A DNA stretch of 64,000 bases. It comes from a virus. Location of the stretch: positions 1-64,000 of IMG/VR virus record IMGVR_UViG_3300044259_000094. One strand, written 5' to 3'. This document shows positions 1 through 64,000 of this stretch, piece after piece. The notes beneath the pieces are model-generated. The model had not been told where the DNA came from and did no database searches. It saw only the letters and a list, made by a program, of their open reading frames with translations. Numbering within the stretch: position 1 is the stretch's first letter; each line of letters opens with the position of its first letter. Position numbers and translations under genes: made by a program.

Positions 1-564
1 TCATGCGAACTCTCCAAGTTGTCTTTCTTTACGGTGTTCTTCGTCCAGCTCTTCCAGATAGTCGAGCCACAGTGCGAAGTATTTGGTGAGCTGCCGGCTA
101 CGGGCGTGCTTACCTTTGTGGTACTGGTTGAAATCACGCTCGTTCTGGATCTTGTCCGCGAACAGCATGTGAACCAGATCCTGGCTCAAGAAGCCCACAT
201 GAAAGCGCAGGTCTTCGAGTGTGAAGTGATCGGTACCGGGACGACACAGATAGGCATTGGCAGCATTGCGATAGCTGCGCGCCAGATACAGAGCGTCGAG
301 GTTGATAGCCTCATCTTTGATCAGGAGCTTCCAGTTGGGCTTGAAGATAGCCTCATCCTGGATGATTGGGTGCAAGCAGTAGGCGTCGATCGCCAACTCA
401 CTTGCACCCATGATGCGGAGCATATCGATGCCTTCATCGATATGGTTCATGAGCAGGACACCCGAGCGCTTAGCGCGGTCAGCACCATAGAACTGCTGAA
501 TGGCTTCGTACTCGTGGGTGAGGCGCTTCATCGGAAGCACGTTCTTGTTGGCTTGCTTTTTCAC
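1..564 (-). CDS. HD-domain (RelA/SpoT hydrolase, Mesh1-like) protein with degenerate HD motif; ends in LGEFA tag
   Basis: RSG.LLMNHIDE...G....AYCLHPIIQD...ADKIQN parallels the Mesh1/SpoT pattern (H..V...AA.LHD..ED...ADKL.N); GTG start overlaps upstream TGA. Confidence 0.55.
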   Translation of the reverse strand: MKKQANKNVLPMKRLTHEYEAIQQFYGADRAKRSGVLLMNHIDEGIDMLRIMGASELAIDAYCLHPIIQDEAIFKPNWKLLIKDEAINLDALYLARSYRNAANAYLCRPGTDHFTLEDLRFHVGFLSQDLVHMLFADKIQNERDFNQYHKGKHARSRQLTKYFALWLDYLEELDEEHRKERQLGEFA

Positions 565-761
565 TTAGCAGCCTCGATTGCAGCCTGACGATTCTTGCCG
601 GCTTCGATCAGCTCGGCGCACAGAGCGAGGTAGCGCTCGTTCTTGGAGACGTCGCCGACCATTTCGATAAGCGCCAGCATTTCGTCCACAATGTGTTTGC
701 ATTGCAAGCAGAACTCGTAATGCTCTTTGGCTTGCTGCTGGGAAGCTTGCTGTTTGCTCAT
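561..761 (-). CDS. hypothetical protein (66 aa)
   Basis: ORF with AGGA SD, just downstream of the promoter motif at 816-850. Confidence 0.7.
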   Translation of the reverse strand: MSKQQASQQQAKEHYEFCLQCKHIVDEMLALIEMVGDVSKNERYLALCAELIEAGKNRQAAIEAAK

Positions 762-815
762 ATCAGACGTCCTAGTTATTGCAGCGTGTCATTGCTGCGA
801 TTCATCAGAGCGTTG

Positions 816-850
816 ATTCTACGAGCTTTTAGAGAGGGTGTGATTGGCTG
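816..850 (-). promoter_or_regulatory. phage promoter motif (13-nt spacer variant)
   Basis: CAGCCA ATCA CACCCT N13 TAGAAT. Confidence 0.65.
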
Positions 851-870
851 CCAAATGACAGCCAATACAC

Positions 871-1299
871 TCAGATGGACTCTTGCCGATGGGCGCAGAG
901 CTTGACCACACGTTGGCACAGATCAGCATCGAACCAGCTGATGTGACAGCGCCAACGCTCGATGTCGAGTTTGTAAGCGAGCCACTTGTAGGCTTCACCA
1001 CGAGACATCTGCTTTGACTTCCAGATAGGATCGAACGCAGCATGTGCGGCTTTACGAGCAGTTTTGGTCTTCTCGTCAGCCAATGTACCTAACGGATGAG
1101 TGGTGCCGGCATGTACACCGACAGAAGCACCACAAGCCTTATTGGTACACAGGTAGATATAGGGCCAATCGCTGAAAGTCCGGCCGTTGTAAATCTCGGC
1201 GTGAGTCGTGTATTTGACCTCACTGCCGCAGAACCGACACTTTGTAGGAGCCTGCATGATGCTGCGTGGGTCTATCGACTTCTCGACGGACTTGACCAT
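871..1299 (-). CDS. DUF3268-family zinc-finger protein
   Basis: CRFCG...YLC..CGASVGVH.GT..PLGTLAD...AHAAFDPIWK...AYKWLA...CHI.WFD signature. Confidence 0.8.
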   Translation of the reverse strand: MVKSVEKSIDPRSIMQAPTKCRFCGSEVKYTTHAEIYNGRTFSDWPYIYLCTNKACGASVGVHAGTTHPLGTLADEKTKTARKAAHAAFDPIWKSKQMSRGEAYKWLAYKLDIERWRCHISWFDADLCQRVVKLCAHRQESI

Positions 1300-1463
1300 T
1301 ACTCTTCACGCTCAGGCAAACGAACCAGTACACCAATCAGTTCCTGAATGTAGTGATCGGTGCACTGGTCGTACTCTTCGCTTTGGATCGAACCAGGCAT
1401 AGCCTGGAGCGACTGTATGAAAGCCTGCAGCTGTTCTTCGGTGATAACCCGGACCTTAGCCAT
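1299..1463 (-). CDS. small hypothetical protein (54 aa, MAKVRVITEEQL...), not in ORF track
   Basis: Translated by hand; fills the gap exactly with TGATG and TAATG coupling at its ends. Confidence 0.7.
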   Translation of the reverse strand: MAKVRVITEEQLQAFIQSLQAMPGSIQSEEYDQCTDHYIQELIGVLVRLPEREE

Positions 1464-1786
1464 CAGTCGACCTCCTCGTCAGTGAGCAGAATGGCATCAC
1501 CCACGATCACATCACCGATGAACAGGCTATCAGCGGCCAGGCGAGTAGCAACGGCGTTGAATTTCAGGCCGCTGAACTTACCTTCTTCGTTCATACCCAT
1601 GATGCGATAGGTCTGCTGATCCAGAATCACCGGCTTCTTCAAGCGGATGATCTGAATCGGGCCACCCACCAGCTCTTGCATGGCTTTGAGGTGCATACCG
1701 CGATCACCTTCACCCTTGAAGTATTGCGGGTGAGTTTGGATGTTGATCAGAGTGGACTGATCGTTGGTCTTGATATGAACGGCCAT
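1463..1786 (-). CDS. DUF3846-like protein
   Basis: LKAMQELVGGPIQ...MNEEGK...L.FN..AT...IVGDAIL motif. Confidence 0.7.
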   Translation of the reverse strand: MAVHIKTNDQSTLINIQTHPQYFKGEGDRGMHLKAMQELVGGPIQIIRLKKPVILDQQTYRIMGMNEEGKFSGLKFNAVATRLAADSLFIGDVIVGDAILLTDEEVD

Positions 1787-1793
1787 GTGAACC

Positions 1794-1907
1794 TCAGTTG
1801 AATTGGAAGGAACCGCAGGCGAGCATGAAGCCCAGGATGACCAGGAGGATCAAGATGATCGCAAGACCCGGGTCTTTCTCGATGGTGTTGAAGATACGGT
1901 TGATCAT
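1794..1907 (-). CDS. small membrane protein (37 aa, MINRIFNTIEKDPGLAIILILLVILGFMLACGSFQFN), not in ORF track
   Basis: ATGA overlap with upstream stop; one hydrophobic helix. Confidence 0.65.
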   Translation of the reverse strand: MINRIFNTIEKDPGLAIILILLVILGFMLACGSFQFN

Positions 1908-2620
1908 GCGTCGAGGCTCTCTTGTACCTGACTGCGGTCTTCAACAAACGGCTCAACGTTCCGCTTGTGCATGTACTCCTGACCTTCTTCGAGTGGCCAT
2001 TCGACTTCGTGACCACAAGCGCCGTTGGAGCACAGCTTCTTGTCCTCGCTGCGCAGCGGGATCATTTCAGAACCACACTTGATGCAGTTCTTGGTGCTAC
2101 GGAAGCGGTTGAGGAACTTCTCGGCTTCTTTGAAAGCCTGGCCGTCGTCAGCTTTCAGCATGTCGCCGATACGATCAAGAGCCGCTTCGAGGTCTTGACG
2201 AACCATCACATGGCATTCGCTGGCACGAACACGGGCGTCAACGTGTTCTTCGATGGTGAGGGACAGCGCATCGAATTCTTCGGTTTTGCGGGTCAGAGCG
2301 TCACGCAGACCGTCATTGCGGCTGATCTGATAGCCAAGATTTTCACGACCCTCTTGGACTTGCTTGAGCAGGTCATTGATAACGGTCTTGTCGATGTTAG
2401 CCTGATCGCGCAGCTCGATTTCACGGTCAACGGCACGATGAACGTCTTTGACCGCCGCACACATCCAGGGACTATCGTCGGACAGACGTTGCTCGCCGGC
2501 AGACATCCGAGTGTTGCACTGCGCAGCCACGCTGATAGCAACCAGAGCCATCTCTTTCGCTTCCAGCTCAGCGTTGAAGCCGAACAGGTCGCCAATCTTA
2601 CGCTTGATGAAACGCTTCAT
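1904..2620 (-). CDS. coiled-coil protein with C-terminal zinc ribbon
   Basis: Start moved to MKRFIK (ATGA overlap at 2617-2620); CIKC...CSNGAC near C-terminus. Confidence 0.7.
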   Translation of the reverse strand: MKRFIKRKIGDLFGFNAELEAKEMALVAISVAAQCNTRMSAGEQRLSDDSPWMCAAVKDVHRAVDREIELRDQANIDKTVINDLLKQVQEGRENLGYQISRNDGLRDALTRKTEEFDALSLTIEEHVDARVRASECHVMVRQDLEAALDRIGDMLKADDGQAFKEAEKFLNRFRSTKNCIKCGSEMIPLRSEDKKLCSNGACGHEVEWPLEEGQEYMHKRNVEPFVEDRSQVQESLDA

Positions 2621-2808
2621 ACCCATGCTCCCATTGTCTGACGATTTTGAACCTGGAGTTCGACCAGCATGGCCTCTTCCAGTTCTTGTTTTTCCGCAAG
2701 GGCTTCCTGCGGTGTATAGCCCAGTTGTTCGACCCGACCCCAAAGCAGAGCACAAAGCTCTGCCCTGGCGATGTCGGTCAGCCTTTCTTCAAACCTTGTC
2801 CCGACCAT
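2617..2808 (-). CDS. hypothetical protein ending in MGAWV tag
   Basis: GAGGAG SD; translationally coupled to the next gene. Confidence 0.65.
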   Translation of the reverse strand: MVGTRFEERLTDIARAELCALLWGRVEQLGYTPQEALAEKQELEEAMLVELQVQNRQTMGAWV

Positions 2809-3038
2809 AGCTCCTCGATCTTCTTATCCAGATCACCCATTTTCTCAAGCAGGCTTTCCAGATGCTTGACGTAACGACCGGCGTTCTTGTGACCGTACAG
2901 CTCGATCATTCGATACACCAGTCTTTGAGCGTCCTCGATTTGGCACTTGAGGAAGAAGTGCTTCACCTTGAGCGTCATCAAGGTTGGCGCCCAGATGATG
3001 CGATGAACCGTCAGTTTGTCGACCTTGAACTTCTTCAC
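2778..3038 (-). CDS. hypothetical protein
   Basis: GTG start overlapping upstream TGA at 3035. Confidence 0.6.
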   Translation of the reverse strand: MKKFKVDKLTVHRIIWAPTLMTLKVKHFFLKCQIEDAQRLVYRMIELYGHKNAGRYVKHLESLLEKMGDLDKKIEELWSGQGLKKG

Positions 3039-3229
3039 AGACCCACCCACCCAAAAGGGGAGAGTTTAGCCGATGCCAACCAAAGAACACAGGCAGCGAT
3101 GATGATCAGCCCACCCTCCTTGTCGATCTTGCCACCCCCAAGCATGATGACCCCGTAGGTACCGATCGTAGCCATGATAGCTATGACGGTCACTACGAAC
3201 CAGCCGATGAACAGACCGAAAGTTTCCAT
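3035..3229 (-). CDS. small two-TM membrane protein
   Basis: Two hydrophobic segments; coupled to neighbours. Confidence 0.7.
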   Translation of the reverse strand: METFGLFIGWFVVTVIAIMATIGTYGVIMLGGGKIDKEGGLIIIAACVLWLASAKLSPFGWVGL

Positions 3230-3840
3230 CAGTCCTCCGTCAGCTCAGCATAGGTGTTCTGGCCTTTCTTGACGAACTTGAATCGAGCCTTGATACCCTT
3301 TTCCAGAGTACCTGCGATGAACTCCGGCTTCGCTACGCCGTCGATGATGCCCTGGATCAGACCGTCGATGCCGGATGGGCCGAATTCGATGGTTTGACCG
3401 TTACTGGCTTCGAACTGCATGGTCACGGAGCTGCGGCCGCGAGTGTAGCCAGTGAACTTGAGGATATCTTCGAACACCGGGACGTAATCGAACGCTACGA
3501 TCTGCTGGCGAACCTCGTCCTTCTCCCACTGTTGATGCGCGTAGACTTCGCGGTTGTACTTCTCGTAGGCAGCGTAGTCGTCCAGCTGCTGTTGAGTGAG
3601 CGGGGCGGCGTGAGCGGGGCGACCATGAGGATGGAACCCAGGCCATTTTACTTCCGGCCCAACTACAGGCTCCGGTTTAGCGTTCGCTTTGAGTTCGGCA
3701 ACCTTTTTGGTTACTTCATCGAAGCTACCATGCAGAGGCCAGTAGTCGTCATAGCCGACGTAGTAGTGACCGGTCTTGCTGTTTTGCATCAAGCACCAAG
3801 CTTTTGGCGCTTTACCCTTTGCCTTACCGACGATCTTCAC
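3229..3840 (-). CDS. hypothetical protein (203 aa)
   Basis: GAGG SD; downstream of promoter 3878-3911. Confidence 0.75.
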   Translation of the reverse strand: MKIVGKAKGKAPKAWCLMQNSKTGHYYVGYDDYWPLHGSFDEVTKKVAELKANAKPEPVVGPEVKWPGFHPHGRPAHAAPLTQQQLDDYAAYEKYNREVYAHQQWEKDEVRQQIVAFDYVPVFEDILKFTGYTRGRSSVTMQFEASNGQTIEFGPSGIDGLIQGIIDGVAKPEFIAGTLEKGIKARFKFVKKGQNTYAELTED

Positions 3841-3877
3841 AGGTGCTTCCTCTCGCTATGTTGTTGAATCTGCGCTG

Positions 3878-3911
3878 ATTTTACAGCGCAGATATAGGTG
3901 TTATTCGGCTG
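3878..3911 (-). promoter_or_regulatory. phage promoter motif, -10 in hairpin loop
   Basis: CAGCCG AATA ACACCT N12 TAAAAT; 10-bp inverted repeat 3868-3893 flanks the -10. Confidence 0.75.
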
Positions 3912-4650
3912 CCGCAGTCGCTTTTGCGGCGTCACGAATCTCTTCGGCTTGCTTGCGCAAGGTCTCAGCCTCGCATTCTTCTGGGTAGTTCTCCAGAATC
4001 CAGGTCATCATGGCGTAGTTGGCAATGTGAGCAGCGTTACCGCGCTTGTGTGAGGTCACATGGCTCATGAGCAGAGCATAGGTGTTGTACTCATGAGTAC
4101 CTTCCCAGCCTCCCTTGCCCTCTACTTCCCGCTTCACTTTCAGGGTCGCCCGCATGTGCTCCACGAACTTGTCCAGAGCCCAGTCATCGAAGTGCTGACC
4201 AGCCGGCGGCTCACTGACACGGCCGACCAGAGCCTGTTCCAGATCGCGGATCATCTTGCGTTGGGTATCAATGGTACCCAGATTGAGCTTGGCCTCTTTC
4301 TCCAGCAGCTTGATGACAGCCTTGTGGTCTTTGATTTCCTCTTCGAAAGATGCTTCCATCTCCTTCCATTTTGCTTCTATGGGTTCGAGGTACTTCTCGA
4401 AGATCTTGGTGCTTGCACGTTTGGCGGCGAAGTTGTGCATGTAGCTGTACCAAAGAACGCCCAACATACCAACGGCGATGGTCAGGATGAACCAGTATGA
4501 AACCTGGTCGTAGTAATACGAGTCGCCCCGGATGGTTCCGCCCAGTGCAACGAGGAAGATATCGAATGTGGTAGCCCACATATGAAGAAGCACGGCGAAT
4601 GCAGCGAGCAACGCCAGAGTTTTGAGCCAATACTTCCAGTTCTGTTTCAT
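3901..4650 (-). CDS. membrane-anchored coiled-coil protein with C-terminal all-alpha domain
   Basis: Two N-terminal TM helices; C-terminal D.F...M...L...R..GKGGW...L.SHV....IANYAMM resembles a common phage (Ead/Ea22-associated) domain. Confidence 0.7.
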   Translation of the reverse strand: MKQNWKYWLKTLALLAAFAVLLHMWATTFDIFLVALGGTIRGDSYYYDQVSYWFILTIAVGMLGVLWYSYMHNFAAKRASTKIFEKYLEPIEAKWKEMEASFEEEIKDHKAVIKLLEKEAKLNLGTIDTQRKMIRDLEQALVGRVSEPPAGQHFDDWALDKFVEHMRATLKVKREVEGKGGWEGTHEYNTYALLMSHVTSHKRGNAAHIANYAMMTWILENYPEECEAETLRKQAEEIRDAAKATAAAE

Positions 4651-4665
4651 GGTGACACCTCTTGG

Positions 4666-5151
4666 TTATGCCCAACTGCCATATGCAGAGGGCTTGGGGA
4701 TTTTTGCAGCGGCTTCTTTACGTTCTCGTTCTAGCTTGTCTCGCCGAGCACTCTCAATGGCGATTTCGAATACGTTCCAGGCGTCTTCGATATTCTTACC
4801 GCGCTCGCGAAGTCTGGTAACGAGGTCGATAGTTTCAAGCGGTTCATACAAGCCGGCGTCAATGATGTCGTCGATCAAGGCTTGCCACTTCTTGTTCTCG
4901 GACTCGACCATTGCTGCCTGTTTTGCAGCCTCAGCAGCGGCCATTTCAGCAACCATCTTTGCAATGGAGGCTTTGTGATCAGCCTCCATTTCAGCCGCAG
5001 CCTGCTTGTATATGTATTCGCCAGGCGGTCTTTTCTTGATGGCGTTGAATGTCGCTTCCGGGCCACTCTCGTAGTCATAGGCGAGACCCTTCTCAACCTT
5101 TTTGAACTCCTTGAGCATGTCAGCCAGGCTGGTTGGCTTGAGAGGTTTCAT
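4666..5151 (-). CDS. hypothetical protein ending in YGSWA tag
   Basis: ATGA overlap start MKPLKP. Confidence 0.75.
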   Translation of the reverse strand: MKPLKPTSLADMLKEFKKVEKGLAYDYESGPEATFNAIKKRPPGEYIYKQAAAEMEADHKASIAKMVAEMAAAEAAKQAAMVESENKKWQALIDDIIDAGLYEPLETIDLVTRLRERGKNIEDAWNVFEIAIESARRDKLERERKEAAAKIPKPSAYGSWA

Positions 5152-5441
5152 GCCCACTGGCCCATAGAAGTGGATCGCTGTTCGTCAGCCAGAAGTTCTT
5201 CAACCTCTTGTTCCACACGAATGCGATCAGCCTCTTTGATTTGCAGGCGAATAGACTCGATGTCACCAGAGGCTTTTATTGTCATCTGCTTAATGTGGAA
5301 ATACAGCCGGTCTTTGATGTCGAGGTTAGCCCGAGTAATTTCGTCAGCTTCATCGGCTTCGAAGTCTTCTTCTGGCTCGCTGCGCTTCTTCAACTCAGCC
5401 TCGAAGAAGTCTTTGAATTTCCACCCATGTACAGGTTTCAT
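5148..5441 (-). CDS. hypothetical protein ending in MGQWA tag
   Basis: ATGA overlaps at both ends. Confidence 0.75.
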   Translation of the reverse strand: MKPVHGWKFKDFFEAELKKRSEPEEDFEADEADEITRANLDIKDRLYFHIKQMTIKASGDIESIRLQIKEADRIRVEQEVEELLADEQRSTSMGQWA

Positions 5442-5743
5442 GCCCAGTCACCGTAAGTTTCAGGTTTTGGTTTGTTCTTCTCAGCTTCGAGGTGAACCTT
5501 GTGATCAGCCTCAAGCTCATAGAGGGTCTTGTCGCTCACCGGGATGTGTTCGGCTGCACACTGTGCGCAGATATCACCCTCAGCAAGGCTGAACAACCGA
5601 CGCTTGCTGCTGGATACCTGGCAGTAGACGCACTTCTTGGTCATGGTATCCAAGACCGACTCAACCTTCTTGCGCCTCTCATCCATCATCTTCTGAAAGC
5701 CTTGCTGGGCGCGTAACGTCGTCCCTTTCCCCTTGTACGCCAT
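5438..5743 (-). CDS. zinc-finger (CxxC...CxxC) protein ending in YGDWA tag
   Basis: Start moved to MAYKGKG with AGGAG SD; CVYC/CAQC. Confidence 0.7.
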   Translation of the reverse strand: MAYKGKGTTLRAQQGFQKMMDERRKKVESVLDTMTKKCVYCQVSSSKRRLFSLAEGDICAQCAAEHIPVSDKTLYELEADHKVHLEAEKNKPKPETYGDWA

Positions 5744-5775
5744 GACTACGGCACTCCTGTTGTTTGCTTGCTTCG

Positions 5776-5809
5776 ATTTTACGCAAAGAGCAAAGGCATC
5801 ACATGGCGC
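5776..5809 (-). promoter_or_regulatory. phage promoter motif
   Basis: GCGCCA TGTG ATGCCT N12 TAAAAT. Confidence 0.75.
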
Positions 5810-5855
5810 CCAGCGTTTGCTGTGACGCTCTGTGATGCGTTTTAAGCGACGTTCG

Positions 5856-6416
5856 CTAGTGAGACTTAGATGCGCTAGCAAGTCGTGCTAACGTCGCAGC
5901 AGCGAGCTGTGAGCGCTTGTCCCGAGCAGCTTCCTCTGAGCGTTCGAAGTAGCTTGCAGAGTCATCGAGCCAGCTGAGGTCAAGATGATAACTGCGGCGA
6001 CTGCGGATAGCGTGGATCTGGAACTGTCGATCGACGTACTCGATAGCCAAATCGAGCGGCCATTGGTTTACAGCAGCCAGTTGGTTGATAGCTCGCATGA
6101 ACTCAGCCTTACCCTGAGTGATAGCGAAGCCAATGTGCTTGACCTTGTGACAATCCGGGCACAGAGCGATCAACCCGGTGAGCCTCTGAATCAAGGCATG
6201 GTCTTCGTAATCCCAGATTTCGTGACACTCGACTGGATGCTTACGCCCACGACCACCGCAGACTTCACAGCGGTGACCTGCTTTTTGGTAGCAAGCCGCG
6301 CGAAGACTGTCCCACTGCACTTTGGTCAGCCGGCTGCGCAGGTTGTCTTCCCACTGCGTGGAAGGGACCAACTCAATGGTCAGCTTGGGTTCCGGGTACG
6401 GATGGAATTGGCTCAT
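5856..6416 (-). CDS. HNH-fold nuclease-like protein
   Basis: CEVCG...ECHEIW...LIALCPDCHKVKH. Confidence 0.75.
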   Translation of the reverse strand: MSQFHPYPEPKLTIELVPSTQWEDNLRSRLTKVQWDSLRAACYQKAGHRCEVCGGRGRKHPVECHEIWDYEDHALIQRLTGLIALCPDCHKVKHIGFAITQGKAEFMRAINQLAAVNQWPLDLAIEYVDRQFQIHAIRSRRSYHLDLSWLDDSASYFERSEEAARDKRSQLAAATLARLASASKSH

Positions 6417-6520
6417 GACAGACCCTCCGCAATCATGATCATGCGGACGATGCAGTAAACGGCTGTCAGAGAGCCGAAGATGATCATGCTCAAGCCAAGA
6501 GCCTTAATAAACTTGTTCAT
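6413..6520 (-). CDS. small membrane peptide (35 aa, MNKFIKALGLSMIIFG...), not in ORF track
   Basis: ATGA overlaps at both ends; hydrophobic. Confidence 0.6.
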   Translation of the reverse strand: MNKFIKALGLSMIIFGSLTAVYCIVRMIMIAEGLS

Positions 6521-6627
6521 TGGGTCGCCTTCGAAGCTGCGATCAAAAGAAGGTGCATGAAATAGCAGACGGCAAAAGTGACTGCGATATCCACAACCAG
6601 AATCAGAATTTTCTTACGAAGGCTCAT
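6517..6627 (-). CDS. small membrane peptide (36 aa, MSLRKKILILVVDIAV...), not in ORF track
   Basis: ATGA overlaps at both ends; hydrophobic. Confidence 0.6.
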   Translation of the reverse strand: MSLRKKILILVVDIAVTFAVCYFMHLLLIAASKATQ

Positions 6628-6845
6628 GCCCAGGGATTCTCCGGTTTATGGCTCTCCGGGACGAACCCTTCTGGCAGAGCCTTCATGACAACGCGACCAC
6701 CAAAGTAGTGCCAGTCGTGCAAACGACCAGTTTCTTTGGTGAGTTTCTTGCGGAGTTCTTCCGCTTCTGCTTTTGGCATGTCATAGACGCCAATCAGCTC
6801 ACCGTGTTTGTAGACATCAAGGTCACACGCCATATCAGTGCTCAT
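6624..6845 (-). CDS. hypothetical protein ending ENPWA
   Basis: Start MSTDMA with GGAGG SD. Confidence 0.7.
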   Translation of the reverse strand: MSTDMACDLDVYKHGELIGVYDMPKAEAEELRKKLTKETGRLHDWHYFGGRVVMKALPEGFVPESHKPENPWA

Positions 6846-6869
6846 AGTGCCTCCAAAAATCAGAGCCAT

Positions 6870-6891
6870 AAAAAAGCCCTCCGAAGAGGGC
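6870..6891 (-). terminator. intrinsic terminator
   Basis: GCCCTC-TTCG-GAGGGC followed by T6. Confidence 0.85.
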
Positions 6892-6910
6892 AAAGGCCAG
6901 GGTAAATCTG

Positions 6911-7765
6911 TTACTCGGCTGCGTCTTCTTCGGTTTCTACAGGACCGGTAGTAGGACCAGGCTGGTTCAGCGAAGTCAGAAGTGGCAGCAGAGTAGAAGT
7001 GGGGTTCGGGATCAGACGACCGCCGGATTTGATCGCGATACCCAGAGCAGGCAGCAGATTCATCATCTGGGTAGTCTGGCTCGACGAAGTGCCTTCGCTG
7101 TATGGACGCGCCAAGAAGGCGTCTTTCAGCTGCTTGCTGGACATTTCGTCGTTCTGCACCAGGAAGTTGATCGCGATCCGGGTGTAGTTCGACAACGCAG
7201 CGCCTTTGGCGATGTGAGCGAACAGGTTGGTGGTCTTCTCACCGATCTTGATCGGCATCTTGTCGATGGTTTCGAGCAAGGCGATACGCTTGTCGAAGCG
7301 TTCCTCGTCGGACAGAGCCAGGTCTTTGGTGTCGATGGTCAGCAGTTCATCGAGCTTGTCGCCGAGAGCAGTAGCGAGGGCCACGCTCTTAGTCATGCCG
7401 ATGGTGCTGATGCGCTTGGTGATAGGCGCTTTCTTCTTTTGTACTGGCGCCGGCATCTGAGCCGTATCGGGAGCAGGTTCGGACTGCTCGTCCATTTCAG
7501 CGAGAGCCTGTTCTTTCAGCTCACCGATGTTTGCAGCATGGCCGGCTTCGAGCAGCTGGCTTTCAGTTGGCACTTCCAACGGTTTCTCTTGGAGACCGGC
7601 TACAACGATGCTGGAATCGCTACCAGCGTTAACGCCTGCTTCGAGGTCTGCGAACATATCGTCCAGCAGATCCAGCGTGTTTTCGTTACCCTGACCGCCG
7701 AGAACAATCTCCTCCTCGTTGTTAACTGGGAGTTCTTGTTCAACCTGTTGAAGTGCTACTGCCAT
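6911..7765 (-). CDS. protein with acidic disordered N-terminus and possible C-terminal winged-helix domain
   Basis: Own promoter and terminator; C-terminal helix-helix-wing pattern (MSSKQLKDAF...LLPALGIAIKSGGRLIP). Confidence 0.75.
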   Translation of the reverse strand: MAVALQQVEQELPVNNEEEIVLGGQGNENTLDLLDDMFADLEAGVNAGSDSSIVVAGLQEKPLEVPTESQLLEAGHAANIGELKEQALAEMDEQSEPAPDTAQMPAPVQKKKAPITKRISTIGMTKSVALATALGDKLDELLTIDTKDLALSDEERFDKRIALLETIDKMPIKIGEKTTNLFAHIAKGAALSNYTRIAINFLVQNDEMSSKQLKDAFLARPYSEGTSSSQTTQMMNLLPALGIAIKSGGRLIPNPTSTLLPLLTSLNQPGPTTGPVETEEDAAE

Positions 7766-7847
7766 GTCATCCACCTAATGATCTGAGTTGGTTATTCTTT
7801 AGGACGCTAAGCAAATCAACTACTTAGCGTCTCTTTGTGTTGCAGCG

Positions 7848-7881
7848 ATAATACACAGCAGTTTTAGGCATAGCGTGGCGA
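7848..7881 (-). promoter_or_regulatory. phage promoter motif
   Basis: TCGCCA CGCT ATGCCT N12 TATTAT; leader hairpin GACGCTAAG/CTTAGCGTC at 7803-7831. Confidence 0.7.
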
Positions 7882-7887
7882 AATTAA

Positions 7888-8487
7888 CTAGCCCTCTACT
7901 GTGAGAAGGGGATCAGTGATGATCAGTTTCTTGCCATCGGTCATGTAGTTGGCCGGGTTGTACAGATCATGCACCAGATCCAGTGTTGAGGCGTTCATGA
8001 AGTTGGCGATCCACATCAGCGCTTTGGAAATTGAGGCGCTAAATAGATTGGATGCAGCCAACTCCTGCAATGCACTGGCATAACGCTCCTGCGCTTGCAT
8101 AACGCCAATGTGACGGTCGCTCTCGACAATACGGTGACGAATAGCAGCCATCACAGACTCGCGCTCGTAATAGAGAGTCGAGTGAATATCCGGGTCAATC
8201 GTTTGCAGCCTTTGAAGCTCCACAAGGTGAACTCCTTGTGGGTGTTCTGGTGAGCCCATATGACCCAGATACTCAATGAACTCAACCAGCCCGTCGCAGC
8301 CTTGAATACGGCCTAACAGGAGCAAGTTGACAGTGGTTTCATCCACAGTCAGCTTGTAAACGGTATTTTGGCAGGAGCCTTCGAAGACTATCGAGAACTC
8401 GCCCCGCCCAATCTGAGCCTTACCGCGTAACTCAGGGAAACGCTCCAGATATCCCGGAGCATCTTCCAGTTCAAACATATGGCTCAA
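7888..8487 (-). CDS. protein-kinase-like (PKL fold) protein
   Basis: IGRGEFSIVF glycine loop, VYKL lysine, HDLYNPANYM catalytic loop, IITDP; start may be TTG 8487 or ATG 8478. Confidence 0.65.
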   Translation of the reverse strand: MSHMFELEDAPGYLERFPELRGKAQIGRGEFSIVFEGSCQNTVYKLTVDETTVNLLLLGRIQGCDGLVEFIEYLGHMGSPEHPQGVHLVELQRLQTIDPDIHSTLYYERESVMAAIRHRIVESDRHIGVMQAQERYASALQELAASNLFSASISKALMWIANFMNASTLDLVHDLYNPANYMTDGKKLIITDPLLTVEG

Positions 8488-8975
8488 GACCAACCGCCAA
8501 TATCAACGCCCTTTTCAGCAGCTTTGGCGATCTGTTCTTCGTCCGCGATCAGCGTGCTACCAGGAACAACAGGAGCGAGCTGATTGCCGGCTTCAACGAA
8601 GAAGGTGTTACCGTCTTCATCCACGTCGATGGAGCTTTCGGTGTAGCGCAGGAGCATGTCCTCGAAAGCTTCTTCGGCAGCAGACTTGGTGCGGAAGGTC
8701 TGTGTGGCAGCCGGGTCGAGCACCCAGCCTTTGTCCTGAACAGTTTCTTCTTCCCACTCGGACTTCTTCACGATGACACGGTTGTACACCTGGATACCGT
8801 GAGAGTGACGGTACTCAGACGGCAGATCCTTGCGATAACGGCCGATCCAGTGGAATCGAACCCAGATCTTGTCGTTGCGGTACTCACGGAGAGTCCACTC
8901 CGGAGAATCTTTCTTGGCTTCCCAACCCTTAGCGTTCAGGCCGGTGCCGTCGATGTTTTGGTAGATGTAGGACAT
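8484..8975 (-). CDS. hypothetical protein ending in IGGWS tag
   Basis: Coupled ORF (TAATG start). Confidence 0.75.
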   Translation of the reverse strand: MSYIYQNIDGTGLNAKGWEAKKDSPEWTLREYRNDKIWVRFHWIGRYRKDLPSEYRHSHGIQVYNRVIVKKSEWEEETVQDKGWVLDPAATQTFRTKSAAEEAFEDMLLRYTESSIDVDEDGNTFFVEAGNQLAPVVPGSTLIADEEQIAKAAEKGVDIGGWS

Positions 8976-9307
8976 TAGTAGTTACTCTGAGTGCAGATGC
9001 CCGGGACGCCCAACAGACGGGAGAACTGTTCTTTGCTTTCGCGGTACTCGTAGCGGGCTTCGACCAATTCCCACTTCTTACCGATCTTGACGTTGCGAGC
9101 TTTGGTACTGGAGCAGGACAGACGTTGCTCTTTCCAAATGTAGCCAAATGGAATCTCACGCAAAGTGACCTTGCTGTTGGACTTGGAGCTGACGCGAACG
9201 CTGACCACTTCAACAGTGATGCGCTTCTCCGAAATCTTGATGGCTTCATCACAGCCAACAAGGGCCATGCTCGCAGCGAGGACGAGAGCTAAACGGTTAA
9301 GCCGCAT
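8975..9307 (-). CDS. putative lipoprotein
   Basis: Signal peptide with LVGC lipobox. Confidence 0.7.
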   Translation of the reverse strand: MRLNRLALVLAASMALVGCDEAIKISEKRITVEVVSVRVSSKSNSKVTLREIPFGYIWKEQRLSCSSTKARNVKIGKKWELVEARYEYRESKEQFSRLLGVPGICTQSNY

Positions 9308-9340
9308 GATGTGTGCTCTATGTTGTTGATATGTGCGCTG

Positions 9341-9374
9341 ATTTTACAGCGCACATTGAGGCAGGAGACGGCTG
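9341..9374 (-). promoter_or_regulatory. phage promoter motif, -10 in hairpin loop
   Basis: CAGCCG TCTC CTGCCT N12 TAAAAT; inverted repeat 9331-9356; near-duplicate of the 3878 element. Confidence 0.75.
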
Positions 9375-9941
9375 TTACAGCTCAGCCGGGTTCTTGAAGA
9401 GGCCACGCTCCACGCCAACCCAGTAGCAGTTTTCGAGGAGCTGCGTATCGTACAAGGCGCTGTGTGCGGCCTCAGTGTCGTAATCAAAGCCGCAGGCGAA
9501 CGCAAGCTCACCCAGGTTTGGGACTTTACCCATGCCAGTAGCTTTGCGGCCTTCTTGCATGGTGCAGTACACGTTGAACTTGGGCATTGGGAAGCCCATG
9601 CGTACAAGCTCCAATGCAAGGAAAGGCGCATCGAACTCGGCGTTGTGGGCGATGAAGACGTCGGTCTTCTCGATGATCCGGTTGACGACAGGAGCTACCG
9701 TCTTCCAGTCAGGCTCGCCACGCAAATCAGCCAGGCTGATCTTGTGAATCTCTTGTGCAGCCGGGTCAATCGCACGGTCAGGCTTGATGCGCTGAATGTA
9801 CGGCTTACCGATCTTGCGACGATCGCCAGTTACAGTGTTGTAGCCCCAGCAGGACAGAGCCACCTCAATTATGCGATGGCCAGCTTGCACATCCAAACCG
9901 GTTGTCTCGATGTCGCCAATGGTCAGAACTTTCCAGGTCAT
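9375..9941 (-). CDS. dnaQ: DnaQ/epsilon-like 3'-5' exonuclease (DEDDh)
   Basis: DIETTG, AHNAEFD, AHSALYD motifs. Confidence 0.9.
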   Translation of the reverse strand: MTWKVLTIGDIETTGLDVQAGHRIIEVALSCWGYNTVTGDRRKIGKPYIQRIKPDRAIDPAAQEIHKISLADLRGEPDWKTVAPVVNRIIEKTDVFIAHNAEFDAPFLALELVRMGFPMPKFNVYCTMQEGRKATGMGKVPNLGELAFACGFDYDTEAAHSALYDTQLLENCYWVGVERGLFKNPAEL

Positions 9942-10382
9942 TTAGGCCACCACAATACAGCCCTTGCTCTTGAGTCGTTGGATGATATCCACATACCCAG
10001 CGCAAGCAGCTTTAACGGGATCGGTTTCGTCTTCGAAGGCGTGAACCTTTGAAGTGAACTCCGGGTTTCGTGTGAGTTGGGTTACGACAACCTGTCCGCG
10101 AACCCGATCAAGCTCAACGGCTATCACAGTCTCTGCGCCAGACTTCTCGAACCTGTGCATCACAACCTTGTCTGGGAAGCCAGAACGTACATCGTCACGG
10201 CTTTCACGGGACCAGTCGTTGAACTTGTGATCAACCAAGCCCAAAGTGACCAGATCAAAAACGGTCAAAGCGGTGATGGCTTGTGGGCCAGTCACCGCTC
10301 CGCGTTTGATTTCCCCGTCTAGCCAGAGAGCCGCTTCACCCGTCTTCCGGGTCAGCTCGTCGTCTAGGGAGTAATCGCTCAT
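9942..10382 (-). CDS. hypothetical protein
   Basis: GAGG SD, promoter upstream. Confidence 0.75.
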   Translation of the reverse strand: MSDYSLDDELTRKTGEAALWLDGEIKRGAVTGPQAITALTVFDLVTLGLVDHKFNDWSRESRDDVRSGFPDKVVMHRFEKSGAETVIAVELDRVRGQVVVTQLTRNPEFTSKVHAFEDETDPVKAACAGYVDIIQRLKSKGCIVVA

Positions 10383-10406
10383 TTTCTACCTCGCTAATGA
10401 GCTGTG

Positions 10407-10440
10407 ATTATCGCAGTTACTCGTCGGTTTTCGGAGGCTG
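10407..10440 (-). promoter_or_regulatory. phage promoter motif
   Basis: CAGCCT CCGA AAACCG N12 GATAAT. Confidence 0.7.
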
Positions 10441-10866
10441 GCTGTCGAAGGCAGCAGTGGAGAAGCCATCTTCTTTGCCAATGACAGGGCGTTGCTGGAT
10501 CAGATCGATCTGAGCCTTCATCGTCGGAGTAAGGCTCTTTTCGTTCTGGAAGCCAGCTACGCAGGCAGTGAAGTTAGGCTCACCCGGGATCGGCGTGCGA
10601 ACCTGAAACAGAACGTCGAAACCCAGTACCGCGCACAGACGACTCGCCTGTTCAAGCAGAGGCAGAACCAGCTCTTCGTATGCCGGGTGCTTGTCTTTGT
10701 ATGGGCTAGCACCAAGCTGGTTCAGCTTGCAGCCGGCTCTGAGAGCATCCTCGTGGAACTTGGTGGCCTGATGAAGCAACTTCTTACCTTGTTTCCTTGC
10801 CCCACTGCGGATCGCTCGTTGTTCCGAGCGTTTCAGCTTGATCTTTTCTTTATCGGTTAGAGCCAT
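10417..10866 (-). CDS. hypothetical protein
   Basis: Start moved to MALTDK with AGGAG SD. Confidence 0.7.
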   Translation of the reverse strand: MALTDKEKIKLKRSEQRAIRSGARKQGKKLLHQATKFHEDALRAGCKLNQLGASPYKDKHPAYEELVLPLLEQASRLCAVLGFDVLFQVRTPIPGEPNFTACVAGFQNEKSLTPTMKAQIDLIQQRPVIGKEDGFSTAAFDSQPPKTDE

Positions 10867-11074
10867 TGGAACTCTCCTTGCGGTTGTAGTGACGACGAAT
10901 GGTGTAGCCACGAGCAAAGCTGGCTACGGTGCAGAGCGCTACTGACACGCCGGCTGCCAGAGCAGGTTCTGTGATGTACTTCATGCAGGCGAACACGATG
11001 ACGTAGCTGATGGCAGAACCAATCACCATGTTCGTTGCGGTTTCTTTCATCGAAGCCAGTTTGGACTGGCTCAT
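10850..11074 (-). CDS. small two-TM phage membrane protein (DUF7220-like)
   Basis: MSQSK..S..E...N..IG...S..RGY.IRR..N pattern. Confidence 0.7.
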   Translation of the reverse strand: MSQSKLASMKETATNMVIGSAISYVIVFACMKYITEPALAAGVSVALCTVASFARGYTIRRHYNRKESSNGSNR

Positions 11075-11484
11075 GCAAACGTACCCGCACCACGAAGCTC
11101 GTATTCAGCAATGCGAGCCTCAGCCTCATTTCGCAGCGCAGCTTTGACGCCGGCCGCTACCTTTTCCAGGGTTTCACGATCCATTGCCAGACCTTTACCT
11201 GCTGCACGCAGACTGGCATCGAACGAACCACCAAGCTTGTCAGCGCCGTTCAGGATCGCTTTCTCGATCAAGGTGTGCAGAAAGTCAGGCTTGTTGGTTA
11301 CTTCAAGCACAGCCTTCTCTACAGCCACAGTGATCATCGGTGCCACAGTGATCATCGAGTTGTTGATAGCCTGAGCAACGGCCGAAGTTATAGCTGGATT
11401 GTTTGCTGCGCAGGCTTTGATGGCATCTTCCACAGCTTTAGTGGCAGCGGCGTTGAGAAACGCCTGCTCGACAATGACACTCAT
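11071..11484 (-). CDS. Ala-rich helical protein ending in AGTFA tag
   Basis: Coupled ORF. Confidence 0.7.
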   Translation of the reverse strand: MSVIVEQAFLNAAATKAVEDAIKACAANNPAITSAVAQAINNSMITVAPMITVAVEKAVLEVTNKPDFLHTLIEKAILNGADKLGGSFDASLRAAGKGLAMDRETLEKVAAGVKAALRNEAEARIAEYELRGAGTFA

Positions 11485-11828
11485 TAGTCAACATCCAGGC
11501 CAGTGGTTTTTAGGCGCATGTACAGAGCATCAACCTGAGCCTGGCTGCAACCCTTAACGTGGGTGTATTCGCGAGAGAACGGACCAACTGCCGGATCTTC
11601 CAGCAGATCGCCTTTACGAAGCGCAGACAGCAGGTACAGGCCGGAGGTCATCAGCTCGATGTCGATTGGCGTGAATTCTTTCAGTGCCGGCGACAGTGCG
11701 CGCTTAACAGCGGCTACAGAGCAGTTGACCATTTCGGCAATTTCTTCGTAGGAGAGACCCGCGAGGATACCTTTCTCGATACGGGACTTGGTTGCATCGC
11801 TTACTGGGCGGCCTTTTTTGGTAGTCAT
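11484..11828 (-). CDS. helix-turn-helix protein
   Basis: GRP...GLSYEEIAEMVNCSVAAVKRAL. Confidence 0.7.
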   Translation of the reverse strand: MTTKKGRPVSDATKSRIEKGILAGLSYEEIAEMVNCSVAAVKRALSPALKEFTPIDIELMTSGLYLLSALRKGDLLEDPAVGPFSREYTHVKGCSQAQVDALYMRLKTTGLDVD

Positions 11829-12055
11829 TACTGTTGTTCCTTGTTTGCGTTGATAACGGAGTGAGCGACTTGGAGGTCGTAACGAAGAGCCTCGATTTCC
11901 TTCTTCATCAGATCCACAACCTCGAACCAACTGGTGTTGTCTGGATCGATGTTGATGACCTTCGAGGCTTGCTCAAAGAGCTGCTTGGTGTAGAAGCTGT
12001 TGTCACTGCGGCTCTGGTCACAATCGCCGCAGTTACATGGCTTACAAACGGTCAT
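11828..12055 (-). CDS. small Cys-rich/coiled-coil protein
   Basis: Start MTVCKPCNCGDC via ATGA overlap. Confidence 0.6.
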   Translation of the reverse strand: MTVCKPCNCGDCDQSRSDNSFYTKQLFEQASKVINIDPDNTSWFEVVDLMKKEIEALRYDLQVAHSVINANKEQQ

Positions 12056-12249
12056 TGCTTCACTTGCCAGTTGCAAGACAGAGCGGTACCGCTGCCAGTC
12101 GAAGCCAGAGCGCACTCAACGCCAGGTTTCGGATGAACGATATCAACCCGGGTGGTGACGCTACTGAAATAGCGGAAGCCCGCTACAGCGCCCAGGATGC
12201 CGGCGACAAACAGCACAACGATGCCTGTACAGATGATGGCGTTTTTCAT
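12052..12249 (-). CDS. small membrane-anchored protein
   Basis: N-terminal TM helix, C-terminal Cys pair. Confidence 0.65.
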   Translation of the reverse strand: MKNAIICTGIVVLFVAGILGAVAGFRYFSSVTTRVDIVHPKPGVECALASTGSGTALSCNWQVKQ

Positions 12250-12614
12250 TACTCGGCCCTTTTGGATTTGGTTTCGAAGCTGTTCGGGTCAGAGGGCCAT
12301 TTCGGGTCTTTCTTTTCGACCACCTTCCCCTCGTTCTTGTCGATCAGGTACTGGGCACGCTTCTTATCCCAGTAATCTTTGATGCGATCCATACCTTCGT
12401 TAGGTTCGCAGATGATGTTGAACTTCTCGTCGAGGCGAGAGCCCATACCAGCGCCGGCACACTTGGCGTGCTGCTCGATGCGGATATCATTCGGGTCTTT
12501 CTTTGGCGGCTCACTCAAGCCCTTGTCCATGACCCCCGCCCAGATAAAGACGACCCCGGCCATAACGGCACCACCTAAGAGTGCAATGCCATGCGTGTAA
12601 TTGAACTTGATCAT
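12249..12614 (-). CDS. membrane-anchored protein
   Basis: N-terminal TM helix; SD upstream. Confidence 0.7.
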   Translation of the reverse strand: MIKFNYTHGIALLGGAVMAGVVFIWAGVMDKGLSEPPKKDPNDIRIEQHAKCAGAGMGSRLDEKFNIICEPNEGMDRIKDYWDKKRAQYLIDKNEGKVVEKKDPKWPSDPNSFETKSKRAE

Positions 12615-12640
12615 TCCCTACTTTCCTTTGGTCAATAAAA

Positions 12641-12688
12641 ACAGACTGCTCTATTGCTAGAGACAGTCTGTCAGTTTTACGCAGGGAT
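12641..12688 (-). promoter_or_regulatory. partial phage promoter motif with hairpin
   Basis: Distal ATCCCT present, proximal CC absent; TAGCAAT in loop of the ACAGACTG/CAGTCTGT hairpin. Confidence 0.4.
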
Positions 12689-13302
12689 TAGACGGAGTGT
12701 TTCATGCGCTCAGTGAGGATATTGTTCACATACTGGGCGCGACCACCTAACGGATAGCCGTAAATCTTGTAGCAGTGAACCTGGTGGCTGGACATCAGAC
12801 CTTGCATGATGAAGTCAAAATGCAGGTTGTACGACGGACTGGTCTGAGCGCACACCTTGCCATCTTCTTCACGCTTCCACTCTTTGGGTGGGAACGGTGG
12901 CAAGTGGAAGATGCAATCGAACATCAACCCGGCACACTGACAATCCATGACGTACTGGACGATCCGCTTGTTCTGCTTCTCGGTCAACTCACCATAACCA
13001 CTCACCTCAGCCAGCATGAAGGCAATAAAGCAGTAAGGTGTCCGGTCAGTCAGGACGTACTCTTTATCCTGATTGTTGCCGATCGCCTCAGCCCACTGCA
13101 TTTTCAGCTCTTTGAGAATCACCTCTTGTACGTCGAGGCGTTCATCAATCGTCATGGCGACTTTCGGGTCTTTGCCCATGCGCTTGTAGATTTCAGAGAC
13201 AGTGGTCTTTACGAAGGCCACGTTCTCCGCATCCTCAAACTGCTTGCACAGGGTAGTCTTGCCACTACCCGATACACCCACAAAACCTACTAGCTTGGTC
13301 AT
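12688..13302 (-). CDS. P-loop dNMP/nucleoside kinase-like protein
   Basis: GVSGSGKTT Walker A, LTDRT motif; in nucleotide metabolism cluster. Confidence 0.75.
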   Translation of the reverse strand: MTKLVGFVGVSGSGKTTLCKQFEDAENVAFVKTTVSEIYKRMGKDPKVAMTIDERLDVQEVILKELKMQWAEAIGNNQDKEYVLTDRTPYCFIAFMLAEVSGYGELTEKQNKRIVQYVMDCQCAGLMFDCIFHLPPFPPKEWKREEDGKVCAQTSPSYNLHFDFIMQGLMSSHQVHCYKIYGYPLGGRAQYVNNILTERMKHSV

Positions 13303-13305
13303 AGC

Positions 13306-13947
13306 TTACCCCGCAATGATGTGTTCGCAGAGAATACGGGTCCAGTTCTCCAGCGGCAGACCGGAGTCCAGCAGTTCTCGCGGCGTCATGAAGCCCAGGG
13401 TTTCGAGTTCTTCCTCGCGGCACTCGGCAGTCGCTTCTTCTGGCAGTTGAGCCACGATCACCATGCCCATGTGAACCTTACCAACATCGTTGCTGTTGTC
13501 GAGCAGGATACCCAAGGAGCCCATCTGCAACGACTCGCCGATTTTGTCGAGGATGATTTCCTCCGACATTTCACGGCTCATTGCCTTCATGACGGTCTTG
13601 AAGGTGTCGACCACGCTACCTTCTGCAACAACGTCGACCATATCGATGTGCCCACCGATGCCGATGCTCACGTTGCCGGACAGTCGAGATTCACCCACGC
13701 CCTTGCCACGACGGTAGGCAAAGACTTTGGTCTCGCCGTTTACGACTTTCGCCAGCAGAACATACGGCAGGAACTGACGTGCGGACTCGTCCTTTTCGAG
13801 AGCTTCACGCTGTCCAAGGATGACGCCATGTTGAAGATGAGGCAGAACATCGGCGAAATCACACTGATAGATCGGCATATCAACGCCGGTCAGGTTGTTG
13901 GCTTCGAGAACGGAGGTTTTGCAGGCCAGGATGAATTCAGCTTTCAC
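13306..13947 (-). CDS. Nudix-family phosphoesterase (COG4112-like)
   Basis: E.D...RQFLPY...Y.R....GESRL....SIGIGGHID...REMSEE...VGKVH.G...LENW. Confidence 0.8.
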   Translation of the reverse strand: MKAEFILACKTSVLEANNLTGVDMPIYQCDFADVLPHLQHGVILGQREALEKDESARQFLPYVLLAKVVNGETKVFAYRRGKGVGESRLSGNVSIGIGGHIDMVDVVAEGSVVDTFKTVMKAMSREMSEEIILDKIGESLQMGSLGILLDNSNDVGKVHMGMVIVAQLPEEATAECREEELETLGFMTPRELLDSGLPLENWTRILCEHIIAG

Positions 13948-13967
13948 AGGTTATTTCCTTAGAGTGT

Positions 13968-13987
13968 GCCCTCCGAAGAGGGCTTTT
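13968..13987 (+). terminator. hairpin identical to the 6876-6891 stem, with T-tract on the + strand
   Basis: GCCCTC-CGAA-GAGGGC-TTTT. Confidence 0.5.
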
Positions 13988-13991
13988 GGGG

Positions 13992-14888
13992 TTAGAGACG
14001 CTTGAGAGTGGCTACAAGCCAATCCAGTTGAGGCGGGTTTTTCATACGAAGCTGGAACGTAGTGCCATTCTTGAGGAAAAGCTCTACGACCTCCGAACCG
14101 CGCATAGGATGCCACCCTAATATTTCACTGCGGAGGAAATGATACTCACCGGTGGTTGTGCGAACCTTGAGGTGAGTCTTCATTAGATGCGCGTACTTAG
14201 TATCTATGACGTCATCGTCATTTACAAAGGTGACGCTCGCAGCCCCGCGAACAGCCCGACTGCTTGAGGTGGCAGTCTTGTGGCTGATGTTCAGATTACC
14301 GTTGGTTTGCAGAATACCGAATGAAGGGTCCACGAACTTGCTCCTGAGCATGGTGAACAGCTCGGTGTAGTTCATGGATAGCTTTACGGGCTTCAACGGT
14401 GCGATTTCAGCGCTGTCCGCAGTGAAGATGTACGCTCGGTTCAACCGAGTCTTGCCGTCGCTCACAAGCTTAAATAGGTCGTCGTAGACCCGCTTACCGC
14501 CAATGACAGTGTAGCCGGCCAGGTTAAAGCAGCTGGTGTAGCTTTCTGCAAGCTTCAAGCCTTCTTTTAGGTCTTTTGCGTACAGCAGCCAGCGTTCGCA
14601 CTTGGCAAAGTCATCTGCAGCCTTACCTACAGAAAATGGGCCGCCGGTAACAATGCCACCTTCGGAAATCACCAGAAACGGGCGATCTTCCGTTGGATAG
14701 ACCTTGTGCTCGATCAGCTGCTGAGCGGTGTGCCGGCCGACAACCAATACTGTCTTTTTGGTGAACTCAGCGAATTCAGCCAGATCCAGCCTGCTCTTGA
14801 ACAGCAGATCGGGACCATCACCAATGACACCATCTGGTGTCATGGCAACAGAGACCTGGCGAAGGATATGATGGTCGCTCGCAATCAT
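13992..14888 (-). CDS. dihydrofolate reductase-like domain with long C-terminal extension
   Basis: VAMTPDGVIG....L.F....DL..F...T....VVGRHT...VIGGKRVY; adjacent to thyA. Confidence 0.75.
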   Translation of the reverse strand: MIASDHHILRQVSVAMTPDGVIGDGPDLLFKSRLDLAEFAEFTKKTVLVVGRHTAQQLIEHKVYPTEDRPFLVISEGGIVTGGPFSVGKAADDFAKCERWLLYAKDLKEGLKLAESYTSCFNLAGYTVIGGKRVYDDLFKLVSDGKTRLNRAYIFTADSAEIAPLKPVKLSMNYTELFTMLRSKFVDPSFGILQTNGNLNISHKTATSSSRAVRGAASVTFVNDDDVIDTKYAHLMKTHLKVRTTTGEYHFLRSEILGWHPMRGSEVVELFLKNGTTFQLRMKNPPQLDWLVATLKRL

Positions 14889-15844
14889 ACGGCCATTTTC
14901 CCCTTGATAGCCGGCATCGGGTTGTAGCCAACGATTTCGAAGTCGTCGCTGGTGTAGTCCCAGATGTTTTCACGGACAGTCTTGAACTTGATGGTCGGGG
15001 AAGCCGGCGCCTCGTTCATACGGCTGAACTGCTCTTGAACCTGCTCGATGTGGTTGTTGTACACATGGCAGTCGCCGCCGTTCCAGATGAACTCCATCGG
15101 AATCATGTTCAGCGTGTTGGCGATGTAGTGCAGCAGCAGGCTGTACGAAGCGATGTTGAACGGCACGCCCAGGAACATATCAGCCGAACGTTGGTACAGC
15201 TGCAGGCTGACACCGTACTTTGGAGCGCCTTTCTCGTCCAGCGCCTTGATTCGACCTTCATCGGTACCGTCGGTGAACACCATGACACCCTTCCGGGTCA
15301 TGAAGTCCATACGTTCTTCGATGGTCAGCTCACAGCAGTGAACTTGCCACATGGTGTGACACGGCGGCAGAGCTTGGCGGCCGGCATCGACGTTTTCAGC
15401 GTGACCGCGACCTTCTACGGGCAAAAGCTCAGGAATCCAGCCAGTTACAACGTGCCGACGGCTCATTGGGTTGGTGCGCAGGTTGTGCATCAACTCTTTG
15501 ATCTGGTCGATACCCTGGCTTTCGCTCTTACCACGCCATACAGCGCCGTAGATTTCACCCAACTCACCCTCGTCGTTGGCGAAAGGAGTCCAGATGTTGA
15601 TGCCTTCGTCGGCCAGGAAAGCGTTGTCGGTGATGCCTTTCAGGAACATCCGCAGTTCCCGCTCGATGATCTTCATCGAGGTGAACTTGGAGGTCAGCAG
15701 AGGGAAGCCGTCCTTCATGTTGAACCGCATACTCAAGCCCGGGAGCTTGGTAGTGCCGGTACCCGTGCGATCAGAGCTTGGGCGACCCCGATTCAGCACG
15801 TTTTGGCAGCCATACAGGTACATGGTGTCATGGGTGTTAGGCAT
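14885..15844 (-). CDS. thyA: thymidylate synthase
   Basis: DRTGTGT, LPPCH, LYQRSADMFLGVPFNIASY. Confidence 0.97.
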   Translation of the reverse strand: MPNTHDTMYLYGCQNVLNRGRPSSDRTGTGTTKLPGLSMRFNMKDGFPLLTSKFTSMKIIERELRMFLKGITDNAFLADEGINIWTPFANDEGELGEIYGAVWRGKSESQGIDQIKELMHNLRTNPMSRRHVVTGWIPELLPVEGRGHAENVDAGRQALPPCHTMWQVHCCELTIEERMDFMTRKGVMVFTDGTDEGRIKALDEKGAPKYGVSLQLYQRSADMFLGVPFNIASYSLLLHYIANTLNMIPMEFIWNGGDCHVYNNHIEQVQEQFSRMNEAPASPTIKFKTVRENIWDYTSDDFEIVGYNPMPAIKGKMAV

Positions 15845-15847
15845 TAT

Positions 15848-16165
15848 TCACTCGTCTTCTTGGTCATAGTAATCGGGTCGGTGATCAGACTGGATGTCTT
15901 CATAATCGAAGTCCGAATCATACCGGGTTCTTGGTGCTTCGAAATCATCCCGTATGCCTTGTCCACTTGAGTAGGGACGAACATAGGGTTGCGGTTTTGC
16001 GTGAATGTGCGGACGTTTGTAGTCTGTATCGCTGTCGCTGTCGTGATGATGCTTGTGATCATCGCGGCAAGCGCTCTCAGCGCTCGCTACAGCGACGTTT
16101 ACGCTTAGCGCTGCGCAGAGTAGCGCTAAGCAGGCGGACGTCTTAAAAACGCTTATAGAGCGCAT
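15848..16165 (-). CDS. exported small His/Asp-rich protein
   Basis: GGGAG SD, signal peptide, promoter immediately upstream. Confidence 0.6.
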   Translation of the reverse strand: MRSISVFKTSACLALLCAALSVNVAVASAESACRDDHKHHHDSDSDTDYKRPHIHAKPQPYVRPYSSGQGIRDDFEAPRTRYDSDFDYEDIQSDHRPDYYDQEDE

Positions 16166-16204
16166 CAGATAGCTCCCTTGTGAGCGTGATTTGCTGTCAT
16201 AGAC

Positions 16205-16238
16205 AGAATGCGCGATTTTGTAAGGGAGTAGTCGGGCT
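16205..16238 (-). promoter_or_regulatory. phage promoter motif
   Basis: AGCCCG ACTA CTCCCT N12 CATTCT. Confidence 0.6.
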
Positions 16239-16302
16239 TTGTGTAAGGAAGAAAAAATTTCCAGCCTAATTTTTCGGCGAGAATAACGGAAAGTTAGCCA
16301 TG

Positions 16303-16327
16303 AAAAAGCCCGACTTACGCCGGGCTT
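16303..16327 (-). terminator. intrinsic terminator after nrdB
   Basis: AAGCCCG...CGGGCTT followed by TTT. Confidence 0.75.
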
Positions 16328-16342
16328 CTGGTCAGCTAGCTG

Positions 16343-17380
16343 TCACCATTCGAGGCCCTTGTCCTCGTAGTCGATAACCTTGTCCTCGAAGAAGTTGGTT
16401 TCGACACCGTGTTCTTTGAGGTAAGCATCGGTCCACGCCAGCGGGTCTTTCTTCACATGCGGGAACGGTTCTTCGATGCCGACGGCACGAGCAACGCCGT
16501 TGGTACCGAACATGATGCTGCCGTCGGTGATTTCATCAGTGCAGCCCAGCTGGCCACCCTGGTTCACATGACGGTTCCACTCCATCTCCATTTCAGCAGC
16601 GACACGCAGGATTTCCTTGCAGTCTTTCAGGACTGCCGGCGTGAAGAACTCCGGGTTCTCCTTGCGAACGTCACGCCACATGCTGTTGAAGATTTGCAGG
16701 TGAGAACCTTCATCGCGCTGGATGTAGCGGACATCCTTCGCACAGCCGCCCATCAGACCGCGCTTGTGCAGGATGTAGAAGCGCTTGAAGCCCATCTGGA
16801 AGTAGATACCTTCCAGCGCCTGGTTGGCGACGATTGCACGGACGAAGTTCTCGCCGGTGAAGTCGTTACCCAGGATGTTCGCCATCTTGAGGATGTGCTT
16901 GTTCTTGGCTTCGAGAACTTCGTCGGTCATGAACAGGTTGTAGGTTTCGATCGGGTCCATTTCCAGACTGGTGATCATGTGATCGTAGGTCAGGACGTGA
17001 ACCAGTTCTTCGTAGGCTTGACGAGTCAGAGCCATACGATACTCCGGCGCTGTGATGTGCGCCTGGATGTTGTTTGCCAGCGTGCTGAGCTGAATGCCGT
17101 CGAGGTTCGACAGGAAGCCCAGGTTCATCTGAACAGAACGACGGGTTTTCGAATCGAGAGTGCGGAAGTCACGCAGATCGTCCAGCAGAGAAACGTGCCA
17201 GTGCTTCCAGTCATCACGGAGCGCTTTGTCCATGATTTCAATTGGCCTGTCGTACTTCTTGGGAGACGGAGACATCAGCTCGTCGTTTGGACCCAGGATC
17301 ACACGACGGCTATTGATAACCTCCATCGCACGTTCGGTTGAGGTCATTGGTCGACCTTTGAGGTCTACGAGATTGGACAT
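16343..17380 (-). CDS. nrdB: class Ia ribonucleotide reductase beta subunit
   Basis: LDGIQ, EELVH..TY, LEGIYF, RDEGSH, NFFE..V.DY. Confidence 0.95.
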   Translation of the reverse strand: MSNLVDLKGRPMTSTERAMEVINSRRVILGPNDELMSPSPKKYDRPIEIMDKALRDDWKHWHVSLLDDLRDFRTLDSKTRRSVQMNLGFLSNLDGIQLSTLANNIQAHITAPEYRMALTRQAYEELVHVLTYDHMITSLEMDPIETYNLFMTDEVLEAKNKHILKMANILGNDFTGENFVRAIVANQALEGIYFQMGFKRFYILHKRGLMGGCAKDVRYIQRDEGSHLQIFNSMWRDVRKENPEFFTPAVLKDCKEILRVAAEMEMEWNRHVNQGGQLGCTDEITDGSIMFGTNGVARAVGIEEPFPHVKKDPLAWTDAYLKEHGVETNFFEDKVIDYEDKGLEW

Positions 17381-17637
17381 TGAACAGGTTCCTTGTAGCT
17401 TGGGTCATACATTGGACATGGAGTGTCGAGTCTCCAATGTGACTCGAAGCCACATTTGCAGGTGTAGTGCCAGTGAAGCTCTGTGGCACGGAAAGACTCG
17501 ACGAGGTTGTTGGTGTGCATCTTACGCTTGCACTCCGGGCAGGTACACTCCCATCCGTAGTGGTTCAGAACAGCTAGCTCCTTTTTAGCGAGCTGGCGGT
17601 GCTCCCACCAGTGCAGTAACCGCTTGATAAGGTTCAT
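17365..17637 (-). CDS. zinc-ribbon protein
   Basis: CPEC...CKCG. Confidence 0.7.
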   Translation of the reverse strand: MNLIKRLLHWWEHRQLAKKELAVLNHYGWECTCPECKRKMHTNNLVESFRATELHWHYTCKCGFESHWRLDTPCPMYDPSYKEPVQCPIS

Positions 17638-17640
17638 GAA

Positions 17641-18150
17641 TCACCATTTCGGTTCGAGGTCTTCACGGCGTTGTTTCATGTACTTGTGGATGACTTTAGG
17701 GTCTTCCTCAAGCTCCAACATCAGGAGGATTTCATCGAGAGCCTTGACCGGATCGACGTTGGCTTTCGCAATCTTTTCCCGGCGCTCATTAAGCTCGGAC
17801 GCTTCGATTGTAATCAGGTTTCGATCAACGACGAGCTGGCTTTCCATGTTGGCGAGCTGTTCGCCAAGCTCAGCAAGCTCTTTCTCCTTGCGGTTCATTT
17901 CGTTTTCACGACGACGCCAGGTGTTCTCTTTTTCTTGGATGATGTTCGCTTGACGATGGGCGTACTCAAGCTTGTCGATTGCCTTGATGGTCAGGTGTTC
18001 CAGATCCTCAACGGCGATCGCCAGGTCTTTCATATCCCGAACCCAGCTAAAGTCATAACCGATACCATGATCGGTTTCTTTCCACTTTCTCTCGGGCCTG
18101 GTGGAGTAATCGTCCGAGTAGTCGTCTGGGTATTCGTCGTAGGTATTCAC
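17641..18150 (-). CDS. coiled-coil protein, paralog of 18152-18517
   Basis: C-terminal LLMLELEEDP...PKW. Confidence 0.75.
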   Translation of the reverse strand: MNTYDEYPDDYSDDYSTRPERKWKETDHGIGYDFSWVRDMKDLAIAVEDLEHLTIKAIDKLEYAHRQANIIQEKENTWRRRENEMNRKEKELAELGEQLANMESQLVVDRNLITIEASELNERREKIAKANVDPVKALDEILLMLELEEDPKVIHKYMKQRREDLEPKW

Positions 18151-18151
18151 T

Positions 18152-18517
18152 TCACCACTCCGGGATGATCATGCCGAACTGCTTGCGGATGTTGAGTGCG
18201 ATGGTCATCGGGTCTTCATCCAGCTCCAACTGGAGCAGAACCTCGCGAATGATATTGACCTCTTCGAGAAGGTTTCGCTCTTTGATCCAGTCTGAGATTG
18301 CAGAGGCTTTAGCTTTTCGAAGGTTCTCAACATCGCGGTTGTGAGCTACAACCTGATCAGCGAGCTGTGCCATTGCTGCGGCTTTATCAGACTCGAACTT
18401 GGCTGTGTCCGCTGCCAACTGCCGCTGCAAAGCCTCGATATTCCGAAGCTTTGCATCGGAGTCAAGCAGCGCACGTTGCCGGATCATATCGGCTTGCTTG
18501 CGCTGCTTGGCGTTCAT
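18152..18517 (-). CDS. coiled-coil protein, paralog of 17641-18150
   Basis: C-terminal LLQLELDEDP...PEW. Confidence 0.75.
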   Translation of the reverse strand: MNAKQRKQADMIRQRALLDSDAKLRNIEALQRQLAADTAKFESDKAAAMAQLADQVVAHNRDVENLRKAKASAISDWIKERNLLEEVNIIREVLLQLELDEDPMTIALNIRKQFGMIIPEW

Positions 18518-19413
18518 CAGTTGACGGTCCCGTTACCTTGAACCAGGGTGGAGGTAGCTTTCGCTTCGGCCGGCATATCTGCCGTACTTTCTTCCATCGC
18601 CTCTTCGCCGATGCCCATGCGTCGCTGAATGGAGTGCATCAGCGAAGACGGTACACATTCAGCAACTTCATCGGGGCTAAGATGCCACAGCGCTACCGTT
18701 GGACAGGCGATTGCCTGCTTGGCGGCGATGATGGACTCAACGGTCGAACAGAGCTGTGCGACACCCATGCGGCGGTCAACAGCGTGCATGGTCATCGCTT
18801 TGGACATCGCGCCGGTGATCTGATTGGCGAAGGATGAATGAGCGTCTTCGAGAACTACTTTCGGCAGGCCGGTCTTCACTTCAACTTGCAGCGCGCCGAA
18901 TTCAACCTGGCCGCCGGCAGCACGAACACCCGCCGAGATAACTTTGGCGATACGAGGCTCAAGAACAGCAACGCCAACGCCACTGTGGTCATCACCCAGG
19001 TTGCGAACTTCCTGCTCTTGCTCGGCAGTCAGAGCGCCCAGCTTGGTCAGGTCTCGATCGATGCCAGTGATCATTTCGCCCAGCGGGATGAAGTGCATGG
19101 CTTTGCCGATTTCGGAGATTTCATTCAGCATGTGGTTGATCTGAATGGAGGTGACGTCGCTGAACAGCTTGGCGATCTTGGTTACACCTTCTTCGTCTTC
19201 GACAGACTCGCCGATGTCGTAGCCGTCTACCAGAATGTGAAGCAGCTCTTTGACTTTGGCCTTGTACTCGGGGCCGTAGGTAGGGTGATCAGCGAGGGCA
19301 AACTGCAACTCACCCGGGACGTTGAGAATTTGGCCTGCGCGTTCGATAACAGCCCAAGCTTCTGCTTCGGACATGGTGATGTCGTGTACATTCGTTTCCA
19401 TTTTGAGGGTCAT
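18517..19413 (-). CDS. hypothetical protein (298 aa)
   Basis: Long ORF with phage-typical codon usage and its own promoter. Confidence 0.8.
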   Translation of the reverse strand: MTLKMETNVHDITMSEAEAWAVIERAGQILNVPGELQFALADHPTYGPEYKAKVKELLHILVDGYDIGESVEDEEGVTKIAKLFSDVTSIQINHMLNEISEIGKAMHFIPLGEMITGIDRDLTKLGALTAEQEQEVRNLGDDHSGVGVAVLEPRIAKVISAGVRAAGGQVEFGALQVEVKTGLPKVVLEDAHSSFANQITGAMSKAMTMHAVDRRMGVAQLCSTVESIIAAKQAIACPTVALWHLSPDEVAECVPSSLMHSIQRRMGIGEEAMEESTADMPAEAKATSTLVQGNGTVN

Positions 19414-19456
19414 GCAATGCTCTCTTTTGTGTGTGATACAACGAACTAGAGCGCTA

Positions 19457-19490
19457 ATAGTAGCGCTCTAGTCGAGGGATTAGCTGGGGT
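19457..19490 (-). promoter_or_regulatory. phage promoter motif, -10 at hairpin apex
   Basis: ACCCCA GCTA ATCCCT N12 TACTAT; 12-bp perfect inverted repeat 19445-19472. Confidence 0.75.
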
Positions 19491-19521
19491 TAACTGCTTC
19501 TAGAGCAGCTACCTGTTCAGC

Positions 19522-21783
19522 TTATTGGCAGGCTTCGCATTCGAAGTACGAGGTAACGTCCTGCTGACCATCCGGGACTTCGACAGTCTGTGCAGCGACC
19601 ACATCCTCAAGGCGACCTACGCCATCGGTTGCACCCTGGTTGCGCAGGTAGTACGAGGTCTTCGAGCCACCTTCCCACGCTTCGGTGTACCACAGGTCGA
19701 GAGTACGACCTTTGATTTCCTTGCGACGGTACAGGTTGAGCGACTGCGACTGGTCGATCCACTTCTGACGACGGTTGTTGGCCTTGATCGACCACAGCTG
19801 ATCAACTTCCCACACGGTCTTGATCAGTTCCGGCTTGCCATACTTCCACAGCGGAGTGATCTGAGTGAAGCGACCGGACAGGTTCTCTTTGTCGATTGCG
19901 ATTTCGTTCGGCAGCTGAATGCACTCGCTGACGCCGGCGATGTTCGCAATGGTAGCGGTAGGAGCAAGAGCAGTGACGTTGCTGTTACGCATACCGTACT
20001 TCATGACATCCTCGCGCAGAAGCTGCCATTCCATCGGGCTGAACACGTTCACCTTCTGGTCTTTGGCAGTGTCGATGGTCAGGATGCCTTTCGACCACTT
20101 GGAACCCGGGAACGTCTCGTAAGCACCGCGCTCTTTGGCCAGCTCCATCGAGGACTTGGTAGCGTAGTAGCAGATCTGCTCGAAGGTTTCGTCTGCCCAT
20201 TGCAGGTGATCGTGGGTTTCCCAATCGATACCGCACTGCAACAGAGCCTCAGCATAGCCCATCACACCCAGACCAATCGGACGGTGACGGAAGTTACTGC
20301 GAGCAGCCGTCTCAGTCGGGTAGTAGTTGAGGTCGATCACGTTGTCCAGCATACGAGTCGCGGTCTTGATGGTCCGGCTCAGCTTGTCGCTGTCGATCTG
20401 ACCATTGCGAACGTGGTTGCCCAGGACGATCGAGCCCAGGTTGCAGACTGCAACTTCATCCACGTTGTTGACCAGAGTGATTTCGGTGCAGAGGTTGCTG
20501 TTGTGGACTACGCCAACGTGGTCTTGCGGGTTGCGCAGGTTGCAGGCGTCTTTGAAAGTGACCCAGGGGTAGCCAGTACGCTGCAGCTTGTCGAGGTGGT
20601 ACTTCCACACGTCCATTGCTGGCATGGTCTTGCGAGCCAGACCCGCTTGTTCAGCAGCGATGTAGGCTTTCTCGAACTCTTCGCCGTACAGGTCATGCAG
20701 ACCCGGGACATCGGTTGGGCAGAAGAAGGACCAGTCCTCGCCGGCGTTCTTACGCTTCATGAACAGGTCAGAAACCCAGGCTGCCGGGTGCAGGTTGTGG
20801 GTACGCATGTTGTCGTCGCCAGTCTGCAAACGCATATCGCAGAAGTCGAGGAAGTCGGCGTGCCAGTTTTCGAGGTACGGACTGACCGCGCCTTTACGTT
20901 TACCACCCTGGTTCACAGCTACAGCGGTCGAGTCCACGATCTTGAGGAACGGAACGACACCGTTGGACTTGCCGTTGGTGGACTTGATGATCGAACCGGC
21001 TGCGCGGACTTCGGTCCAGTCGGTACCAACACCGCCAGCCCACTTGGACAGCATGGCCGTTTGGGTGATGCCCAGGTCGAAGATCTGTTTCAGGTCGTCG
21101 GTCACGTAGGACAGGTAGCACGAGGACATCTGAGCGTGACGAGTGCCGGAGTTGAACAGAGTCGGCGTCGAAGGGATGTAATCGAACTGGCTCATGACAT
21201 CGTAGAACTCGATGGCACGTTGAGTAGGATTGTCTTCGAGAATGGCCAGGCCCATCGCTACGCGCATCCAGAAGTGCTGTGGCATTTCATAGATGGCTTT
21301 CTTCTCGCCGGCTTTCAGCGGTCGGCACAGAAGGTAGCGGTCGGCGATGGTTTGAATACCCAGATAGGCGAACTTGTCGTCACGCTCAGGGACGATAGCC
21401 GCGTTCAGAGCTTCGAGGTCGAAAAGCTTGGGGTCGGCCAGGCGGTCATCCAGTTGTTGGAAGAAGATGCCCTGGGAAATCATGGTGCGCAGGTGAGGGT
21501 ACTCGATACCACCGCCAGTGACTTGCTTGTAGATCTTCTGGCGAACGAAGCGCGCGGTTACTTGGTCGTATTCCGGCTGCTTGAGGGAAATCAGGGAGCT
21601 GGCGGTCTGGATCTGTGCGTCTGCAATCTCGCTAGTGGGCATACCATCGTAAAACTGGATGCGAAGACTGGCGTCGAGTTCAGATTGGCTGACATTCAAA
21701 CCCTTGCACGCCCATGCGCTGTGTCCCAGGATTTTGCTGATGTCGAATTCTTGTTTGGAGCCGTTGGATTTAGTGACCTGCAT
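19522..21783 (-). CDS. nrdA: class Ia ribonucleotide reductase alpha subunit with ATP cone
   Basis: VTK.NG ATP cone, TPTLFNSG, SSC, SNLCTEI, VCNLGS, APTA, YYLR, C-terminal CEAC. Confidence 0.97.
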   Translation of the reverse strand: MQVTKSNGSKQEFDISKILGHSAWACKGLNVSQSELDASLRIQFYDGMPTSEIADAQIQTASSLISLKQPEYDQVTARFVRQKIYKQVTGGGIEYPHLRTMISQGIFFQQLDDRLADPKLFDLEALNAAIVPERDDKFAYLGIQTIADRYLLCRPLKAGEKKAIYEMPQHFWMRVAMGLAILEDNPTQRAIEFYDVMSQFDYIPSTPTLFNSGTRHAQMSSCYLSYVTDDLKQIFDLGITQTAMLSKWAGGVGTDWTEVRAAGSIIKSTNGKSNGVVPFLKIVDSTAVAVNQGGKRKGAVSPYLENWHADFLDFCDMRLQTGDDNMRTHNLHPAAWVSDLFMKRKNAGEDWSFFCPTDVPGLHDLYGEEFEKAYIAAEQAGLARKTMPAMDVWKYHLDKLQRTGYPWVTFKDACNLRNPQDHVGVVHNSNLCTEITLVNNVDEVAVCNLGSIVLGNHVRNGQIDSDKLSRTIKTATRMLDNVIDLNYYPTETAARSNFRHRPIGLGVMGYAEALLQCGIDWETHDHLQWADETFEQICYYATKSSMELAKERGAYETFPGSKWSKGILTIDTAKDQKVNVFSPMEWQLLREDVMKYGMRNSNVTALAPTATIANIAGVSECIQLPNEIAIDKENLSGRFTQITPLWKYGKPELIKTVWEVDQLWSIKANNRRQKWIDQSQSLNLYRRKEIKGRTLDLWYTEAWEGGSKTSYYLRNQGATDGVGRLEDVVAAQTVEVPDGQQDVTSYFECEACQ

Positions 21784-21792
21784 TTCCAATCC

Positions 21793-21840
21793 TTACATGA
21801 TGTAGTGGGTACAATGAGCTGCACACACAACTCATTGTAT
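21793..21840 (-). promoter_or_regulatory. putative tandem NrdR boxes
   Basis: ATACAATGAGTTGTGT (21840-21825) and CCACTACATCATGTAA (21808-21793), 32 bp apart, resembling acaCwAtATaTwGtg. Confidence 0.45.
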
Positions 21841-21867
21841 CTAGAGGGCGTCGAGTATAGACGGGGT
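21834..21867 (-). promoter_or_regulatory. phage promoter motif (proximal CC degenerate)
   Basis: ACCCCG TCTA TACTCG N12 TACAAT. Confidence 0.65.
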
Positions 21868-22428
21868 TCAGACGGTATTACTAGAGCGAAGCATGGCTAC
21901 GACGGCATCGAAGTCACCTTCTTTCATGCCGGCATTGATAGCTCCGCAAGCATCCGCAAGGTGCTCGTTTGCACCGATCAAGCGCTTGCCCGAGCGTAAC
22001 CAATTGATATCTGGCCACTTGTTGGTAGCCCACTCGATCATTTCTTCCTTCTGGGCCAGCTTGTCGCCAGTAGCTTGAACCTTCACAGCTGCCGGCGTGA
22101 CCTGGATCATTGGGCAGTCGATGGTTGCAGCTAGCATACACATCGCACCATAGGACTTCATGGCGTCAGACGACTGCGATCCGATCGGCATTTCGACGAA
22201 CGCAAGCTGTGCATCTTCCACGGTTTCCCGTAAGCCTTCATAGAGAATCCGGCAGCGGTCATAATCATCCGCGCTCTTGCGGATCATCTTGAGCTTGGAC
22301 TTCTCAGTCTTGACCAGCTTGACCTCTTCCACCTCCCATTGGAGCGTGTCGATGTCCAGCCAGCCTATTGCCAGGCCAGTTGAGCGAAGTGATGGGTCAA
22401 CACCTACGATCTTGATACGGTTACTCAT
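21868..22428 (-). CDS. RuvC-like Holliday junction resolvase
   Basis: IVGVDPSLRSTGLA, FVEMP, EHLADA; start moved to MSNRIK. Confidence 0.85.
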   Translation of the reverse strand: MSNRIKIVGVDPSLRSTGLAIGWLDIDTLQWEVEEVKLVKTEKSKLKMIRKSADDYDRCRILYEGLRETVEDAQLAFVEMPIGSQSSDAMKSYGAMCMLAATIDCPMIQVTPAAVKVQATGDKLAQKEEMIEWATNKWPDINWLRSGKRLIGANEHLADACGAINAGMKEGDFDAVVAMLRSSNTV

Positions 22429-22955
22429 GCTACTTCCTTCCAGTGCTTGCCTGTCGCCGCGTTGATGATCGTTCTCCGATCGACACCGTACTTGGCAGCA
22501 AGCTTGTTGATGACCTTGCGATCCCAACCTTTGGCGTAGGCTGCACGAATGATGCGCACCTTAGCCGGGTTGAGCTTCGCACTTCTGATGCGAACACCGA
22601 ACACTATACGCCCGTGCAGTCGCTTGTCAGCCTCGTTCTCTTTCTTGGTTGCCCATTTCAGATTGAGCAACCAGTTGTTCACGCTGTTGCCGTCGATGTG
22701 ACAGCCAACGTGATCAGAGGAAGGGCGAGGGCCGGCGAACGCTTCGAGCACCAGAAGGTGAACACGAACCTTACGGCCGACACCGTGATCGTCTTCCATG
22801 TAGACGCGCATGTAGGTGATGTTTTTGTACTTCTCGGCGTACAGCTTGATGATGTACGGCTTGCCAGTACGGTTGGAACGAATCCGGCCGTACTGTGACA
22901 CCTCATACCGAGTGTAACCCGGGATGACTTTCCATACCTCAGACACTAGGTTCAT
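22425..22955 (-). CDS. NUMOD4-HNH homing endonuclease
   Basis: EVWKVIPGY..YEVSQYGRIRS; VHLLVLEAF.G...CHIDGN..NN...NLKW.T..EN. Confidence 0.9.
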   Translation of the reverse strand: MNLVSEVWKVIPGYTRYEVSQYGRIRSNRTGKPYIIKLYAEKYKNITYMRVYMEDDHGVGRKVRVHLLVLEAFAGPRPSSDHVGCHIDGNSVNNWLLNLKWATKKENEADKRLHGRIVFGVRIRSAKLNPAKVRIIRAAYAKGWDRKVINKLAAKYGVDRRTIINAATGKHWKEVA

Positions 22956-23818
22956 GCCCATCCTCCAATCTCTATCAGCGCGTTTGGTGAGTCTTCTGGG
23001 TTAAGCGTCTTGCGTACAGTCCCTACGAAGCCTTTGTAGATGCCCTCTGGATCGCTCAGAGCGCCTCTCTCAGCGAGCTTCTCTGCAATCCCCACGCATC
23101 CACTGATCAGTGGCAGAGCGTCGCAGATAACGCCGTATAGGCCGATCATAGCGGTTTCATTATTGATATTTCTTGGTCGATCTTTTGTGCTGGCTCCGAA
23201 CCCAATAACGAAGCACTCCGGGATGTCGACAAGAAAGTCCTCACGACAAGGGATTTCGCCAGCATCACCCTTGTAGTGAGCTGAGGACATGGAGAGCATA
23301 GTCTGCTTTCTACCATCCTCATGCTCTGCCGTAACAAGACCTACGAGTCGAGTTGGCAGAGAGGCTTTCTGAACCTTCCGTGTTGCTGGAGTGCCTGCTA
23401 TCTGATCTTCTTTGGTTCTCCAGACGCGAGTGACTTCAACGGTGTCGCTGTAAGCGTATCGCCAGGGCGCTCGCTTGACCAACGTCTTGGTGAATTCATC
23501 GAGAGCCTCACCGAGCCGAGCAACGTGCATGGCCAGGTCAGTAGTCTTGTCCAAGAACTGCGAGTCATGACCCAGAGTCTTGATGTACTCAGAAGCCTGG
23601 GCGCACAACTCTCTTGGAGCGGTTGCGATGTAATTGAAGAGGTCTGCGCACGCGCCACTTGGATCGCGCATGAATGGCAGCATTTGATGCTCCATCATGC
23701 GCATCTGGGCAATGTTCACAGGCTGCTCGCCAATTTCATCGCGGAGAGTCATCATCGTATCCACGAAGTTCTCGACTGTGGAACCCGGCATGAGCATTTG
23801 ATTCAGCAGGTACTTCAT
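22952..23818 (-). CDS. hypothetical protein ending in IGGWA tag
   Basis: 288-aa ORF, coupled. Confidence 0.75.
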   Translation of the reverse strand: MKYLLNQMLMPGSTVENFVDTMMTLRDEIGEQPVNIAQMRMMEHQMLPFMRDPSGACADLFNYIATAPRELCAQASEYIKTLGHDSQFLDKTTDLAMHVARLGEALDEFTKTLVKRAPWRYAYSDTVEVTRVWRTKEDQIAGTPATRKVQKASLPTRLVGLVTAEHEDGRKQTMLSMSSAHYKGDAGEIPCREDFLVDIPECFVIGFGASTKDRPRNINNETAMIGLYGVICDALPLISGCVGIAEKLAERGALSDPEGIYKGFVGTVRKTLNPEDSPNALIEIGGWA

Positions 23819-24511
23819 TTATGCCCAACCTCCGAAGCTTTCTTCACCGCCGTACATCTTGGCTCGTTCTTCGATCATCTCCTGCTTGTAGGCTTCTGGT
23901 CGAAGGATCGAACCAAGTCTGGTGTAGGACTCACGCACTTGAGGATCATCCATAGCTTTGTTCTCCAGCTTGGCTATGTAAGCGGCCAGCTCAGGACTGA
24001 CCGTGTTTAAAGCTTCACGGGTGTAGCCGATCACGCCGGTGTTGCGAGTGTTGAGCATGAGGCTCTTTTCGTAGTCCAGGTTCGTTGTCCTGAACAGGTA
24101 CACACGCTCGTCACCGACATAGAAAGCTGCCACCGGAATCCAGATTAGATCTTTGCCGCGTGCAATGAAGTGATCGTCAGGCTCAAGCATACAAGCCACC
24201 TGGGAATTCATCTTTGCGGGATTCATCCCCAGGTGACGCACTGTCTGGAACAGGCTCTGCATTTTGCGACAGAGCCAGTCCTCAGAGTTTGCATAGGCTT
24301 GAAGCGCTTCTTCACCAATCACGACATCTGGCTCACTGATCTTGCGAAGCGTCTCGATAACAACCGCACCTTTGAGAGTGCTGGTACGGACGCTCACTAC
24401 TTTGCCCATCTCCACGCGACGGATGAAGTCGCGGGAGAGAACAAAGTCCTTGCGACGGAACGAATCGCCGCACAGATCAGGACACGTATTGAGGTTCTTG
24501 ATAAGAGGCAT
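23819..24511 (-). CDS. hypothetical protein ending in FGGWA tag
   Basis: 230-aa ORF with GAGG SD. Confidence 0.75.
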   Translation of the reverse strand: MPLIKNLNTCPDLCGDSFRRKDFVLSRDFIRRVEMGKVVSVRTSTLKGAVVIETLRKISEPDVVIGEEALQAYANSEDWLCRKMQSLFQTVRHLGMNPAKMNSQVACMLEPDDHFIARGKDLIWIPVAAFYVGDERVYLFRTTNLDYEKSLMLNTRNTGVIGYTREALNTVSPELAAYIAKLENKAMDDPQVRESYTRLGSILRPEAYKQEMIEERAKMYGGEESFGGWA

Positions 24512-24525
24512 CTTGCCCTCGCAGA

Positions 24526-26463
24526 TTACAGGAAGCCGTTGGACTCAAGCGTAGCTTTGCCGCCTTTCTTGGTCACAGTCACGGCTTGACGGATAAAATC
24601 ACGGAGGTCGCTGTGACTGATAACCAGCACCGTACCCTTGTCGCGAGCCTTGTCGTCAAGAATCGCCATCAGACGCTCCAAGCCGGCCGGGTCGAGTGCG
24701 GTATCGATTTCGTCCGCGATGAACAGCTTGATCGGTTTACCAGCTCGGCTGGCTACCAGGTCTTGCAGAGCCATTGCGCAGGCGAGACGGACTTTACGCT
24801 TCTCACCACCCGACAGGTCTTTGAAGGTCTCGCCACCGGTACGGGACTGGACGTCGATCACAAACTTCTCGCGCAGTTCGCCTTTGGCGGTCTTGCTCAC
24901 TGTAGACCATACAGCATCGATGTTGCCATCGGTGAGCGTGGACAGGTAGTGACTGGTCCGGGCGTTCAGAGCTGGCGTGACCGTATCCAGGATGTGAGCA
25001 CGCACGCCTGCTGGGCTGAACACACGGAACGCTTCTTCGGCAACGAACAGGGACTTCGCCGCTTCGACGCGCTTGTCTTCGAGGTCTTCCATTTCAGCCT
25101 GGATGGTGTCGACCTGCTTGTCCAGCGCTTCGATCTGGGCAATGTAGGGGTTAACCTGCCCTTGAAGTGTAGCCAGGCGCTGACGAGAAGCCTCGACGCC
25201 GGCCTTCTGACGATTCCAATTGGTCAACCCGGCATCAAGCCGCTGCTGACTATCGCCTAAGCTCGTAAGCTCTGCTGTGAGCGCTGATACGTCTGTCATG
25301 CTGTCACGATGCGTATAAAGCGCTTTCGTCGCTGTATCGACGTTCTGCGAGCTTACAGCGAGTGCCTTTTCAGCGTCTGCGAGCGCTGTTTTGAGCTTCT
25401 CTAGCAAGGACTCATTTGCGGAATCCCGAAGAGAGAGCTTTTCAGGGTCGAGTGCGGCACCGCAAGCCTCACAACGGTCATCCTCGCAAGCATGAGCCAT
25501 AGTCTTTTCTTGCGCGGCAACACTGTACTTCGCCCGATCAACAGCATTGGCTGCATTGGACTCGACAGCAGTAGCCTTCGCTACTTCGTCAGCCAGCACA
25601 CGCTCTTGGAGACGCTCGGCATCAGACCCGGCGATCTTGCTGCGCAGGTCAGCTGCTTTGCTAGCCAGCTCAGCCTTCTTCTTGGTGATCTTGTCACCCA
25701 GGTCGGCATCGAACGCATCTTCGGCGGTCTTCACTTCCACCCGGGCTGCTTCGATCTTATCTTCCTGCTCGGTTTCCCAGCGACCCTGATCACCTTGCAG
25801 GCTCAGACGATTGCCATTGAGCAGGTCAACGTTCGACTGCTTGGTTGCGATCTTGCCGGCGAAGTCCTGTACAACCGCTTTGCGCTCTTTGACATGGCGG
25901 TTGGCGATTTCGTGGGCGTCTTGAAGCAGGGTGATGCCGGCCGATTCTTCAACCAGAACCTTGAGTTGCTTGTCAGTCATGCCTGGCAGATCGGGCATGG
26001 CTTCTTGACCGGCGTAGATGGCCGCAGCGAACACTTCCAGGTTGCAACCGATCACACGGTTCACGACTTCCTGGGTCAGCTTGTCGGTACCGCCAGTCAG
26101 GTCTTTCCAGGAGGAACCTTGCTCAAGCTCAAGGCGGAGCATGTTCTTGTAGACTTTATGCTTGCGGTAGCGGCTGATGCGGTACACATCGTCGGTGTCT
26201 TCGTCGACCACCAAGACGGAAACGGCAGTGTCTTTCTTGGCGGTACGGTTGACGAGCTTATCACCCGACTGGCCCTTCGCGGTCTCACCGAATACACACC
26301 AGCACAGAGCATCCGGGATAGAAGACTTGCCCGACCCGTTGGAATCTTGTGAGGTGTCGTCGTCATTCTTGCCCTGTATGAGAATGAGTCCCTTGTCGTT
26401 CAGCTCGACCTTGATACTGCCGATCGCCGAAAAGTTCTCAATCTCCATTCCTAGAAATTTCAT
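24526..26463 (-). CDS. SbcC/Rad50/gp46-like ABC ATPase
   Basis: NGSGKSS Walker A, CEAC zinc hook, LSGGE signature, FIADE, ISH; start moved to MKFLGM. Confidence 0.92.
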   Translation of the reverse strand: MKFLGMEIENFSAIGSIKVELNDKGLILIQGKNDDDTSQDSNGSGKSSIPDALCWCVFGETAKGQSGDKLVNRTAKKDTAVSVLVVDEDTDDVYRISRYRKHKVYKNMLRLELEQGSSWKDLTGGTDKLTQEVVNRVIGCNLEVFAAAIYAGQEAMPDLPGMTDKQLKVLVEESAGITLLQDAHEIANRHVKERKAVVQDFAGKIATKQSNVDLLNGNRLSLQGDQGRWETEQEDKIEAARVEVKTAEDAFDADLGDKITKKKAELASKAADLRSKIAGSDAERLQERVLADEVAKATAVESNAANAVDRAKYSVAAQEKTMAHACEDDRCEACGAALDPEKLSLRDSANESLLEKLKTALADAEKALAVSSQNVDTATKALYTHRDSMTDVSALTAELTSLGDSQQRLDAGLTNWNRQKAGVEASRQRLATLQGQVNPYIAQIEALDKQVDTIQAEMEDLEDKRVEAAKSLFVAEEAFRVFSPAGVRAHILDTVTPALNARTSHYLSTLTDGNIDAVWSTVSKTAKGELREKFVIDVQSRTGGETFKDLSGGEKRKVRLACAMALQDLVASRAGKPIKLFIADEIDTALDPAGLERLMAILDDKARDKGTVLVISHSDLRDFIRQAVTVTKKGGKATLESNGFL

Positions 26464-27548
26464 ACAGTCACGCTCCGTACTTCGGTCAGAATTTCGCCAC
26501 ACAGCTTGTCTACCTCAGCGGAGGTGGAGGCTGCGGCGTTGTTTTTGATCCACTCACTCACGCTTTCACCGAGCGTTGGAGCTTTAGCTGCTGCACTTGC
26601 GGTACGAGCAGTGGCGGTACCCTTCGGCACAGCGACAGCTTGAACAAGACAGCCGAGAGCACCCAGACCGGTGATGTGGTCACGGATCATGGTGATTTCG
26701 TCTTCGTCGGCCTCACCCAGACGGACACGGATGAAGTTGCCTTTGCACTGCTCAGCCGCAGTGTCGTCGTCCCAGGCAATGTCGTACTCACGGAACTCAG
26801 GAGCTTTCGACTTGGTGTGGATGACGTCGGTGTCGGTCACGATCATGTGGCCGGCGCGAGTACCGATGTCGTTCCAGGTTTGATGGGTCAGAGCGCCGCA
26901 GCTGTAGACTTCGGACTCACCCATCTTGCGATGGTTGTGGTAGTGACCGGAGAACACACGCTTGAAGCCGAAGCCTTCCAGTTCCTTGTAGTAGAAACCG
27001 TGATCCGGGATGCCAGTCAGCACGCCGTTCATTGGAGCATGGATCATCAGCGTGTAGCTGGACGCGGTGTCACCCAGGTCTTCGATTTCTTCGATAGCTG
27101 CCTTGATGTAGCTACGGACATCATCGAGGCTGTCGTACCAGGGAACCATAACCACGTTGTCGTCATGGAAGATGGTCATGTGACTGATCACCTTGACACC
27201 TTCGATAGGAGACAGTGCTTCACAGGCGTTGCTCAGGCTCTCGCTGTCACGCGATTCGAGGTCGTGGTTGCCGGTGAGAATGCGAATCTCCAAACCCAGA
27301 CCGGTCAGCTTTTCGAACAGATCTTTGGTTGGGTTCAGGACTTTCGGACTTACAGAACCACGAACGTGGAACAGATCGCCGGCGATGTACAGGCGCTTAC
27401 CACCGGCTGCGAGTACAGCTCGACCAGCTTCCAGCTCTGCATCGAGGATGTCTTGCAGACGGCTGTTGATACCCGTCGAGTAGATGTGGCTGAATTGTGA
27501 CCAGGAGTGGTTGTGACAATCAGAAATGATACCGAATGGAATGCTCAT
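26460..27548 (-). CDS. SbcD/Mre11/gp47-like nuclease
   Basis: SDCH, AGDLFH, GNHD, GHYH metallophosphoesterase motifs. Confidence 0.92.
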   Translation of the reverse strand: MSIPFGIISDCHNHSWSQFSHIYSTGINSRLQDILDAELEAGRAVLAAGGKRLYIAGDLFHVRGSVSPKVLNPTKDLFEKLTGLGLEIRILTGNHDLESRDSESLSNACEALSPIEGVKVISHMTIFHDDNVVMVPWYDSLDDVRSYIKAAIEEIEDLGDTASSYTLMIHAPMNGVLTGIPDHGFYYKELEGFGFKRVFSGHYHNHRKMGESEVYSCGALTHQTWNDIGTRAGHMIVTDTDVIHTKSKAPEFREYDIAWDDDTAAEQCKGNFIRVRLGEADEDEITMIRDHITGLGALGCLVQAVAVPKGTATARTASAAAKAPTLGESVSEWIKNNAAASTSAEVDKLCGEILTEVRSVTV

Positions 27549-27575
27549 GGGTTGCTCTCTGTTGTAGAAGTGACA

Positions 27576-27609
27576 AGCTTACATAATGACGAAAGGGACA
27601 GCGTGGGGT
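27576..27609 (-). promoter_or_regulatory. phage promoter motif
   Basis: ACCCCA CGCT GTCCCT N12 TAAGCT. Confidence 0.7.
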
Positions 27610-27625
27610 TCACGACTGTCCCTTT
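27592..27625. terminator. possible bidirectional terminator hairpin overlapping the promoter upstream elements
   Basis: AAAGGGACAG...CTGTCCCTTT. Confidence 0.55.
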
Positions 27626-27643
27626 GGTAGAGCTAACTAGTGG

Positions 27644-28045
27644 TTAGCTTTTCGCTGGCGCTTTACCTCGACGGATACCCAACGCCTTGCCGGCGTAGTA
27701 CACGACGATCGTGAGCCAGAAGAACTGCTGCCAGTTCAGTGTCAGCCAACGCGGGTCAAGTTGAGGGAACAACTCTGCTCCCAGTCCTGCCCAGGTCCAG
27801 CCTACCCACAAGATGGAGCCGAACAGCAGGCCCGGGATAGACAAGCAGAACAGGAAGAAGCCGATGATCAGTGCGACCACGCCCAGAACAGCGACAGTCG
27901 CAGCCAGCAGGATTGCGCCCGTCTTCACCCAGCCCAACACGCCGCTCTGCGACTTCTTGCCTTTGTCAATCTGAGCCATCGCCCAATTCGACACAGCGCT
28001 CAGCCACTTTTTGGCTCGCTCTTTCATGCCAACGAGAAATTTCAT
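27644..28045 (-). CDS. integral membrane protein
   Basis: Three hydrophobic segments. Confidence 0.75.
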   Translation of the reverse strand: MKFLVGMKERAKKWLSAVSNWAMAQIDKGKKSQSGVLGWVKTGAILLAATVAVLGVVALIIGFFLFCLSIPGLLFGSILWVGWTWAGLGAELFPQLDPRWLTLNWQQFFWLTIVVYYAGKALGIRRGKAPAKS

Positions 28046-29163
28046 TCTTCTACCGCTCCTGTTTCGATTTCGCCACCTTCGGTGGGCAATTTGGCGGACT
28101 CAGCGTCCTCTTTCTGCAACTCTTCTACCTTCGCAGGCAGGAAAGCGCGCAGCTTGGCCATTGCATCTGGATCATCCTGCAGCTTTTTCTCCAGTGCAAC
28201 TTGGTAGATCTTCTTCCCTTCCCACACAATGTAGTTGCCTTCGCGCGGGAGCAGGTTCTTACGGACAAGGAAGTCGACCGTCGAACCCACAACATCAACC
28301 TTCGCACCGAAGCCGGTCATGTTGTACATCACACGCCACTTCGCTTTCTGGAACGGACGAGTGACCTTGTTCTTCACCACGTTGGCGGTGATTTCCTGAC
28401 CAAGAGTCTCTTTGTCGTCACCAGATTTGCCGTTGGTGATCATCTTGCGACCCAGGCTGATACGGATCGAAGCGTAATACTCGGCAGCGTTACCACCTGG
28501 GGTAGTGGTTGGGTCGCCGTACATCACACCGGGTTTCATACGAATCTGGTTCAGCAGAATCACCGTCATGTTGTAGTCCTCAGCGAACTGAGCCAACTGA
28601 GGGTAGTTCTGACTGGTGGCAGTTGCCAGCGCCAGTTTGTCCTTCATGTTGATACGATCGACGCGGCGTTTACCTTTGTCGTCGTACAGCTTGTCGTATG
28701 GAACCATCGAAGCTACCGAGTCGAACACCCATACCAGCGGTGCGTCATCAGGGATCAGCTTGAGCTTGCGAACCTGCTCACAGAAGTGCATCGCCAACTG
28801 GATGCTTTCTTCGAAGGTCTCAGGGCGCTTGTACACGAAGTTGCCGACATCCGGGTCAACGTTCAGGCCCAGAGATTGAGCCAACAGAGGCTCGAAGCTA
28901 CGTTCGTGGTCAGAGAAGCCGGCGATACCACCAGCATCTTGTGCGGCCTTCATGATCATGGTCGCGAGGAAGGTTTTACCCGACGAGGCTGGACCGAAGA
29001 TTTCGATCATGCGGCCACCTGGAACACCGCCCTTTTCAAACAAGCCGGAGAGCGCAGCGTCAAGCTCCGGGATGCCAGTGGACATCCAGTTCTTGATACC
29101 AACTCGGGTGGCGTTCTTACCGATCACGCCTTCGAGTGCTGCTGCCAATGCGGATTTAGCCAT
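28042..29163 (-). CDS. recA: RecA/UvsX-like recombinase
   Basis: GRMIEIFGPASSGKT, DSVA, NQIRMKPGVMYGDPTTTPGGNA..YYAS.RI, VVKNKV. Confidence 0.92.
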   Translation of the reverse strand: MAKSALAAALEGVIGKNATRVGIKNWMSTGIPELDAALSGLFEKGGVPGGRMIEIFGPASSGKTFLATMIMKAAQDAGGIAGFSDHERSFEPLLAQSLGLNVDPDVGNFVYKRPETFEESIQLAMHFCEQVRKLKLIPDDAPLVWVFDSVASMVPYDKLYDDKGKRRVDRINMKDKLALATATSQNYPQLAQFAEDYNMTVILLNQIRMKPGVMYGDPTTTPGGNAAEYYASIRISLGRKMITNGKSGDDKETLGQEITANVVKNKVTRPFQKAKWRVMYNMTGFGAKVDVVGSTVDFLVRKNLLPREGNYIVWEGKKIYQVALEKKLQDDPDAMAKLRAFLPAKVEELQKEDAESAKLPTEGGEIETGAVEE

Positions 29164-29173
29164 GTTCTTCCCC

Positions 29174-30145
29174 TTATTCGAAAATCTTGCGCCAGTTTTT
29201 CATATCGGTGGTGATAGTCAAAAAGGCATATTCATGACAGAAGTCGATGAAGCCGTTCTCGTCGAATGGCTTCTTCAACGTCACCTGCTTTTTCAGGATT
29301 TCGGTGCCGCGATGACGCTTGGTCAACAGGCTCATTAACTGCATGTTCCGCTTGAAGACCTCACGACCCGGGCCGAAGCAGAACTTTTCAATCTTGGAAC
29401 GCCAGAAGGACAGGTCAGCTGGGATGTCGGCTTTGGTAACTGCTTTCACAGGCAGAGCATCTGCCCAGGCATACATCTTCGCCACGCTACCCCAGCTCTT
29501 GAAGATCAGAGGGATAGCTTTCTCACCAATGCCTTCGACACCCGGGATGTTGTCGCTGCCATCACCAAGCATAGCTTTGGCTTGAGCGAACTCGATCACG
29601 TTCTTGTAGCCAGTGGATGCTTCGAAGTCGGCGAACGACACGAAGCGACCTTCTGGATACGAGTCAGTGCGACGAGGGTCAAACCAATCTACGTCCTCAT
29701 CAACCAGCTGCAACCAGTCCTGATCACCGGATACCAACAGGATCTTCGCGTTGGGCGAACGGTTGTGGATGATTGCAGAAGCCAGGTCATCAGCTTCATC
29801 ACCTTGAGCAAACGTCTGCTCGATACCCAGCAGAGCAAGACCCTGGCGCAGGATTGGTACCTGGCGCTTGTACTCACGGCGGGAGATAGCTTTCTCGGGA
29901 GTGTTGTCACGCTTGCCTTTGTACTCAGGGAACAAGTCATAGCGCCATTGCGCTCGGCTGTCCCACAGACATTGGACTTTGGTGCGACCCGGAGTAGCGA
30001 ACTTCTCCATTGCGGTCTTGATCATTTTCATGCCGAAGAAGACGGCTTGAATCTGACCAGTCCGATGCTTGAGTTCGCGGGCGTTGTGAGCGGCGTAACC
30101 GACAGAGTTGGTGTCGATCAGAATGAGGTCGTATTGCTTAGACAT
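29174..30145 (-). CDS. 5'-3' exonuclease / RNase H (FEN family)
   Basis: LID.N, WD...R...FPEYKGKR, EADD, SGDQD, LGDGSDNIPGVEGIGEK. Confidence 0.92.
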   Translation of the reverse strand: MSKQYDLILIDTNSVGYAAHNARELKHRTGQIQAVFFGMKMIKTAMEKFATPGRTKVQCLWDSRAQWRYDLFPEYKGKRDNTPEKAISRREYKRQVPILRQGLALLGIEQTFAQGDEADDLASAIIHNRSPNAKILLVSGDQDWLQLVDEDVDWFDPRRTDSYPEGRFVSFADFEASTGYKNVIEFAQAKAMLGDGSDNIPGVEGIGEKAIPLIFKSWGSVAKMYAWADALPVKAVTKADIPADLSFWRSKIEKFCFGPGREVFKRNMQLMSLLTKRHRGTEILKKQVTLKKPFDENGFIDFCHEYAFLTITTDMKNWRKIFE

Positions 30146-30167
30146 TGGTGCATTCCTCTTGGAATTA

Positions 30168-30190
30168 GAAAAGGGGCCTTTCAGCCCCTT
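30168..30190 (-). terminator. intrinsic terminator after ssb
   Basis: AAGGGGC-TGAAAG-GCCCCTT then TTCT. Confidence 0.75.
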
Positions 30191-30209
30191 CCTTAGACAG
30201 GTCGAACGA

Positions 30210-31055
30210 TCAGCCCAGCAGATCGTCCAGCTCGTCCAGACCTTCGAGGTCAGCGTCGCTCACTGCGCTGGATGCGGTAGCAGCACGGACGGTAGGTTTC
30301 ACCGATTCGTACTCTACTTCATCTGCGTCCGAGGACAGATCAGCCAAAGCTGGATGGCTACCACGTTTTGCAGGAGCCCCCGAAGCAGCAGGCAGCAGAC
30401 CAGCGATAGCGCCGACAGCGGTCAGAGCTTTGGTCTCGCCGGCAGGGTTTTCCTGAGCAACGAACTCGTCCAGGTTCGGCAGCTGGGTCAGCACGCTCGC
30501 AGGAACGGGCTTCGACTTCGCAGCCGGGATCACAGTGTACTTGGTGTCCAGGCCGGAACCGGTACGGGTGATCTTGATGTCGGTACCTTCGTTGAGGTCG
30601 GTGATGTCACCGTACTCGCCGATCAGACCGCAGATCGCTTCGAACACACCCTGGCCAACTTCCATGATCTGCACTTTGCCTGGCTCGGTGCCAGTCAGGT
30701 GCTGAACGTTCAGGAGGTAGCGCTGTGCGGACAGGGAGTCTTTCAGCTGCTTGGTCATATCGTCGTTGGTCGACACTGCCATCAGCTTCTTCGCGGCTTC
30801 ACACACTTCACACGGCTTGCCGAAGGTCTTGTCGCTGCAAATGTACACAGCGGCAGGCTTGGTCGTGCCGTCGTTGGACTTGATGAAGTGCATGGCGAAG
30901 TCATGCCAGAACTGCTTGTCGTCACCACCGCGCCACGAAGGCATGATGCGGTAGGTGTGGGTGCCTGGCTGAGGTTTCAAAGTATTCTGGCGCGATTTCT
31001 TCGCGGCCATATCCTTCTGTTTGCCAGCAATCAGGTCTTGAATGGATACACCCAT
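30210..31055 (-). CDS. gp32-like single-stranded DNA-binding protein
   Basis: RIMP, H...C......CEVCE zinc site, DITD..EG.DI.I.RTG.G..TKY, acidic tail LDELDDLLG. Confidence 0.8.
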   Translation of the reverse strand: MGVSIQDLIAGKQKDMAAKKSRQNTLKPQPGTHTYRIMPSWRGGDDKQFWHDFAMHFIKSNDGTTKPAAVYICSDKTFGKPCEVCEAAKKLMAVSTNDDMTKQLKDSLSAQRYLLNVQHLTGTEPGKVQIMEVGQGVFEAICGLIGEYGDITDLNEGTDIKITRTGSGLDTKYTVIPAAKSKPVPASVLTQLPNLDEFVAQENPAGETKALTAVGAIAGLLPAASGAPAKRGSHPALADLSSDADEVEYESVKPTVRAATASSAVSDADLEGLDELDDLLG

Positions 31056-31224
31056 TTTTACATCCTCAGTTTATATAGCGATATGTCGAAAAGGTTTTAT
31101 GTCGATCATTGCAGGTTGTTCATCAGAGAACAGGTCACTTGGGCTTCGAACCTGAGCTGCTGCTCTCTGATGTTGTTGATTCTACGCAGTCACTCGAAAC
31201 GAGTCTACAGGTAGAAGTGAGGCA

Positions 31225-31740
31225 TCAATCGCAGCTCGAAGAACCGGAATCGGAGCTGCAAGAACTGGACGACGAGCTGCTGGACGATGACGAGCAGCTA
31301 CCACCGCTGTAGCTCGGGCTGGAGTCATACGATGAAGAACGCGACGAGCTGCCGCAGTCATCCCAGGATGAACCAGAACGAGAAGAGGACGAAGGGGCCG
31401 GCGTGCTGTGAATCGGGTTCAGCGGACTGATTGGATTCGACGGGTTGACCAGAGAGTCGTCACTACGACTTTGGCTCGACGTTGCGCTACGGCTACTGGT
31501 TACAGATGGGCCAGACCCACTTGTTGAGCGCAAACGGTCGCGCTCACGGCGTTCACGTTCCAGTCGACGATTACGGTCTTCGCGCGTCTGCTCGGCCTGT
31601 TTCATGCTTTTCAGGTCAGAGCGGGCTTCATCACGTTGACGGAGCGCACGACGGCGCCCCGCTTCGAGGATGATAGCCACGCCGGTTACTGTTGCGAGGG
31701 CAATACCCGACGCAATTTCACTCAGTGTGGTTTCGATCAT
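31225..31740 (-). CDS. membrane-anchored protein with Ser-rich low-complexity tail
   Basis: N-terminal TM helix, poly-Ser C-terminus. Confidence 0.7.
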   Translation of the reverse strand: MIETTLSEIASGIALATVTGVAIILEAGRRRALRQRDEARSDLKSMKQAEQTREDRNRRLERERRERDRLRSTSGSGPSVTSSRSATSSQSRSDDSLVNPSNPISPLNPIHSTPAPSSSSRSGSSWDDCGSSSRSSSYDSSPSYSGGSCSSSSSSSSSSSCSSDSGSSSCD

Positions 31741-31958
31741 TGCTGGTTCTCCAGATTGCATACACGCTCGTGCAGAGCGTTGTCGGCCGCATTAACGACC
31801 GAAGAAAGGGTCGCAACAGAGGTATTCAGCGAGTCGATGCTGACCTTGAAACGACTGTTCTCGGCCTTGAGCGATTCGATTGCCGCGTGCAGCTTGATTT
31901 GCTGCCCGGCGAGCCAAATGACCGATATGGCAATAGCGATGACAAGCAGTGTAGCCAT
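31737..31958 (-). CDS. small membrane-anchored coiled-coil protein
   Basis: N-terminal TM helix; coupled at both ends. Confidence 0.65.
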   Translation of the reverse strand: MATLLVIAIAISVIWLAGQQIKLHAAIESLKAENSRFKVSIDSLNTSVATLSSVVNAADNALHERVCNLENQQ

Positions 31959-33166
31959 TACTTGCTCTCCAGTTGGGACAGAGCGCGCTCGCCGGCATGT
32001 TCTTTCATGCGAAGTTCACCCTGCTTCTCCAGGCGAAGGTCTGCACCTACCTGAATCAGCATGTCCTTACGGTGACGGAAGCTGTCCGCCGCAGATGCAA
32101 CCATCGAGGCGATTGCTTTCGCTTCGTGGGCACGTTCTTGTGCAGCTTGGTAGCTGCTGTCCTGGATGACCAGCGCGTCGATGGACTTCTCGGTGAACTT
32201 GGTACCGGATGCAATCATCGCATCGCGGAACTTCTGGTTCAGCTGCGCTTCCAGAAGGTCGACTTGCTGCTTGGCACGGTCGGACTGATAGGTAGCATCG
32301 GCCGACAGGCGAGCGTAGTGGGCAAACAGCGCCGCTTGACGGGTCATGCCGTCGTTGATGGTTGCTTCGGTGAAGTGCAGGTCACGCTGCAACTGATCGG
32401 CGTCGATGAAGGTGTTCAGAGCACCGGCTTTACGACCGGCTGCACCGACCGGAGTTACAGCTACCGGCTTGCTTGGTGCGGAAACGACTGGCGCTGGAGC
32501 AGGTTCAACTTCGACGGTAGCGAGCAGAGCTGCCAGCTCGTCTTCATCGGACTTCGCAGAGCCGCTGTTGATCACCCGCTCGGCCGTCTCGACAGTTTCG
32601 ACCAGCTCAGCCAGCTCGGCGTCGGTTACGTCTTCGACAGTGCGGGGCTTTGCTTCGTCAGGCTCGAACGGCTTGTCAGCCAGCTTGTCATGCTCTTGCT
32701 TGCGGACCAGGAGACCCAGCATCTGCTGATGCACCGAGTCGATGTCGGACGTATCGTCGATCTGGGCGATGACAGGCGCTACCACATTGGTAACCAATTC
32801 TTCGGTCATGGCGAACTTGATTGCCAGCGAGCCGATCAGGTCGATCACTTCGACAGCGAAGGCTTCGAGTTCGGCCGCGTTCATCGCTGCCTTCGAAGTT
32901 GCAGGTGCAACAACTGGCGCCGAGTCCAGATCTTCCAGACCGGCCAGGTCATCTTCGGTTACGACTGCTTGAACCGCCGGCGCTTGAGTAGCGACAGGCT
33001 CGTCGAAGTCTTTCAGCGGCTTGAGGTTACGCTTGCGAACAGGCTTTGCAGAAGCTGGTGCTGCAGCTACAGGCGCATCCAGTTCTTCGAGTGCCGCAAG
33101 GTCGTCGTTGTCCAAGCCGGCGAGCATCGCTTCCAGCTCGTCAATGTCGTTCACTTCTTTTGCCAT
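31958..33166 (-). CDS. acidic N-terminal region plus UvsY-like recombination mediator domain
   Basis: C-terminal DL......Q..L...Y......KFTEKSI...V..D..Y.....F.HRKDML helical pattern; next to ssb/recA; start moved to MAKEVN. Confidence 0.6.
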   Translation of the reverse strand: MAKEVNDIDELEAMLAGLDNDDLAALEELDAPVAAAPASAKPVRKRNLKPLKDFDEPVATQAPAVQAVVTEDDLAGLEDLDSAPVVAPATSKAAMNAAELEAFAVEVIDLIGSLAIKFAMTEELVTNVVAPVIAQIDDTSDIDSVHQQMLGLLVRKQEHDKLADKPFEPDEAKPRTVEDVTDAELAELVETVETAERVINSGSAKSDEDELAALLATVEVEPAPAPVVSAPSKPVAVTPVGAAGRKAGALNTFIDADQLQRDLHFTEATINDGMTRQAALFAHYARLSADATYQSDRAKQQVDLLEAQLNQKFRDAMIASGTKFTEKSIDALVIQDSSYQAAQERAHEAKAIASMVASAADSFRHRKDMLIQVGADLRLEKQGELRMKEHAGERALSQLESK

Positions 33167-33205
33167 TTGGGTTGTCTCGCTGTTTATGTGAGTGAGTCGA
33201 GCGCT

Positions 33206-33239
33206 ATTAAAGCACTCGCTCACAGGGTTTACGCGGGGT
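33206..33239 (-). promoter_or_regulatory. phage promoter motif, -10 in hairpin loop
   Basis: ACCCCG CGTA AACCCT N12 TTTAAT; imperfect inverted repeat around the -10. Confidence 0.7.
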
Positions 33240-33242
33240 TTG

Positions 33243-36200
33243 TTAGCTGAAAATGTCAGCTACCTGCTGAAACACTTGGTCGAGCAGGGCTTGTTTGGAC
33301 CCGTCGAAGCAAATCATAGCCGGGTTGAAGCCGGATACAACCGTGCAGTCGGACTTTGGATCGAAGAAGGACTTGCCACAGTTGTCCTCCCAGCCACCCT
33401 TGATATCCGGGACGAGCTGTCTTACAGATTTGCTACCCAGAGCTACGATCACCGGTGGTTTCAGAAGGGCAATCTCCCGCTCAAGGAACTTGCCACAACC
33501 GTTCGCAGTGACGTTGGTAATCTCCTCGTCTTTCAGCTTGCGGGCTTTGATGTAGCTGGTCACATAGACTTCGGACATCTTGAGACCTGCTTTGGTCAGG
33601 GACGCCTTGATGAAGTTCGCGGTGTCACCCACCATCATCTGACCCTTCTCTTCCTCTTTGTAGGATGGGCCATCCACGACGATCATGACTTTGGGTTTCT
33701 TACCCAGGACTGGTTGAGGGTGGTTGCGACCAATGAACGGACACCCGTCACAACCCTTGTAGGTCTGGTAGTCCTCAACGATCTGAACCAGCTCAGCACT
33801 CACAGCGCCGGTGACATCGATCACCCGTTCGGCTTTGACGTTGCTAACCACAATCCCGGGTAGCAGCTCCTTCTGGTCACGCAACCGATCTGGGTGACGG
33901 CTATCAAGTTGCCCGGGTTCGATCTTGCTGAATGCACCGATCTTGTCGAGTTTCTCCTGTGCGGTCTTGTTGCACGCACGACGGTCGACCTCAAGAATCA
34001 TTTCGGCCTTGTTCTTGAAACCACGACCAAGCTTCTTGCGTGCAGCCAGAATAGCTGCGGCCGACTTCTCAGACAGACCCTTCACAGACTGGAACGGTGC
34101 ATAGAGGATCTTCTGACCCCGTGCGCTATCGAAACCAATCTCATAGCGGTCAGAGCTATGGTTGATATCAGGAGGGACGATGTAGATGTCACTGGCTTGA
34201 GCGTCTTTGGCAAGACCAGGCAGCTTCTGCTCATCCAGAATCGACAGACAGGCTGCATAGAACGCTTCTGGGTAGTACACCTTCACCCACATGGTCATGT
34301 AGCTGATCAGGGTGTACGCCACAGAGTGAGACTTGTTGAAGCCATAGCCGGCGAACTTCTCGATCTGCTCGAAGATGAAGGTCGCGGTCGCATGATCCAG
34401 CCCGGACGTAGCGATACAGCCGTCAACGAACTTGTCGCGTTGCTCAGCCATCTTCACCGGGTCTTTCTTACCCATGATCTTTCGCAGGCCGTCTGCTTCT
34501 GGGAAGGTGTAACCCGCAAGGTCACGGGAAATCTGCATGACCTGTTCCTGATAGACCATGACGGACATCGTAGGCTCAAGCGCAGCTTTCATGTTCGGGT
34601 GAAGATACTCGGGTTCCTGGAACTCCTTCTTGATGGCGACGTACATTTCCATCAGACCCGCTTGCATTGGACCCGGGCGATACAGAGCTGTTGCGGCTAC
34701 ACAGTCCTCGAATGTCAACGTACCGGTTGATCCAAGCTCCTTGAGAAGCTTCCGCATACCGCCGGATTCAAACTGGAATACGCCGTAGGTCTTAGCCTCT
34801 GCGAACGCCTGCAAAACCTTCTTGTCATCAAGAGGCAACCTGGTGAAGTCTACAGACACGCCAGAGCTTTCGTGGATGTAGTCTTTGCAGAGACGGAGAA
34901 TGTCCAAGTTGGACAGACCCAGTACGTCGAGCTTGATCAAGCCAAAGTCTTCCACGACCCGCTTGTCCCAGTTGACGATACCCACACCTTGTCTGTTGTT
35001 GACTACGCCACGATGGACGATCTTGTCGCCGGCTACAACGACACCAGCTGCGTGCTTGGCAAAGTTCTTGAACGTACCTTGCAGACCCACAGACGTTGCC
35101 CAGACTTGAGGATGGTTGAGCGCAAGCTTCTCAAGCTCCGGGACATACGCGACCGCTTTCTCAAGCGGAACAGGTACACCAGATTCTTTGGGCACCAGCT
35201 TGGAACAATCGTACTCGCTCTCATGCAGGCCATACGCTTTGCCCACCGCTTGAATCGCACCAGCGCCAGCAAGGGTGTTGTAGTTGGCGATCTGGACAAC
35301 GTGATCGTTGCCGAACTTGCTTACAAGGTGGTCAACGATATCCTGGCGTCGGCTGGACATGAAGTCCAAGTCAACGTCTGGCAAGTCGATACGTTCCGGG
35401 TTGATGAAACGTTCGAAAATCAGGTTGAAGCGGATCGGGTCAACGTCAGTGATGCCCATGAGATACGCGACAAGGCTACCGCCGACAGAACCACGACCCG
35501 GGCCTACCATGATTTCGTTTGTCTTCGACCAGTTCACGACATAGTGAACCAACTGGAAGTAGGCTTCGAACTTCATCTTCTGGAGGATGGACAGCTCGTA
35601 CTTGAGACGGTCTTGATACTTCGGCAGATCAGCAGACGCCGGCTTGTAGCCGAAGACTTCCGTACCCAGGCGATCCTTCCAGCCTTGCTTACAGATGGCT
35701 ACGATATCTGCCATTGGTGTAGCGGACATCGTAGGGAGACTGGGCTCAAGTTTCTTCCATTGGTACGGATGATCCTTGAAGTAGTCGTTGGTCTTCGCCA
35801 AAGCATCGTTGAGCCACTCAGTAACGTTGTCACCGTCGGCTCCGTCATCCACGCGATTGCAGATCCGGTCGACAGTCTTCGCTACTTGGTCGAGCCACTC
35901 AGCTTGCTCCAAGACATAGAGGTCTTCTGGAGGTTCACGCCGCCACATGCTGTCTGCTTTGTCGTGGGACAGGATCGAGTTCATCGTCGACCGGAAGCTG
36001 GACTCGCCTTTCTGATTGAGGGTCGGTCGAGTGACGATAGCTTTGATGCCCCGTTCCTCGAATGCTTTGTAGCTCTGCGCATTGTGCGCGTCGTAATACA
36101 TTGAGTTGACTGGGACGACTTCTGCGAGCACTTGTGACACGTCCAAATGATCGCACAGCATGTCTAGTAACTTATCTTTGTCTCGCAGCGTAAACGCGCT

Positions 36201-36641
36201 GTAAGCGCTTCCCAGAGTCATCGTCAGGTTGCCCCGAGACACGAACTCGATCAGCTCTTCGCGGCTGATTTGTGCGCGTGCAGGCTTGGTGCAGTAGTGG
36301 TCTTCCTGCTGTGCGAGGGTCATGAGTTCACACAGGTCACGGAAGCCTTGTTCGTTGCGGACAAACAAGGTCGTGACGAACACCGGGTTGGGCTTGCGTT
36401 TCGGCTCACCACGCTTGGCTGCTACCCAGGTGAGGTCTTCGACCACAGCCATTTGCACGCCCAGTCCGATACGCAGGGTCTTTGCCTTGCTCATGAGAAT
36501 GGGCATGGCGTCGATCGACTCAACGTCCGTTACCACTAAGCCATCATACCCAGCAAGCTCAGCCTTTTTGACTAGAGCTTCTGGGTCATAGATGCTTTCG
36601 CCAAGACTGAAATGTGTCTTGGCTCCTAGCAGGTTATTCAT
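33243..36641 (-). CDS. dnaE: DNA polymerase III alpha subunit with C-terminal uracil-DNA-glycosylase-like domain
   Basis: GPGRGS.GGSLVAY, FERFINPER.DLPDVDLDF, HAAGVV, KLDVLGL, FNKSH; C-terminal family-4 UDG-like region. Confidence 0.95.
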   Translation of the reverse strand: MNNLLGAKTHFSLGESIYDPEALVKKAELAGYDGLVVTDVESIDAMPILMSKAKTLRIGLGVQMAVVEDLTWVAAKRGEPKRKPNPVFVTTLFVRNEQGFRDLCELMTLAQQEDHYCTKPARAQISREELIEFVSRGNLTMTLGSAYSAFTLRDKDKLLDMLCDHLDVSQVLAEVVPVNSMYYDAHNAQSYKAFEERGIKAIVTRPTLNQKGESSFRSTMNSILSHDKADSMWRREPPEDLYVLEQAEWLDQVAKTVDRICNRVDDGADGDNVTEWLNDALAKTNDYFKDHPYQWKKLEPSLPTMSATPMADIVAICKQGWKDRLGTEVFGYKPASADLPKYQDRLKYELSILQKMKFEAYFQLVHYVVNWSKTNEIMVGPGRGSVGGSLVAYLMGITDVDPIRFNLIFERFINPERIDLPDVDLDFMSSRRQDIVDHLVSKFGNDHVVQIANYNTLAGAGAIQAVGKAYGLHESEYDCSKLVPKESGVPVPLEKAVAYVPELEKLALNHPQVWATSVGLQGTFKNFAKHAAGVVVAGDKIVHRGVVNNRQGVGIVNWDKRVVEDFGLIKLDVLGLSNLDILRLCKDYIHESSGVSVDFTRLPLDDKKVLQAFAEAKTYGVFQFESGGMRKLLKELGSTGTLTFEDCVAATALYRPGPMQAGLMEMYVAIKKEFQEPEYLHPNMKAALEPTMSVMVYQEQVMQISRDLAGYTFPEADGLRKIMGKKDPVKMAEQRDKFVDGCIATSGLDHATATFIFEQIEKFAGYGFNKSHSVAYTLISYMTMWVKVYYPEAFYAACLSILDEQKLPGLAKDAQASDIYIVPPDINHSSDRYEIGFDSARGQKILYAPFQSVKGLSEKSAAAILAARKKLGRGFKNKAEMILEVDRRACNKTAQEKLDKIGAFSKIEPGQLDSRHPDRLRDQKELLPGIVVSNVKAERVIDVTGAVSAELVQIVEDYQTYKGCDGCPFIGRNHPQPVLGKKPKVMIVVDGPSYKEEEKGQMMVGDTANFIKASLTKAGLKMSEVYVTSYIKARKLKDEEITNVTANGCGKFLEREIALLKPPVIVALGSKSVRQLVPDIKGGWEDNCGKSFFDPKSDCTVVSGFNPAMICFDGSKQALLDQVFQQVADIFS

Positions 36642-36643
36642 GG

Positions 36644-37069
36644 TCAGTACCTTAGTAAGATCCTTCCACCTTCCACACTGGCAAGGTTGTTTGTTAACAG
36701 CACACCGACGGTTTCTTTTGCCGTCTGCACAGCCTCATCCTTTTGCCATTTCAGCTTTTGCATGAGGGTTTGAACGAGAACACCCGGCGTGGGGCTCTCC
36801 AACGTCATCAGAATCCCAACAGCTTTTTGCTGTCGAGAGTTCATTGTAGCGACGATGCGCTCGGTAGAGTCAGGTAGTCGCTTCTGTGCCTTCTGTGACG
36901 CGCTGTGAGACATTTTCAGCACCGAGTCGACGCTCACCATTGCTCTGAGTTCCTCGATGCGCTGTAGCGCTGCCAGAGCGCATGACTGGCTCTCGTCACA
37001 CTTGGCACATGCAGGCGACTTGTTGCTGTAGGTGATGGCGTTGCCGTAGCAACCGGGTTTGTCGTACAT
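36644..37069 (-). CDS. Cys-rich N-terminus plus possible winged-helix protein
   Basis: PGCYG...CAKC...C; AGGAG SD. Confidence 0.7.
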   Translation of the reverse strand: MYDKPGCYGNAITYSNKSPACAKCDESQSCALAALQRIEELRAMVSVDSVLKMSHSASQKAQKRLPDSTERIVATMNSRQQKAVGILMTLESPTPGVLVQTLMQKLKWQKDEAVQTAKETVGVLLTNNLASVEGGRILLRY

Positions 37070-37088
37070 CGCCAACTCCTTTCTTTGG

Positions 37089-37119
37089 AAACAAAAAAGC
37101 AGGTCCGAAGACCTGCTTT
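37089..37119 (-). terminator. intrinsic terminator
   Basis: AAAGCAGGTC-TTCG-GACCTGCTTT followed by TTTGTTT. Confidence 0.88.
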
Positions 37120-37138
37120 CGCTAACGAGCTACCGATA

Positions 37139-38386
37139 TTAGCTCAGGATACGCTTCGCAACACCCAGTGCTGCTTCTTTTTCTGCTTCTGGCAGACGGT
37201 TGCAGTAGGCGTACATCGCGCCTTCTACGAAGTCCGCTTTCATCATGCCGATGCGAGCGATGTTGATGGCAACACGCGGGCCGATGGTCAGCGACACGAT
37301 GTTCGGGAACGACTTGTGACGAATCTCGTCGGCGAACTGACGGATCTTCTTCGCGTCGGCCTCGTTCAGACCAGTCGCAGCAGCGATCATGGCGATTTCT
37401 TGCTTCTCTGGTGGGTAGTCCACCATCGCTACGACACCGAAGCGTTCGATGGTCGCGGCGTCCTGGGTCAGCGTTGCTTGGTACAGACCGGACTGGTCAC
37501 CAGTACCGTTCGTGTTACCAGTAGCAGCGAACGTGAACAGCGGGTGAGGCTTGATGACACGCAGGTGCGGCGGAGCGTTCTTGATGATCAGCGGCTCACC
37601 TTCGAGAATCGCCTGGTAGGCCGACAGGACAGTCGGAGACGAACGATCGATTTCGTCAGCGAGGTAGGTCCAGCCGTTCAGCATCGCAGTAGGCAGTGGG
37701 CCGAGTTCGAATTCGGTCACCGATACAGCGTTGCCGTCCGGGTTAACGTGAGGCTTGACGACCCACTGACCGACGATGTGGCTTTCTTCGGTATCGACAG
37801 TGTGCTGGAAGCGGAACAGACGACGATTCAAACCGGCGCACATTTGCTTGAAGATCGAGGACTTGCCCACACCCGAGTGGCCGAACAGGAAGATCGGGGT
37901 ACGCAGTTCCATCGCCATCATGACGGTCTTCGTCAGATCAGGGTTCAGGATGTAGTTGTCGCTCCAGGCCGGGATCATGTGACCGTAATCACCGGAAGCA
38001 GGACGAGCGTCAGCGGTGCAAGGAATGCCCTGGCCCGACTTGGTGTACGCAGACTTCGTGCTTTTCGGGAAGCGGAAGGCTTCGTGGAAGAACACTTTGG
38101 TCAGGTCAGGGTTGCCGGTCTGAGCAGGCTTGGCGCCTTCGGCCGGTGCATTCGCAGCGACTGCGGATTCTTCCGCTTCACGCTTGGCTTTCATTTCGGC
38201 CATCTTCTTCTTGGCCGTTTCGGACAGCAGCTCAGGGCTCTTGCCATCTTCGGTGGCGTAAGTGCTGATGTAGGTTTCCAGATCCATCGGCTGAGCAGAG
38301 TCCTCGCCGTGCGCGGTTTTCAGGTGGTTCGCGATGCTGTGTACTTCTTCACCGCAGATCAGGCACTTGATTTTGTCGTTGCTCAC
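37139..38386 (-). CDS. CobS/CbbQ/MoxR-type AAA+ ATPase with N-terminal C2H2 finger
   Basis: CLIC...HLKTAH; GHSGVGKSS, YLADEID, ATGNT.G.GD..G.Y......A...RF, GPR. Confidence 0.88.
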   Translation of the reverse strand: MSNDKIKCLICGEEVHSIANHLKTAHGEDSAQPMDLETYISTYATEDGKSPELLSETAKKKMAEMKAKREAEESAVAANAPAEGAKPAQTGNPDLTKVFFHEAFRFPKSTKSAYTKSGQGIPCTADARPASGDYGHMIPAWSDNYILNPDLTKTVMMAMELRTPIFLFGHSGVGKSSIFKQMCAGLNRRLFRFQHTVDTEESHIVGQWVVKPHVNPDGNAVSVTEFELGPLPTAMLNGWTYLADEIDRSSPTVLSAYQAILEGEPLIIKNAPPHLRVIKPHPLFTFAATGNTNGTGDQSGLYQATLTQDAATIERFGVVAMVDYPPEKQEIAMIAAATGLNEADAKKIRQFADEIRHKSFPNIVSLTIGPRVAINIARIGMMKADFVEGAMYAYCNRLPEAEKEAALGVAKRILS

Positions 38387-38442
38387 AGGTTGTATCCTTG
38401 TTTACGTTAATTTGTACTGCGTTGTTTTGTTTCAGTGAGCGC

Positions 38443-38476
38443 ATTTTGTACGCTCACTGATGGGCGTTCAATGGGT
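38443..38476 (-). promoter_or_regulatory. phage promoter motif, -10 in hairpin loop
   Basis: ACCCAT TGAA CGCCCA N12 CAAAAT; 10-bp inverted repeat 38432-38460. Confidence 0.65.
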
Positions 38477-38477
38477 T

Positions 38478-40544
38478 TTAGCTGGCCAGCAGCGCGTCCC
38501 GGAGTTGCTTGAGGACGATGCCCGGCAGGTCCGCAACGTTGTCCAGCTTCACGTTTTTACGGTAGAAGTGCTGAACGGAGTTGGACATGATGCCGACGCC
38601 AACAATGTTGGTGCCGTCCTTCTCGATACGCTGGACGACCTTCTTCAAGTGGGCATTCAGCTTGCGGCCATCTACACCACCCGCCGGCTGACCGTCACTG
38701 AATACAATCATCATCTTGCCTTTCTTCTTGCCCTTGTTGGCATGTCGGCACAAGGACTCGTAGGCATACTGCACCGATTCGCCGTCGATGTTCGATGCCA
38801 TCGAGGACTGGACGTGTGCATACGACGCCATACGCTTCTTGACCTCGATGGAGAACTTCTCCTGGAAGGTCTTGAACATCGGCAGCATGAGAGGCTCACA
38901 GCGGTCGAAGTGTTTGCCGGCGTTGTAAGCGTCCTGCATTTCGCGATACAGGTCTTGCGAGCGATTACTGCCGAGATAACCGGTAGTGAAGCCCATGATT
39001 TCGCAATCAACACCCAGGCGGCCGAGTACGTCTGCAAGCACCCACGCAGCGCACATTGCGGTGTGGATCTTCGAACCGCCCATCGAACCCGAACAGTCGA
39101 TCACCAACGACACTGCGATTTCGCGGGTCTTGTGTTCGATCTTATTCTTGTAGATATGATCGTCGCCGGCGGTCAGACGATACAGGTTGTTCGAGGACAG
39201 CTTGCCCTTGCGCAGACCCTGCTGGGTGAGCGACTTGTTCCGGGCTGCGAACGCACGTTCGAGTTGGCGTGCAACCGGGCCAACCATACCAGCGATGGAG
39301 TTTTCGAGGTCGTCCATCCACTTGGGACTGTAGGACGATGGGATTTTTGGCGGTTCGAGAATGTCCCACTCACGGGTGAACACCGTGTATTCCTCGTCTT
39401 CCATTTCGGTAGAGCAGAGGTCAGACACGTATTGACCGAACTCGGTGCCGATATCCTGCACCTTGTCCCAGTCAAAGTTCTTCATGTAGTTGGCGCCACC
39501 GTATTCGGACTGAGCCGATTCGGTGTCTTCGGTCGCTTTGTCGCGCTCGCTTTGCTTGGACTGACCGTCAGCACCTACAGCGGCGTCTTCTTTGCGAGGG
39601 TCTTTGTCGCCGGCTTCGTCTTCGGACTCGTCGCCTTCGTCGTCGCCGTCAGCAGCGTCGTCGGCTTCATCGTCCTCTTCCGCTTCTTCGTCACCAGGCG
39701 CACCGCCACCACCAGCTTCGTCTTCTTCCTCTTCTTCCTCTTCGCCTTCGAGGTCGCCGGCACCTTTACCCTTGTTCGCTTCGGGCTTACCGCCACCGCC
39801 CTTACCCTTGCTTTTACCGCCACCGCCACCCCCGCCACCTTTGCCTTTCTTGCTAGGGTCTTCGTCACCGTAAGGGTTGTCGCCATCACCTTCTGGCGGC
39901 TCACCCATTACGATGTTGCGAATTTCCTTCGCCATGTCGTAGCAGTCGGACGCTTTGGTCATGGACTGCATCTTCTTCTGGATAGGCTCCAGCTGTTTCT
40001 GAATGCCGGCGATCAGCGACCACTTGTCGCTCATGTAATCCTGGAAGAACTTCTGACCGCCCCAGGCACGCAGCGCAGGCACTGCGAGAACTTGGAACAG
40101 CTCTTGCTCTTCCGCGCCGTTTGCGAGCGCTTCTTTCAAGCGAGGCGTGATGAACTTGTCCACGAAGGTCTGGTGCATGTTCGCCAGGTTATGACGAGAG
40201 CCAGAGAAGTTCTTCACCATTTCCTTCTCGCAGAAGAAGGATTCGAGCGGGTTGTACAGAGAAGCCATGTTCTCGTGCGCCGCTCGCAAGTTGGACTTGC
40301 CGTCAGCGTACAGAACTTTGGAGATTTCGCTGTCAAGGAAGCCCTGTACCGCTTCGATCAGCTCTTCGCTGGCATCGTCAGGGATCATAGGCAAGTTGAC
40401 GCGAGTGGCCTTCATGGTGCGTTCGTCGTACTTGACGAAGGCTTTGACGCCGGACTGGGTTACGAGAACTTTGCCATCAGAGAGGATCTGAGCAATCTTG
40501 GTGATTGCCTCCCTCATGATGACGATGCGTTGAGTGCGATCCAT
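38478..40544 (-). CDS. CobT-like vWA-domain protein
   Basis: Gly/acidic linker; C-terminal vWA with DCSGS MIDAS, N.DGE, SDGQP, VGVGI. Confidence 0.88.
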   Translation of the reverse strand: MDRTQRIVIMREAITKIAQILSDGKVLVTQSGVKAFVKYDERTMKATRVNLPMIPDDASEELIEAVQGFLDSEISKVLYADGKSNLRAAHENMASLYNPLESFFCEKEMVKNFSGSRHNLANMHQTFVDKFITPRLKEALANGAEEQELFQVLAVPALRAWGGQKFFQDYMSDKWSLIAGIQKQLEPIQKKMQSMTKASDCYDMAKEIRNIVMGEPPEGDGDNPYGDEDPSKKGKGGGGGGGGKSKGKGGGGKPEANKGKGAGDLEGEEEEEEEDEAGGGGAPGDEEAEEDDEADDAADGDDEGDESEDEAGDKDPRKEDAAVGADGQSKQSERDKATEDTESAQSEYGGANYMKNFDWDKVQDIGTEFGQYVSDLCSTEMEDEEYTVFTREWDILEPPKIPSSYSPKWMDDLENSIAGMVGPVARQLERAFAARNKSLTQQGLRKGKLSSNNLYRLTAGDDHIYKNKIEHKTREIAVSLVIDCSGSMGGSKIHTAMCAAWVLADVLGRLGVDCEIMGFTTGYLGSNRSQDLYREMQDAYNAGKHFDRCEPLMLPMFKTFQEKFSIEVKKRMASYAHVQSSMASNIDGESVQYAYESLCRHANKGKKKGKMMIVFSDGQPAGGVDGRKLNAHLKKVVQRIEKDGTNIVGVGIMSNSVQHFYRKNVKLDNVADLPGIVLKQLRDALLAS

Positions 40545-40594
40545 GTTTCCAACCTGTGTTAATGGACTGTTAGTTGCGCTTTGCTACTGCGCAC

Positions 40595-40628
40595 ATTATG
40601 CAGAAATGAAACTGGGAGCTTTCGGCTC
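40595..40628 (-). promoter_or_regulatory. phage promoter motif overlapping a terminator hairpin
   Basis: GAGCCG AAAG CTCCCA N12 CATAAT. Confidence 0.7.
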
Positions 40629-40633
40629 CCAGT
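40604..40633 (-). terminator. intrinsic terminator after ligase
   Basis: ACTGGGAGC-CGAAA-GCTCCCAGT followed by TTCATTT. Confidence 0.7.
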
Positions 40634-40642
40634 GAGGTAGTT

Positions 40643-42058
40643 TCACTTGATAGCGTTCTCGAATTGGCGCTCGACCTCAGCGAAGCTGTCGGCGAACTGC
40701 TTGTCGAAACGGCGCTCAACGAAGATCGGCAGGAACAGGCTGTGTTCGATCTTGCCGCGCTTGGCGTACATGATTTCGTTGGCCTTGACGGTGATGATTG
40801 CGCCGATCCAATCCCAACGGTTCTCGTTGATTTCACGGCGCTGTTCATCGGTGAAGCCGGAGCCTACGTTGACTTTCAACATGCCGCAGGACGTCTTGCA
40901 CTTGAGTGAGCCGAAGGTATCAGCGGTCTTGCCACCTTCCTTGCCCTCTTCGAAGTCATAGACTTCCAGCTCGACAGGCACTTCCTGCTTGAGCTTCACC
41001 TGATCTTTGGAAGTACCGTCCTTCCAGATCTTGCCAGGCTTCTTGGCGATCGTACCTTCAAGCTTGCGCCGACGAGCATCGTAGTAATGCTCCATCGCCT
41101 CTTCGTAGCTACGGACGACCCGGGTTTCGATGACGCTGATGGGATGATTCAAACGCTTGGCTTGAACCAAGCTGATTGCGGCGTTCAGCGTGCGCAGGCG
41201 CGTCACATAAGGCTGATCAAACTGGCCCTTCTTGACCGCTTTGTCTTTGGGGATGACATCCCACAGAACTGCGGATAGCTCGTAACCTTTCGGCAGTAGT
41301 GTGCCTTTGATCAGCTTGTTGATCAGGCCGTTGCCTACTTCGCGAGCGCAGACATTACCTTCTGAGTCGAGGACAAGCAGCTCGCCGTGAGTGTTCAGAC
41401 CGTTGGCGAACTCAGGGTGACTGGTCAGTAGAGGCTTGAAGGTCTCGTAGAACGCTTCCATAAGCCCTTCGAAGCCTTCTGTTGGGAACGGCTGACCCTG
41501 GCGACTGGTGAAGCTGACCAATGTAGGCTCAACAATGCCGTTGAAGAACATGCCATCAGCTTTGATCTGGCTGATTACACCTGTTGCCCAGGGCCAGGCT
41601 TCGAAGTCTACGTCCTTCGGCAGAGAGCAGCGCTCGTAAGGTGAAGAAGGGATGAAGTCCTTGCTGACCTTGTTGATGGAGTTCTCAGTGAAGCCGGCCT
41701 TCATATCCTTGTTCAGGACACGCCACAGCAACTCGGCCGAACGAACATCAAGTGCCGAATACTGATCGCCGATGGCGGACAGCGCTGCGTTGCCGGTGAG
41801 CTTGCGAGTGGCAAGGTCGTCAAGCATCTGCCAAGTTTCGTCTGTCCAGACACCGGTGTACATCGGATGATCCGGGCAATGCTCACCGGTGAAACGCGCT
41901 GGGCGAACACCAAAGGTAATGAACGGGCTGTAGGCGTACAGCATGGTCTTACCGAACTGGCTATCTTCCATAGCCAGGCTGAGGAACGCTTGCTTGTCGT
42001 TCTTACCAGGAGTCAGCGCGATTGAGCTGATACATTCCATGATTTGATTGGAGTTCAT
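40643..42058 (-). CDS. ATP-dependent DNA ligase
   Basis: KADG motif I, SRQG, HGELL, WD, LEG...K, KLK, VGSGFTD, SLFLP.F...RFDK. Confidence 0.92.
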   Translation of the reverse strand: MNSNQIMECISSIALTPGKNDKQAFLSLAMEDSQFGKTMLYAYSPFITFGVRPARFTGEHCPDHPMYTGVWTDETWQMLDDLATRKLTGNAALSAIGDQYSALDVRSAELLWRVLNKDMKAGFTENSINKVSKDFIPSSPYERCSLPKDVDFEAWPWATGVISQIKADGMFFNGIVEPTLVSFTSRQGQPFPTEGFEGLMEAFYETFKPLLTSHPEFANGLNTHGELLVLDSEGNVCAREVGNGLINKLIKGTLLPKGYELSAVLWDVIPKDKAVKKGQFDQPYVTRLRTLNAAISLVQAKRLNHPISVIETRVVRSYEEAMEHYYDARRRKLEGTIAKKPGKIWKDGTSKDQVKLKQEVPVELEVYDFEEGKEGGKTADTFGSLKCKTSCGMLKVNVGSGFTDEQRREINENRWDWIGAIITVKANEIMYAKRGKIEHSLFLPIFVERRFDKQFADSFAEVERQFENAIK

Positions 42059-42723
42059 TTGCCCGCCTTGAGTTTCATTGCGGCCCGACGCTTGATGAAG
42101 TCCGCAGTGGACTCACCTGGCAGTGGACGAGTGGATGATTGATCAGCTGCTGGGGTTGCAGCGACAGTAGGAGTAGGTGCCGCCTTGTTCTCTGCGTGCT
42201 CTTTCATAAGCACGTTGACTACATCGGCCATACCCTCTTCAACAAACCCGGACTTCTTGATCGGGCCAATGTTGCGAGTGGGTCGTGGAGCTTGACGCTT
42301 TGGAATAGGCTTGTCAGTGCTGTAGCCTTCACGACCGCCGATAGCCCAACCGCGTGCGTAGCTCGGGTTCGACATATCGTATTTGCCGCTGCTTACTGCG
42401 CCATCGACAGCTGCTTGCTTCTTAGCAGACTCGTACACATGACGAGGGCGCTCCTTGAAGTACAGAGCGTGACCGGCTTTACGCTCTTCCTCCCGCATAC
42501 CCTTTGCGGGGCAAGTGTTATGGCAGTAGTAGCGCTGGCAGTCGGTGAACTGATCGCGAGCCAAACGATCTTCTTCGATGGCCTTGAGCGTGTGCAGGCA
42601 TACAGCGTAGTTCACCTGCTGCTGGCGAGCGTCACAGAACTGGTAGAAGGCGTTGCGGCCGCTCATGCTTGCCTCTACGGGGAGGATAGCAATCAGCTCC
42701 GGGTCTTCTTTGACTTCGGACAT
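42055..42723 (-). CDS. hypothetical protein with Cys cluster
   Basis: Start moved to MSEVKE downstream of promoter 42756. Confidence 0.7.
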   Translation of the reverse strand: MSEVKEDPELIAILPVEASMSGRNAFYQFCDARQQQVNYAVCLHTLKAIEEDRLARDQFTDCQRYYCHNTCPAKGMREEERKAGHALYFKERPRHVYESAKKQAAVDGAVSSGKYDMSNPSYARGWAIGGREGYSTDKPIPKRQAPRPTRNIGPIKKSGFVEEGMADVVNVLMKEHAENKAAPTPTVAATPAADQSSTRPLPGESTADFIKRRAAMKLKAGK

Positions 42724-42755
42724 TGGGAGACTCTCTCGTTTGTTGTCGCGCTTGC

Positions 42756-42789
42756 ATGATACAAGCGCGCTGGAGGGCTTATACGGCGT
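42756..42789 (-). promoter_or_regulatory. phage promoter motif, -10 in hairpin loop
   Basis: ACGCCG TATA AGCCCT N12 TATCAT; CGCGCTTG/CAAGCGCG inverted repeat. Confidence 0.75.
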
Positions 42790-42791
42790 TC

Positions 42792-43565
42792 TTATGCGAA
42801 CCCACCCCAACCGCTACCGTAGACCTCTTCGCGATCAATAACGGGCACTGGGGTCTTTGGAGCGACTGGTGGTTTGCCCTTCTGAGCGCCGAACATCATG
42901 GCTGTCATGGCTGACACGATGTCCTGGCTGACACGATCCTTTGGCGCCAATTCCATTTCAGATTGAATCGATAGACCCTTACCTTCGAGGAAGGTGATGA
43001 AGTCTGCAGTTGGGAAGATGTCTTCGGCGATCGCCTTACCAATCAGAGTACCAATCTTGGATTCGGTACCCATCTGGATAAGACTGGCAGCTTGAGCTGG
43101 GCAGAACCCCATAGCCGGCAGTCTGCCGGCGTCTTCATCGGCGAGAACGTCGTAAACGAACTGGTGATTTGAGTCGATTGGAATGTATCGACCAATGTAC
43201 TGCTCGATCTTGTAGTCCTTGCCCACAGCCTTCGACTTGACTACGCCGTACCACTCCTTCTCGCTCACAATCTTGGCTTGAGCTTGACCCTTTACGCCGA
43301 GATTCTTGCCCCACCAGGTTACGGATATACCGGTAGAGCCAGACTTGTTCAAAGCGATGAACATGGACTTCCAGATCTTGCCTTCCGGGTGATGACAGGA
43401 CACGAACGACGAGCTGTAGACCGCGCCACTGGTTTCAGAAATGGCGGTGAACGAATCAGCCAGAGATTGCCGGCCGGCGTTGTCGTAAGTGGGCCAGGCT
43501 ACCCTGTGAGACACGGTTTCAAGGCTAAGATTCGTGGTAGAAAAGGGAGTGAATGGGATGGTCAT
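42792..43565 (-). CDS. protein with WGR-like segment, ending in WGGFA tag
   Basis: K.W......VTWWGK..G..GQ.........KSK..KDY resembles a WGR domain. Confidence 0.7.
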   Translation of the reverse strand: MTIPFTPFSTTNLSLETVSHRVAWPTYDNAGRQSLADSFTAISETSGAVYSSSFVSCHHPEGKIWKSMFIALNKSGSTGISVTWWGKNLGVKGQAQAKIVSEKEWYGVVKSKAVGKDYKIEQYIGRYIPIDSNHQFVYDVLADEDAGRLPAMGFCPAQAASLIQMGTESKIGTLIGKAIAEDIFPTADFITFLEGKGLSIQSEMELAPKDRVSQDIVSAMTAMMFGAQKGKPPVAPKTPVPVIDREEVYGSGWGGFA

Positions 43566-43590
43566 GTGATCTGCCTATGAATGTGCGCTT

Positions 43591-44697
43591 TCAAAGTGTG
43601 AATTTTGACATCACAGATGCGGCATAGAGCGGGGTAAGCTCTTTAGCCTTTACGAATGCCTGTCGTACTACTTCGGTTTCTACTTCGTTGGGGTCTTTGT
43701 CCAACGGCAGGATTGCCAGCTTTACTTTGAACCCGAAGGTTCTCAGCTTAACGCCGGTCTTCACAGCGTTCAGGATTGCACTGGGTGATCCGTCCCACAT
43801 CATGGTGATTTCACGGAGACCCTTCTCTCGCATCGCTTTGAGGTCGCTAAGCTGATCCTTCTCACCGCCAGACTCGGCGATAGAAAGGTGCATACCGAAT
43901 GTCCCGCAGATACCCACATCCTTGAAGGTGATGTCCTCGTCGAACGCCTTCTTGATTGCGGCTACGTCAAACACGCCCTCCCCCAAAACAAGCTCTGACA
44001 ATCCTAGGGAATTGTGGGCGTTGTATATAAAACGACCAGCTCCAGCTAACCCAGGTGGGAACAGGTACTTCTGGAATGGGTTTGCTTCTATGCTTCGACC
44101 CTGGAACGTAACGAGCTGTCCGTCGATGCCATATACAGGAATGACAACTCGGTTTGCCCAGTCCTGAGACTTCTCTTCGCCGCCTAACGTGTAGCTGTAG
44201 GTTCCGGTCTTGCTGAATCGCCAACCAAAATACTCGGCAAGGTCAGGGCCAAACCCACGATCAGAAAGGTACTTGAGAGTTTTGCCGTTGATTGGCAGAG
44301 GGTAGCTGTCCGGGATCACAATTTCATCCGGGTTCTCGTCAGCTGGTCTTGGGGCGCGTTTGCGGGTTGCTGTCCACCCAAGAGTCTTGGCGTATCGCTT
44401 GAGATTCTGGATCGTCTCGCGATGGCTCTTGTCGTTACGGTGGAACATATAGCTGTACTTGTTGAAGCCTGGCTCACCTGAGCATGACCCATGAAAGCAA
44501 CTACCCAAACCTGTCTCAGCGTTTAGGTAGACCTTCCAGCCAGTACCCCCACAACGGGGGCACTCTTTAAGGTTCAACTGTGTACCGGATCGCCCGCGAG
44601 TGACCCGGTAGTCGATGCTTTCAAAGCTCAGGAAGTCTTCCATGTCGACCAGATCGAGCAGGTCTTCAATCTCGGAATCATCCTTTGCTTTGGTCAT
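43591..44697 (-). CDS. DNA primase (zinc finger plus TOPRIM)
   Basis: CPRC...CFHGSC, FQGR, EGVFD, MMWDG, KDPNE. Confidence 0.88.
   Translation of the reverse strand: MTKAKDDSEIEDLLDLVDMEDFLSFESIDYRVTRGRSGTQLNLKECPRCGGTGWKVYLNAETGLGSCFHGSCSGEPGFNKYSYMFHRNDKSHRETIQNLKRYAKTLGWTATRKRAPRPADENPDEIVIPDSYPLPINGKTLKYLSDRGFGPDLAEYFGWRFSKTGTYSYTLGGEEKSQDWANRVVIPVYGIDGQLVTFQGRSIEANPFQKYLFPPGLAGAGRFIYNAHNSLGLSELVLGEGVFDVAAIKKAFDEDITFKDVGICGTFGMHLSIAESGGEKDQLSDLKAMREKGLREITMMWDGSPSAILNAVKTGVKLRTFGFKVKLAILPLDKDPNEVETEVVRQAFVKAKELTPLYAASVMSKFTL
43602..43635 (-). promoter_or_regulatory. phage promoter motif inside the primase 3' end
   Basis: ACCCCG CTCT ATGCCG N12 CAAAAT. Confidence 0.65.
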
Positions 44698-44698
44698 G

Positions 44699-44956
44699 TT
44701 AGTGCGCCTGGGCCAGGGCCTCTGGGTGGTCGTGAATAGTTGCCAGCAGAAGCTTCATGACCGGCTCGTCCTCACGAACAGAGGCGTTGCTGCCGCCGCG
44801 AGCGATGCGGCCGTCCATGTACTTCACAGCGGCCGAATCGTCACCGAAAGCCAGACGAGCAAACTCGCGCCAGTTTTCGTTGGTGCTTTTCATACCGTTG
44901 CTCAGCTTTTTGGGCTTGTGGACAACGATGTCGAACTTTGCTTTTTTCTTGGCCAT
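44699..44956 (-). CDS. hypothetical protein
   Basis: GAGGAG SD. Confidence 0.7.
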   Translation of the reverse strand: MAKKKAKFDIVVHKPKKLSNGMKSTNENWREFARLAFGDDSAAVKYMDGRIARGGSNASVREDEPVMKLLLATIHDHPEALAQAH

Positions 44957-44959
44957 GAC

Positions 44960-45166
44960 TTACTCCTCGCTATACAGATCGATGCCGGCCGCTTTCAGAT
45001 CGAGGTCGTCAGGCAGAGTCAGAGTGCGAGAGTAGCCTTCGTTCATACCGAACCATTCAGGCTGTTCCTCGCACAGGCGATCCAGAAGATCGTAATCGGT
45101 GGTGAAACGCACAGCTGAGCTGCCGTCACCCAAGTCTTCCGCGAACAGATAAACTTTTTGAGCCAT
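44960..45166 (-). CDS. small acidic hypothetical protein
   Basis: AAGGA SD, TGATG coupling. Confidence 0.7.
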   Translation of the reverse strand: MAQKVYLFAEDLGDGSSAVRFTTDYDLLDRLCEEQPEWFGMNEGYSRTLTLPDDLDLKAAGIDLYSEE

Positions 45167-45612
45167 CAGATTTTCCTTACGTTTGCTTTGTTCAGCTCAG
45201 CATATGCGAGTTGAACTGGGGTGTAATAGGGTTTCGACAGTACCACTTCGGCTTCTTCGACTGTCATTCCCGTGTGATGGGCCATGAACTCCGCATAGCT
45301 GGAGAAACAAGTCTCATGGTCCGGTTCGTGGGTGAGCAGTGTATCCCAAGCCTTGCCAGTTCCACGCTTCTCATTCATGCCGAGATTCGCACGGAACGTG
45401 GCAGTACCTGCACACTGCGGCGTCTGACCTGGGCCGGCTTTCAGCTTCCATTCCGGGTCGTTGAAGTCGCAGTGGAGGTGACAAGGGATCGAGAACGGTG
45501 CATACACTTGACCGATATACACCGTCACATCGCTGCCACCCAAAGCACCAGGTTCACACTTGCGGTTGAATACGCACTCTGCGCAGGCTTTCTTTGGGTT
45601 GCGGCAGCTCAT
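45166..45612 (-). CDS. Cys/His-rich metal-binding protein
   Basis: CAECVF...CH...CAG. Confidence 0.7.
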   Translation of the reverse strand: MSCRNPKKACAECVFNRKCEPGALGGSDVTVYIGQVYAPFSIPCHLHCDFNDPEWKLKAGPGQTPQCAGTATFRANLGMNEKRGTGKAWDTLLTHEPDHETCFSSYAEFMAHHTGMTVEEAEVVLSKPYYTPVQLAYAELNKANVRKI

Positions 45613-45965
45613 ATCATTTGGCCGAAACGTTTCTTGTGACCCAGGTGACGAGTCTGGATAGGGATGGTCGACTGAGGTCTTGGTTTGAACCAGCCGATGT
45701 AGGTGAGCTGCTCGATGAACAGAGAGCCGTTGGTTCGATACTGCGGCGAAAGATCCTTGATCATGTTCGGAACAAGAGCCTTCTTGAGGTTGCGATGAAA
45801 CGCAAGCTCATTACGGTCAGTAACGCTCATGGTCATTGAGTTGGTCACATAGCCCGTATTTGGGACACCCGGGTTCATGTTGTAGCGGAACGTCACATGA
45901 TAGTTCCAGGTACGACCAGTGAGCTTGTGAATCAGCTTGTCGAAGGAGAACTTTGGTAGCTTCAT
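45609..45965 (-). CDS. hypothetical protein
   Basis: Coupled ORF. Confidence 0.7.
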   Translation of the reverse strand: MKLPKFSFDKLIHKLTGRTWNYHVTFRYNMNPGVPNTGYVTNSMTMSVTDRNELAFHRNLKKALVPNMIKDLSPQYRTNGSLFIEQLTYIGWFKPRPQSTIPIQTRHLGHKKRFGQMI

Positions 45966-46318
45966 CAGAAGTGTTGCTCCATATCTTCGAGTGGAATCAG
46001 ATCGCTTTCGTTCGCGGTAGAGGCGCGTTCAGCAATCGCTTCATCCGGGAACATGCTGTTGACCTGCGAAATGGTTGGGTCGATCAGCTTGCGAACGGTT
46101 TCTTCGGTCAGGCCATCGAACGCCTTTTCAGCGTCGTCCCAGCCCTGATCGCTGTCCTTGAAGGAGGTGATCAGTTGAGTGATGCCGAACATCTGGTTGC
46201 CGGTCATGAAGCTGAAACGCAACTCCGGGCCTGAGCGGGTTTCAGCGTCGCTCTCGTCAAGGACAACGAGAACCTGGCCGATGTCGTCAAAGCGGAACAG
46301 CTTGGCGAAGTCTTTCAT
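45965..46318 (-). CDS. hypothetical protein
   Basis: Coupled ORF; FAKLF....IGQVLV. Confidence 0.7.
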   Translation of the reverse strand: MKDFAKLFRFDDIGQVLVVLDESDAETRSGPELRFSFMTGNQMFGITQLITSFKDSDQGWDDAEKAFDGLTEETVRKLIDPTISQVNSMFPDEAIAERASTANESDLIPLEDMEQHF

Positions 46319-46611
46319 TTTTCATCCTTTTGTGCGGCACGCAGAAGGCATACCTTGTTCTCGCTGCTGCCATCGAAAGCGCAGTAGGCGTCGATAGGAT
46401 TGGAGCCAGCTTTGATAGCCGCTTCCATCTTGGCGTTTGCATCCAGGTTGTAGGAGGTGACACCCCAGGCGATCGAGCCAACGATCGCTACAACGGACAA
46501 GCAGGCGATGATCTTGGTCATCTCCTCCCAGTCGATCACAAAGGGGTGCTTCTCGACGGTGTGAGTGTGGTAGTTGTTTACCACGCCTTCTTTCGGTGCT
46601 TCGTCGCTCAT
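46315..46611 (-). CDS. membrane-anchored protein
   Basis: Central TM helix; start moved to MSDEAP with GAGG SD. Confidence 0.7.
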   Translation of the reverse strand: MSDEAPKEGVVNNYHTHTVEKHPFVIDWEEMTKIIACLSVVAIVGSIAWGVTSYNLDANAKMEAAIKAGSNPIDAYCAFDGSSENKVCLLRAAQKDEK

Positions 46612-46646
46612 TACGTTTCCTCTATGAATGAAAAGACTCAAGCGCG

Positions 46647-46680
46647 AGATTACACGCTTGAGTCTGGGGTGTAGCGGGTT
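46647..46680 (-). promoter_or_regulatory. phage promoter motif, -10 in hairpin loop
   Basis: AACCCG CTAC ACCCCA N12 TAATCT; 11-bp inverted repeat AGACTCAAGCG/CGCTTGAGTCT. Confidence 0.75.
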
Positions 46681-46683
46681 TGA

Positions 46684-47088
46684 TCAGTCTGCCCAAATAG
46701 CGTTCGGATCTACCCAGTCCGGGTCTTTCTCGAAGCTCACATCCACGCTCTCGCTGTAGTAACCATTGGACTCACCCAGCCAGCGAATGACCACGAACCC
46801 ATGTTCGGTAGCAAGCCTGTAAAAAGTCCAGGTGGAAGTTCCATAATTCTCTTCATCACCAGACTGGGACGACTCTTCTGCGAGGACGAGAGGCCCATAA
46901 CCAATGAGGTCACCAATATCGCCCTCAACATCCGAAACCGATACAGACTCACAGCAATCCTGCTCGTGATGCATACGAATAACCAAACCGTCACTGGTGT
47001 GGATTCTGATTTCCTCACTGTCCTTACTCGCTCCGTCAATCTTGACGATGGTTTTACCTACAAGGTCTTCAAACTTCATTCGTTCCAT
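46684..47088 (-). CDS. DUF7448-like phage protein
   Basis: HEQDCCESV...TWTFY.LAT..G.V.IRWLGESNGYYSESV. Confidence 0.75.
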   Translation of the reverse strand: MERMKFEDLVGKTIVKIDGASKDSEEIRIHTSDGLVIRMHHEQDCCESVSVSDVEGDIGDLIGYGPLVLAEESSQSGDEENYGTSTWTFYRLATEHGFVVIRWLGESNGYYSESVDVSFEKDPDWVDPNAIWAD

Positions 47089-48560
47089 TAGCTAATCTCC
47101 AAGATGCCAGTCATGAACCGCATCTTGCTCAAGTCCTGGCTGATTTTGAGGGTGAATTCACCAGCTTGGTTCCGGGATGCTGCGAAGTAAAGGCGAGCTT
47201 CACCTTTGGCCTTCTCTTCATCCGTGCGGTTGATGGTCAACACCAAGTCGGCGATGCGGATTTTGTTGAAGTCTTCTGCGGCGTGCTCTGCTTTCGCTAC
47301 GTCAGCAGTGAAGCCGGCACGGTTCGTCTGTGTTGCGGTCAGTACAGCGGCGTTCTCTTCGTGGGCGATTGCACGCAGACCCAACCAGACCTGCTTGGAC
47401 TCGTTGATGTCGTTACCCGATTTGATTTCGGCCGCCATGATGTCGGCGTAGTCGACTACGATCAGGTCGAAGATGATGCCTTGTGCGCGGTAGAACTCGA
47501 TGACTTTGCGCAGGTCTGCACAGGTCATTGTACCCGATGGATACTCAACGACTTTCAAGACGCCAGGCTTACGCATGGATGCCCGATTCTTGACGCCCTT
47601 CTCGACTTCGTTACCCTTGGCTGCCAAGTCAGCCATATCAACGCCGGACACGTTTGCGTCCATACGTTCCATGATGATCTTGGCTGCTACTTCGAGGGTG
47701 ACATACAGCACGTTGTAGCCGGCGCTAGAAGAAGCGATTGCCCAGTGAAGCAAGCCAGTGGACTTACCCTTCTTGGCACCACCCATGACAACGGACAGTT
47801 CCTTTCGGCCCCATCCATCGTGGTACAGCATCTTGTTCAGTTTCGGCAGACCCGTGGTCACACCGTCTTTCTTAATCAGACCGGCTTCAACGTCACGACG
47901 GTACTGAGTACGGGACTCGATGCTGTTCCAGTAGTCGTTGTCTTGAACCACAGCCTGCGCGCCTGTAGCAAACGCCTTCTGCATGATTTTTTCGGCTTTC
48001 GCATGTTCTCCCTTCTCCACAAGCGGGATGGTCATCATGTAAGCCGCGCTGATTGCTTGCTTCTTGGCGAACTCAGCAACCTTATCTACAGCGTAGTCAC
48101 GGCTCGGCAGACCCTCTTTCAGGATTTTCTTGAGAGCGACGACCATATCCGGGACGTCATCGTCACGAATCGCCTTCTCTGCTTTCGCATCCTTGATCAG
48201 CTCTGCCCACTCGCCGCGCTCGGGTAGACGACGGTACTTCTCATGATAGGTTTGGCTGATGTGAACCAGTGCCGACAGACTGCGGTCTTCGAAGTATTCA
48301 GGTTTGACCAACCCGTCTACGCGACGATAGAAAGCTTCATCGCGTAGGGTCAGTGCCGCGATCTTCTGTTGGAAGTCTGCTTCGAATTGGAAAGCCTCAG
48401 CACCCTCTTCCAGGGTTGGGAGCGGCTTGATCCGGGTGCTCATTTGCATGACGGTTTCGATTTCGTCATCCAATTCTTCGTCTGGCTCGGGTTCGACCAT
48501 GCCCATCTGTCTCGCCAATTGATCGGCGAGACTATTCTTAATTTCGGATTCGTCAGACAT
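47088..48560 (-). CDS. DnaB-like (SF4) replicative helicase
   Basis: GGAKKGKS, YVTLE, IVVDYAD, TATQTNR; start moved to MSDESE. Confidence 0.9.
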   Translation of the reverse strand: MSDESEIKNSLADQLARQMGMVEPEPDEELDDEIETVMQMSTRIKPLPTLEEGAEAFQFEADFQQKIAALTLRDEAFYRRVDGLVKPEYFEDRSLSALVHISQTYHEKYRRLPERGEWAELIKDAKAEKAIRDDDVPDMVVALKKILKEGLPSRDYAVDKVAEFAKKQAISAAYMMTIPLVEKGEHAKAEKIMQKAFATGAQAVVQDNDYWNSIESRTQYRRDVEAGLIKKDGVTTGLPKLNKMLYHDGWGRKELSVVMGGAKKGKSTGLLHWAIASSSAGYNVLYVTLEVAAKIIMERMDANVSGVDMADLAAKGNEVEKGVKNRASMRKPGVLKVVEYPSGTMTCADLRKVIEFYRAQGIIFDLIVVDYADIMAAEIKSGNDINESKQVWLGLRAIAHEENAAVLTATQTNRAGFTADVAKAEHAAEDFNKIRIADLVLTINRTDEEKAKGEARLYFAASRNQAGEFTLKISQDLSKMRFMTGILEIS

Positions 48561-48600
48561 TGTTGGCCCTTTGGGGTGATTTGTGCGTTGCAGCACTCGA

Positions 48601-48634
48601 AGTATACGCGCTGCGAAGTGGGGTAAAACTAGCT
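48601..48634 (-). promoter_or_regulatory. phage promoter motif (distal CC absent)
   Basis: ACCCCA N12 TATACT. Confidence 0.6.
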
Positions 48635-49345
48635 AGACAGAGCTACCGCACGGCGAATCAGATCACTACCGGATCGAGGGAAGGCGAACATGATTTGTTC
48701 GCGGGAGATTTGACCCTTCTCCATGATGGTCGCGAGCACACCTTCCGGGTAGCTTGAGCCTTTGATCCTGTTGAACAGCCAGTTCAGATACTTGATCTGC
48801 TCCTGCCCACCCTGATAGTTCTCTGCCAGATACGCTTCGTGGGCTGCGTAGAACGCGCTGTGAGACGTCCGGGCTACCCAGCGCTCTACGACATACTCGA
48901 CAAGCGATGGCAGCCCTTTAAGACGCTCAGGGACGGTCTGGGTGTACATCTGCGACGTAGTGGGCAAGAAAGTCATGCGAGCTTTGTCGGCAAACTGCAT
49001 CGCGTGCTCGCAATAGAAGTCATAAGGGCAACCGATGCGATCTGCCATCTGACGACCACGCCATAGGCCGTTGAGAGCGCGGGCTGGCAATTCGAAGATG
49101 ACGTCCTTTTTGAGGCCCTTCATGTTCAGACCGATCCACAGATCAGTACGCCGGGACACTGCACGTTTCAGAGCGGACGCATAAGCCTCAGCGTAAGCCT
49201 GGGTAGCTTGAGCCGGGTGCATGAAACGGTAGTCCCAGAATTTGGTTTCGTTTAGCTCAGCCTCTTCCTGGAGAAGGTTGAGAGGAATGTACCGGAGTGA
49301 CAGTGCGTCACATTGGAGTGGGGTCCATTCTGCGCTGTTAACCAT
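48629..49345 (-). CDS. hypothetical protein upstream of helicase (possible initiator or loader)
   Basis: TKFWDYRFMHP...GLWRGRQMAD.IGCPYDFY; start uncertain (ATG 49345 chosen). Confidence 0.7.
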   Translation of the reverse strand: MVNSAEWTPLQCDALSLRYIPLNLLQEEAELNETKFWDYRFMHPAQATQAYAEAYASALKRAVSRRTDLWIGLNMKGLKKDVIFELPARALNGLWRGRQMADRIGCPYDFYCEHAMQFADKARMTFLPTTSQMYTQTVPERLKGLPSLVEYVVERWVARTSHSAFYAAHEAYLAENYQGGQEQIKYLNWLFNRIKGSSYPEGVLATIMEKGQISREQIMFAFPRSGSDLIRRAVALSS

Positions 49346-49424
49346 GATGGGTAGCTCTGTGCGTTGCTGAGCTGTGAATGATGAAGCGAGGAGACCGGGT
49401 TTGCAAGAAGGTGGGTCAGTGTGT

Positions 49425-49498
49425 CCACATCCAACCCTTCCCTTATATAAGACTTCTAACAAGAAGAATTGTATTAAATAGGGAAGGGTAGGATGTGG
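49425..49498. repeat. long inverted repeat enclosing an AT-rich core
   Basis: CCACATCCAACCCTTCCCT (49425-49443) / AGGGAAGGGTAGGATGTGG (49480-49498), 18 of 19 pairs. Confidence 0.85.
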
Positions 49499-49501
49499 CT
49501 G
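49468..49501 (-). promoter_or_regulatory. phage promoter motif
   Basis: CAGCCA CATC CTACCC N12 TACAAT. Confidence 0.7.
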
Positions 49502-49503
49502 TA

Positions 49504-50289
49504 TCAGTTGTCGCGGTAAGCCAAGACTACATCGCGGACCAGAGGATCGCGCTCGATGTCATCCACATCGAACTCAAACATGGCGGCGGCTTTGCTGTTG
49601 CGGAGACGGTGGGTAGCGTCAGCCAGGCCATTTTCATCGCCGGCACGGTCAGACTGCTTCAAGTCACCGGTCAGAACCACAGTGCTGTCTGCACCGATCC
49701 GGGTCAGGAACATCTTCATCTGGCCCTGGGTCGAGTTTTGAGCCTCGTCCATGATCACGAAGGCGTTACGGAAGGTGGCACCACGCATCATCATCAGTGG
49801 CTTGCCGATGATCAGGCCGTATTTCACATAGCTCTCGACCTTGCTGCGACCGAGCTTGCCTTCGAGGACTTCCAGCGCTGGACCGATCCAGGCTTGGAAC
49901 TTCTCCCACTCACTACCCGGGAGGAAGCCGATGTCCTCGTCACAGCCGACCATTGGGCGAGTGATGATGATCCGCTCGATTTCACCAGCTTCGAGGGCTT
50001 CGCAGGCCAGGCTCACGCTCAAGAAGGTCTTGCCGGTACCAGCGGGGCCGGTCAGGAAGATCAGGCGGTTGTTCTCGATCAGGTTGATAGCTCGGGATTG
50101 CGATTCGTTCCGTGGCTCCAGCTTGCCGAAGCGGGTTCGATTCGCCTGGTACTCCAGGTGAGCTTCCAGGTCTTCCTGGTTCTGGTGGTTGGCGTTGCTC
50201 AGCTCGGGGAATTTACCCCCATGTTTTTCCTCGCGGCGAGTTTGACGACGGTTTTCACGGCGTTTTTGGCGAGCTTGATTACCAGACAT
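49504..50289 (-). CDS. phoH: PhoH-family ATPase
   Basis: GPAGTGKT, IITRP, GFLPG, MRGATF, DEAQN, LTRIG, GD..QSD. Confidence 0.93.
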   Translation of the reverse strand: MSGNQARQKRRENRRQTRREEKHGGKFPELSNANHQNQEDLEAHLEYQANRTRFGKLEPRNESQSRAINLIENNRLIFLTGPAGTGKTFLSVSLACEALEAGEIERIIITRPMVGCDEDIGFLPGSEWEKFQAWIGPALEVLEGKLGRSKVESYVKYGLIIGKPLMMMRGATFRNAFVIMDEAQNSTQGQMKMFLTRIGADSTVVLTGDLKQSDRAGDENGLADATHRLRNSKAAAMFEFDVDDIERDPLVRDVVLAYRDN

Positions 50290-50299
50290 AGGGCTTTCC

Positions 50300-50581
50300 T
50301 TACTTCAAAGGACTGGGTTTGACTTGCTGGGTTTTGATGCACTCAAGCACTTGTGTGGCGCACAGCTTGAGTTCGGCTTCCAGAACGTTAGCTCTGGAAA
50401 TCCAGTCTTCATTGCTTCGAGGTTGATTGAATCCCGGGAGTGGGCATGGTGTCAGAGCGCACCGTTCCACCTTGCTCTCCGATTCCGTATAAACGGGGAT
50501 CGGTTGTGGCTTCACGGATGAACAGCCGACCAAGAGCATCAGGTACAGGCTGAGCGAGGTAATCGCGGACTGCTTGGTCAT
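50300..50581 (-). CDS. o-spanin (Rz1-like lipoprotein)
   Basis: LLVGC lipobox, Pro-rich, overlaps the Rz-like gene. Confidence 0.8.
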   Translation of the reverse strand: MTKQSAITSLSLYLMLLVGCSSVKPQPIPVYTESESKVERCALTPCPLPGFNQPRSNEDWISRANVLEAELKLCATQVLECIKTQQVKPSPLK

Positions 50582-50879
50582 TCTCTTTTACCTGCTGGAT
50601 GGCTTGATCGAGCTTGCGGCCTTGGCTACGAATATCGCCCTTCAACGCCTCAAAGTCCACACGAATTTCTTGAACCTGGCTGATGACCGACTCTCTGTCG
50701 GTGTACAGTTTCGTTTGCGACTCTAGCGCAGCTTGAAAACTAGCGCTCTGAGTCGCTAGAACGCTGTTTTTAGCGCGTTCAACGTCGAGCGCTGATCTGT
50801 AGTAGATAATTGCAGCGCTAAGCGCTATGAGCACGCTAAGCGCTGCTAGCGCAGCTGTGATTTTCGCTTGAAGATTCAT
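50409..50879 (-). CDS. i-spanin (Rz-like)
   Basis: N-terminal TM helix, coiled coil, YL.QPVPD; follows endolysin. Confidence 0.8.
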   Translation of the reverse strand: MNLQAKITAALAALSVLIALSAAIIYYRSALDVERAKNSVLATQSASFQAALESQTKLYTDRESVISQVQEIRVDFEALKGDIRSQGRKLDQAIQQVKENDQAVRDYLAQPVPDALGRLFIREATTDPRLYGIGEQGGTVRSDTMPTPGIQSTSKQ

Positions 50880-51370
50880 TGGTAGGGACTCAGGCAGAGT
50901 TCTTGTTCACGAAGCCGGCGCTCCCATACTCCCCAGCAGTTGTTCGAACGGACAGAGCAGTCTAAGCCGCCTGCGAACTTCCAACGTGGGAGCTGATTGC
51001 AGGCTCCGATTATGTCGCCTGAGTTGGCTTTCTTGAGAAGAGTTGAGGACTTGAAATTACCACCACCGGCGTTGAAGACAAAGCTGGTGAAGCTAACCAG
51101 TACGGGTTCAGGCAATTCAACCTTTGTGTTCTGGAGAACGACTTGCATCGCCTTCCAGATGTCGGTGCGGAACAAGGTTTCGCACATGGCGTTCGTGTAG
51201 ACCAGACCCTTCTTGACCTCCGGGCCAGTATGACCCCGACAGATAGTCCAGACCTTCACGCTGTCTTGATAGGCTTTGAGACTGATACCTTCTTCTGGAC
51301 CGATGAATGCCGCCGAAGCGGCAATAGCACCGGTGAAGGCGGTAGCAAGTAAGGTCTTTTTAACGTCCAC
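50876..51370 (-). CDS. SAR endolysin (phage lysozyme, GH24)
   Basis: Ala/Gly-rich N-terminal SAR segment; EG...AYQD...VWTIC.GHT catalytic triad; RR..E..LC. Confidence 0.9.
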   Translation of the reverse strand: MDVKKTLLATAFTGAIAASAAFIGPEEGISLKAYQDSVKVWTICRGHTGPEVKKGLVYTNAMCETLFRTDIWKAMQVVLQNTKVELPEPVLVSFTSFVFNAGGGNFKSSTLLKKANSGDIIGACNQLPRWKFAGGLDCSVRSNNCWGVWERRLREQELCLSPYQ

Positions 51371-51390
51371 ACTTCACCTCCACTAAGGCG

Positions 51391-51600
51391 TTAGCCTTTC
51401 TTTTTCTTGAACTTGGCGGCCCATTCGCCGATCTGAACCCAATACTTCGGGATCAAAAGGCCGATAGACATCACCAAATACAGCAGAGTAAGGACCGTGA
51501 TCCACTCTGTAGGGGTCATGCCCATTAGTACCGCTCCCGTAACTGCAACTGGTGGTGCTACTTTCAAGCCCTCCACCCCAATTTCTACTGCGGCGCTCAT
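51391..51600 (-). CDS. holin
   Basis: Small hydrophobic protein with basic C-terminus immediately upstream of endolysin. Confidence 0.75.
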   Translation of the reverse strand: MSAAVEIGVEGLKVAPPVAVTGAVLMGMTPTEWITVLTLLYLVMSIGLLIPKYWVQIGEWAAKFKKKKG

Positions 51601-51720
51601 CAGGAAATTACCATCTGAGGTTTAGAGCTGAGGTTCTTTTTCATAGTCTTGCGCCTCTTATGGTTGGCTAAGTGCTAGCACGGAATATTCTATTGCAAAT
51701 TTTACTTTTTCACCTGATAG

Positions 51721-51748
51721 AAAAAGGCCAATCTCGAAAGATTGGCCT
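51721..51748 (-). terminator. intrinsic terminator ending the tail operon
   Basis: AGGCCAATCT-TTCG-AGATTGGCCT followed by TTTT. Confidence 0.88.
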
Positions 51749-51785
51749 GATTTTTGATCGATGGCGCTAAAGTTTAGCGTCGTTT

Positions 51786-52019
51786 TTATTCCACCGGATC
51801 GGGTTCAGCAGGGACGACCGGAGCCGGGTCAGCCTTGGTGATCACAACGGCGGCGGTGTAGGTCTTCTGAACCTGGGCAACCGCGAGCTGAGCTTTCGGG
51901 TTGGTGTTCAGGAAGGCTTCTGCGGCTGCTTCGGCTTCCAGGAAGGTACCGTACTCGACGCCAAAATTCGGCGAGAACGGGTTTTCTTTGTTCAGAACGA
52001 TGAAGGTCATTTCTTCCAT
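51786..52019 (-). CDS. small tail-region protein
   Basis: AAGGA SD. Confidence 0.7.
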   Translation of the reverse strand: MEEMTFIVLNKENPFSPNFGVEYGTFLEAEAAAEAFLNTNPKAQLAVAQVQKTYTAAVVITKADPAPVVPAEPDPVE

Positions 52020-52044
52020 TTCCTTTCAGTTACCACAAGTGGAC

Positions 52045-52068
52045 AAGCCGCCGGGATGGTGGCTTTTT
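52045..52068 (+). terminator. hairpin with T-tract on the + (antisense) strand
   Basis: AAGCCGCC-GGGAT-GGTGGCTT-TTT. Confidence 0.45.
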
Positions 52069-52081
52069 CCAAGTGTACCAG

Positions 52082-52273
52082 CTACGAGTTCAAATCACCC
52101 TGAAATCTCTTTGGGTATTTGTCCTTGACAGCTTTGATCCTTGAGTACATAGGCTCTATCTTTGGGATCATGCCTTGATCCATGGCGTGCCAGATGGAAT
52201 CCATCTGCTCCTCGATCGAGGGGTATTCCTCGGACCGGCGCTTCCTGTGGTCCGATTCGTGCTTAATTTTCAT
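52082..52273 (-). CDS. small tail-associated protein (fibre chaperone-like)
   Basis: R..EYPSIEEQMD.IWH...IKAVKDKYPK motif common next to tail fibre genes. Confidence 0.7.
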   Translation of the reverse strand: MKIKHESDHRKRRSEEYPSIEEQMDSIWHAMDQGMIPKIEPMYSRIKAVKDKYPKRFQGDLNS

Positions 52274-52616
52274 ATAGTAACTCCATCGGCATATACGGCC
52301 AGATCTTTATTTCGATTTTGTGAGCCGCTTCAATAGAGAAGCTCAGTTCGATGTCCGAGCCATCCGCTTCGTACTCCATATCGTCAATGATTACCGACGC
52401 ACCCTCGGGTACACCACTCAGGATGTTGCCATTCAGAGTAGCGTTCAGGATAGGGCGATTGACAACCTCGCCCATGCTGACGTACTGCCGAGTCATATCG
52501 GCTTCCTTTTCGACGAACGACTTGGCTTCCTGGTTCACTAGGCGGATGGAGCCTGGAGACGAATGCGTCTCCAGGATCTCACCAGTGACCGGGTCGTACA
52601 CGGTCAGGTAGTTCAT
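52263..52616 (-). CDS. tail-associated protein
   Basis: YDP.TGEI; coupled to the tail-tip gene. Confidence 0.7.
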   Translation of the reverse strand: MNYLTVYDPVTGEILETHSSPGSIRLVNQEAKSFVEKEADMTRQYVSMGEVVNRPILNATLNGNILSGVPEGASVIIDDMEYEADGSDIELSFSIEAAHKIEIKIWPYMPMELLYEN

Positions 52617-55600
52617 TACTTCATCGCTCCAATAATGGTGATGCCGTAGGACGACTGGGCATCACTGTCGACGGTTACATAGTAGCTACCAGCGCCAACA
52701 TAGAAGCTATAGCTTGCGCAGGAGGTAGACGGGTTGTAATCGCCTTGGTAGTAGAAGCCATTAGTGTAACCCCCAACGACACGGCTAAGAAGGGTGCCGG
52801 CGGAGTTATACAGGTTGATGTAGATCGGCTGACCACCAATGTATTTCGACGACCGGTTAGCCGTCACGATGATCGCCAGGTTAACGGCAGCTGGGTACGA
52901 AATCACAGCAGTCGCACCGCCGTTGCCGTTAACTTGAGCGTAGTACGGGATCGTTACCGCGTTACCCGCAATCTTGATCGTATCGACAGCCAGATCCTGA
53001 ATTTTGGCATTGGTAATATGCCCGTTCATGATGTGGGTGTCGGCGATCTGAGCCGTACCAATCTTCGCGTAGGTGATAGCCGCATCAGCGATGTGAGCAG
53101 TGGTGATGGTTGCTGCAGCGATAGTGGCTACGTTCAGACGCACGATCCCGCCAACAACTTGGAACGGAGCAATCGCGTTGCTGTTGCCCGGGTTGATCAT
53201 CACAATCCGATCCGCCTGGAAGGCGATCTGAGACTGAGTGATACCCTGACTGGTGTTCTGGATACCAATACCCATACCAGCGAAGTATTGAGTGCCGTCA
53301 GAGGACACCTGAACCTTAGCAGTCCAAGAGGCGCTCAACTTGCCATCCAGCGTAGACAATGCGGTCGATGTGGTGGAAATCGAAGCGGTGTTGGTACCCA
53401 CGCTGCTCTGGAGAGTGCTAATCGAGGACGCCTGAGAGGTGATGTTACCCTCGGCAGTAGTCACGCGAGTAGTCAGGCTGTTCAGAGCGGTCGCTTGAGC
53501 CTGTGCCTGGGTGTAGCTGGTACCGGCTTCGAAGGTCGAAGGGGTGGTGTTGGTACCGATCTGCTTCTCGATCATGATGCGGTCGAAGAAGATATCGCGG
53601 CCAGAAACACCCGATACGTTAGGCTGTAGCGCTACAGCCATCTGAGTGCCGGAGAAGGTGGTAGCGTTGGTCATATCAATGACCATCGAGTAGCGCACCC
53701 AGCCAGTGGTCAGGGAGAACAGAGCCGAAGTGGTGCTACCCACAGTAGCGGTCGAGGTCACATACCGGGTGAAGGCCCGGATCTGATGACCAGCAACGCT
53801 CGCCTTGGCGTAGAACGACAGGATGTACTTCGAGTTGTCGTAGCTGATCGGGAACGAGCCGACCGCACCAACCACGTTAGAGGTATGCAGATAGCAGGCG
53901 ACGGTGGTGCTGGTGCTAGAGGTCGCAAACTTCAACGCATAGCCGCCCAGAGCAGCGCTATCTACAACGGTATCGTAGGTGAGACCGGTGCTGATTGCGC
54001 CAATGGTAGGCTTGTTTGGACCGAACACGGAGTATTCGGACGGGTTCAAGTTGCTACCAGAACCACCGATACCACCCACAGTGCTTTGCAGCGCGGTCAC
54101 GGCGTTACCCTGAGAGGTGATGGTACCCTCAGCAGTGGTTACACGAGTGGTCAGCGCGTTCAGAGCACTGGTGTCTGCCTTGTTGGCTACGGTGTTGTTC
54201 AGGCTGGTGATCGCAGAACCCTGCGAAGTCAAAGTACCTTCGGCAGTGGTTACGCGAGTATCCAGAGTCTGGATAGCGGCAGCCTGAGCGCTCAGCTGAC
54301 CAGAACGTTTGGTGAACGACGGTTTGCTGATGTAGAAGTCACCAGCAGAGCCAGCTGAAACCCGGAGGTTCATGGCTACACGCAGGCAGTCCGGGGCGAC
54401 AGTCCAGGTACCAGTCACCTTAACCCAAGCGTTTGCGGTCTGGCTTGTCTGAACACCGTCGCCACCAGTAGTTGCCCAGGTATGCCCGATAGAGGCGTTA
54501 GCGGCATCGTATTGCTGAACCCAGATACCGAATACCCGTGCGGCTACGGTGCTGTAGATGTAGACCTCGAAGTCGTAGACCTCACCGCCGGTGGTCATCA
54601 TGTCGTGAAGCCGGCTGCCACCGAAGCGGACGTTAGGCGACACAATGAAACCGCTGTAGTTGTTGCCGGTCGACTGGGCTACAGACCACTTAACAGCTCG
54701 ACCACTCGGGCAGCCTACAGGAGCGTCAGCTCTCTGAACTACCGTTGCGGAAGACGTGTTAGTCATACCAGTGCTTGTCGCGAAGGTTGGATCTTCAATG
54801 AAGTTCTCGGTCGCGATGTTGCCCAAGCTGCTAGTCAGGTTGGTAATCGAACCACTTTGAGAGGTGATGTTGTTCTCAGCGGTGGTTACACGAGTGGTCA
54901 GAGCGGTCAACGCCGAAGCGTCAGCCTTACCGTTCACAGTCGTGGTCAGGTTGGTGATCTGAGTTGCCTGAGTGGTGTTCACACCTTCGGCCGCAGTTAC
55001 GCGAGCATCCAATGCAGTCTGCGCAGTTGCCAGGCCAGCTACTTCGGCTGCGATTGGGCCGGCAGCAAACACAGAAGGCTCAGTGCCGCCGGCGATCTGA
55101 CGCTCGATCATCACCGAGTCGATGGTTACTTCGGTACCAACTACACCGTTCCGGTTGAAGAAGAAGGTGTAGCCAACCTTGGTTGCAGCGGTAACGGTGA
55201 TTACACCGGAGTAGCGAGCGCGAGTCGTACCGATGTTGAAGGTCGAGGTCATGCGCTGAGCACCGTCATACATGCTCAACTGCACCTGAGAGCCGTTTGG
55301 CGACGAGGCGTAGAACGAGCAGATGTAGGTACCCGGGTCCAGAGGCAGGTTCCAACCGGCAGCGCTGTTGCTTGGCGCCAACATCAGGTACGCACCGCTG
55401 TTAGTGGTGGTAGACGTGGCCTTATAACCGAACCCGCTAGTTGCTTCCGCTACAGCTACCCCAACTCGGCTTGCGTTCGAAACGGTAGTAGCCGGGATAG
55501 AGGTGGAGGTCACCCAGCTGTAGGTCGAAGCCAGCAGGTTAGAGCCGTTACCAGCGATGTTACCCAGGGTAGCCGAGACGTTGGTCAGGGAAGTACCTTG

Positions 55601-58600
55601 GCTGCTGATAGTACCTTCTGCGGTGGTTACGCGAGTGGTCAGCGCATTCAGTGCCGATACATCAGCCTTGTTACCAATGCTGTTGTTCAGGCTAGTAATC
55701 GCGGTGCCCTGCGAAGTGTTCACACCCTCGGCAGCAGTAACTCGGGTAGTGAGAGCAGTTACAGCCGACGCATTCAGAGCGCTCTGACGGAAGCTATTGC
55801 CCGGCTCAAATACCGACGGAGCGGTGTTAGAACCAATAGCCTCTTCGATCATGATCTTGTCGAGCCAGAAGGTGCGACCAGAAGTGACCGATACGTTGGT
55901 CTGCAAGCAGAGCATCATCAGATCACCAACATGGGAAGCGGAGGTCATATCAATGACCGCGCTGTATCGTACCCAATCGGTAGTCAGAGCTTGGTTTTGA
56001 CTGGAGATGGTCGAGTTCACACTCGCATTATCCGAGGACCGGATGGTCTTCAAGAACGGAGCGATGGTGTGACCAGCTACAGCAGCTTTCGCGTAGTAGG
56101 ACAGGATGTATTTGGTGCGCTTGAACCCCATGTTGGCGTGAGCATAGATGATGCTCGAACCAGCAGAAGGCGCGAAGTACATGGTGCTGTTGGTGGTGTT
56201 GTTGGTGGTGACCTTGAAAGCGTAACCGCTAAACGCTGCAACATCAGCCTCAACACCGACGGAGTACGCCGAGTTGGTCGAGGTTACAGGCGCGTCAGAA
56301 GTGAAAGCGGAGTATTCGGCCGGCATCATGTTAGAGCCGGTACCACCGATAGCATTCACCGAGTTGTTAAGGTTCGTGATGCTGGTGCCTTGAGAGGTGT
56401 TAACCCCTTCGGCAGCAGTTACACGGGTAGTAAGAGCCGTCAGAGCCGAAGCGTCAGCTTTTCCGGTCAGGCTGTTGTTCAGGTTGGTGATCGCAGAACC
56501 CTGAGAAGTCAGGGTGCCTTCTGCGGCAGTTACCCGGGAGTCCAGCGACTGAGTTGCAGCACCCAGAGCAGCAGTCTGGATGTAAGAGCTACCAGGAACA
56601 AACACAGATGGATTCGAGTTCGAACCAATCATTGGCTCGACCATGAATCGGTCCCAGTACACAACGCGACCACTTACGCCAGATCGGTTGAACTGGATAC
56701 CCAGGCTCATCCGGTCTTTGTTGTCGTAGGCAGAGGTGTCGTGGTCAACCACTACGCTGTAGCGAGCCCAATCAGTGGTCAGAGTGTGAACCACAGTAGT
56801 CGGGTTAGCGGTGCCGCCGGCGGCGTCCTTAGCGCGCAGGAACAGAGACACCTGATGACCAGCAGTCTCAGCCTTGGCGTAGAACGAAATGATGTACTTA
56901 CCGCGCTTGAACGGCATACGGTAGTTTTCATACACGTCGGTACCATTTACGGTGTAAATGGTCACACTGTTGGTGGTGTTCACCGAAGTGGTCTTGTAAA
57001 CAAACCCGCCCAAGCCTTGAGGGTCAGCTACCACAGTACCTACGTTAGTTGCGTAGGTCATTGGCGGTACAGTCGCATCCATGAAGCAGGCGTACTCTGC
57101 TGGCACCAGGTTGGTACCGGCACCGCCAATCGCGCTCACCGAAGTGTTCAGGTTGGTGATGGAAGTACCCTGCGAGGTGTTCACACCTTCGGCGGCAGTA
57201 ACCCGGGTAGTCAGGGCATTCAGCGCGGAGGTATCCGCTTTACCTGCTACGGTGTTGTTCAGCGAGGTGATCGAGCTACCTTGAGAAGTCAGGGTACCTT
57301 CCGCTGCGGTAACGCGAGTATCCAGAGCCTGAGTAGCAGTTGCCAGCGAGCGCTCAGCGGCGTTCTGGCGGGAGAGCGACAGGTTGGCAACCCACATCTT
57401 GAAACCGACAACTGCAGGCGCGTCTGGTACCAGATACAGGGAAACCTCAGTGGTCTGCGCAGGAACTGTGACCTGCACAGACAGCTTCTGCCAACCACCT
57501 GCGGCCATATCATAGCCCAGGATGCGAACGTTGCCGTTTACGCTTGTAGAACCGTTGATCCAGTAGGTAATAGCGATTTTGCCCGCGTTCAGCGTGGCGT
57601 TCTCGCAGTACATCTGGCACTCAACATTGAGCACTTCACCCGGGGTTGCTGCGGTACGGTTACTACCGTTGGTGAAGTACAGCGCGTTACCACCCCAGCC
57701 CGATACGTTACCTGCTTTCGACATGCACAGCAGACGGTTAGCGGGGGCAGCGGCGGGTACACCGGCGTCGGTCTTGCTGAAATACTGAATTGGGAAGTCA
57801 GCAGTACCGCTGATCAGGTCGCCGGCCGCGTTGAAGTCTGGGTTGCGCAGCAGGTTGTCCTGACTGGTGTTAGCCATGCTGGTGTTCAGGCTGGTGATCG
57901 AGTTCGCCTGAGTAGTGTTCACGCCCTCAGCCGCAGTAACTCGGGTAGTCAGAGCAGTCAGAGCAGAAGCATCGGCCTTACCAGCCAGCGAGCTGGTCAG
58001 GTTGGTGATCGAGGTAGCCTGCGAGGTGTTTACACCCTCTGCACTGGTCAGACGGACATCCAGGGCCTGAACGGCAGAGCCAAGTGCAGCTGCTTGACGC
58101 AGGCTGTTACCAGGCACGAATACCGAAGGAGCGGTGTTGCTGCCAACCATTGGCTCCAACATGAAGCGATCAAGGTAGATAACTCGACCTGCTACCCCGG
58201 ATCGGTTGATCTGGATGCCAACGATCATCTTGTCTTTGTCGGCAAAGCCAGAGCCAGTCAGATCCACAACGCTCGAATACCGCTGCCAAGAGGTTGTCAG
58301 AGCATCTTGTGGAGCGCCGGCGGAGCTTGCAGCGGAACCAGCGGAGTTACGAGTGCGTGCGAACACCGCAATGGTGTGACCTGCAGTATCGGTTTTCGCG
58401 TAGTAGGACAGGATGTACTTACCCGGCTTGCACGCGATGTTAGCGGAAGCATAGTCCTCTGGGGTTGGCGACAAGTAGATCGCAGCACTGGTGCTGGTGT
58501 TTGCGCTCGTTACCTTGAGTGCATAGCCATTGAAAGCCTGTGCATCAACCACAGTCTCGGACAGGGAAGTTGCATAGACGATATCCGGCTTGGTAGCACC

Positions 58601-61600
58601 GAAGGTCGAATACTCTGCCGGAACAAGGTTAGTACCGGTACCACCGATTGCATCCATGGATGCAGTCAAGCTGGTGATCGAGTTGCTCTGCGAGGTGATC
58701 GAGTTCTCAGCAGTGGTTACACGGGTGGTCAGCGCATTCAGAGCGGTAGTGTCCGCTTTACCCGCTACCGAGTTGTTCAGCGAGGTGATCGAGTTACCCT
58801 GGCTGGTGTTCACACCCTCAGCTGCGGTCACGCGAGTAGTCAAAGCGGTCAACGCGCTAGCGTCTGCTTTGCCGGCCAGGCTGTTGTTCAGACCGGTGAT
58901 TGCGGAACCCTGGCTGGTGATCGTGCCCTCGGCATCGGTGACGCGAGCGGACAGAGCGCTGGTGGCATCCGCTTGGTTGCGAGCCTGTACCGAACGACGC
59001 TGAATGACTGGTCGACCAACCCATACGGTGAGTGGTTCAGCGTGAATGCTTGCGCGCAGGGTGATGTTCAGGCTGACAGCAGTCGCCGGGATGGTGATCG
59101 AGCCAGAGATAGTAACCCACTGACCGTTTACGCCAGTGATGCTGGTCGACGAAGGCGTCAGCCAACCGTGGTTAATCGAAGTGCCATTCAGGCTGTACGG
59201 CTGTACCCAGATACCGAACTGACGATCACTGGTGCCTTCACGATATACGGTGAAGGATACGTCGTATACCTCGCCTTCCTGAACAGCCAGGCGACCAGTA
59301 GTATCACGCAGCAGCACAGGCCAAGCGGTGCGCTGATAGATATTGCCGGTGGAGCTTGCCGCATAGACGAACTTCAAGAGACGTGGCGAAGGTGCAGCCG
59401 CAGGCGCCGATGCGTCAGTGCGATCAACGTTGGTGATGGTGACATTGGACACGGTAGGGAAAGCGTTGCGGCCATCCGTGAAGTCCGGGTCATACATCAG
59501 GTTCTCTTGCGGCAGAGCATTCAGACCAGTCTGAATAGTCGTGATCTGCGAACCCTGAGCGGTCAGCGTAGAGCCCTGCTGAGTAACGGTGTTGTTCAGC
59601 GCGGTCAGAGCACTGGCGTCAGCTTTATCGGCCAGGTTGTTGGTCAGAGTGGTGATCGAACTGGACTGGGACGTGTTCACACCCTCAGCCGCAGTTACGC
59701 GAGCCTCAAGAGCGGTGTTCGCGGTAGCGTTGGTCAGAGTTTGACGGAAGCTATCACCCAGAACGAACGCAGATGGCGAAGTGTTCTCACCGATCATAGG
59801 TTCGATCATGATCTTGTCGAGCCAGAAGATGCGGTTTGCTACTGCGGACACGTTGGTCTGCAGACACAGCAGCATCATGTCGCCAACATGAGTAGCGGAG
59901 GTCATATCGATGACCGCGCTATAACGAGTCCAGCTGGTGGTCAGCGCTTGGTTCTGAGTAACGATGGTCGAGTTGACGCTCGAACCGTCGGACGAAATCG
60001 ACTTGAGGAACGGTGCGATGGTGTGACCAGCTACTGCCGATCGAGCGTAGTAGGACAGGATGTACTTGCCACGCTTGAAGCCCATGTTCGCGTGAGCATA
60101 GGTGATCGACGAAGGGCCGGATGGTACGAAGTACATCGCACCGTTAGCGGAGGTCAGTGCGGTGATCTTGAGAGCGTAACCGTTGAACGTCGCAGCATCC
60201 GCATCACCGACAATCGAGTAAACGGCGTTGCTCGACAGAACAGGCGGGTTCGCCGCGAATACGTTGTACTCAGCCGGCAGCATGTTCGAACCTGCGCCAC
60301 CGATGTTACCCAGAGTTGCTTGTACGCTGGTCAGGCTGTTGCCCTGAGAAGTCAAGGTGTCTTCCGCAGCAGTAACCCGGGTGGTCAGCGCATTCACCGC
60401 AGAGACATCAGCTTTACCAGCCAGGCTGTTGTTCAGCGAGGTGATGCTGTTGCCTTGAGAGGTGATGTTCCCCTCAGCGGTAGTCACTCGGGTAGTCAGA
60501 GCATTGAGTGCAGAAGCGTCGGCTTTGGTAGCCAGAGCGCTTGCGTCAGCCTTGCTAGCCAGCGAAGTGTTCAGGTTGGTGATCGAGGTAGCCTGAGACG
60601 TGTTAACGCCTTCTGCTGCCGTTACACGCGCATCCAGAGCAGAGGTAGCCGAAGCCAGACCTGCAATCTGCGAAGCAGTCGGGCCAGCTACAAACGGGGA
60701 AGCTACGTTGCTTTCACCGATACGCTTCTCCAGCATCACCGAGTCAATGATGACCTCAGTACCAGTTACACCACCAACGTTTGGATACAGGGTAACTGCG
60801 ATCTTGGCCGAATCAGTGACAGTAACCGGCAGAGAGTAGCGAGTGCGGGTCGCGCTCAGAGCGGTAGTGGTGGTGTAGCGGCTTGCACCGTTCCACAGGT
60901 TCGCACGGATCGAGGCACCGGTAGTGGTCGAAGCGTAGAACGAAACCAAGTAGATGCCGGGTTCAATCGGGATGTTGTAGCCAGCAGCGTTGTTGCTTGG
61001 GCACAGCATGAAGAACAGGCCAGCGCTGTTGGAGCCTGCGGTGAACTTGTAACCGAAACCGCTGATAGCTTCTGCCACAGCCACACCCACAACGGTAGTA
61101 CCGGTGTTCAGCGGAGTGGTTGGCAGGGTAGCGCTGGTCAGCCAGGAGTATTGAGCCGGCACCATGTTGCTGCCGTTACCCGCGATGTTACCCAGAGTGG
61201 CTTGCACGCTGGTCAGCGAGTTGCCTTGCGAGGTGATGGTACCCTCAGCCGCAGTGACACGGGTGGTGAGTGCGTTAACGGCGCTCGCATCTGCTTTACC
61301 AGCAACACTGTTGGTCAGGTTGGTGATTGCAGTGCCTTGCGAAGTGTTCACACCTTCGGCCGCAGTTACACGGGTCGTCAGAGCCGTCAGAGCGGAAGCG
61401 TCAGCTTTGCCGTTCAGAGTGGTCTGAATGCCATTGATGGTCGACGCCTGAGAAGTCAGGGTGCCATTGATGGTACCGATGTTGGTTTCAGCGGTGGTTA
61501 CACGCGCAGCCAGGCCGTCGGCCGAAGACACAACTGAGCCGGCGTCACGCCAGTAGGTACCGTTTGGTGGAGCGTTGGTACCGGCAGCGTTTGCTGGAAC

Positions 61601-64000
61601 GTTGATCTTGGCTTGATACAGAGAGCGACCAACACGGATGAACTGATCTTTCGTGTACGCCTTGTTCTTGTCGTACTCGGTTGCATCCAGAATGGTGTTC
61701 ACCTGGGTTTGCAGACCGGCCGCAGTCGCTTCGATAGCGGTCTTGTTGTTCGTTACCTGAGTTTGCAGACCGCTGACGGTGCCTTCGATCGCCGTCTTGT
61801 TGTTGTTCACCTGAGTCTGCAACGCGGTTGCGGTGTTCTTGACGTTGGTGATTTCAGTGTTGACGTTGCCGATCGCCGTGTTGGTCGCAGCCAGGTTATT
61901 GTTAACCTGAGTTTGCAGAGCGGTCGCGGTGTTCTTGATGCCGGTAATCTGACCGTTTACATCAGTCAGAGTAGCGTTCACGCCGGCCATCTGATTAGCT
62001 ACGTCAGCCTGAATGTTAGCCAGGTCGCCCTGAACCAAATCAACTTCGGTGTTCAGGTTGTCGAGAGCGCTGTTGGCGTTAGCCATTGCCTGCTCAAGTT
62101 CTTCCTGGCCGATCTTGATGTCGGAGATGTCTTCGATTGGCTTAGCCAGTTCTTCTTCGAGGTCAGTCTTGGCAATCAGACCGGCAATCGCAGACACGCC
62201 GGCCTCGGAGTTGAAGTCCGAAACCATGCCACGCTTGTTGACGGTACGCACCCAGTACCAGTATTTCATCAGACCCGGGATACCAGTTCGGGTGTAGGTG
62301 TTGCTCGGGGTACGGTCGAGGTAGTAGGCGGTATCTACGTCATCAACGGTGTTCTCGAAGATTTCCACATAGTCGAAGTCAACGTCACCGCTGTTCACCC
62401 AGTTCAGGATGATCTGACGGAAATCGCCCACTGCGGTCAGGTCAGTAGGAGCCTTCGGTGGGTTCAGAGTGCCAAGGGTCGTGTAAGTCCCTACAAGCTC
62501 GCTAGAGAGCTTTCCGGTCACAGAGATACCTACGACCTTGAAGTCGTAGATCACGCCACCAGAGACGTTCTCAAGCGTGAAGGCTGGCTTGCTGACCTTC
62601 GTGCGCACCCAACCCGATGCACCTGCACCAGAGTTTGCACGCCAGCTGACGTAGTAGCTTGGCGACTTGCCTTCCCACGATACTTCCAGCTTGGTACCCA
62701 GCTGACCAGGAGCTACCAGATAGGTGAACTCCTCGATCTTGATGAACTCCGGGTTGGAGTTGGTTGGGTCGAGGATGGTGGTCGGCTGAGATTCGAGGTT
62801 CAGACCCTGTTCAATCGAGGCGTACTTCGAAGGGTTGTGGTCGACCACGCTGATCACAAATTGACCAGGGGTATCCGACTGCGACACACCTACGACACGC
62901 GCCAATTGAGGAACGAGGTTTGGCTCAGTGATGATCCAGGTAGCGTTTGGCTTTGGCTCTACGCTGAGCTGGGTCACGAAGGTCAGAGTATCGGTCTCGC
63001 CAATCTGGTTGACGGCCACTTCTTCGAACTTGCCATCGGGCATCTTGATGGCGATCTTGCTACCGCCCGCAACATTGACAGTCGCATCCAGCGTGCAACC
63101 GGTACGGCTCGAAGCTTTCAGACGACCGCCGTTACGCTTGCCGGCCTTGTACTGGTCTTGAATCTTGACGATATCGCCAGGCGCGCACTGTACGCCCTCG
63201 AAGCCCACTTCGAAGGTCATGACGTTGGTTTCTACGGACTCGGTGTACAGAATCCACAGACCAATACGGTGCGCTTGTGCGCGACTGGTGCAACCGAAAG
63301 CTACGGTGTCGAGCTTGCGGTAGCCCAGCTTGTTGATGAGGTCTTTGTCCTCAACGTACTCGATCTTCTGCTTGTACTGGTCGAGAGGGTCGTTCCAGGT
63401 TACATGCACGACGCTGTGACGGTCCTTACGAGCAGAACCGGTACGGTTGAATACGCCATCGATGACGTTGGAGTTGTTGTACAGGAACTGAGCGTCAGCA
63501 GGGGAGTCCTGAGTCACCTGTACAGCGCCGTTCGCCCAGTACGACATACCCCGGAATACAGAACAGATGTCCTGAATAACCTTGTAGGCGTCACGCTGTG
63601 CAGCGATCACGGTGTTGATAGTGAAACGAGGCTCTTGGCCGCCCTTGCCGTCAGTCACCATACCGTCGCAGTAGCGAGCAATGGTGTACAGCTTGGCGGA
63701 GTTGACCTGAGAGGCGTTGATGAACTCACCCAGACCGTAGCGCTTGTTTAGCAGCAGGTCACGGAGAATCCACGCAGGGTTGTTCGTGTAGCCGATCTTG
63801 AACGAGCCATCCCAGATGCCGGTGTAGGTACGGGTATCCGGGTTGTAGTTCGAAGGGATCTGAACGTACAGACCGTCAACCAGATACGACCGGGACGGGT
63901 TGTCATTCAGCTGCTCGGCGTTGATCTTGATCCCGCACATTACCGAGTTAGGGTAGGTGAGCTGGTGATCCAGAACCTCGTAGTACGAATCGATGTAGGT
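52616..64000 (-). CDS. giant tail-tip / central fibre (lambda J-like) protein, 5'-truncated by the window edge
   Basis: J-like N-terminal region (TNNPAWIL.DLL...RYGLG, GCTSR.QAHR.G.W), FN3-like domains, coiled-coil repeats, ten CBM-like modules, DUF1983-like region; frame stays open to 64000. Confidence 0.93.
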   Translation of the reverse strand, partial: TYIDSYYEVLDHQLTYPNSVMCGIKINAEQLNDNPSRSYLVDGLYVQIPSNYNPDTRTYTGIWDGSFKIGYTNNPAWILRDLLLNKRYGLGEFINASQVNSAKLYTIARYCDGMVTDGKGGQEPRFTINTVIAAQRDAYKVIQDICSVFRGMSYWANGAVQVTQDSPADAQFLYNNSNVIDGVFNRTGSARKDRHSVVHVTWNDPLDQYKQKIEYVEDKDLINKLGYRKLDTVAFGCTSRAQAHRIGLWILYTESVETNVMTFEVGFEGVQCAPGDIVKIQDQYKAGKRNGGRLKASSRTGCTLDATVNVAGGSKIAIKMPDGKFEEVAVNQIGETDTLTFVTQLSVEPKPNATWIITEPNLVPQLARVVGVSQSDTPGQFVISVVDHNPSKYASIEQGLNLESQPTTILDPTNSNPEFIKIEEFTYLVAPGQLGTKLEVSWEGKSPSYYVSWRANSGAGASGWVRTKVSKPAFTLENVSGGVIYDFKVVGISVTGKLSSELVGTYTTLGTLNPPKAPTDLTAVGDFRQIILNWVNSGDVDFDYVEIFENTVDDVDTAYYLDRTPSNTYTRTGIPGLMKYWYWVRTVNKRGMVSDFNSEAGVSAIAGLIAKTDLEEELAKPIEDISDIKIGQEELEQAMANANSALDNLNTEVDLVQGDLANIQADVANQMAGVNATLTDVNGQITGIKNTATALQTQVNNNLAATNTAIGNVNTEITNVKNTATALQTQVNNNKTAIEGTVSGLQTQVTNNKTAIEATAAGLQTQVNTILDATEYDKNKAYTKDQFIRVGRSLYQAKINVPANAAGTNAPPNGTYWRDAGSVVSSADGLAARVTTAETNIGTINGTLTSQASTINGIQTTLNGKADASALTALTTRVTAAEGVNTSQGTAITNLTNSVAGKADASAVNALTTRVTAAEGTITSQGNSLTSVQATLGNIAGNGSNMVPAQYSWLTSATLPTTPLNTGTTVVGVAVAEAISGFGYKFTAGSNSAGLFFMLCPSNNAAGYNIPIEPGIYLVSFYASTTTGASIRANLWNGASRYTTTTALSATRTRYSLPVTVTDSAKIAVTLYPNVGGVTGTEVIIDSVMLEKRIGESNVASPFVAGPTASQIAGLASATSALDARVTAAEGVNTSQATSITNLNTSLASKADASALATKADASALNALTTRVTTAEGNITSQGNSITSLNNSLAGKADVSAVNALTTRVTAAEDTLTSQGNSLTSVQATLGNIGGAGSNMLPAEYNVFAANPPVLSSNAVYSIVGDADAATFNGYALKITALTSANGAMYFVPSGPSSITYAHANMGFKRGKYILSYYARSAVAGHTIAPFLKSISSDGSSVNSTIVTQNQALTTSWTRYSAVIDMTSATHVGDMMLLCLQTNVSAVANRIFWLDKIMIEPMIGENTSPSAFVLGDSFRQTLTNATANTALEARVTAAEGVNTSQSSSITTLTNNLADKADASALTALNNTVTQQGSTLTAQGSQITTIQTGLNALPQENLMYDPDFTDGRNAFPTVSNVTITNVDRTDASAPAAAPSPRLLKFVYAASSTGNIYQRTAWPVLLRDTTGRLAVQEGEVYDVSFTVYREGTSDRQFGIWVQPYSLNGTSINHGWLTPSSTSITGVNGQWVTISGSITIPATAVSLNITLRASIHAEPLTVWVGRPVIQRRSVQARNQADATSALSARVTDAEGTITSQGSAITGLNNSLAGKADASALTALTTRVTAAEGVNTSQGNSITSLNNSVAGKADTTALNALTTRVTTAENSITSQSNSITSLTASMDAIGGTGTNLVPAEYSTFGATKPDIVYATSLSETVVDAQAFNGYALKVTSANTSTSAAIYLSPTPEDYASANIACKPGKYILSYYAKTDTAGHTIAVFARTRNSAGSAASSAGAPQDALTTSWQRYSSVVDLTGSGFADKDKMIVGIQINRSGVAGRVIYLDRFMLEPMVGSNTAPSVFVPGNSLRQAAALGSAVQALDVRLTSAEGVNTSQATSITNLTSSLAGKADASALTALTTRVTAAEGVNTTQANSITSLNTSMANTSQDNLLRNPDFNAAGDLISGTADFPIQYFSKTDAGVPAAAPANRLLCMSKAGNVSGWGGNALYFTNGSNRTAATPGEVLNVECQMYCENATLNAGKIAITYWINGSTSVNGNVRILGYDMAAGGWQKLSVQVTVPAQTTEVSLYLVPDAPAVVGFKMWVANLSLSRQNAAERSLATATQALDTRVTAAEGTLTSQGSSITSLNNTVAGKADTSALNALTTRVTAAEGVNTSQGTSITNLNTSVSAIGGAGTNLVPAEYACFMDATVPPMTYATNVGTVVADPQGLGGFVYKTTSVNTTNSVTIYTVNGTDVYENYRMPFKRGKYIISFYAKAETAGHQVSLFLRAKDAAGGTANPTTVVHTLTTDWARYSVVVDHDTSAYDNKDRMSLGIQFNRSGVSGRVVYWDRFMVEPMIGSNSNPSVFVPGSSYIQTAALGAATQSLDSRVTAAEGTLTSQGSAITNLNNSLTGKADASALTALTTRVTAAEGVNTSQGTSITNLNNSVNAIGGTGSNMMPAEYSAFTSDAPVTSTNSAYSVGVEADVAAFSGYAFKVTTNNTTNSTMYFAPSAGSSIIYAHANMGFKRTKYILSYYAKAAVAGHTIAPFLKTIRSSDNASVNSTISSQNQALTTDWVRYSAVIDMTSASHVGDLMMLCLQTNVSVTSGRTFWLDKIMIEEAIGSNTAPSVFEPGNSFRQSALNASAVTALTTRVTAAEGVNTSQGTAITSLNNSIGNKADVSALNALTTRVTTAEGTISSQGTSLTNVSATLGNIAGNGSNLLASTYSWVTSTSIPATTVSNASRVGVAVAEATSGFGYKATSTTTNSGAYLMLAPSNSAAGWNLPLDPGTYICSFYASSPNGSQVQLSMYDGAQRMTSTFNIGTTRARYSGVITVTAATKVGYTFFFNRNGVVGTEVTIDSVMIERQIAGGTEPSVFAAGPIAAEVAGLATAQTALDARVTAAEGVNTTQATQITNLTTTVNGKADASALTALTTRVTTAENNITSQSGSITNLTSSLGNIATENFIEDPTFATSTGMTNTSSATVVQRADAPVGCPSGRAVKWSVAQSTGNNYSGFIVSPNVRFGGSRLHDMMTTGGEVYDFEVYIYSTVAARVFGIWVQQYDAANASIGHTWATTGGDGVQTSQTANAWVKVTGTWTVAPDCLRVAMNLRVSAGSAGDFYISKPSFTKRSGQLSAQAAAIQTLDTRVTTAEGTLTSQGSAITSLNNTVANKADTSALNALTTRVTTAEGTITSQGNAVTALQSTVGGIGGSGSNLNPSEYSVFGPNKPTIGAISTGLTYDTVVDSAALGGYALKFATSSTSTTVACYLHTSNVVGAVGSFPISYDNSKYILSFYAKASVAGHQIRAFTRYVTSTATVGSTTSALFSLTTGWVRYSMVIDMTNATTFSGTQMAVALQPNVSGVSGRDIFFDRIMIEKQIGTNTTPSTFEAGTSYTQAQAQATALNSLTTRVTTAEGNITSQASSISTLQSSVGTNTASISTTSTALSTLDGKLSASWTAKVQVSSDGTQYFAGMGIGIQNTSQGITQSQIAFQADRIVMINPGNSNAIAPFQVVGGIVRLNVATIAAATITTAHIADAAITYAKIGTAQIADTHIMNGHITNAKIQDLAVDTIKIAGNAVTIPYYAQVNGNGGATAVISYPAAVNLAIIVTANRSSKYIGGQPIYINLYNSAGTLLSRVVGGYTNGFYYQGDYNPSTSCASYSFYVGAGSYYVTVDSDAQSSYGITIIGAMK

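Follow-up and report, generated by a model that had tools for sequence, protein, structure and literature searches.

Motif avoidance, as described for restriction-modification (R-M) sites and CRISPR PAMs, leaves a short word under-represented because that word is read. For phages of Pseudomonas aeruginosa, a CC depletion has been published that is genome-wide and slight (8.27% versus 8.74% CC; PMC12174588, PMC4246573). Other precedents concern the location of a region: CRISPR targeting of T5 is productive in its pre-early DNA only (PMC5389539), and in Murciavirus the early-injected leading region decides sensitivity to type I R-M (PMC12455610). The T5 record also annotates major nicks with the consensus 5′-NPu pGCGCN-3′. 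Cis-acting sites within coding or replicon DNA include the lambda origin, which lies inside gene O, and the dispersed KorB OB and ParB parS sites; the KorB operator core, AGCSGCT, resembles the AGCGCT palindrome considered below. To our knowledge, the lambda ori, KorB and ParB systems show no dinucleotide exclusion.

Here, we describe islands nearly free of CC and GG in a 64-kb window (64,000 nucleotides) that forms the start of one 95,733-bp metagenomic contig from sediment. As in motif avoidance, a short word is under-represented, putatively because it is read; in contrast to the published cases, the depletion is total and local, confined to stretches of 110–250 bp in essential genes; its positions are conserved and roughly periodic, and it goes together with the enrichment of a palindrome. 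The early-injected regions of T5 and Murciavirus are likewise target-free by location, and a sigma70-driven cassette of 1.2–1.8 kb in relatives of our phage fits this pattern, whereas the islands lie 4–65 kb from the cassette position, amid replication and lysis genes. The hallmarks of T5 pre-early DNA—the entering end, host-type promoters and first-expressed genes—fit that cassette only and not the islands. T5 nicks share with the islands a purine-preceded GCGC core, kilobase-scale spacing and a siphovirus with long terminal repeats; however, T5 nick sites have CCC/GGG flanks and no dinucleotide purge. Like the lambda origin, KorB and ParB systems, the islands present arrays of a short palindrome in tolerant coding segments, and a ParB-N family protein is encoded. 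Unlike KorB and ParB sites, they contain neither a repeated 13–16 bp palindrome nor an extended operator consensus—just a 6-bp core with a weak A/T flank—and, unlike the lambda origin, their AGCGCT clusters come without an AT-rich unwinding element (G+C 49–56%). We found no published description of a total, local, intragenic and position-conserved dinucleotide exclusion, and the Nickievirus papers that we found mention neither nicks nor CC/GG-free islands. Intragenic, roughly periodic islands combined with AGCGCT enrichment are new.

CC/GG-free islands in a Nickievirus-like contig

The contig has a G+C content of 54%, carries almost every gene on the minus strand and is 85% complete (CheckV). 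Its nearest named relatives are the Nickievirus siphophages of Pseudomonas syringae (nickie, hairong, Nican01, ZY21 and phiK7B1), to whose DnaE its own is 73–84% identical. Gene order is collinear with nickie and three IMG/VR genomes (G001–G003), and ~13 kb present in these four is missing from the contig. The loci of relatives were retrieved by an alignment search, which gave four, and by a metagenome scan, which added one further relative; a single-sequence search of viral contigs found none. PHROG and homology matches bore out the assignments of the Rz-like i-spanin, the SbcC-like protein and DnaE made in the first-pass annotation. Among 28 early proteins, Pfam recognized two ParB-N proteins, an ABC/SMC-like ATPase, an RNase T-like exonuclease, a gp32-like SSB, ThyA, DHFR and a kinase, and most had no match. 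A ParB-N (CTPase-fold) protein (PF02195, E=2e-14) matches the N-domains of Noc/Spo0J/ParB over residues 37–131.

Table 1. Islands, their host genes and related tracts, with CC/GG counts (positions on the contig unless a relative is named)
Feature	Position	Strand	Setting	CC/GG observed	CC/GG expected	Position in relatives
Island 1	5812–5920		3′ end of HNH endonuclease gene and region upstream of next gene	0	10.9	nickie 85526–85697
HNH endonuclease gene	5856–6416	minus	phrog_5200, E=5.6e-55
Island 2	16013–16132		5′ part of small orphan gene	1	10.6	nickie 75151–75411; G003; extent promoter to about +250
Small orphan gene	15848–16165	minus	upstream of thyA
Promoter-leader run	16178–16223		CC/GG-free; with island 2 a ~210-nt zone with 5 CC/GG
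Island 3	25258–25407		coiled coil of SbcC-like protein, directly after CxxC hook	1	15.2	nickie 65517–65776 (sbcC nt ~1000–1270); G003; G002
SbcC-like gene	24526–26502	minus	phrog_77
Island 4	36058–36210		dnaE codons ~144–195; only GGG and one conserved Pro CCA remain	3	13.8	nickie dnaE nt ~414–589
dnaE	33243–36641	minus	hosts island 4
Island 5	50701–50881		i-spanin codons 1–60; 181 nt, longest gap in contig	0	18.3 ± 3.5
Rz-like i-spanin gene	50409–50879	minus	156 aa; hosts island 5
o-spanin gene	50300–50581		overlaps i-spanin gene
Endolysin gene	50876–51370
Spanin/endolysin region			matches to phrog_89, phrog_456, phrog_7
Cassette, nickie	103799–105098		tract almost without CC/GG
Cassette, G001	139–1566		tract almost without CC/GG
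Cassette, G002	34780–36568		tract almost without CC/GG
Cassette, G003	518–1757		tract almost without CC/GG

Contig-wide, CC or GG starts at 12% of positions (0.12 per nt), and 150-nt windows hold 18.1 of these dinucleotides on average (sd 3.9). Only six loci fall to three or fewer per 150 nt. Five are the islands flagged in the first-pass annotation (Table 1), whose coordinates and counts we reproduced: none at the HNH end and in the spanin gene, one each upstream of thyA and in sbcC, and two sites (GGG and CC) in dnaE. The remaining locus, at 90.7 kb, is non-coding and belongs to a terminator region. The longest CC/GG-free gaps measure 181 nt (50700–50881), 111 nt (5810–5921), 109 nt (25256–25365) and 101 nt (90757–90858), that is, four gaps of at least 100 nt against ~0.03 under a geometric model. 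The 101-nt gap lies beyond the 64-kb window.

The expected counts in Table 1 come from a null in which codons were resampled among synonyms, with the amino-acid sequence fixed and genome codon usage conditioned on the preceding base. None of 200 simulated genomes reached the island counts, and none fell below 4–8 CC/GG; the codon-preserving shuffle that had been named as a possible refutation of the islands thus fails to refute them. Within islands, the ratio is 0.07 for CC/GG, against 0.8–1.75 for the other strand-symmetric dinucleotides, and the depletion is itself strand-symmetric. GC and TA are the most raised steps; GC and CG are up 1.3–1.7 fold, AA/TT and AG/CT 1.2–1.3 fold, and TC/GA is down. 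Island G+C, at 49–56%, is 2–5 points lower. A milder deficit extends over the whole phage family, in which CC/GG is ~20% under-represented genome-wide (rho 0.76–0.82), and ~11,500 CC/GG remain outside the islands.

All islands lie in the early/replication half of the contig, ~35 kb of structural genes having none, which argues against a general chromosome-organizing role. Successive islands are 10.2, 9.3, 10.8 and 14.7 kb apart. The quasi-regular spacing that the first-pass annotation had proposed for all five holds for the four conserved islands (10.2 ± 0.8 kb; regularity P ~0.005–0.01 versus uniform placement); the flagged spanin island is lineage-specific and absent from nickie and G001–G003. 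As a single inherited layout, this regularity has the weight of one observation. The GC skew was too weak for mapping origins.

The purge overrides codon bias and amino-acid choice

Codon usage in the islands shifts toward otherwise rare choices, as had been noticed at first pass. Among Leu codons, CTA reaches 23% (3% genome-wide) and TTA 13% (2%)—together 36% versus 5%—while CTG drops to 10% from 51%. Neither GCC (0 of 42 Ala codons) nor ACC (0 of 13 Thr codons) is used, and the same is true of TCC. AGC makes up 62% of Ser codons versus 29% genome-wide, and GCG and AGC usage is doubled overall. The usual 3-bp compositional periodicity is weakened, as expected of recoded sequence, and long antisense ORFs do end at islands (24586–25260 and 34872–36104). 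Beyond synonymous choice, Gly, Pro and Trp together account for one of 219 island codons, compared with 12.4% genome-wide, and the constraint therefore reaches into the protein sequence. The purge thus overrides amino-acid choice as well as codon bias. The segments that host islands—the DnaE linker, the SbcC coiled coil and the spanin N-terminus—are tolerant to mutation, and islands sit in the fastest-evolving parts of their host proteins.

Conservation is clearest in dnaE, where the island occupies the same codons in all eight genomes examined (the present contig, nickie, hairong, G001, G002, G003, L036 and an IMG/VR copy of nickie), down to 59% protein identity. In the codon alignment, the island peptide differs widely between genomes while CC/GG stays absent, so that the earlier claim of selection acting on the DNA against codon bias is strongly supported. 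Two distant relatives, Rhizobium phage V1VFA-S and Stenotrophomonas phage BUCTxx99, lack the islands: their dnaE segment contains Gly and Pro, and its CC/GG counts are ordinary. The islands in sbcC, before thyA and at the HNH end also keep their gene positions in relatives, nickie having all of them. Taken together, these data establish that strong selection acts on the DNA duplex against a single step, and that this selection is strand-symmetric, conserved in position and overrides protein sequence.

The spanin island is the exception to positional conservation. Its orthologues in nickie and G001–G003 hold 14–26 CC/GG within the first 180 nt. Using the absence of Gly/Pro/Trp from the protein as a proxy for the purge, we found the first 80 residues free of these amino acids, despite many substitutions, in homologues of at least 69% identity, and not in those of 61% identity or less. 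In a close environmental strain, a 207-nt spanin segment is of the same length and diverged, between flanks that are ~91% alike. Nothing resembling the island, as DNA or as peptide, turned up at other places in five genomes to mark a donor. By these comparisons, the spanin island is a recent, lineage-specific gain, probably kept through 30% protein divergence after its acquisition in one lineage. Young yet kept amid substitutions, it argues that islands can be gained and then maintained.

The palindrome AGCGCT is ~20 times denser in islands and tracts (~1 per 105 nt) than outside (1 per 2000 nt): on the contig, ~2 kb of islands hold 19 sites versus 2.6–4.3 expected, and the remainder holds 47 versus 33–43 expected. 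Against a synonymous null itself free of CC/GG, AGCGCT was in excess in the spanin, 16.0-kb and sbcC islands (P 0.001–0.03). The first of these has five sites (50742, 50788, 50814, 50821 and 50839) where 1.1 are expected (P=0.001), the second four (P=0.001) and the third three. The accumulation of AGCGCT words, recorded at first pass, is therefore no mere by-product of the purge in these three islands, as judged by the constrained null and by Markov expectations. The dnaE island has a single AGCGCT and shows no enrichment over the same null. Two longer candidates were rejected: AGCGCTYACAG, present in three contig islands, is inconsistent in relatives, and GGGAAGC at island starts is partly protein-coded.

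The islands obey the same CC/GG-free rule as an immediate-early cassette, promoter-leader regions and terminators. In each of four relatives, the cassette (Table 1) encodes two or three conserved orphan early proteins with zero Gly/Pro/Trp; its G+C is 11 points lower, and AGCGCT is its most over-represented hexamer (z=12.6). The copy in nickie has sigma70-like promoters. Synteny would put the cassette close to the point where our truncated contig breaks off, and the contig does not include it. A phage promoter family, CCC-N7/8-CCC-N13-TAnAAT, combines conserved CC(C) boxes with short CC/GG-free runs that follow them, often with a GCGC-rich palindrome around −10. Leaders carry Shine-Dalgarno sequences without GG, and terminator stems, too, are built without CC/GG. 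No consistent sigma70-type promoters were found within the intragenic islands.

Candidate explanations for the islands

From this pattern, we infer that some factor reads CC/GG on the phage chromosome; as the phage promoters have conserved CC(C) boxes, a CC-reading factor is plausible in the present system. The reading that we tentatively adopt, and hold to be possible rather than probable, is that the islands are cis-acting protein-access sites kept clear of a factor acting on CC/GG. Selection has removed every CC/GG on both strands from these duplex stretches of 110–250 bp. A sequence-specific protein—candidates are one of the two ParB-N proteins, the HNH nuclease or a replication initiator—would bind the AGCGCT clusters, and the flanking ~100 bp would be kept clear of the factor that acts on CC/GG elsewhere, which could be a mark or coat made by the phage or else an enzyme of the host working on exposed DNA. 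Spaced ~10 kb apart along the early region and lodged in protein segments that tolerate change, such access sites might serve as internal origins, clamp-loading sites or nick sites. The protein-access reading gives no reason for ~100 bp, as opposed to a short site, being without CC/GG.

A related and somewhat more doubtful version holds that every CC/GG is marked, coated or attacked, and that roughly periodic unmarked windows of about 100–250 bp inside essential genes are internal origins or loading sites for a putative AGCGCT-binder. The landing-pad idea of the first-pass annotation, of which these proposals are descendants, offers the broadest fit to the facts, while its enzymatic side found no counterpart: matches to TGT/DpdA, C5-MTase or N4/N6-MTase genes were absent from G000, G001, G002 and G003—a set that includes the present contig and two complete relatives, and in which many orphan proteins remain—with control genomes positive.

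Instead of admitting a phage protein, the islands could be zones without targets for a host defence that depends on CC/GG, type I-F CRISPR-Cas with its 5′-CC PAM being the leading candidate and a frequent-cutting nuclease or nickase the alternative. Islands would then be the most-hit or most-sampled places, which evolved fast and lost every PAM. A PAM is indeed a 2-bp strand-symmetric element whose total absence confers immunity, and the family-wide CC/GG deficit, like the slight CC depletion in Pseudomonas phages targeted by type I-F (PMC12174588), points the same way. The islands are under-represented for the word against a codon-aware null, as motif avoidance predicts; their peptides are the most variable protein parts, the spanin island having diverged in the close strain, and the early-region precedents of T5 and type I R-M fit the big early cassette of the relatives. 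The difficulty lies in protection: 150 bp without PAMs deep within dnaE cannot shield a genome in which the many other CC/GG persist, and islands lie mid-genome. Neither the AGCGCT enrichment nor the ~10-kb spacing is accounted for. On balance, we consider target avoidance unlikely as the origin of the islands.

The islands may also be the footprint of mutation. DNA frequently in single-stranded form, at origin bubbles, R-loops, nicks or gaps, would lose CC/GG to a lesion specific for CC or GG (deamination, guanine ADP-ribosylation or oxidation, for example) as far as the protein permits. Their location in tolerant, fast-evolving segments, the rise of AA/TT and AG/CT, the lower G+C of islands and cassette, and the survival of one strictly conserved Pro CCA in dnaE are all consistent with erosion. 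Yet absence over 181 nt, and over up to 1.8 kb in relatives, with ORFs intact is too clean for mutation-selection balance. C-to-T decay predicts neither the rise in GC/CG nor the fall in TC/GA, and island edges are sharp and conserved. We deem this explanation improbable.

Improbable, too, in our estimate, is that islands are nick sites of the T5 type, with single-strand interruptions at Pu^GCGC (A^GCGCT), perhaps made by the HNH nuclease. AGCGC occurs in every island, in agreement with the Pu^GCGC consensus, the island spacing recalls that of T5 nicks, and the genomes of Nickieviruses, as that of T5, end in long repeats (PMC11256456). One island adjoins the HNH endonuclease gene, and the T5 pre-early region is GCGC-rich as well. 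However, the sequence at the three T5 sites is CCCTGCGC|T, in ordinary CC/GG-containing DNA, a context that the islands do not match, and T5 shows no CC/GG depletion (rho ~1). Moreover, AGCGCT is palindromic, so nicking on both strands would break the duplex.

At the level of RNA or translation, islands might cause rare-codon pauses, form mRNA structure, or speed up early expression by avoiding GGA/SD-like words or Pro/Gly codons. Rare codons for Leu and Ser do cluster in islands, leaders have their GG-less Shine-Dalgarno sequences, and the folds of three islands are more stable than those of shuffled sequence (z ~−3). But the z-scores are inconsistent (−0.8 in dnaE, −1.3 in sbcC) and no conserved structure was seen. 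Furthermore, both CC and GG are missing, and they are missing across codon junctions as well as from non-coding islands and terminators. We consider a signal in RNA or translation very unlikely.

The suggestion that islands are flexible wrapping sites for gyrase or a nucleoid protein, also raised in the first-pass annotation, was not supported, and we judge it highly improbable. The island size of 110–270 bp fits a wrapping footprint, flexible TA and CG steps are enriched with GG/CC absent, and the ~10-kb spacing is similar to the size of topological domains. Against this, classical gyrase cleavage consensus sequences include GG/CC steps, the WW dinucleotide periodicity of 10–11 bp is absent from islands (normalized power 2–4), and the structural-gene half has no islands. 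Chance or amino-acid composition, whereby Ala/Leu/Ser-rich helices just happen to lack CC/GG, retains practically no credence: island peptides are indeed helical and Ala/Leu/Ser-rich, but in distant homologues the corresponding segments have Gly/Pro and CC/GG in normal numbers, and synonymous resampling (0/200) rules it out.

Implications for Nickievirus biology

Local, codon-aware dinucleotide scans can reveal hidden DNA-level signals within genes. Should the islands have a function, some reader of a two-base step would be at work during infection, exerting a pressure strong enough to reshape essential proteins, for which we found no published description. Were the marked-chromosome reading true, a dinucleotide code at the level of DNA would force parts of DnaE, SbcC and the spanin to do without Gly, Pro and Trp in their evolution. 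Nickieviruses are biocontrol candidates against Pseudomonas syringae, and dnaE codons ~144–195 and the SbcC coiled coil are concrete loci for finding the reader in cultured members of the group. If borne out, the islands would represent a new class of cis element or counter-defence in phage biology.

The CC/GG-free cassette of the relatives

The relatives carry a CC/GG-free cassette of 1.2–1.8 kb, which encodes two to three conserved orphan proteins with zero Gly, Pro or Trp and, as seen in nickie, contains sigma70-like promoters. Across the whole nickie genome (L002–L004), the cumulative GC skew—albeit of very small amplitude—reaches its minimum at ~104 kb, the location of the cassette. Since synteny places the expected position of the cassette at about the end of our contig, truncation alone may account for its absence there.

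Coordinates of the cassette, the HNH endonuclease gene and examples of the promoter-like family
Feature	Sequence	Position	Strand	Match
CC/GG-free cassette	nickie, L004 (genome piece)	3799-5098		
CC/GG-free cassette	G001, L015 (genome piece)	139-1566		
CC/GG-free cassette	G002, L021 (genome piece)	14780-16568		
HNH endonuclease gene	window	5856-6416	minus	phrog_5200, E=5.6e-55
Promoter-like	window	3849-3897	minus	
Promoter-like	window	9302-9360	minus	
Promoter-like	window	19408-19476	minus	
Promoter-like	window	33170-33225	minus	
Promoter-like	window	38396-38462	minus	
Promoter-like	window	46619-46666	minus	

Non-coding and promoter-like elements

Convergent genes beyond the window have between them a CC/GG-free element that is non-coding and ~100 nt long (genome 90757–90858; 6757–6858 of L033, a part of the contig beyond the window). 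The element is bordered by inverted GGSAAGCT / AGCTTCCC and encloses a terminator hairpin composed of AGCGCT; its CC/GG-free run of 98–99 nt is equally long in G001, G002 and G003. Island 1, for its part, comprises the final ~65 nt of the HNH endonuclease gene and the spacer downstream.

The minus strand of the window also harbors a promoter-like family, (A)AACCCC-N7/8-CCC-N13-TAnAAT/CAAAAT, in which a −35 element is absent. In many cases a GCGC-rich inverted repeat holds the −10 in its loop; downstream comes a leader without CC/GG that contains a GG-less Shine-Dalgarno sequence.

Coding shadows and strain variation

A minus-strand ORF of 4012 aa (window 52616–64000, extending to 64654), presumably encoding a tail fibre, is shadowed by an antisense ORF of 2351 aa (54482–61537), reflecting that TTA, CTA and TCA codons are almost wholly avoided outside the islands. 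Relative to a related environmental strain (run X3), two window segments are small between-strain hot spots for indel or replacement: 31737–31956, of which 218 nt are missing from that strain, and 44969–45123, where 153 nt are replaced by 150 different letters.

Comparison with phage T5

The first-step-transfer region of T5, its left terminal repeat (1–10219 of L035), is GCGC-rich, holding 54 of the 89 GCGC sites of the first 50 kb, with GC and CG steps up 1.4–1.7 fold; yet the region shows no depletion of CC/GG.
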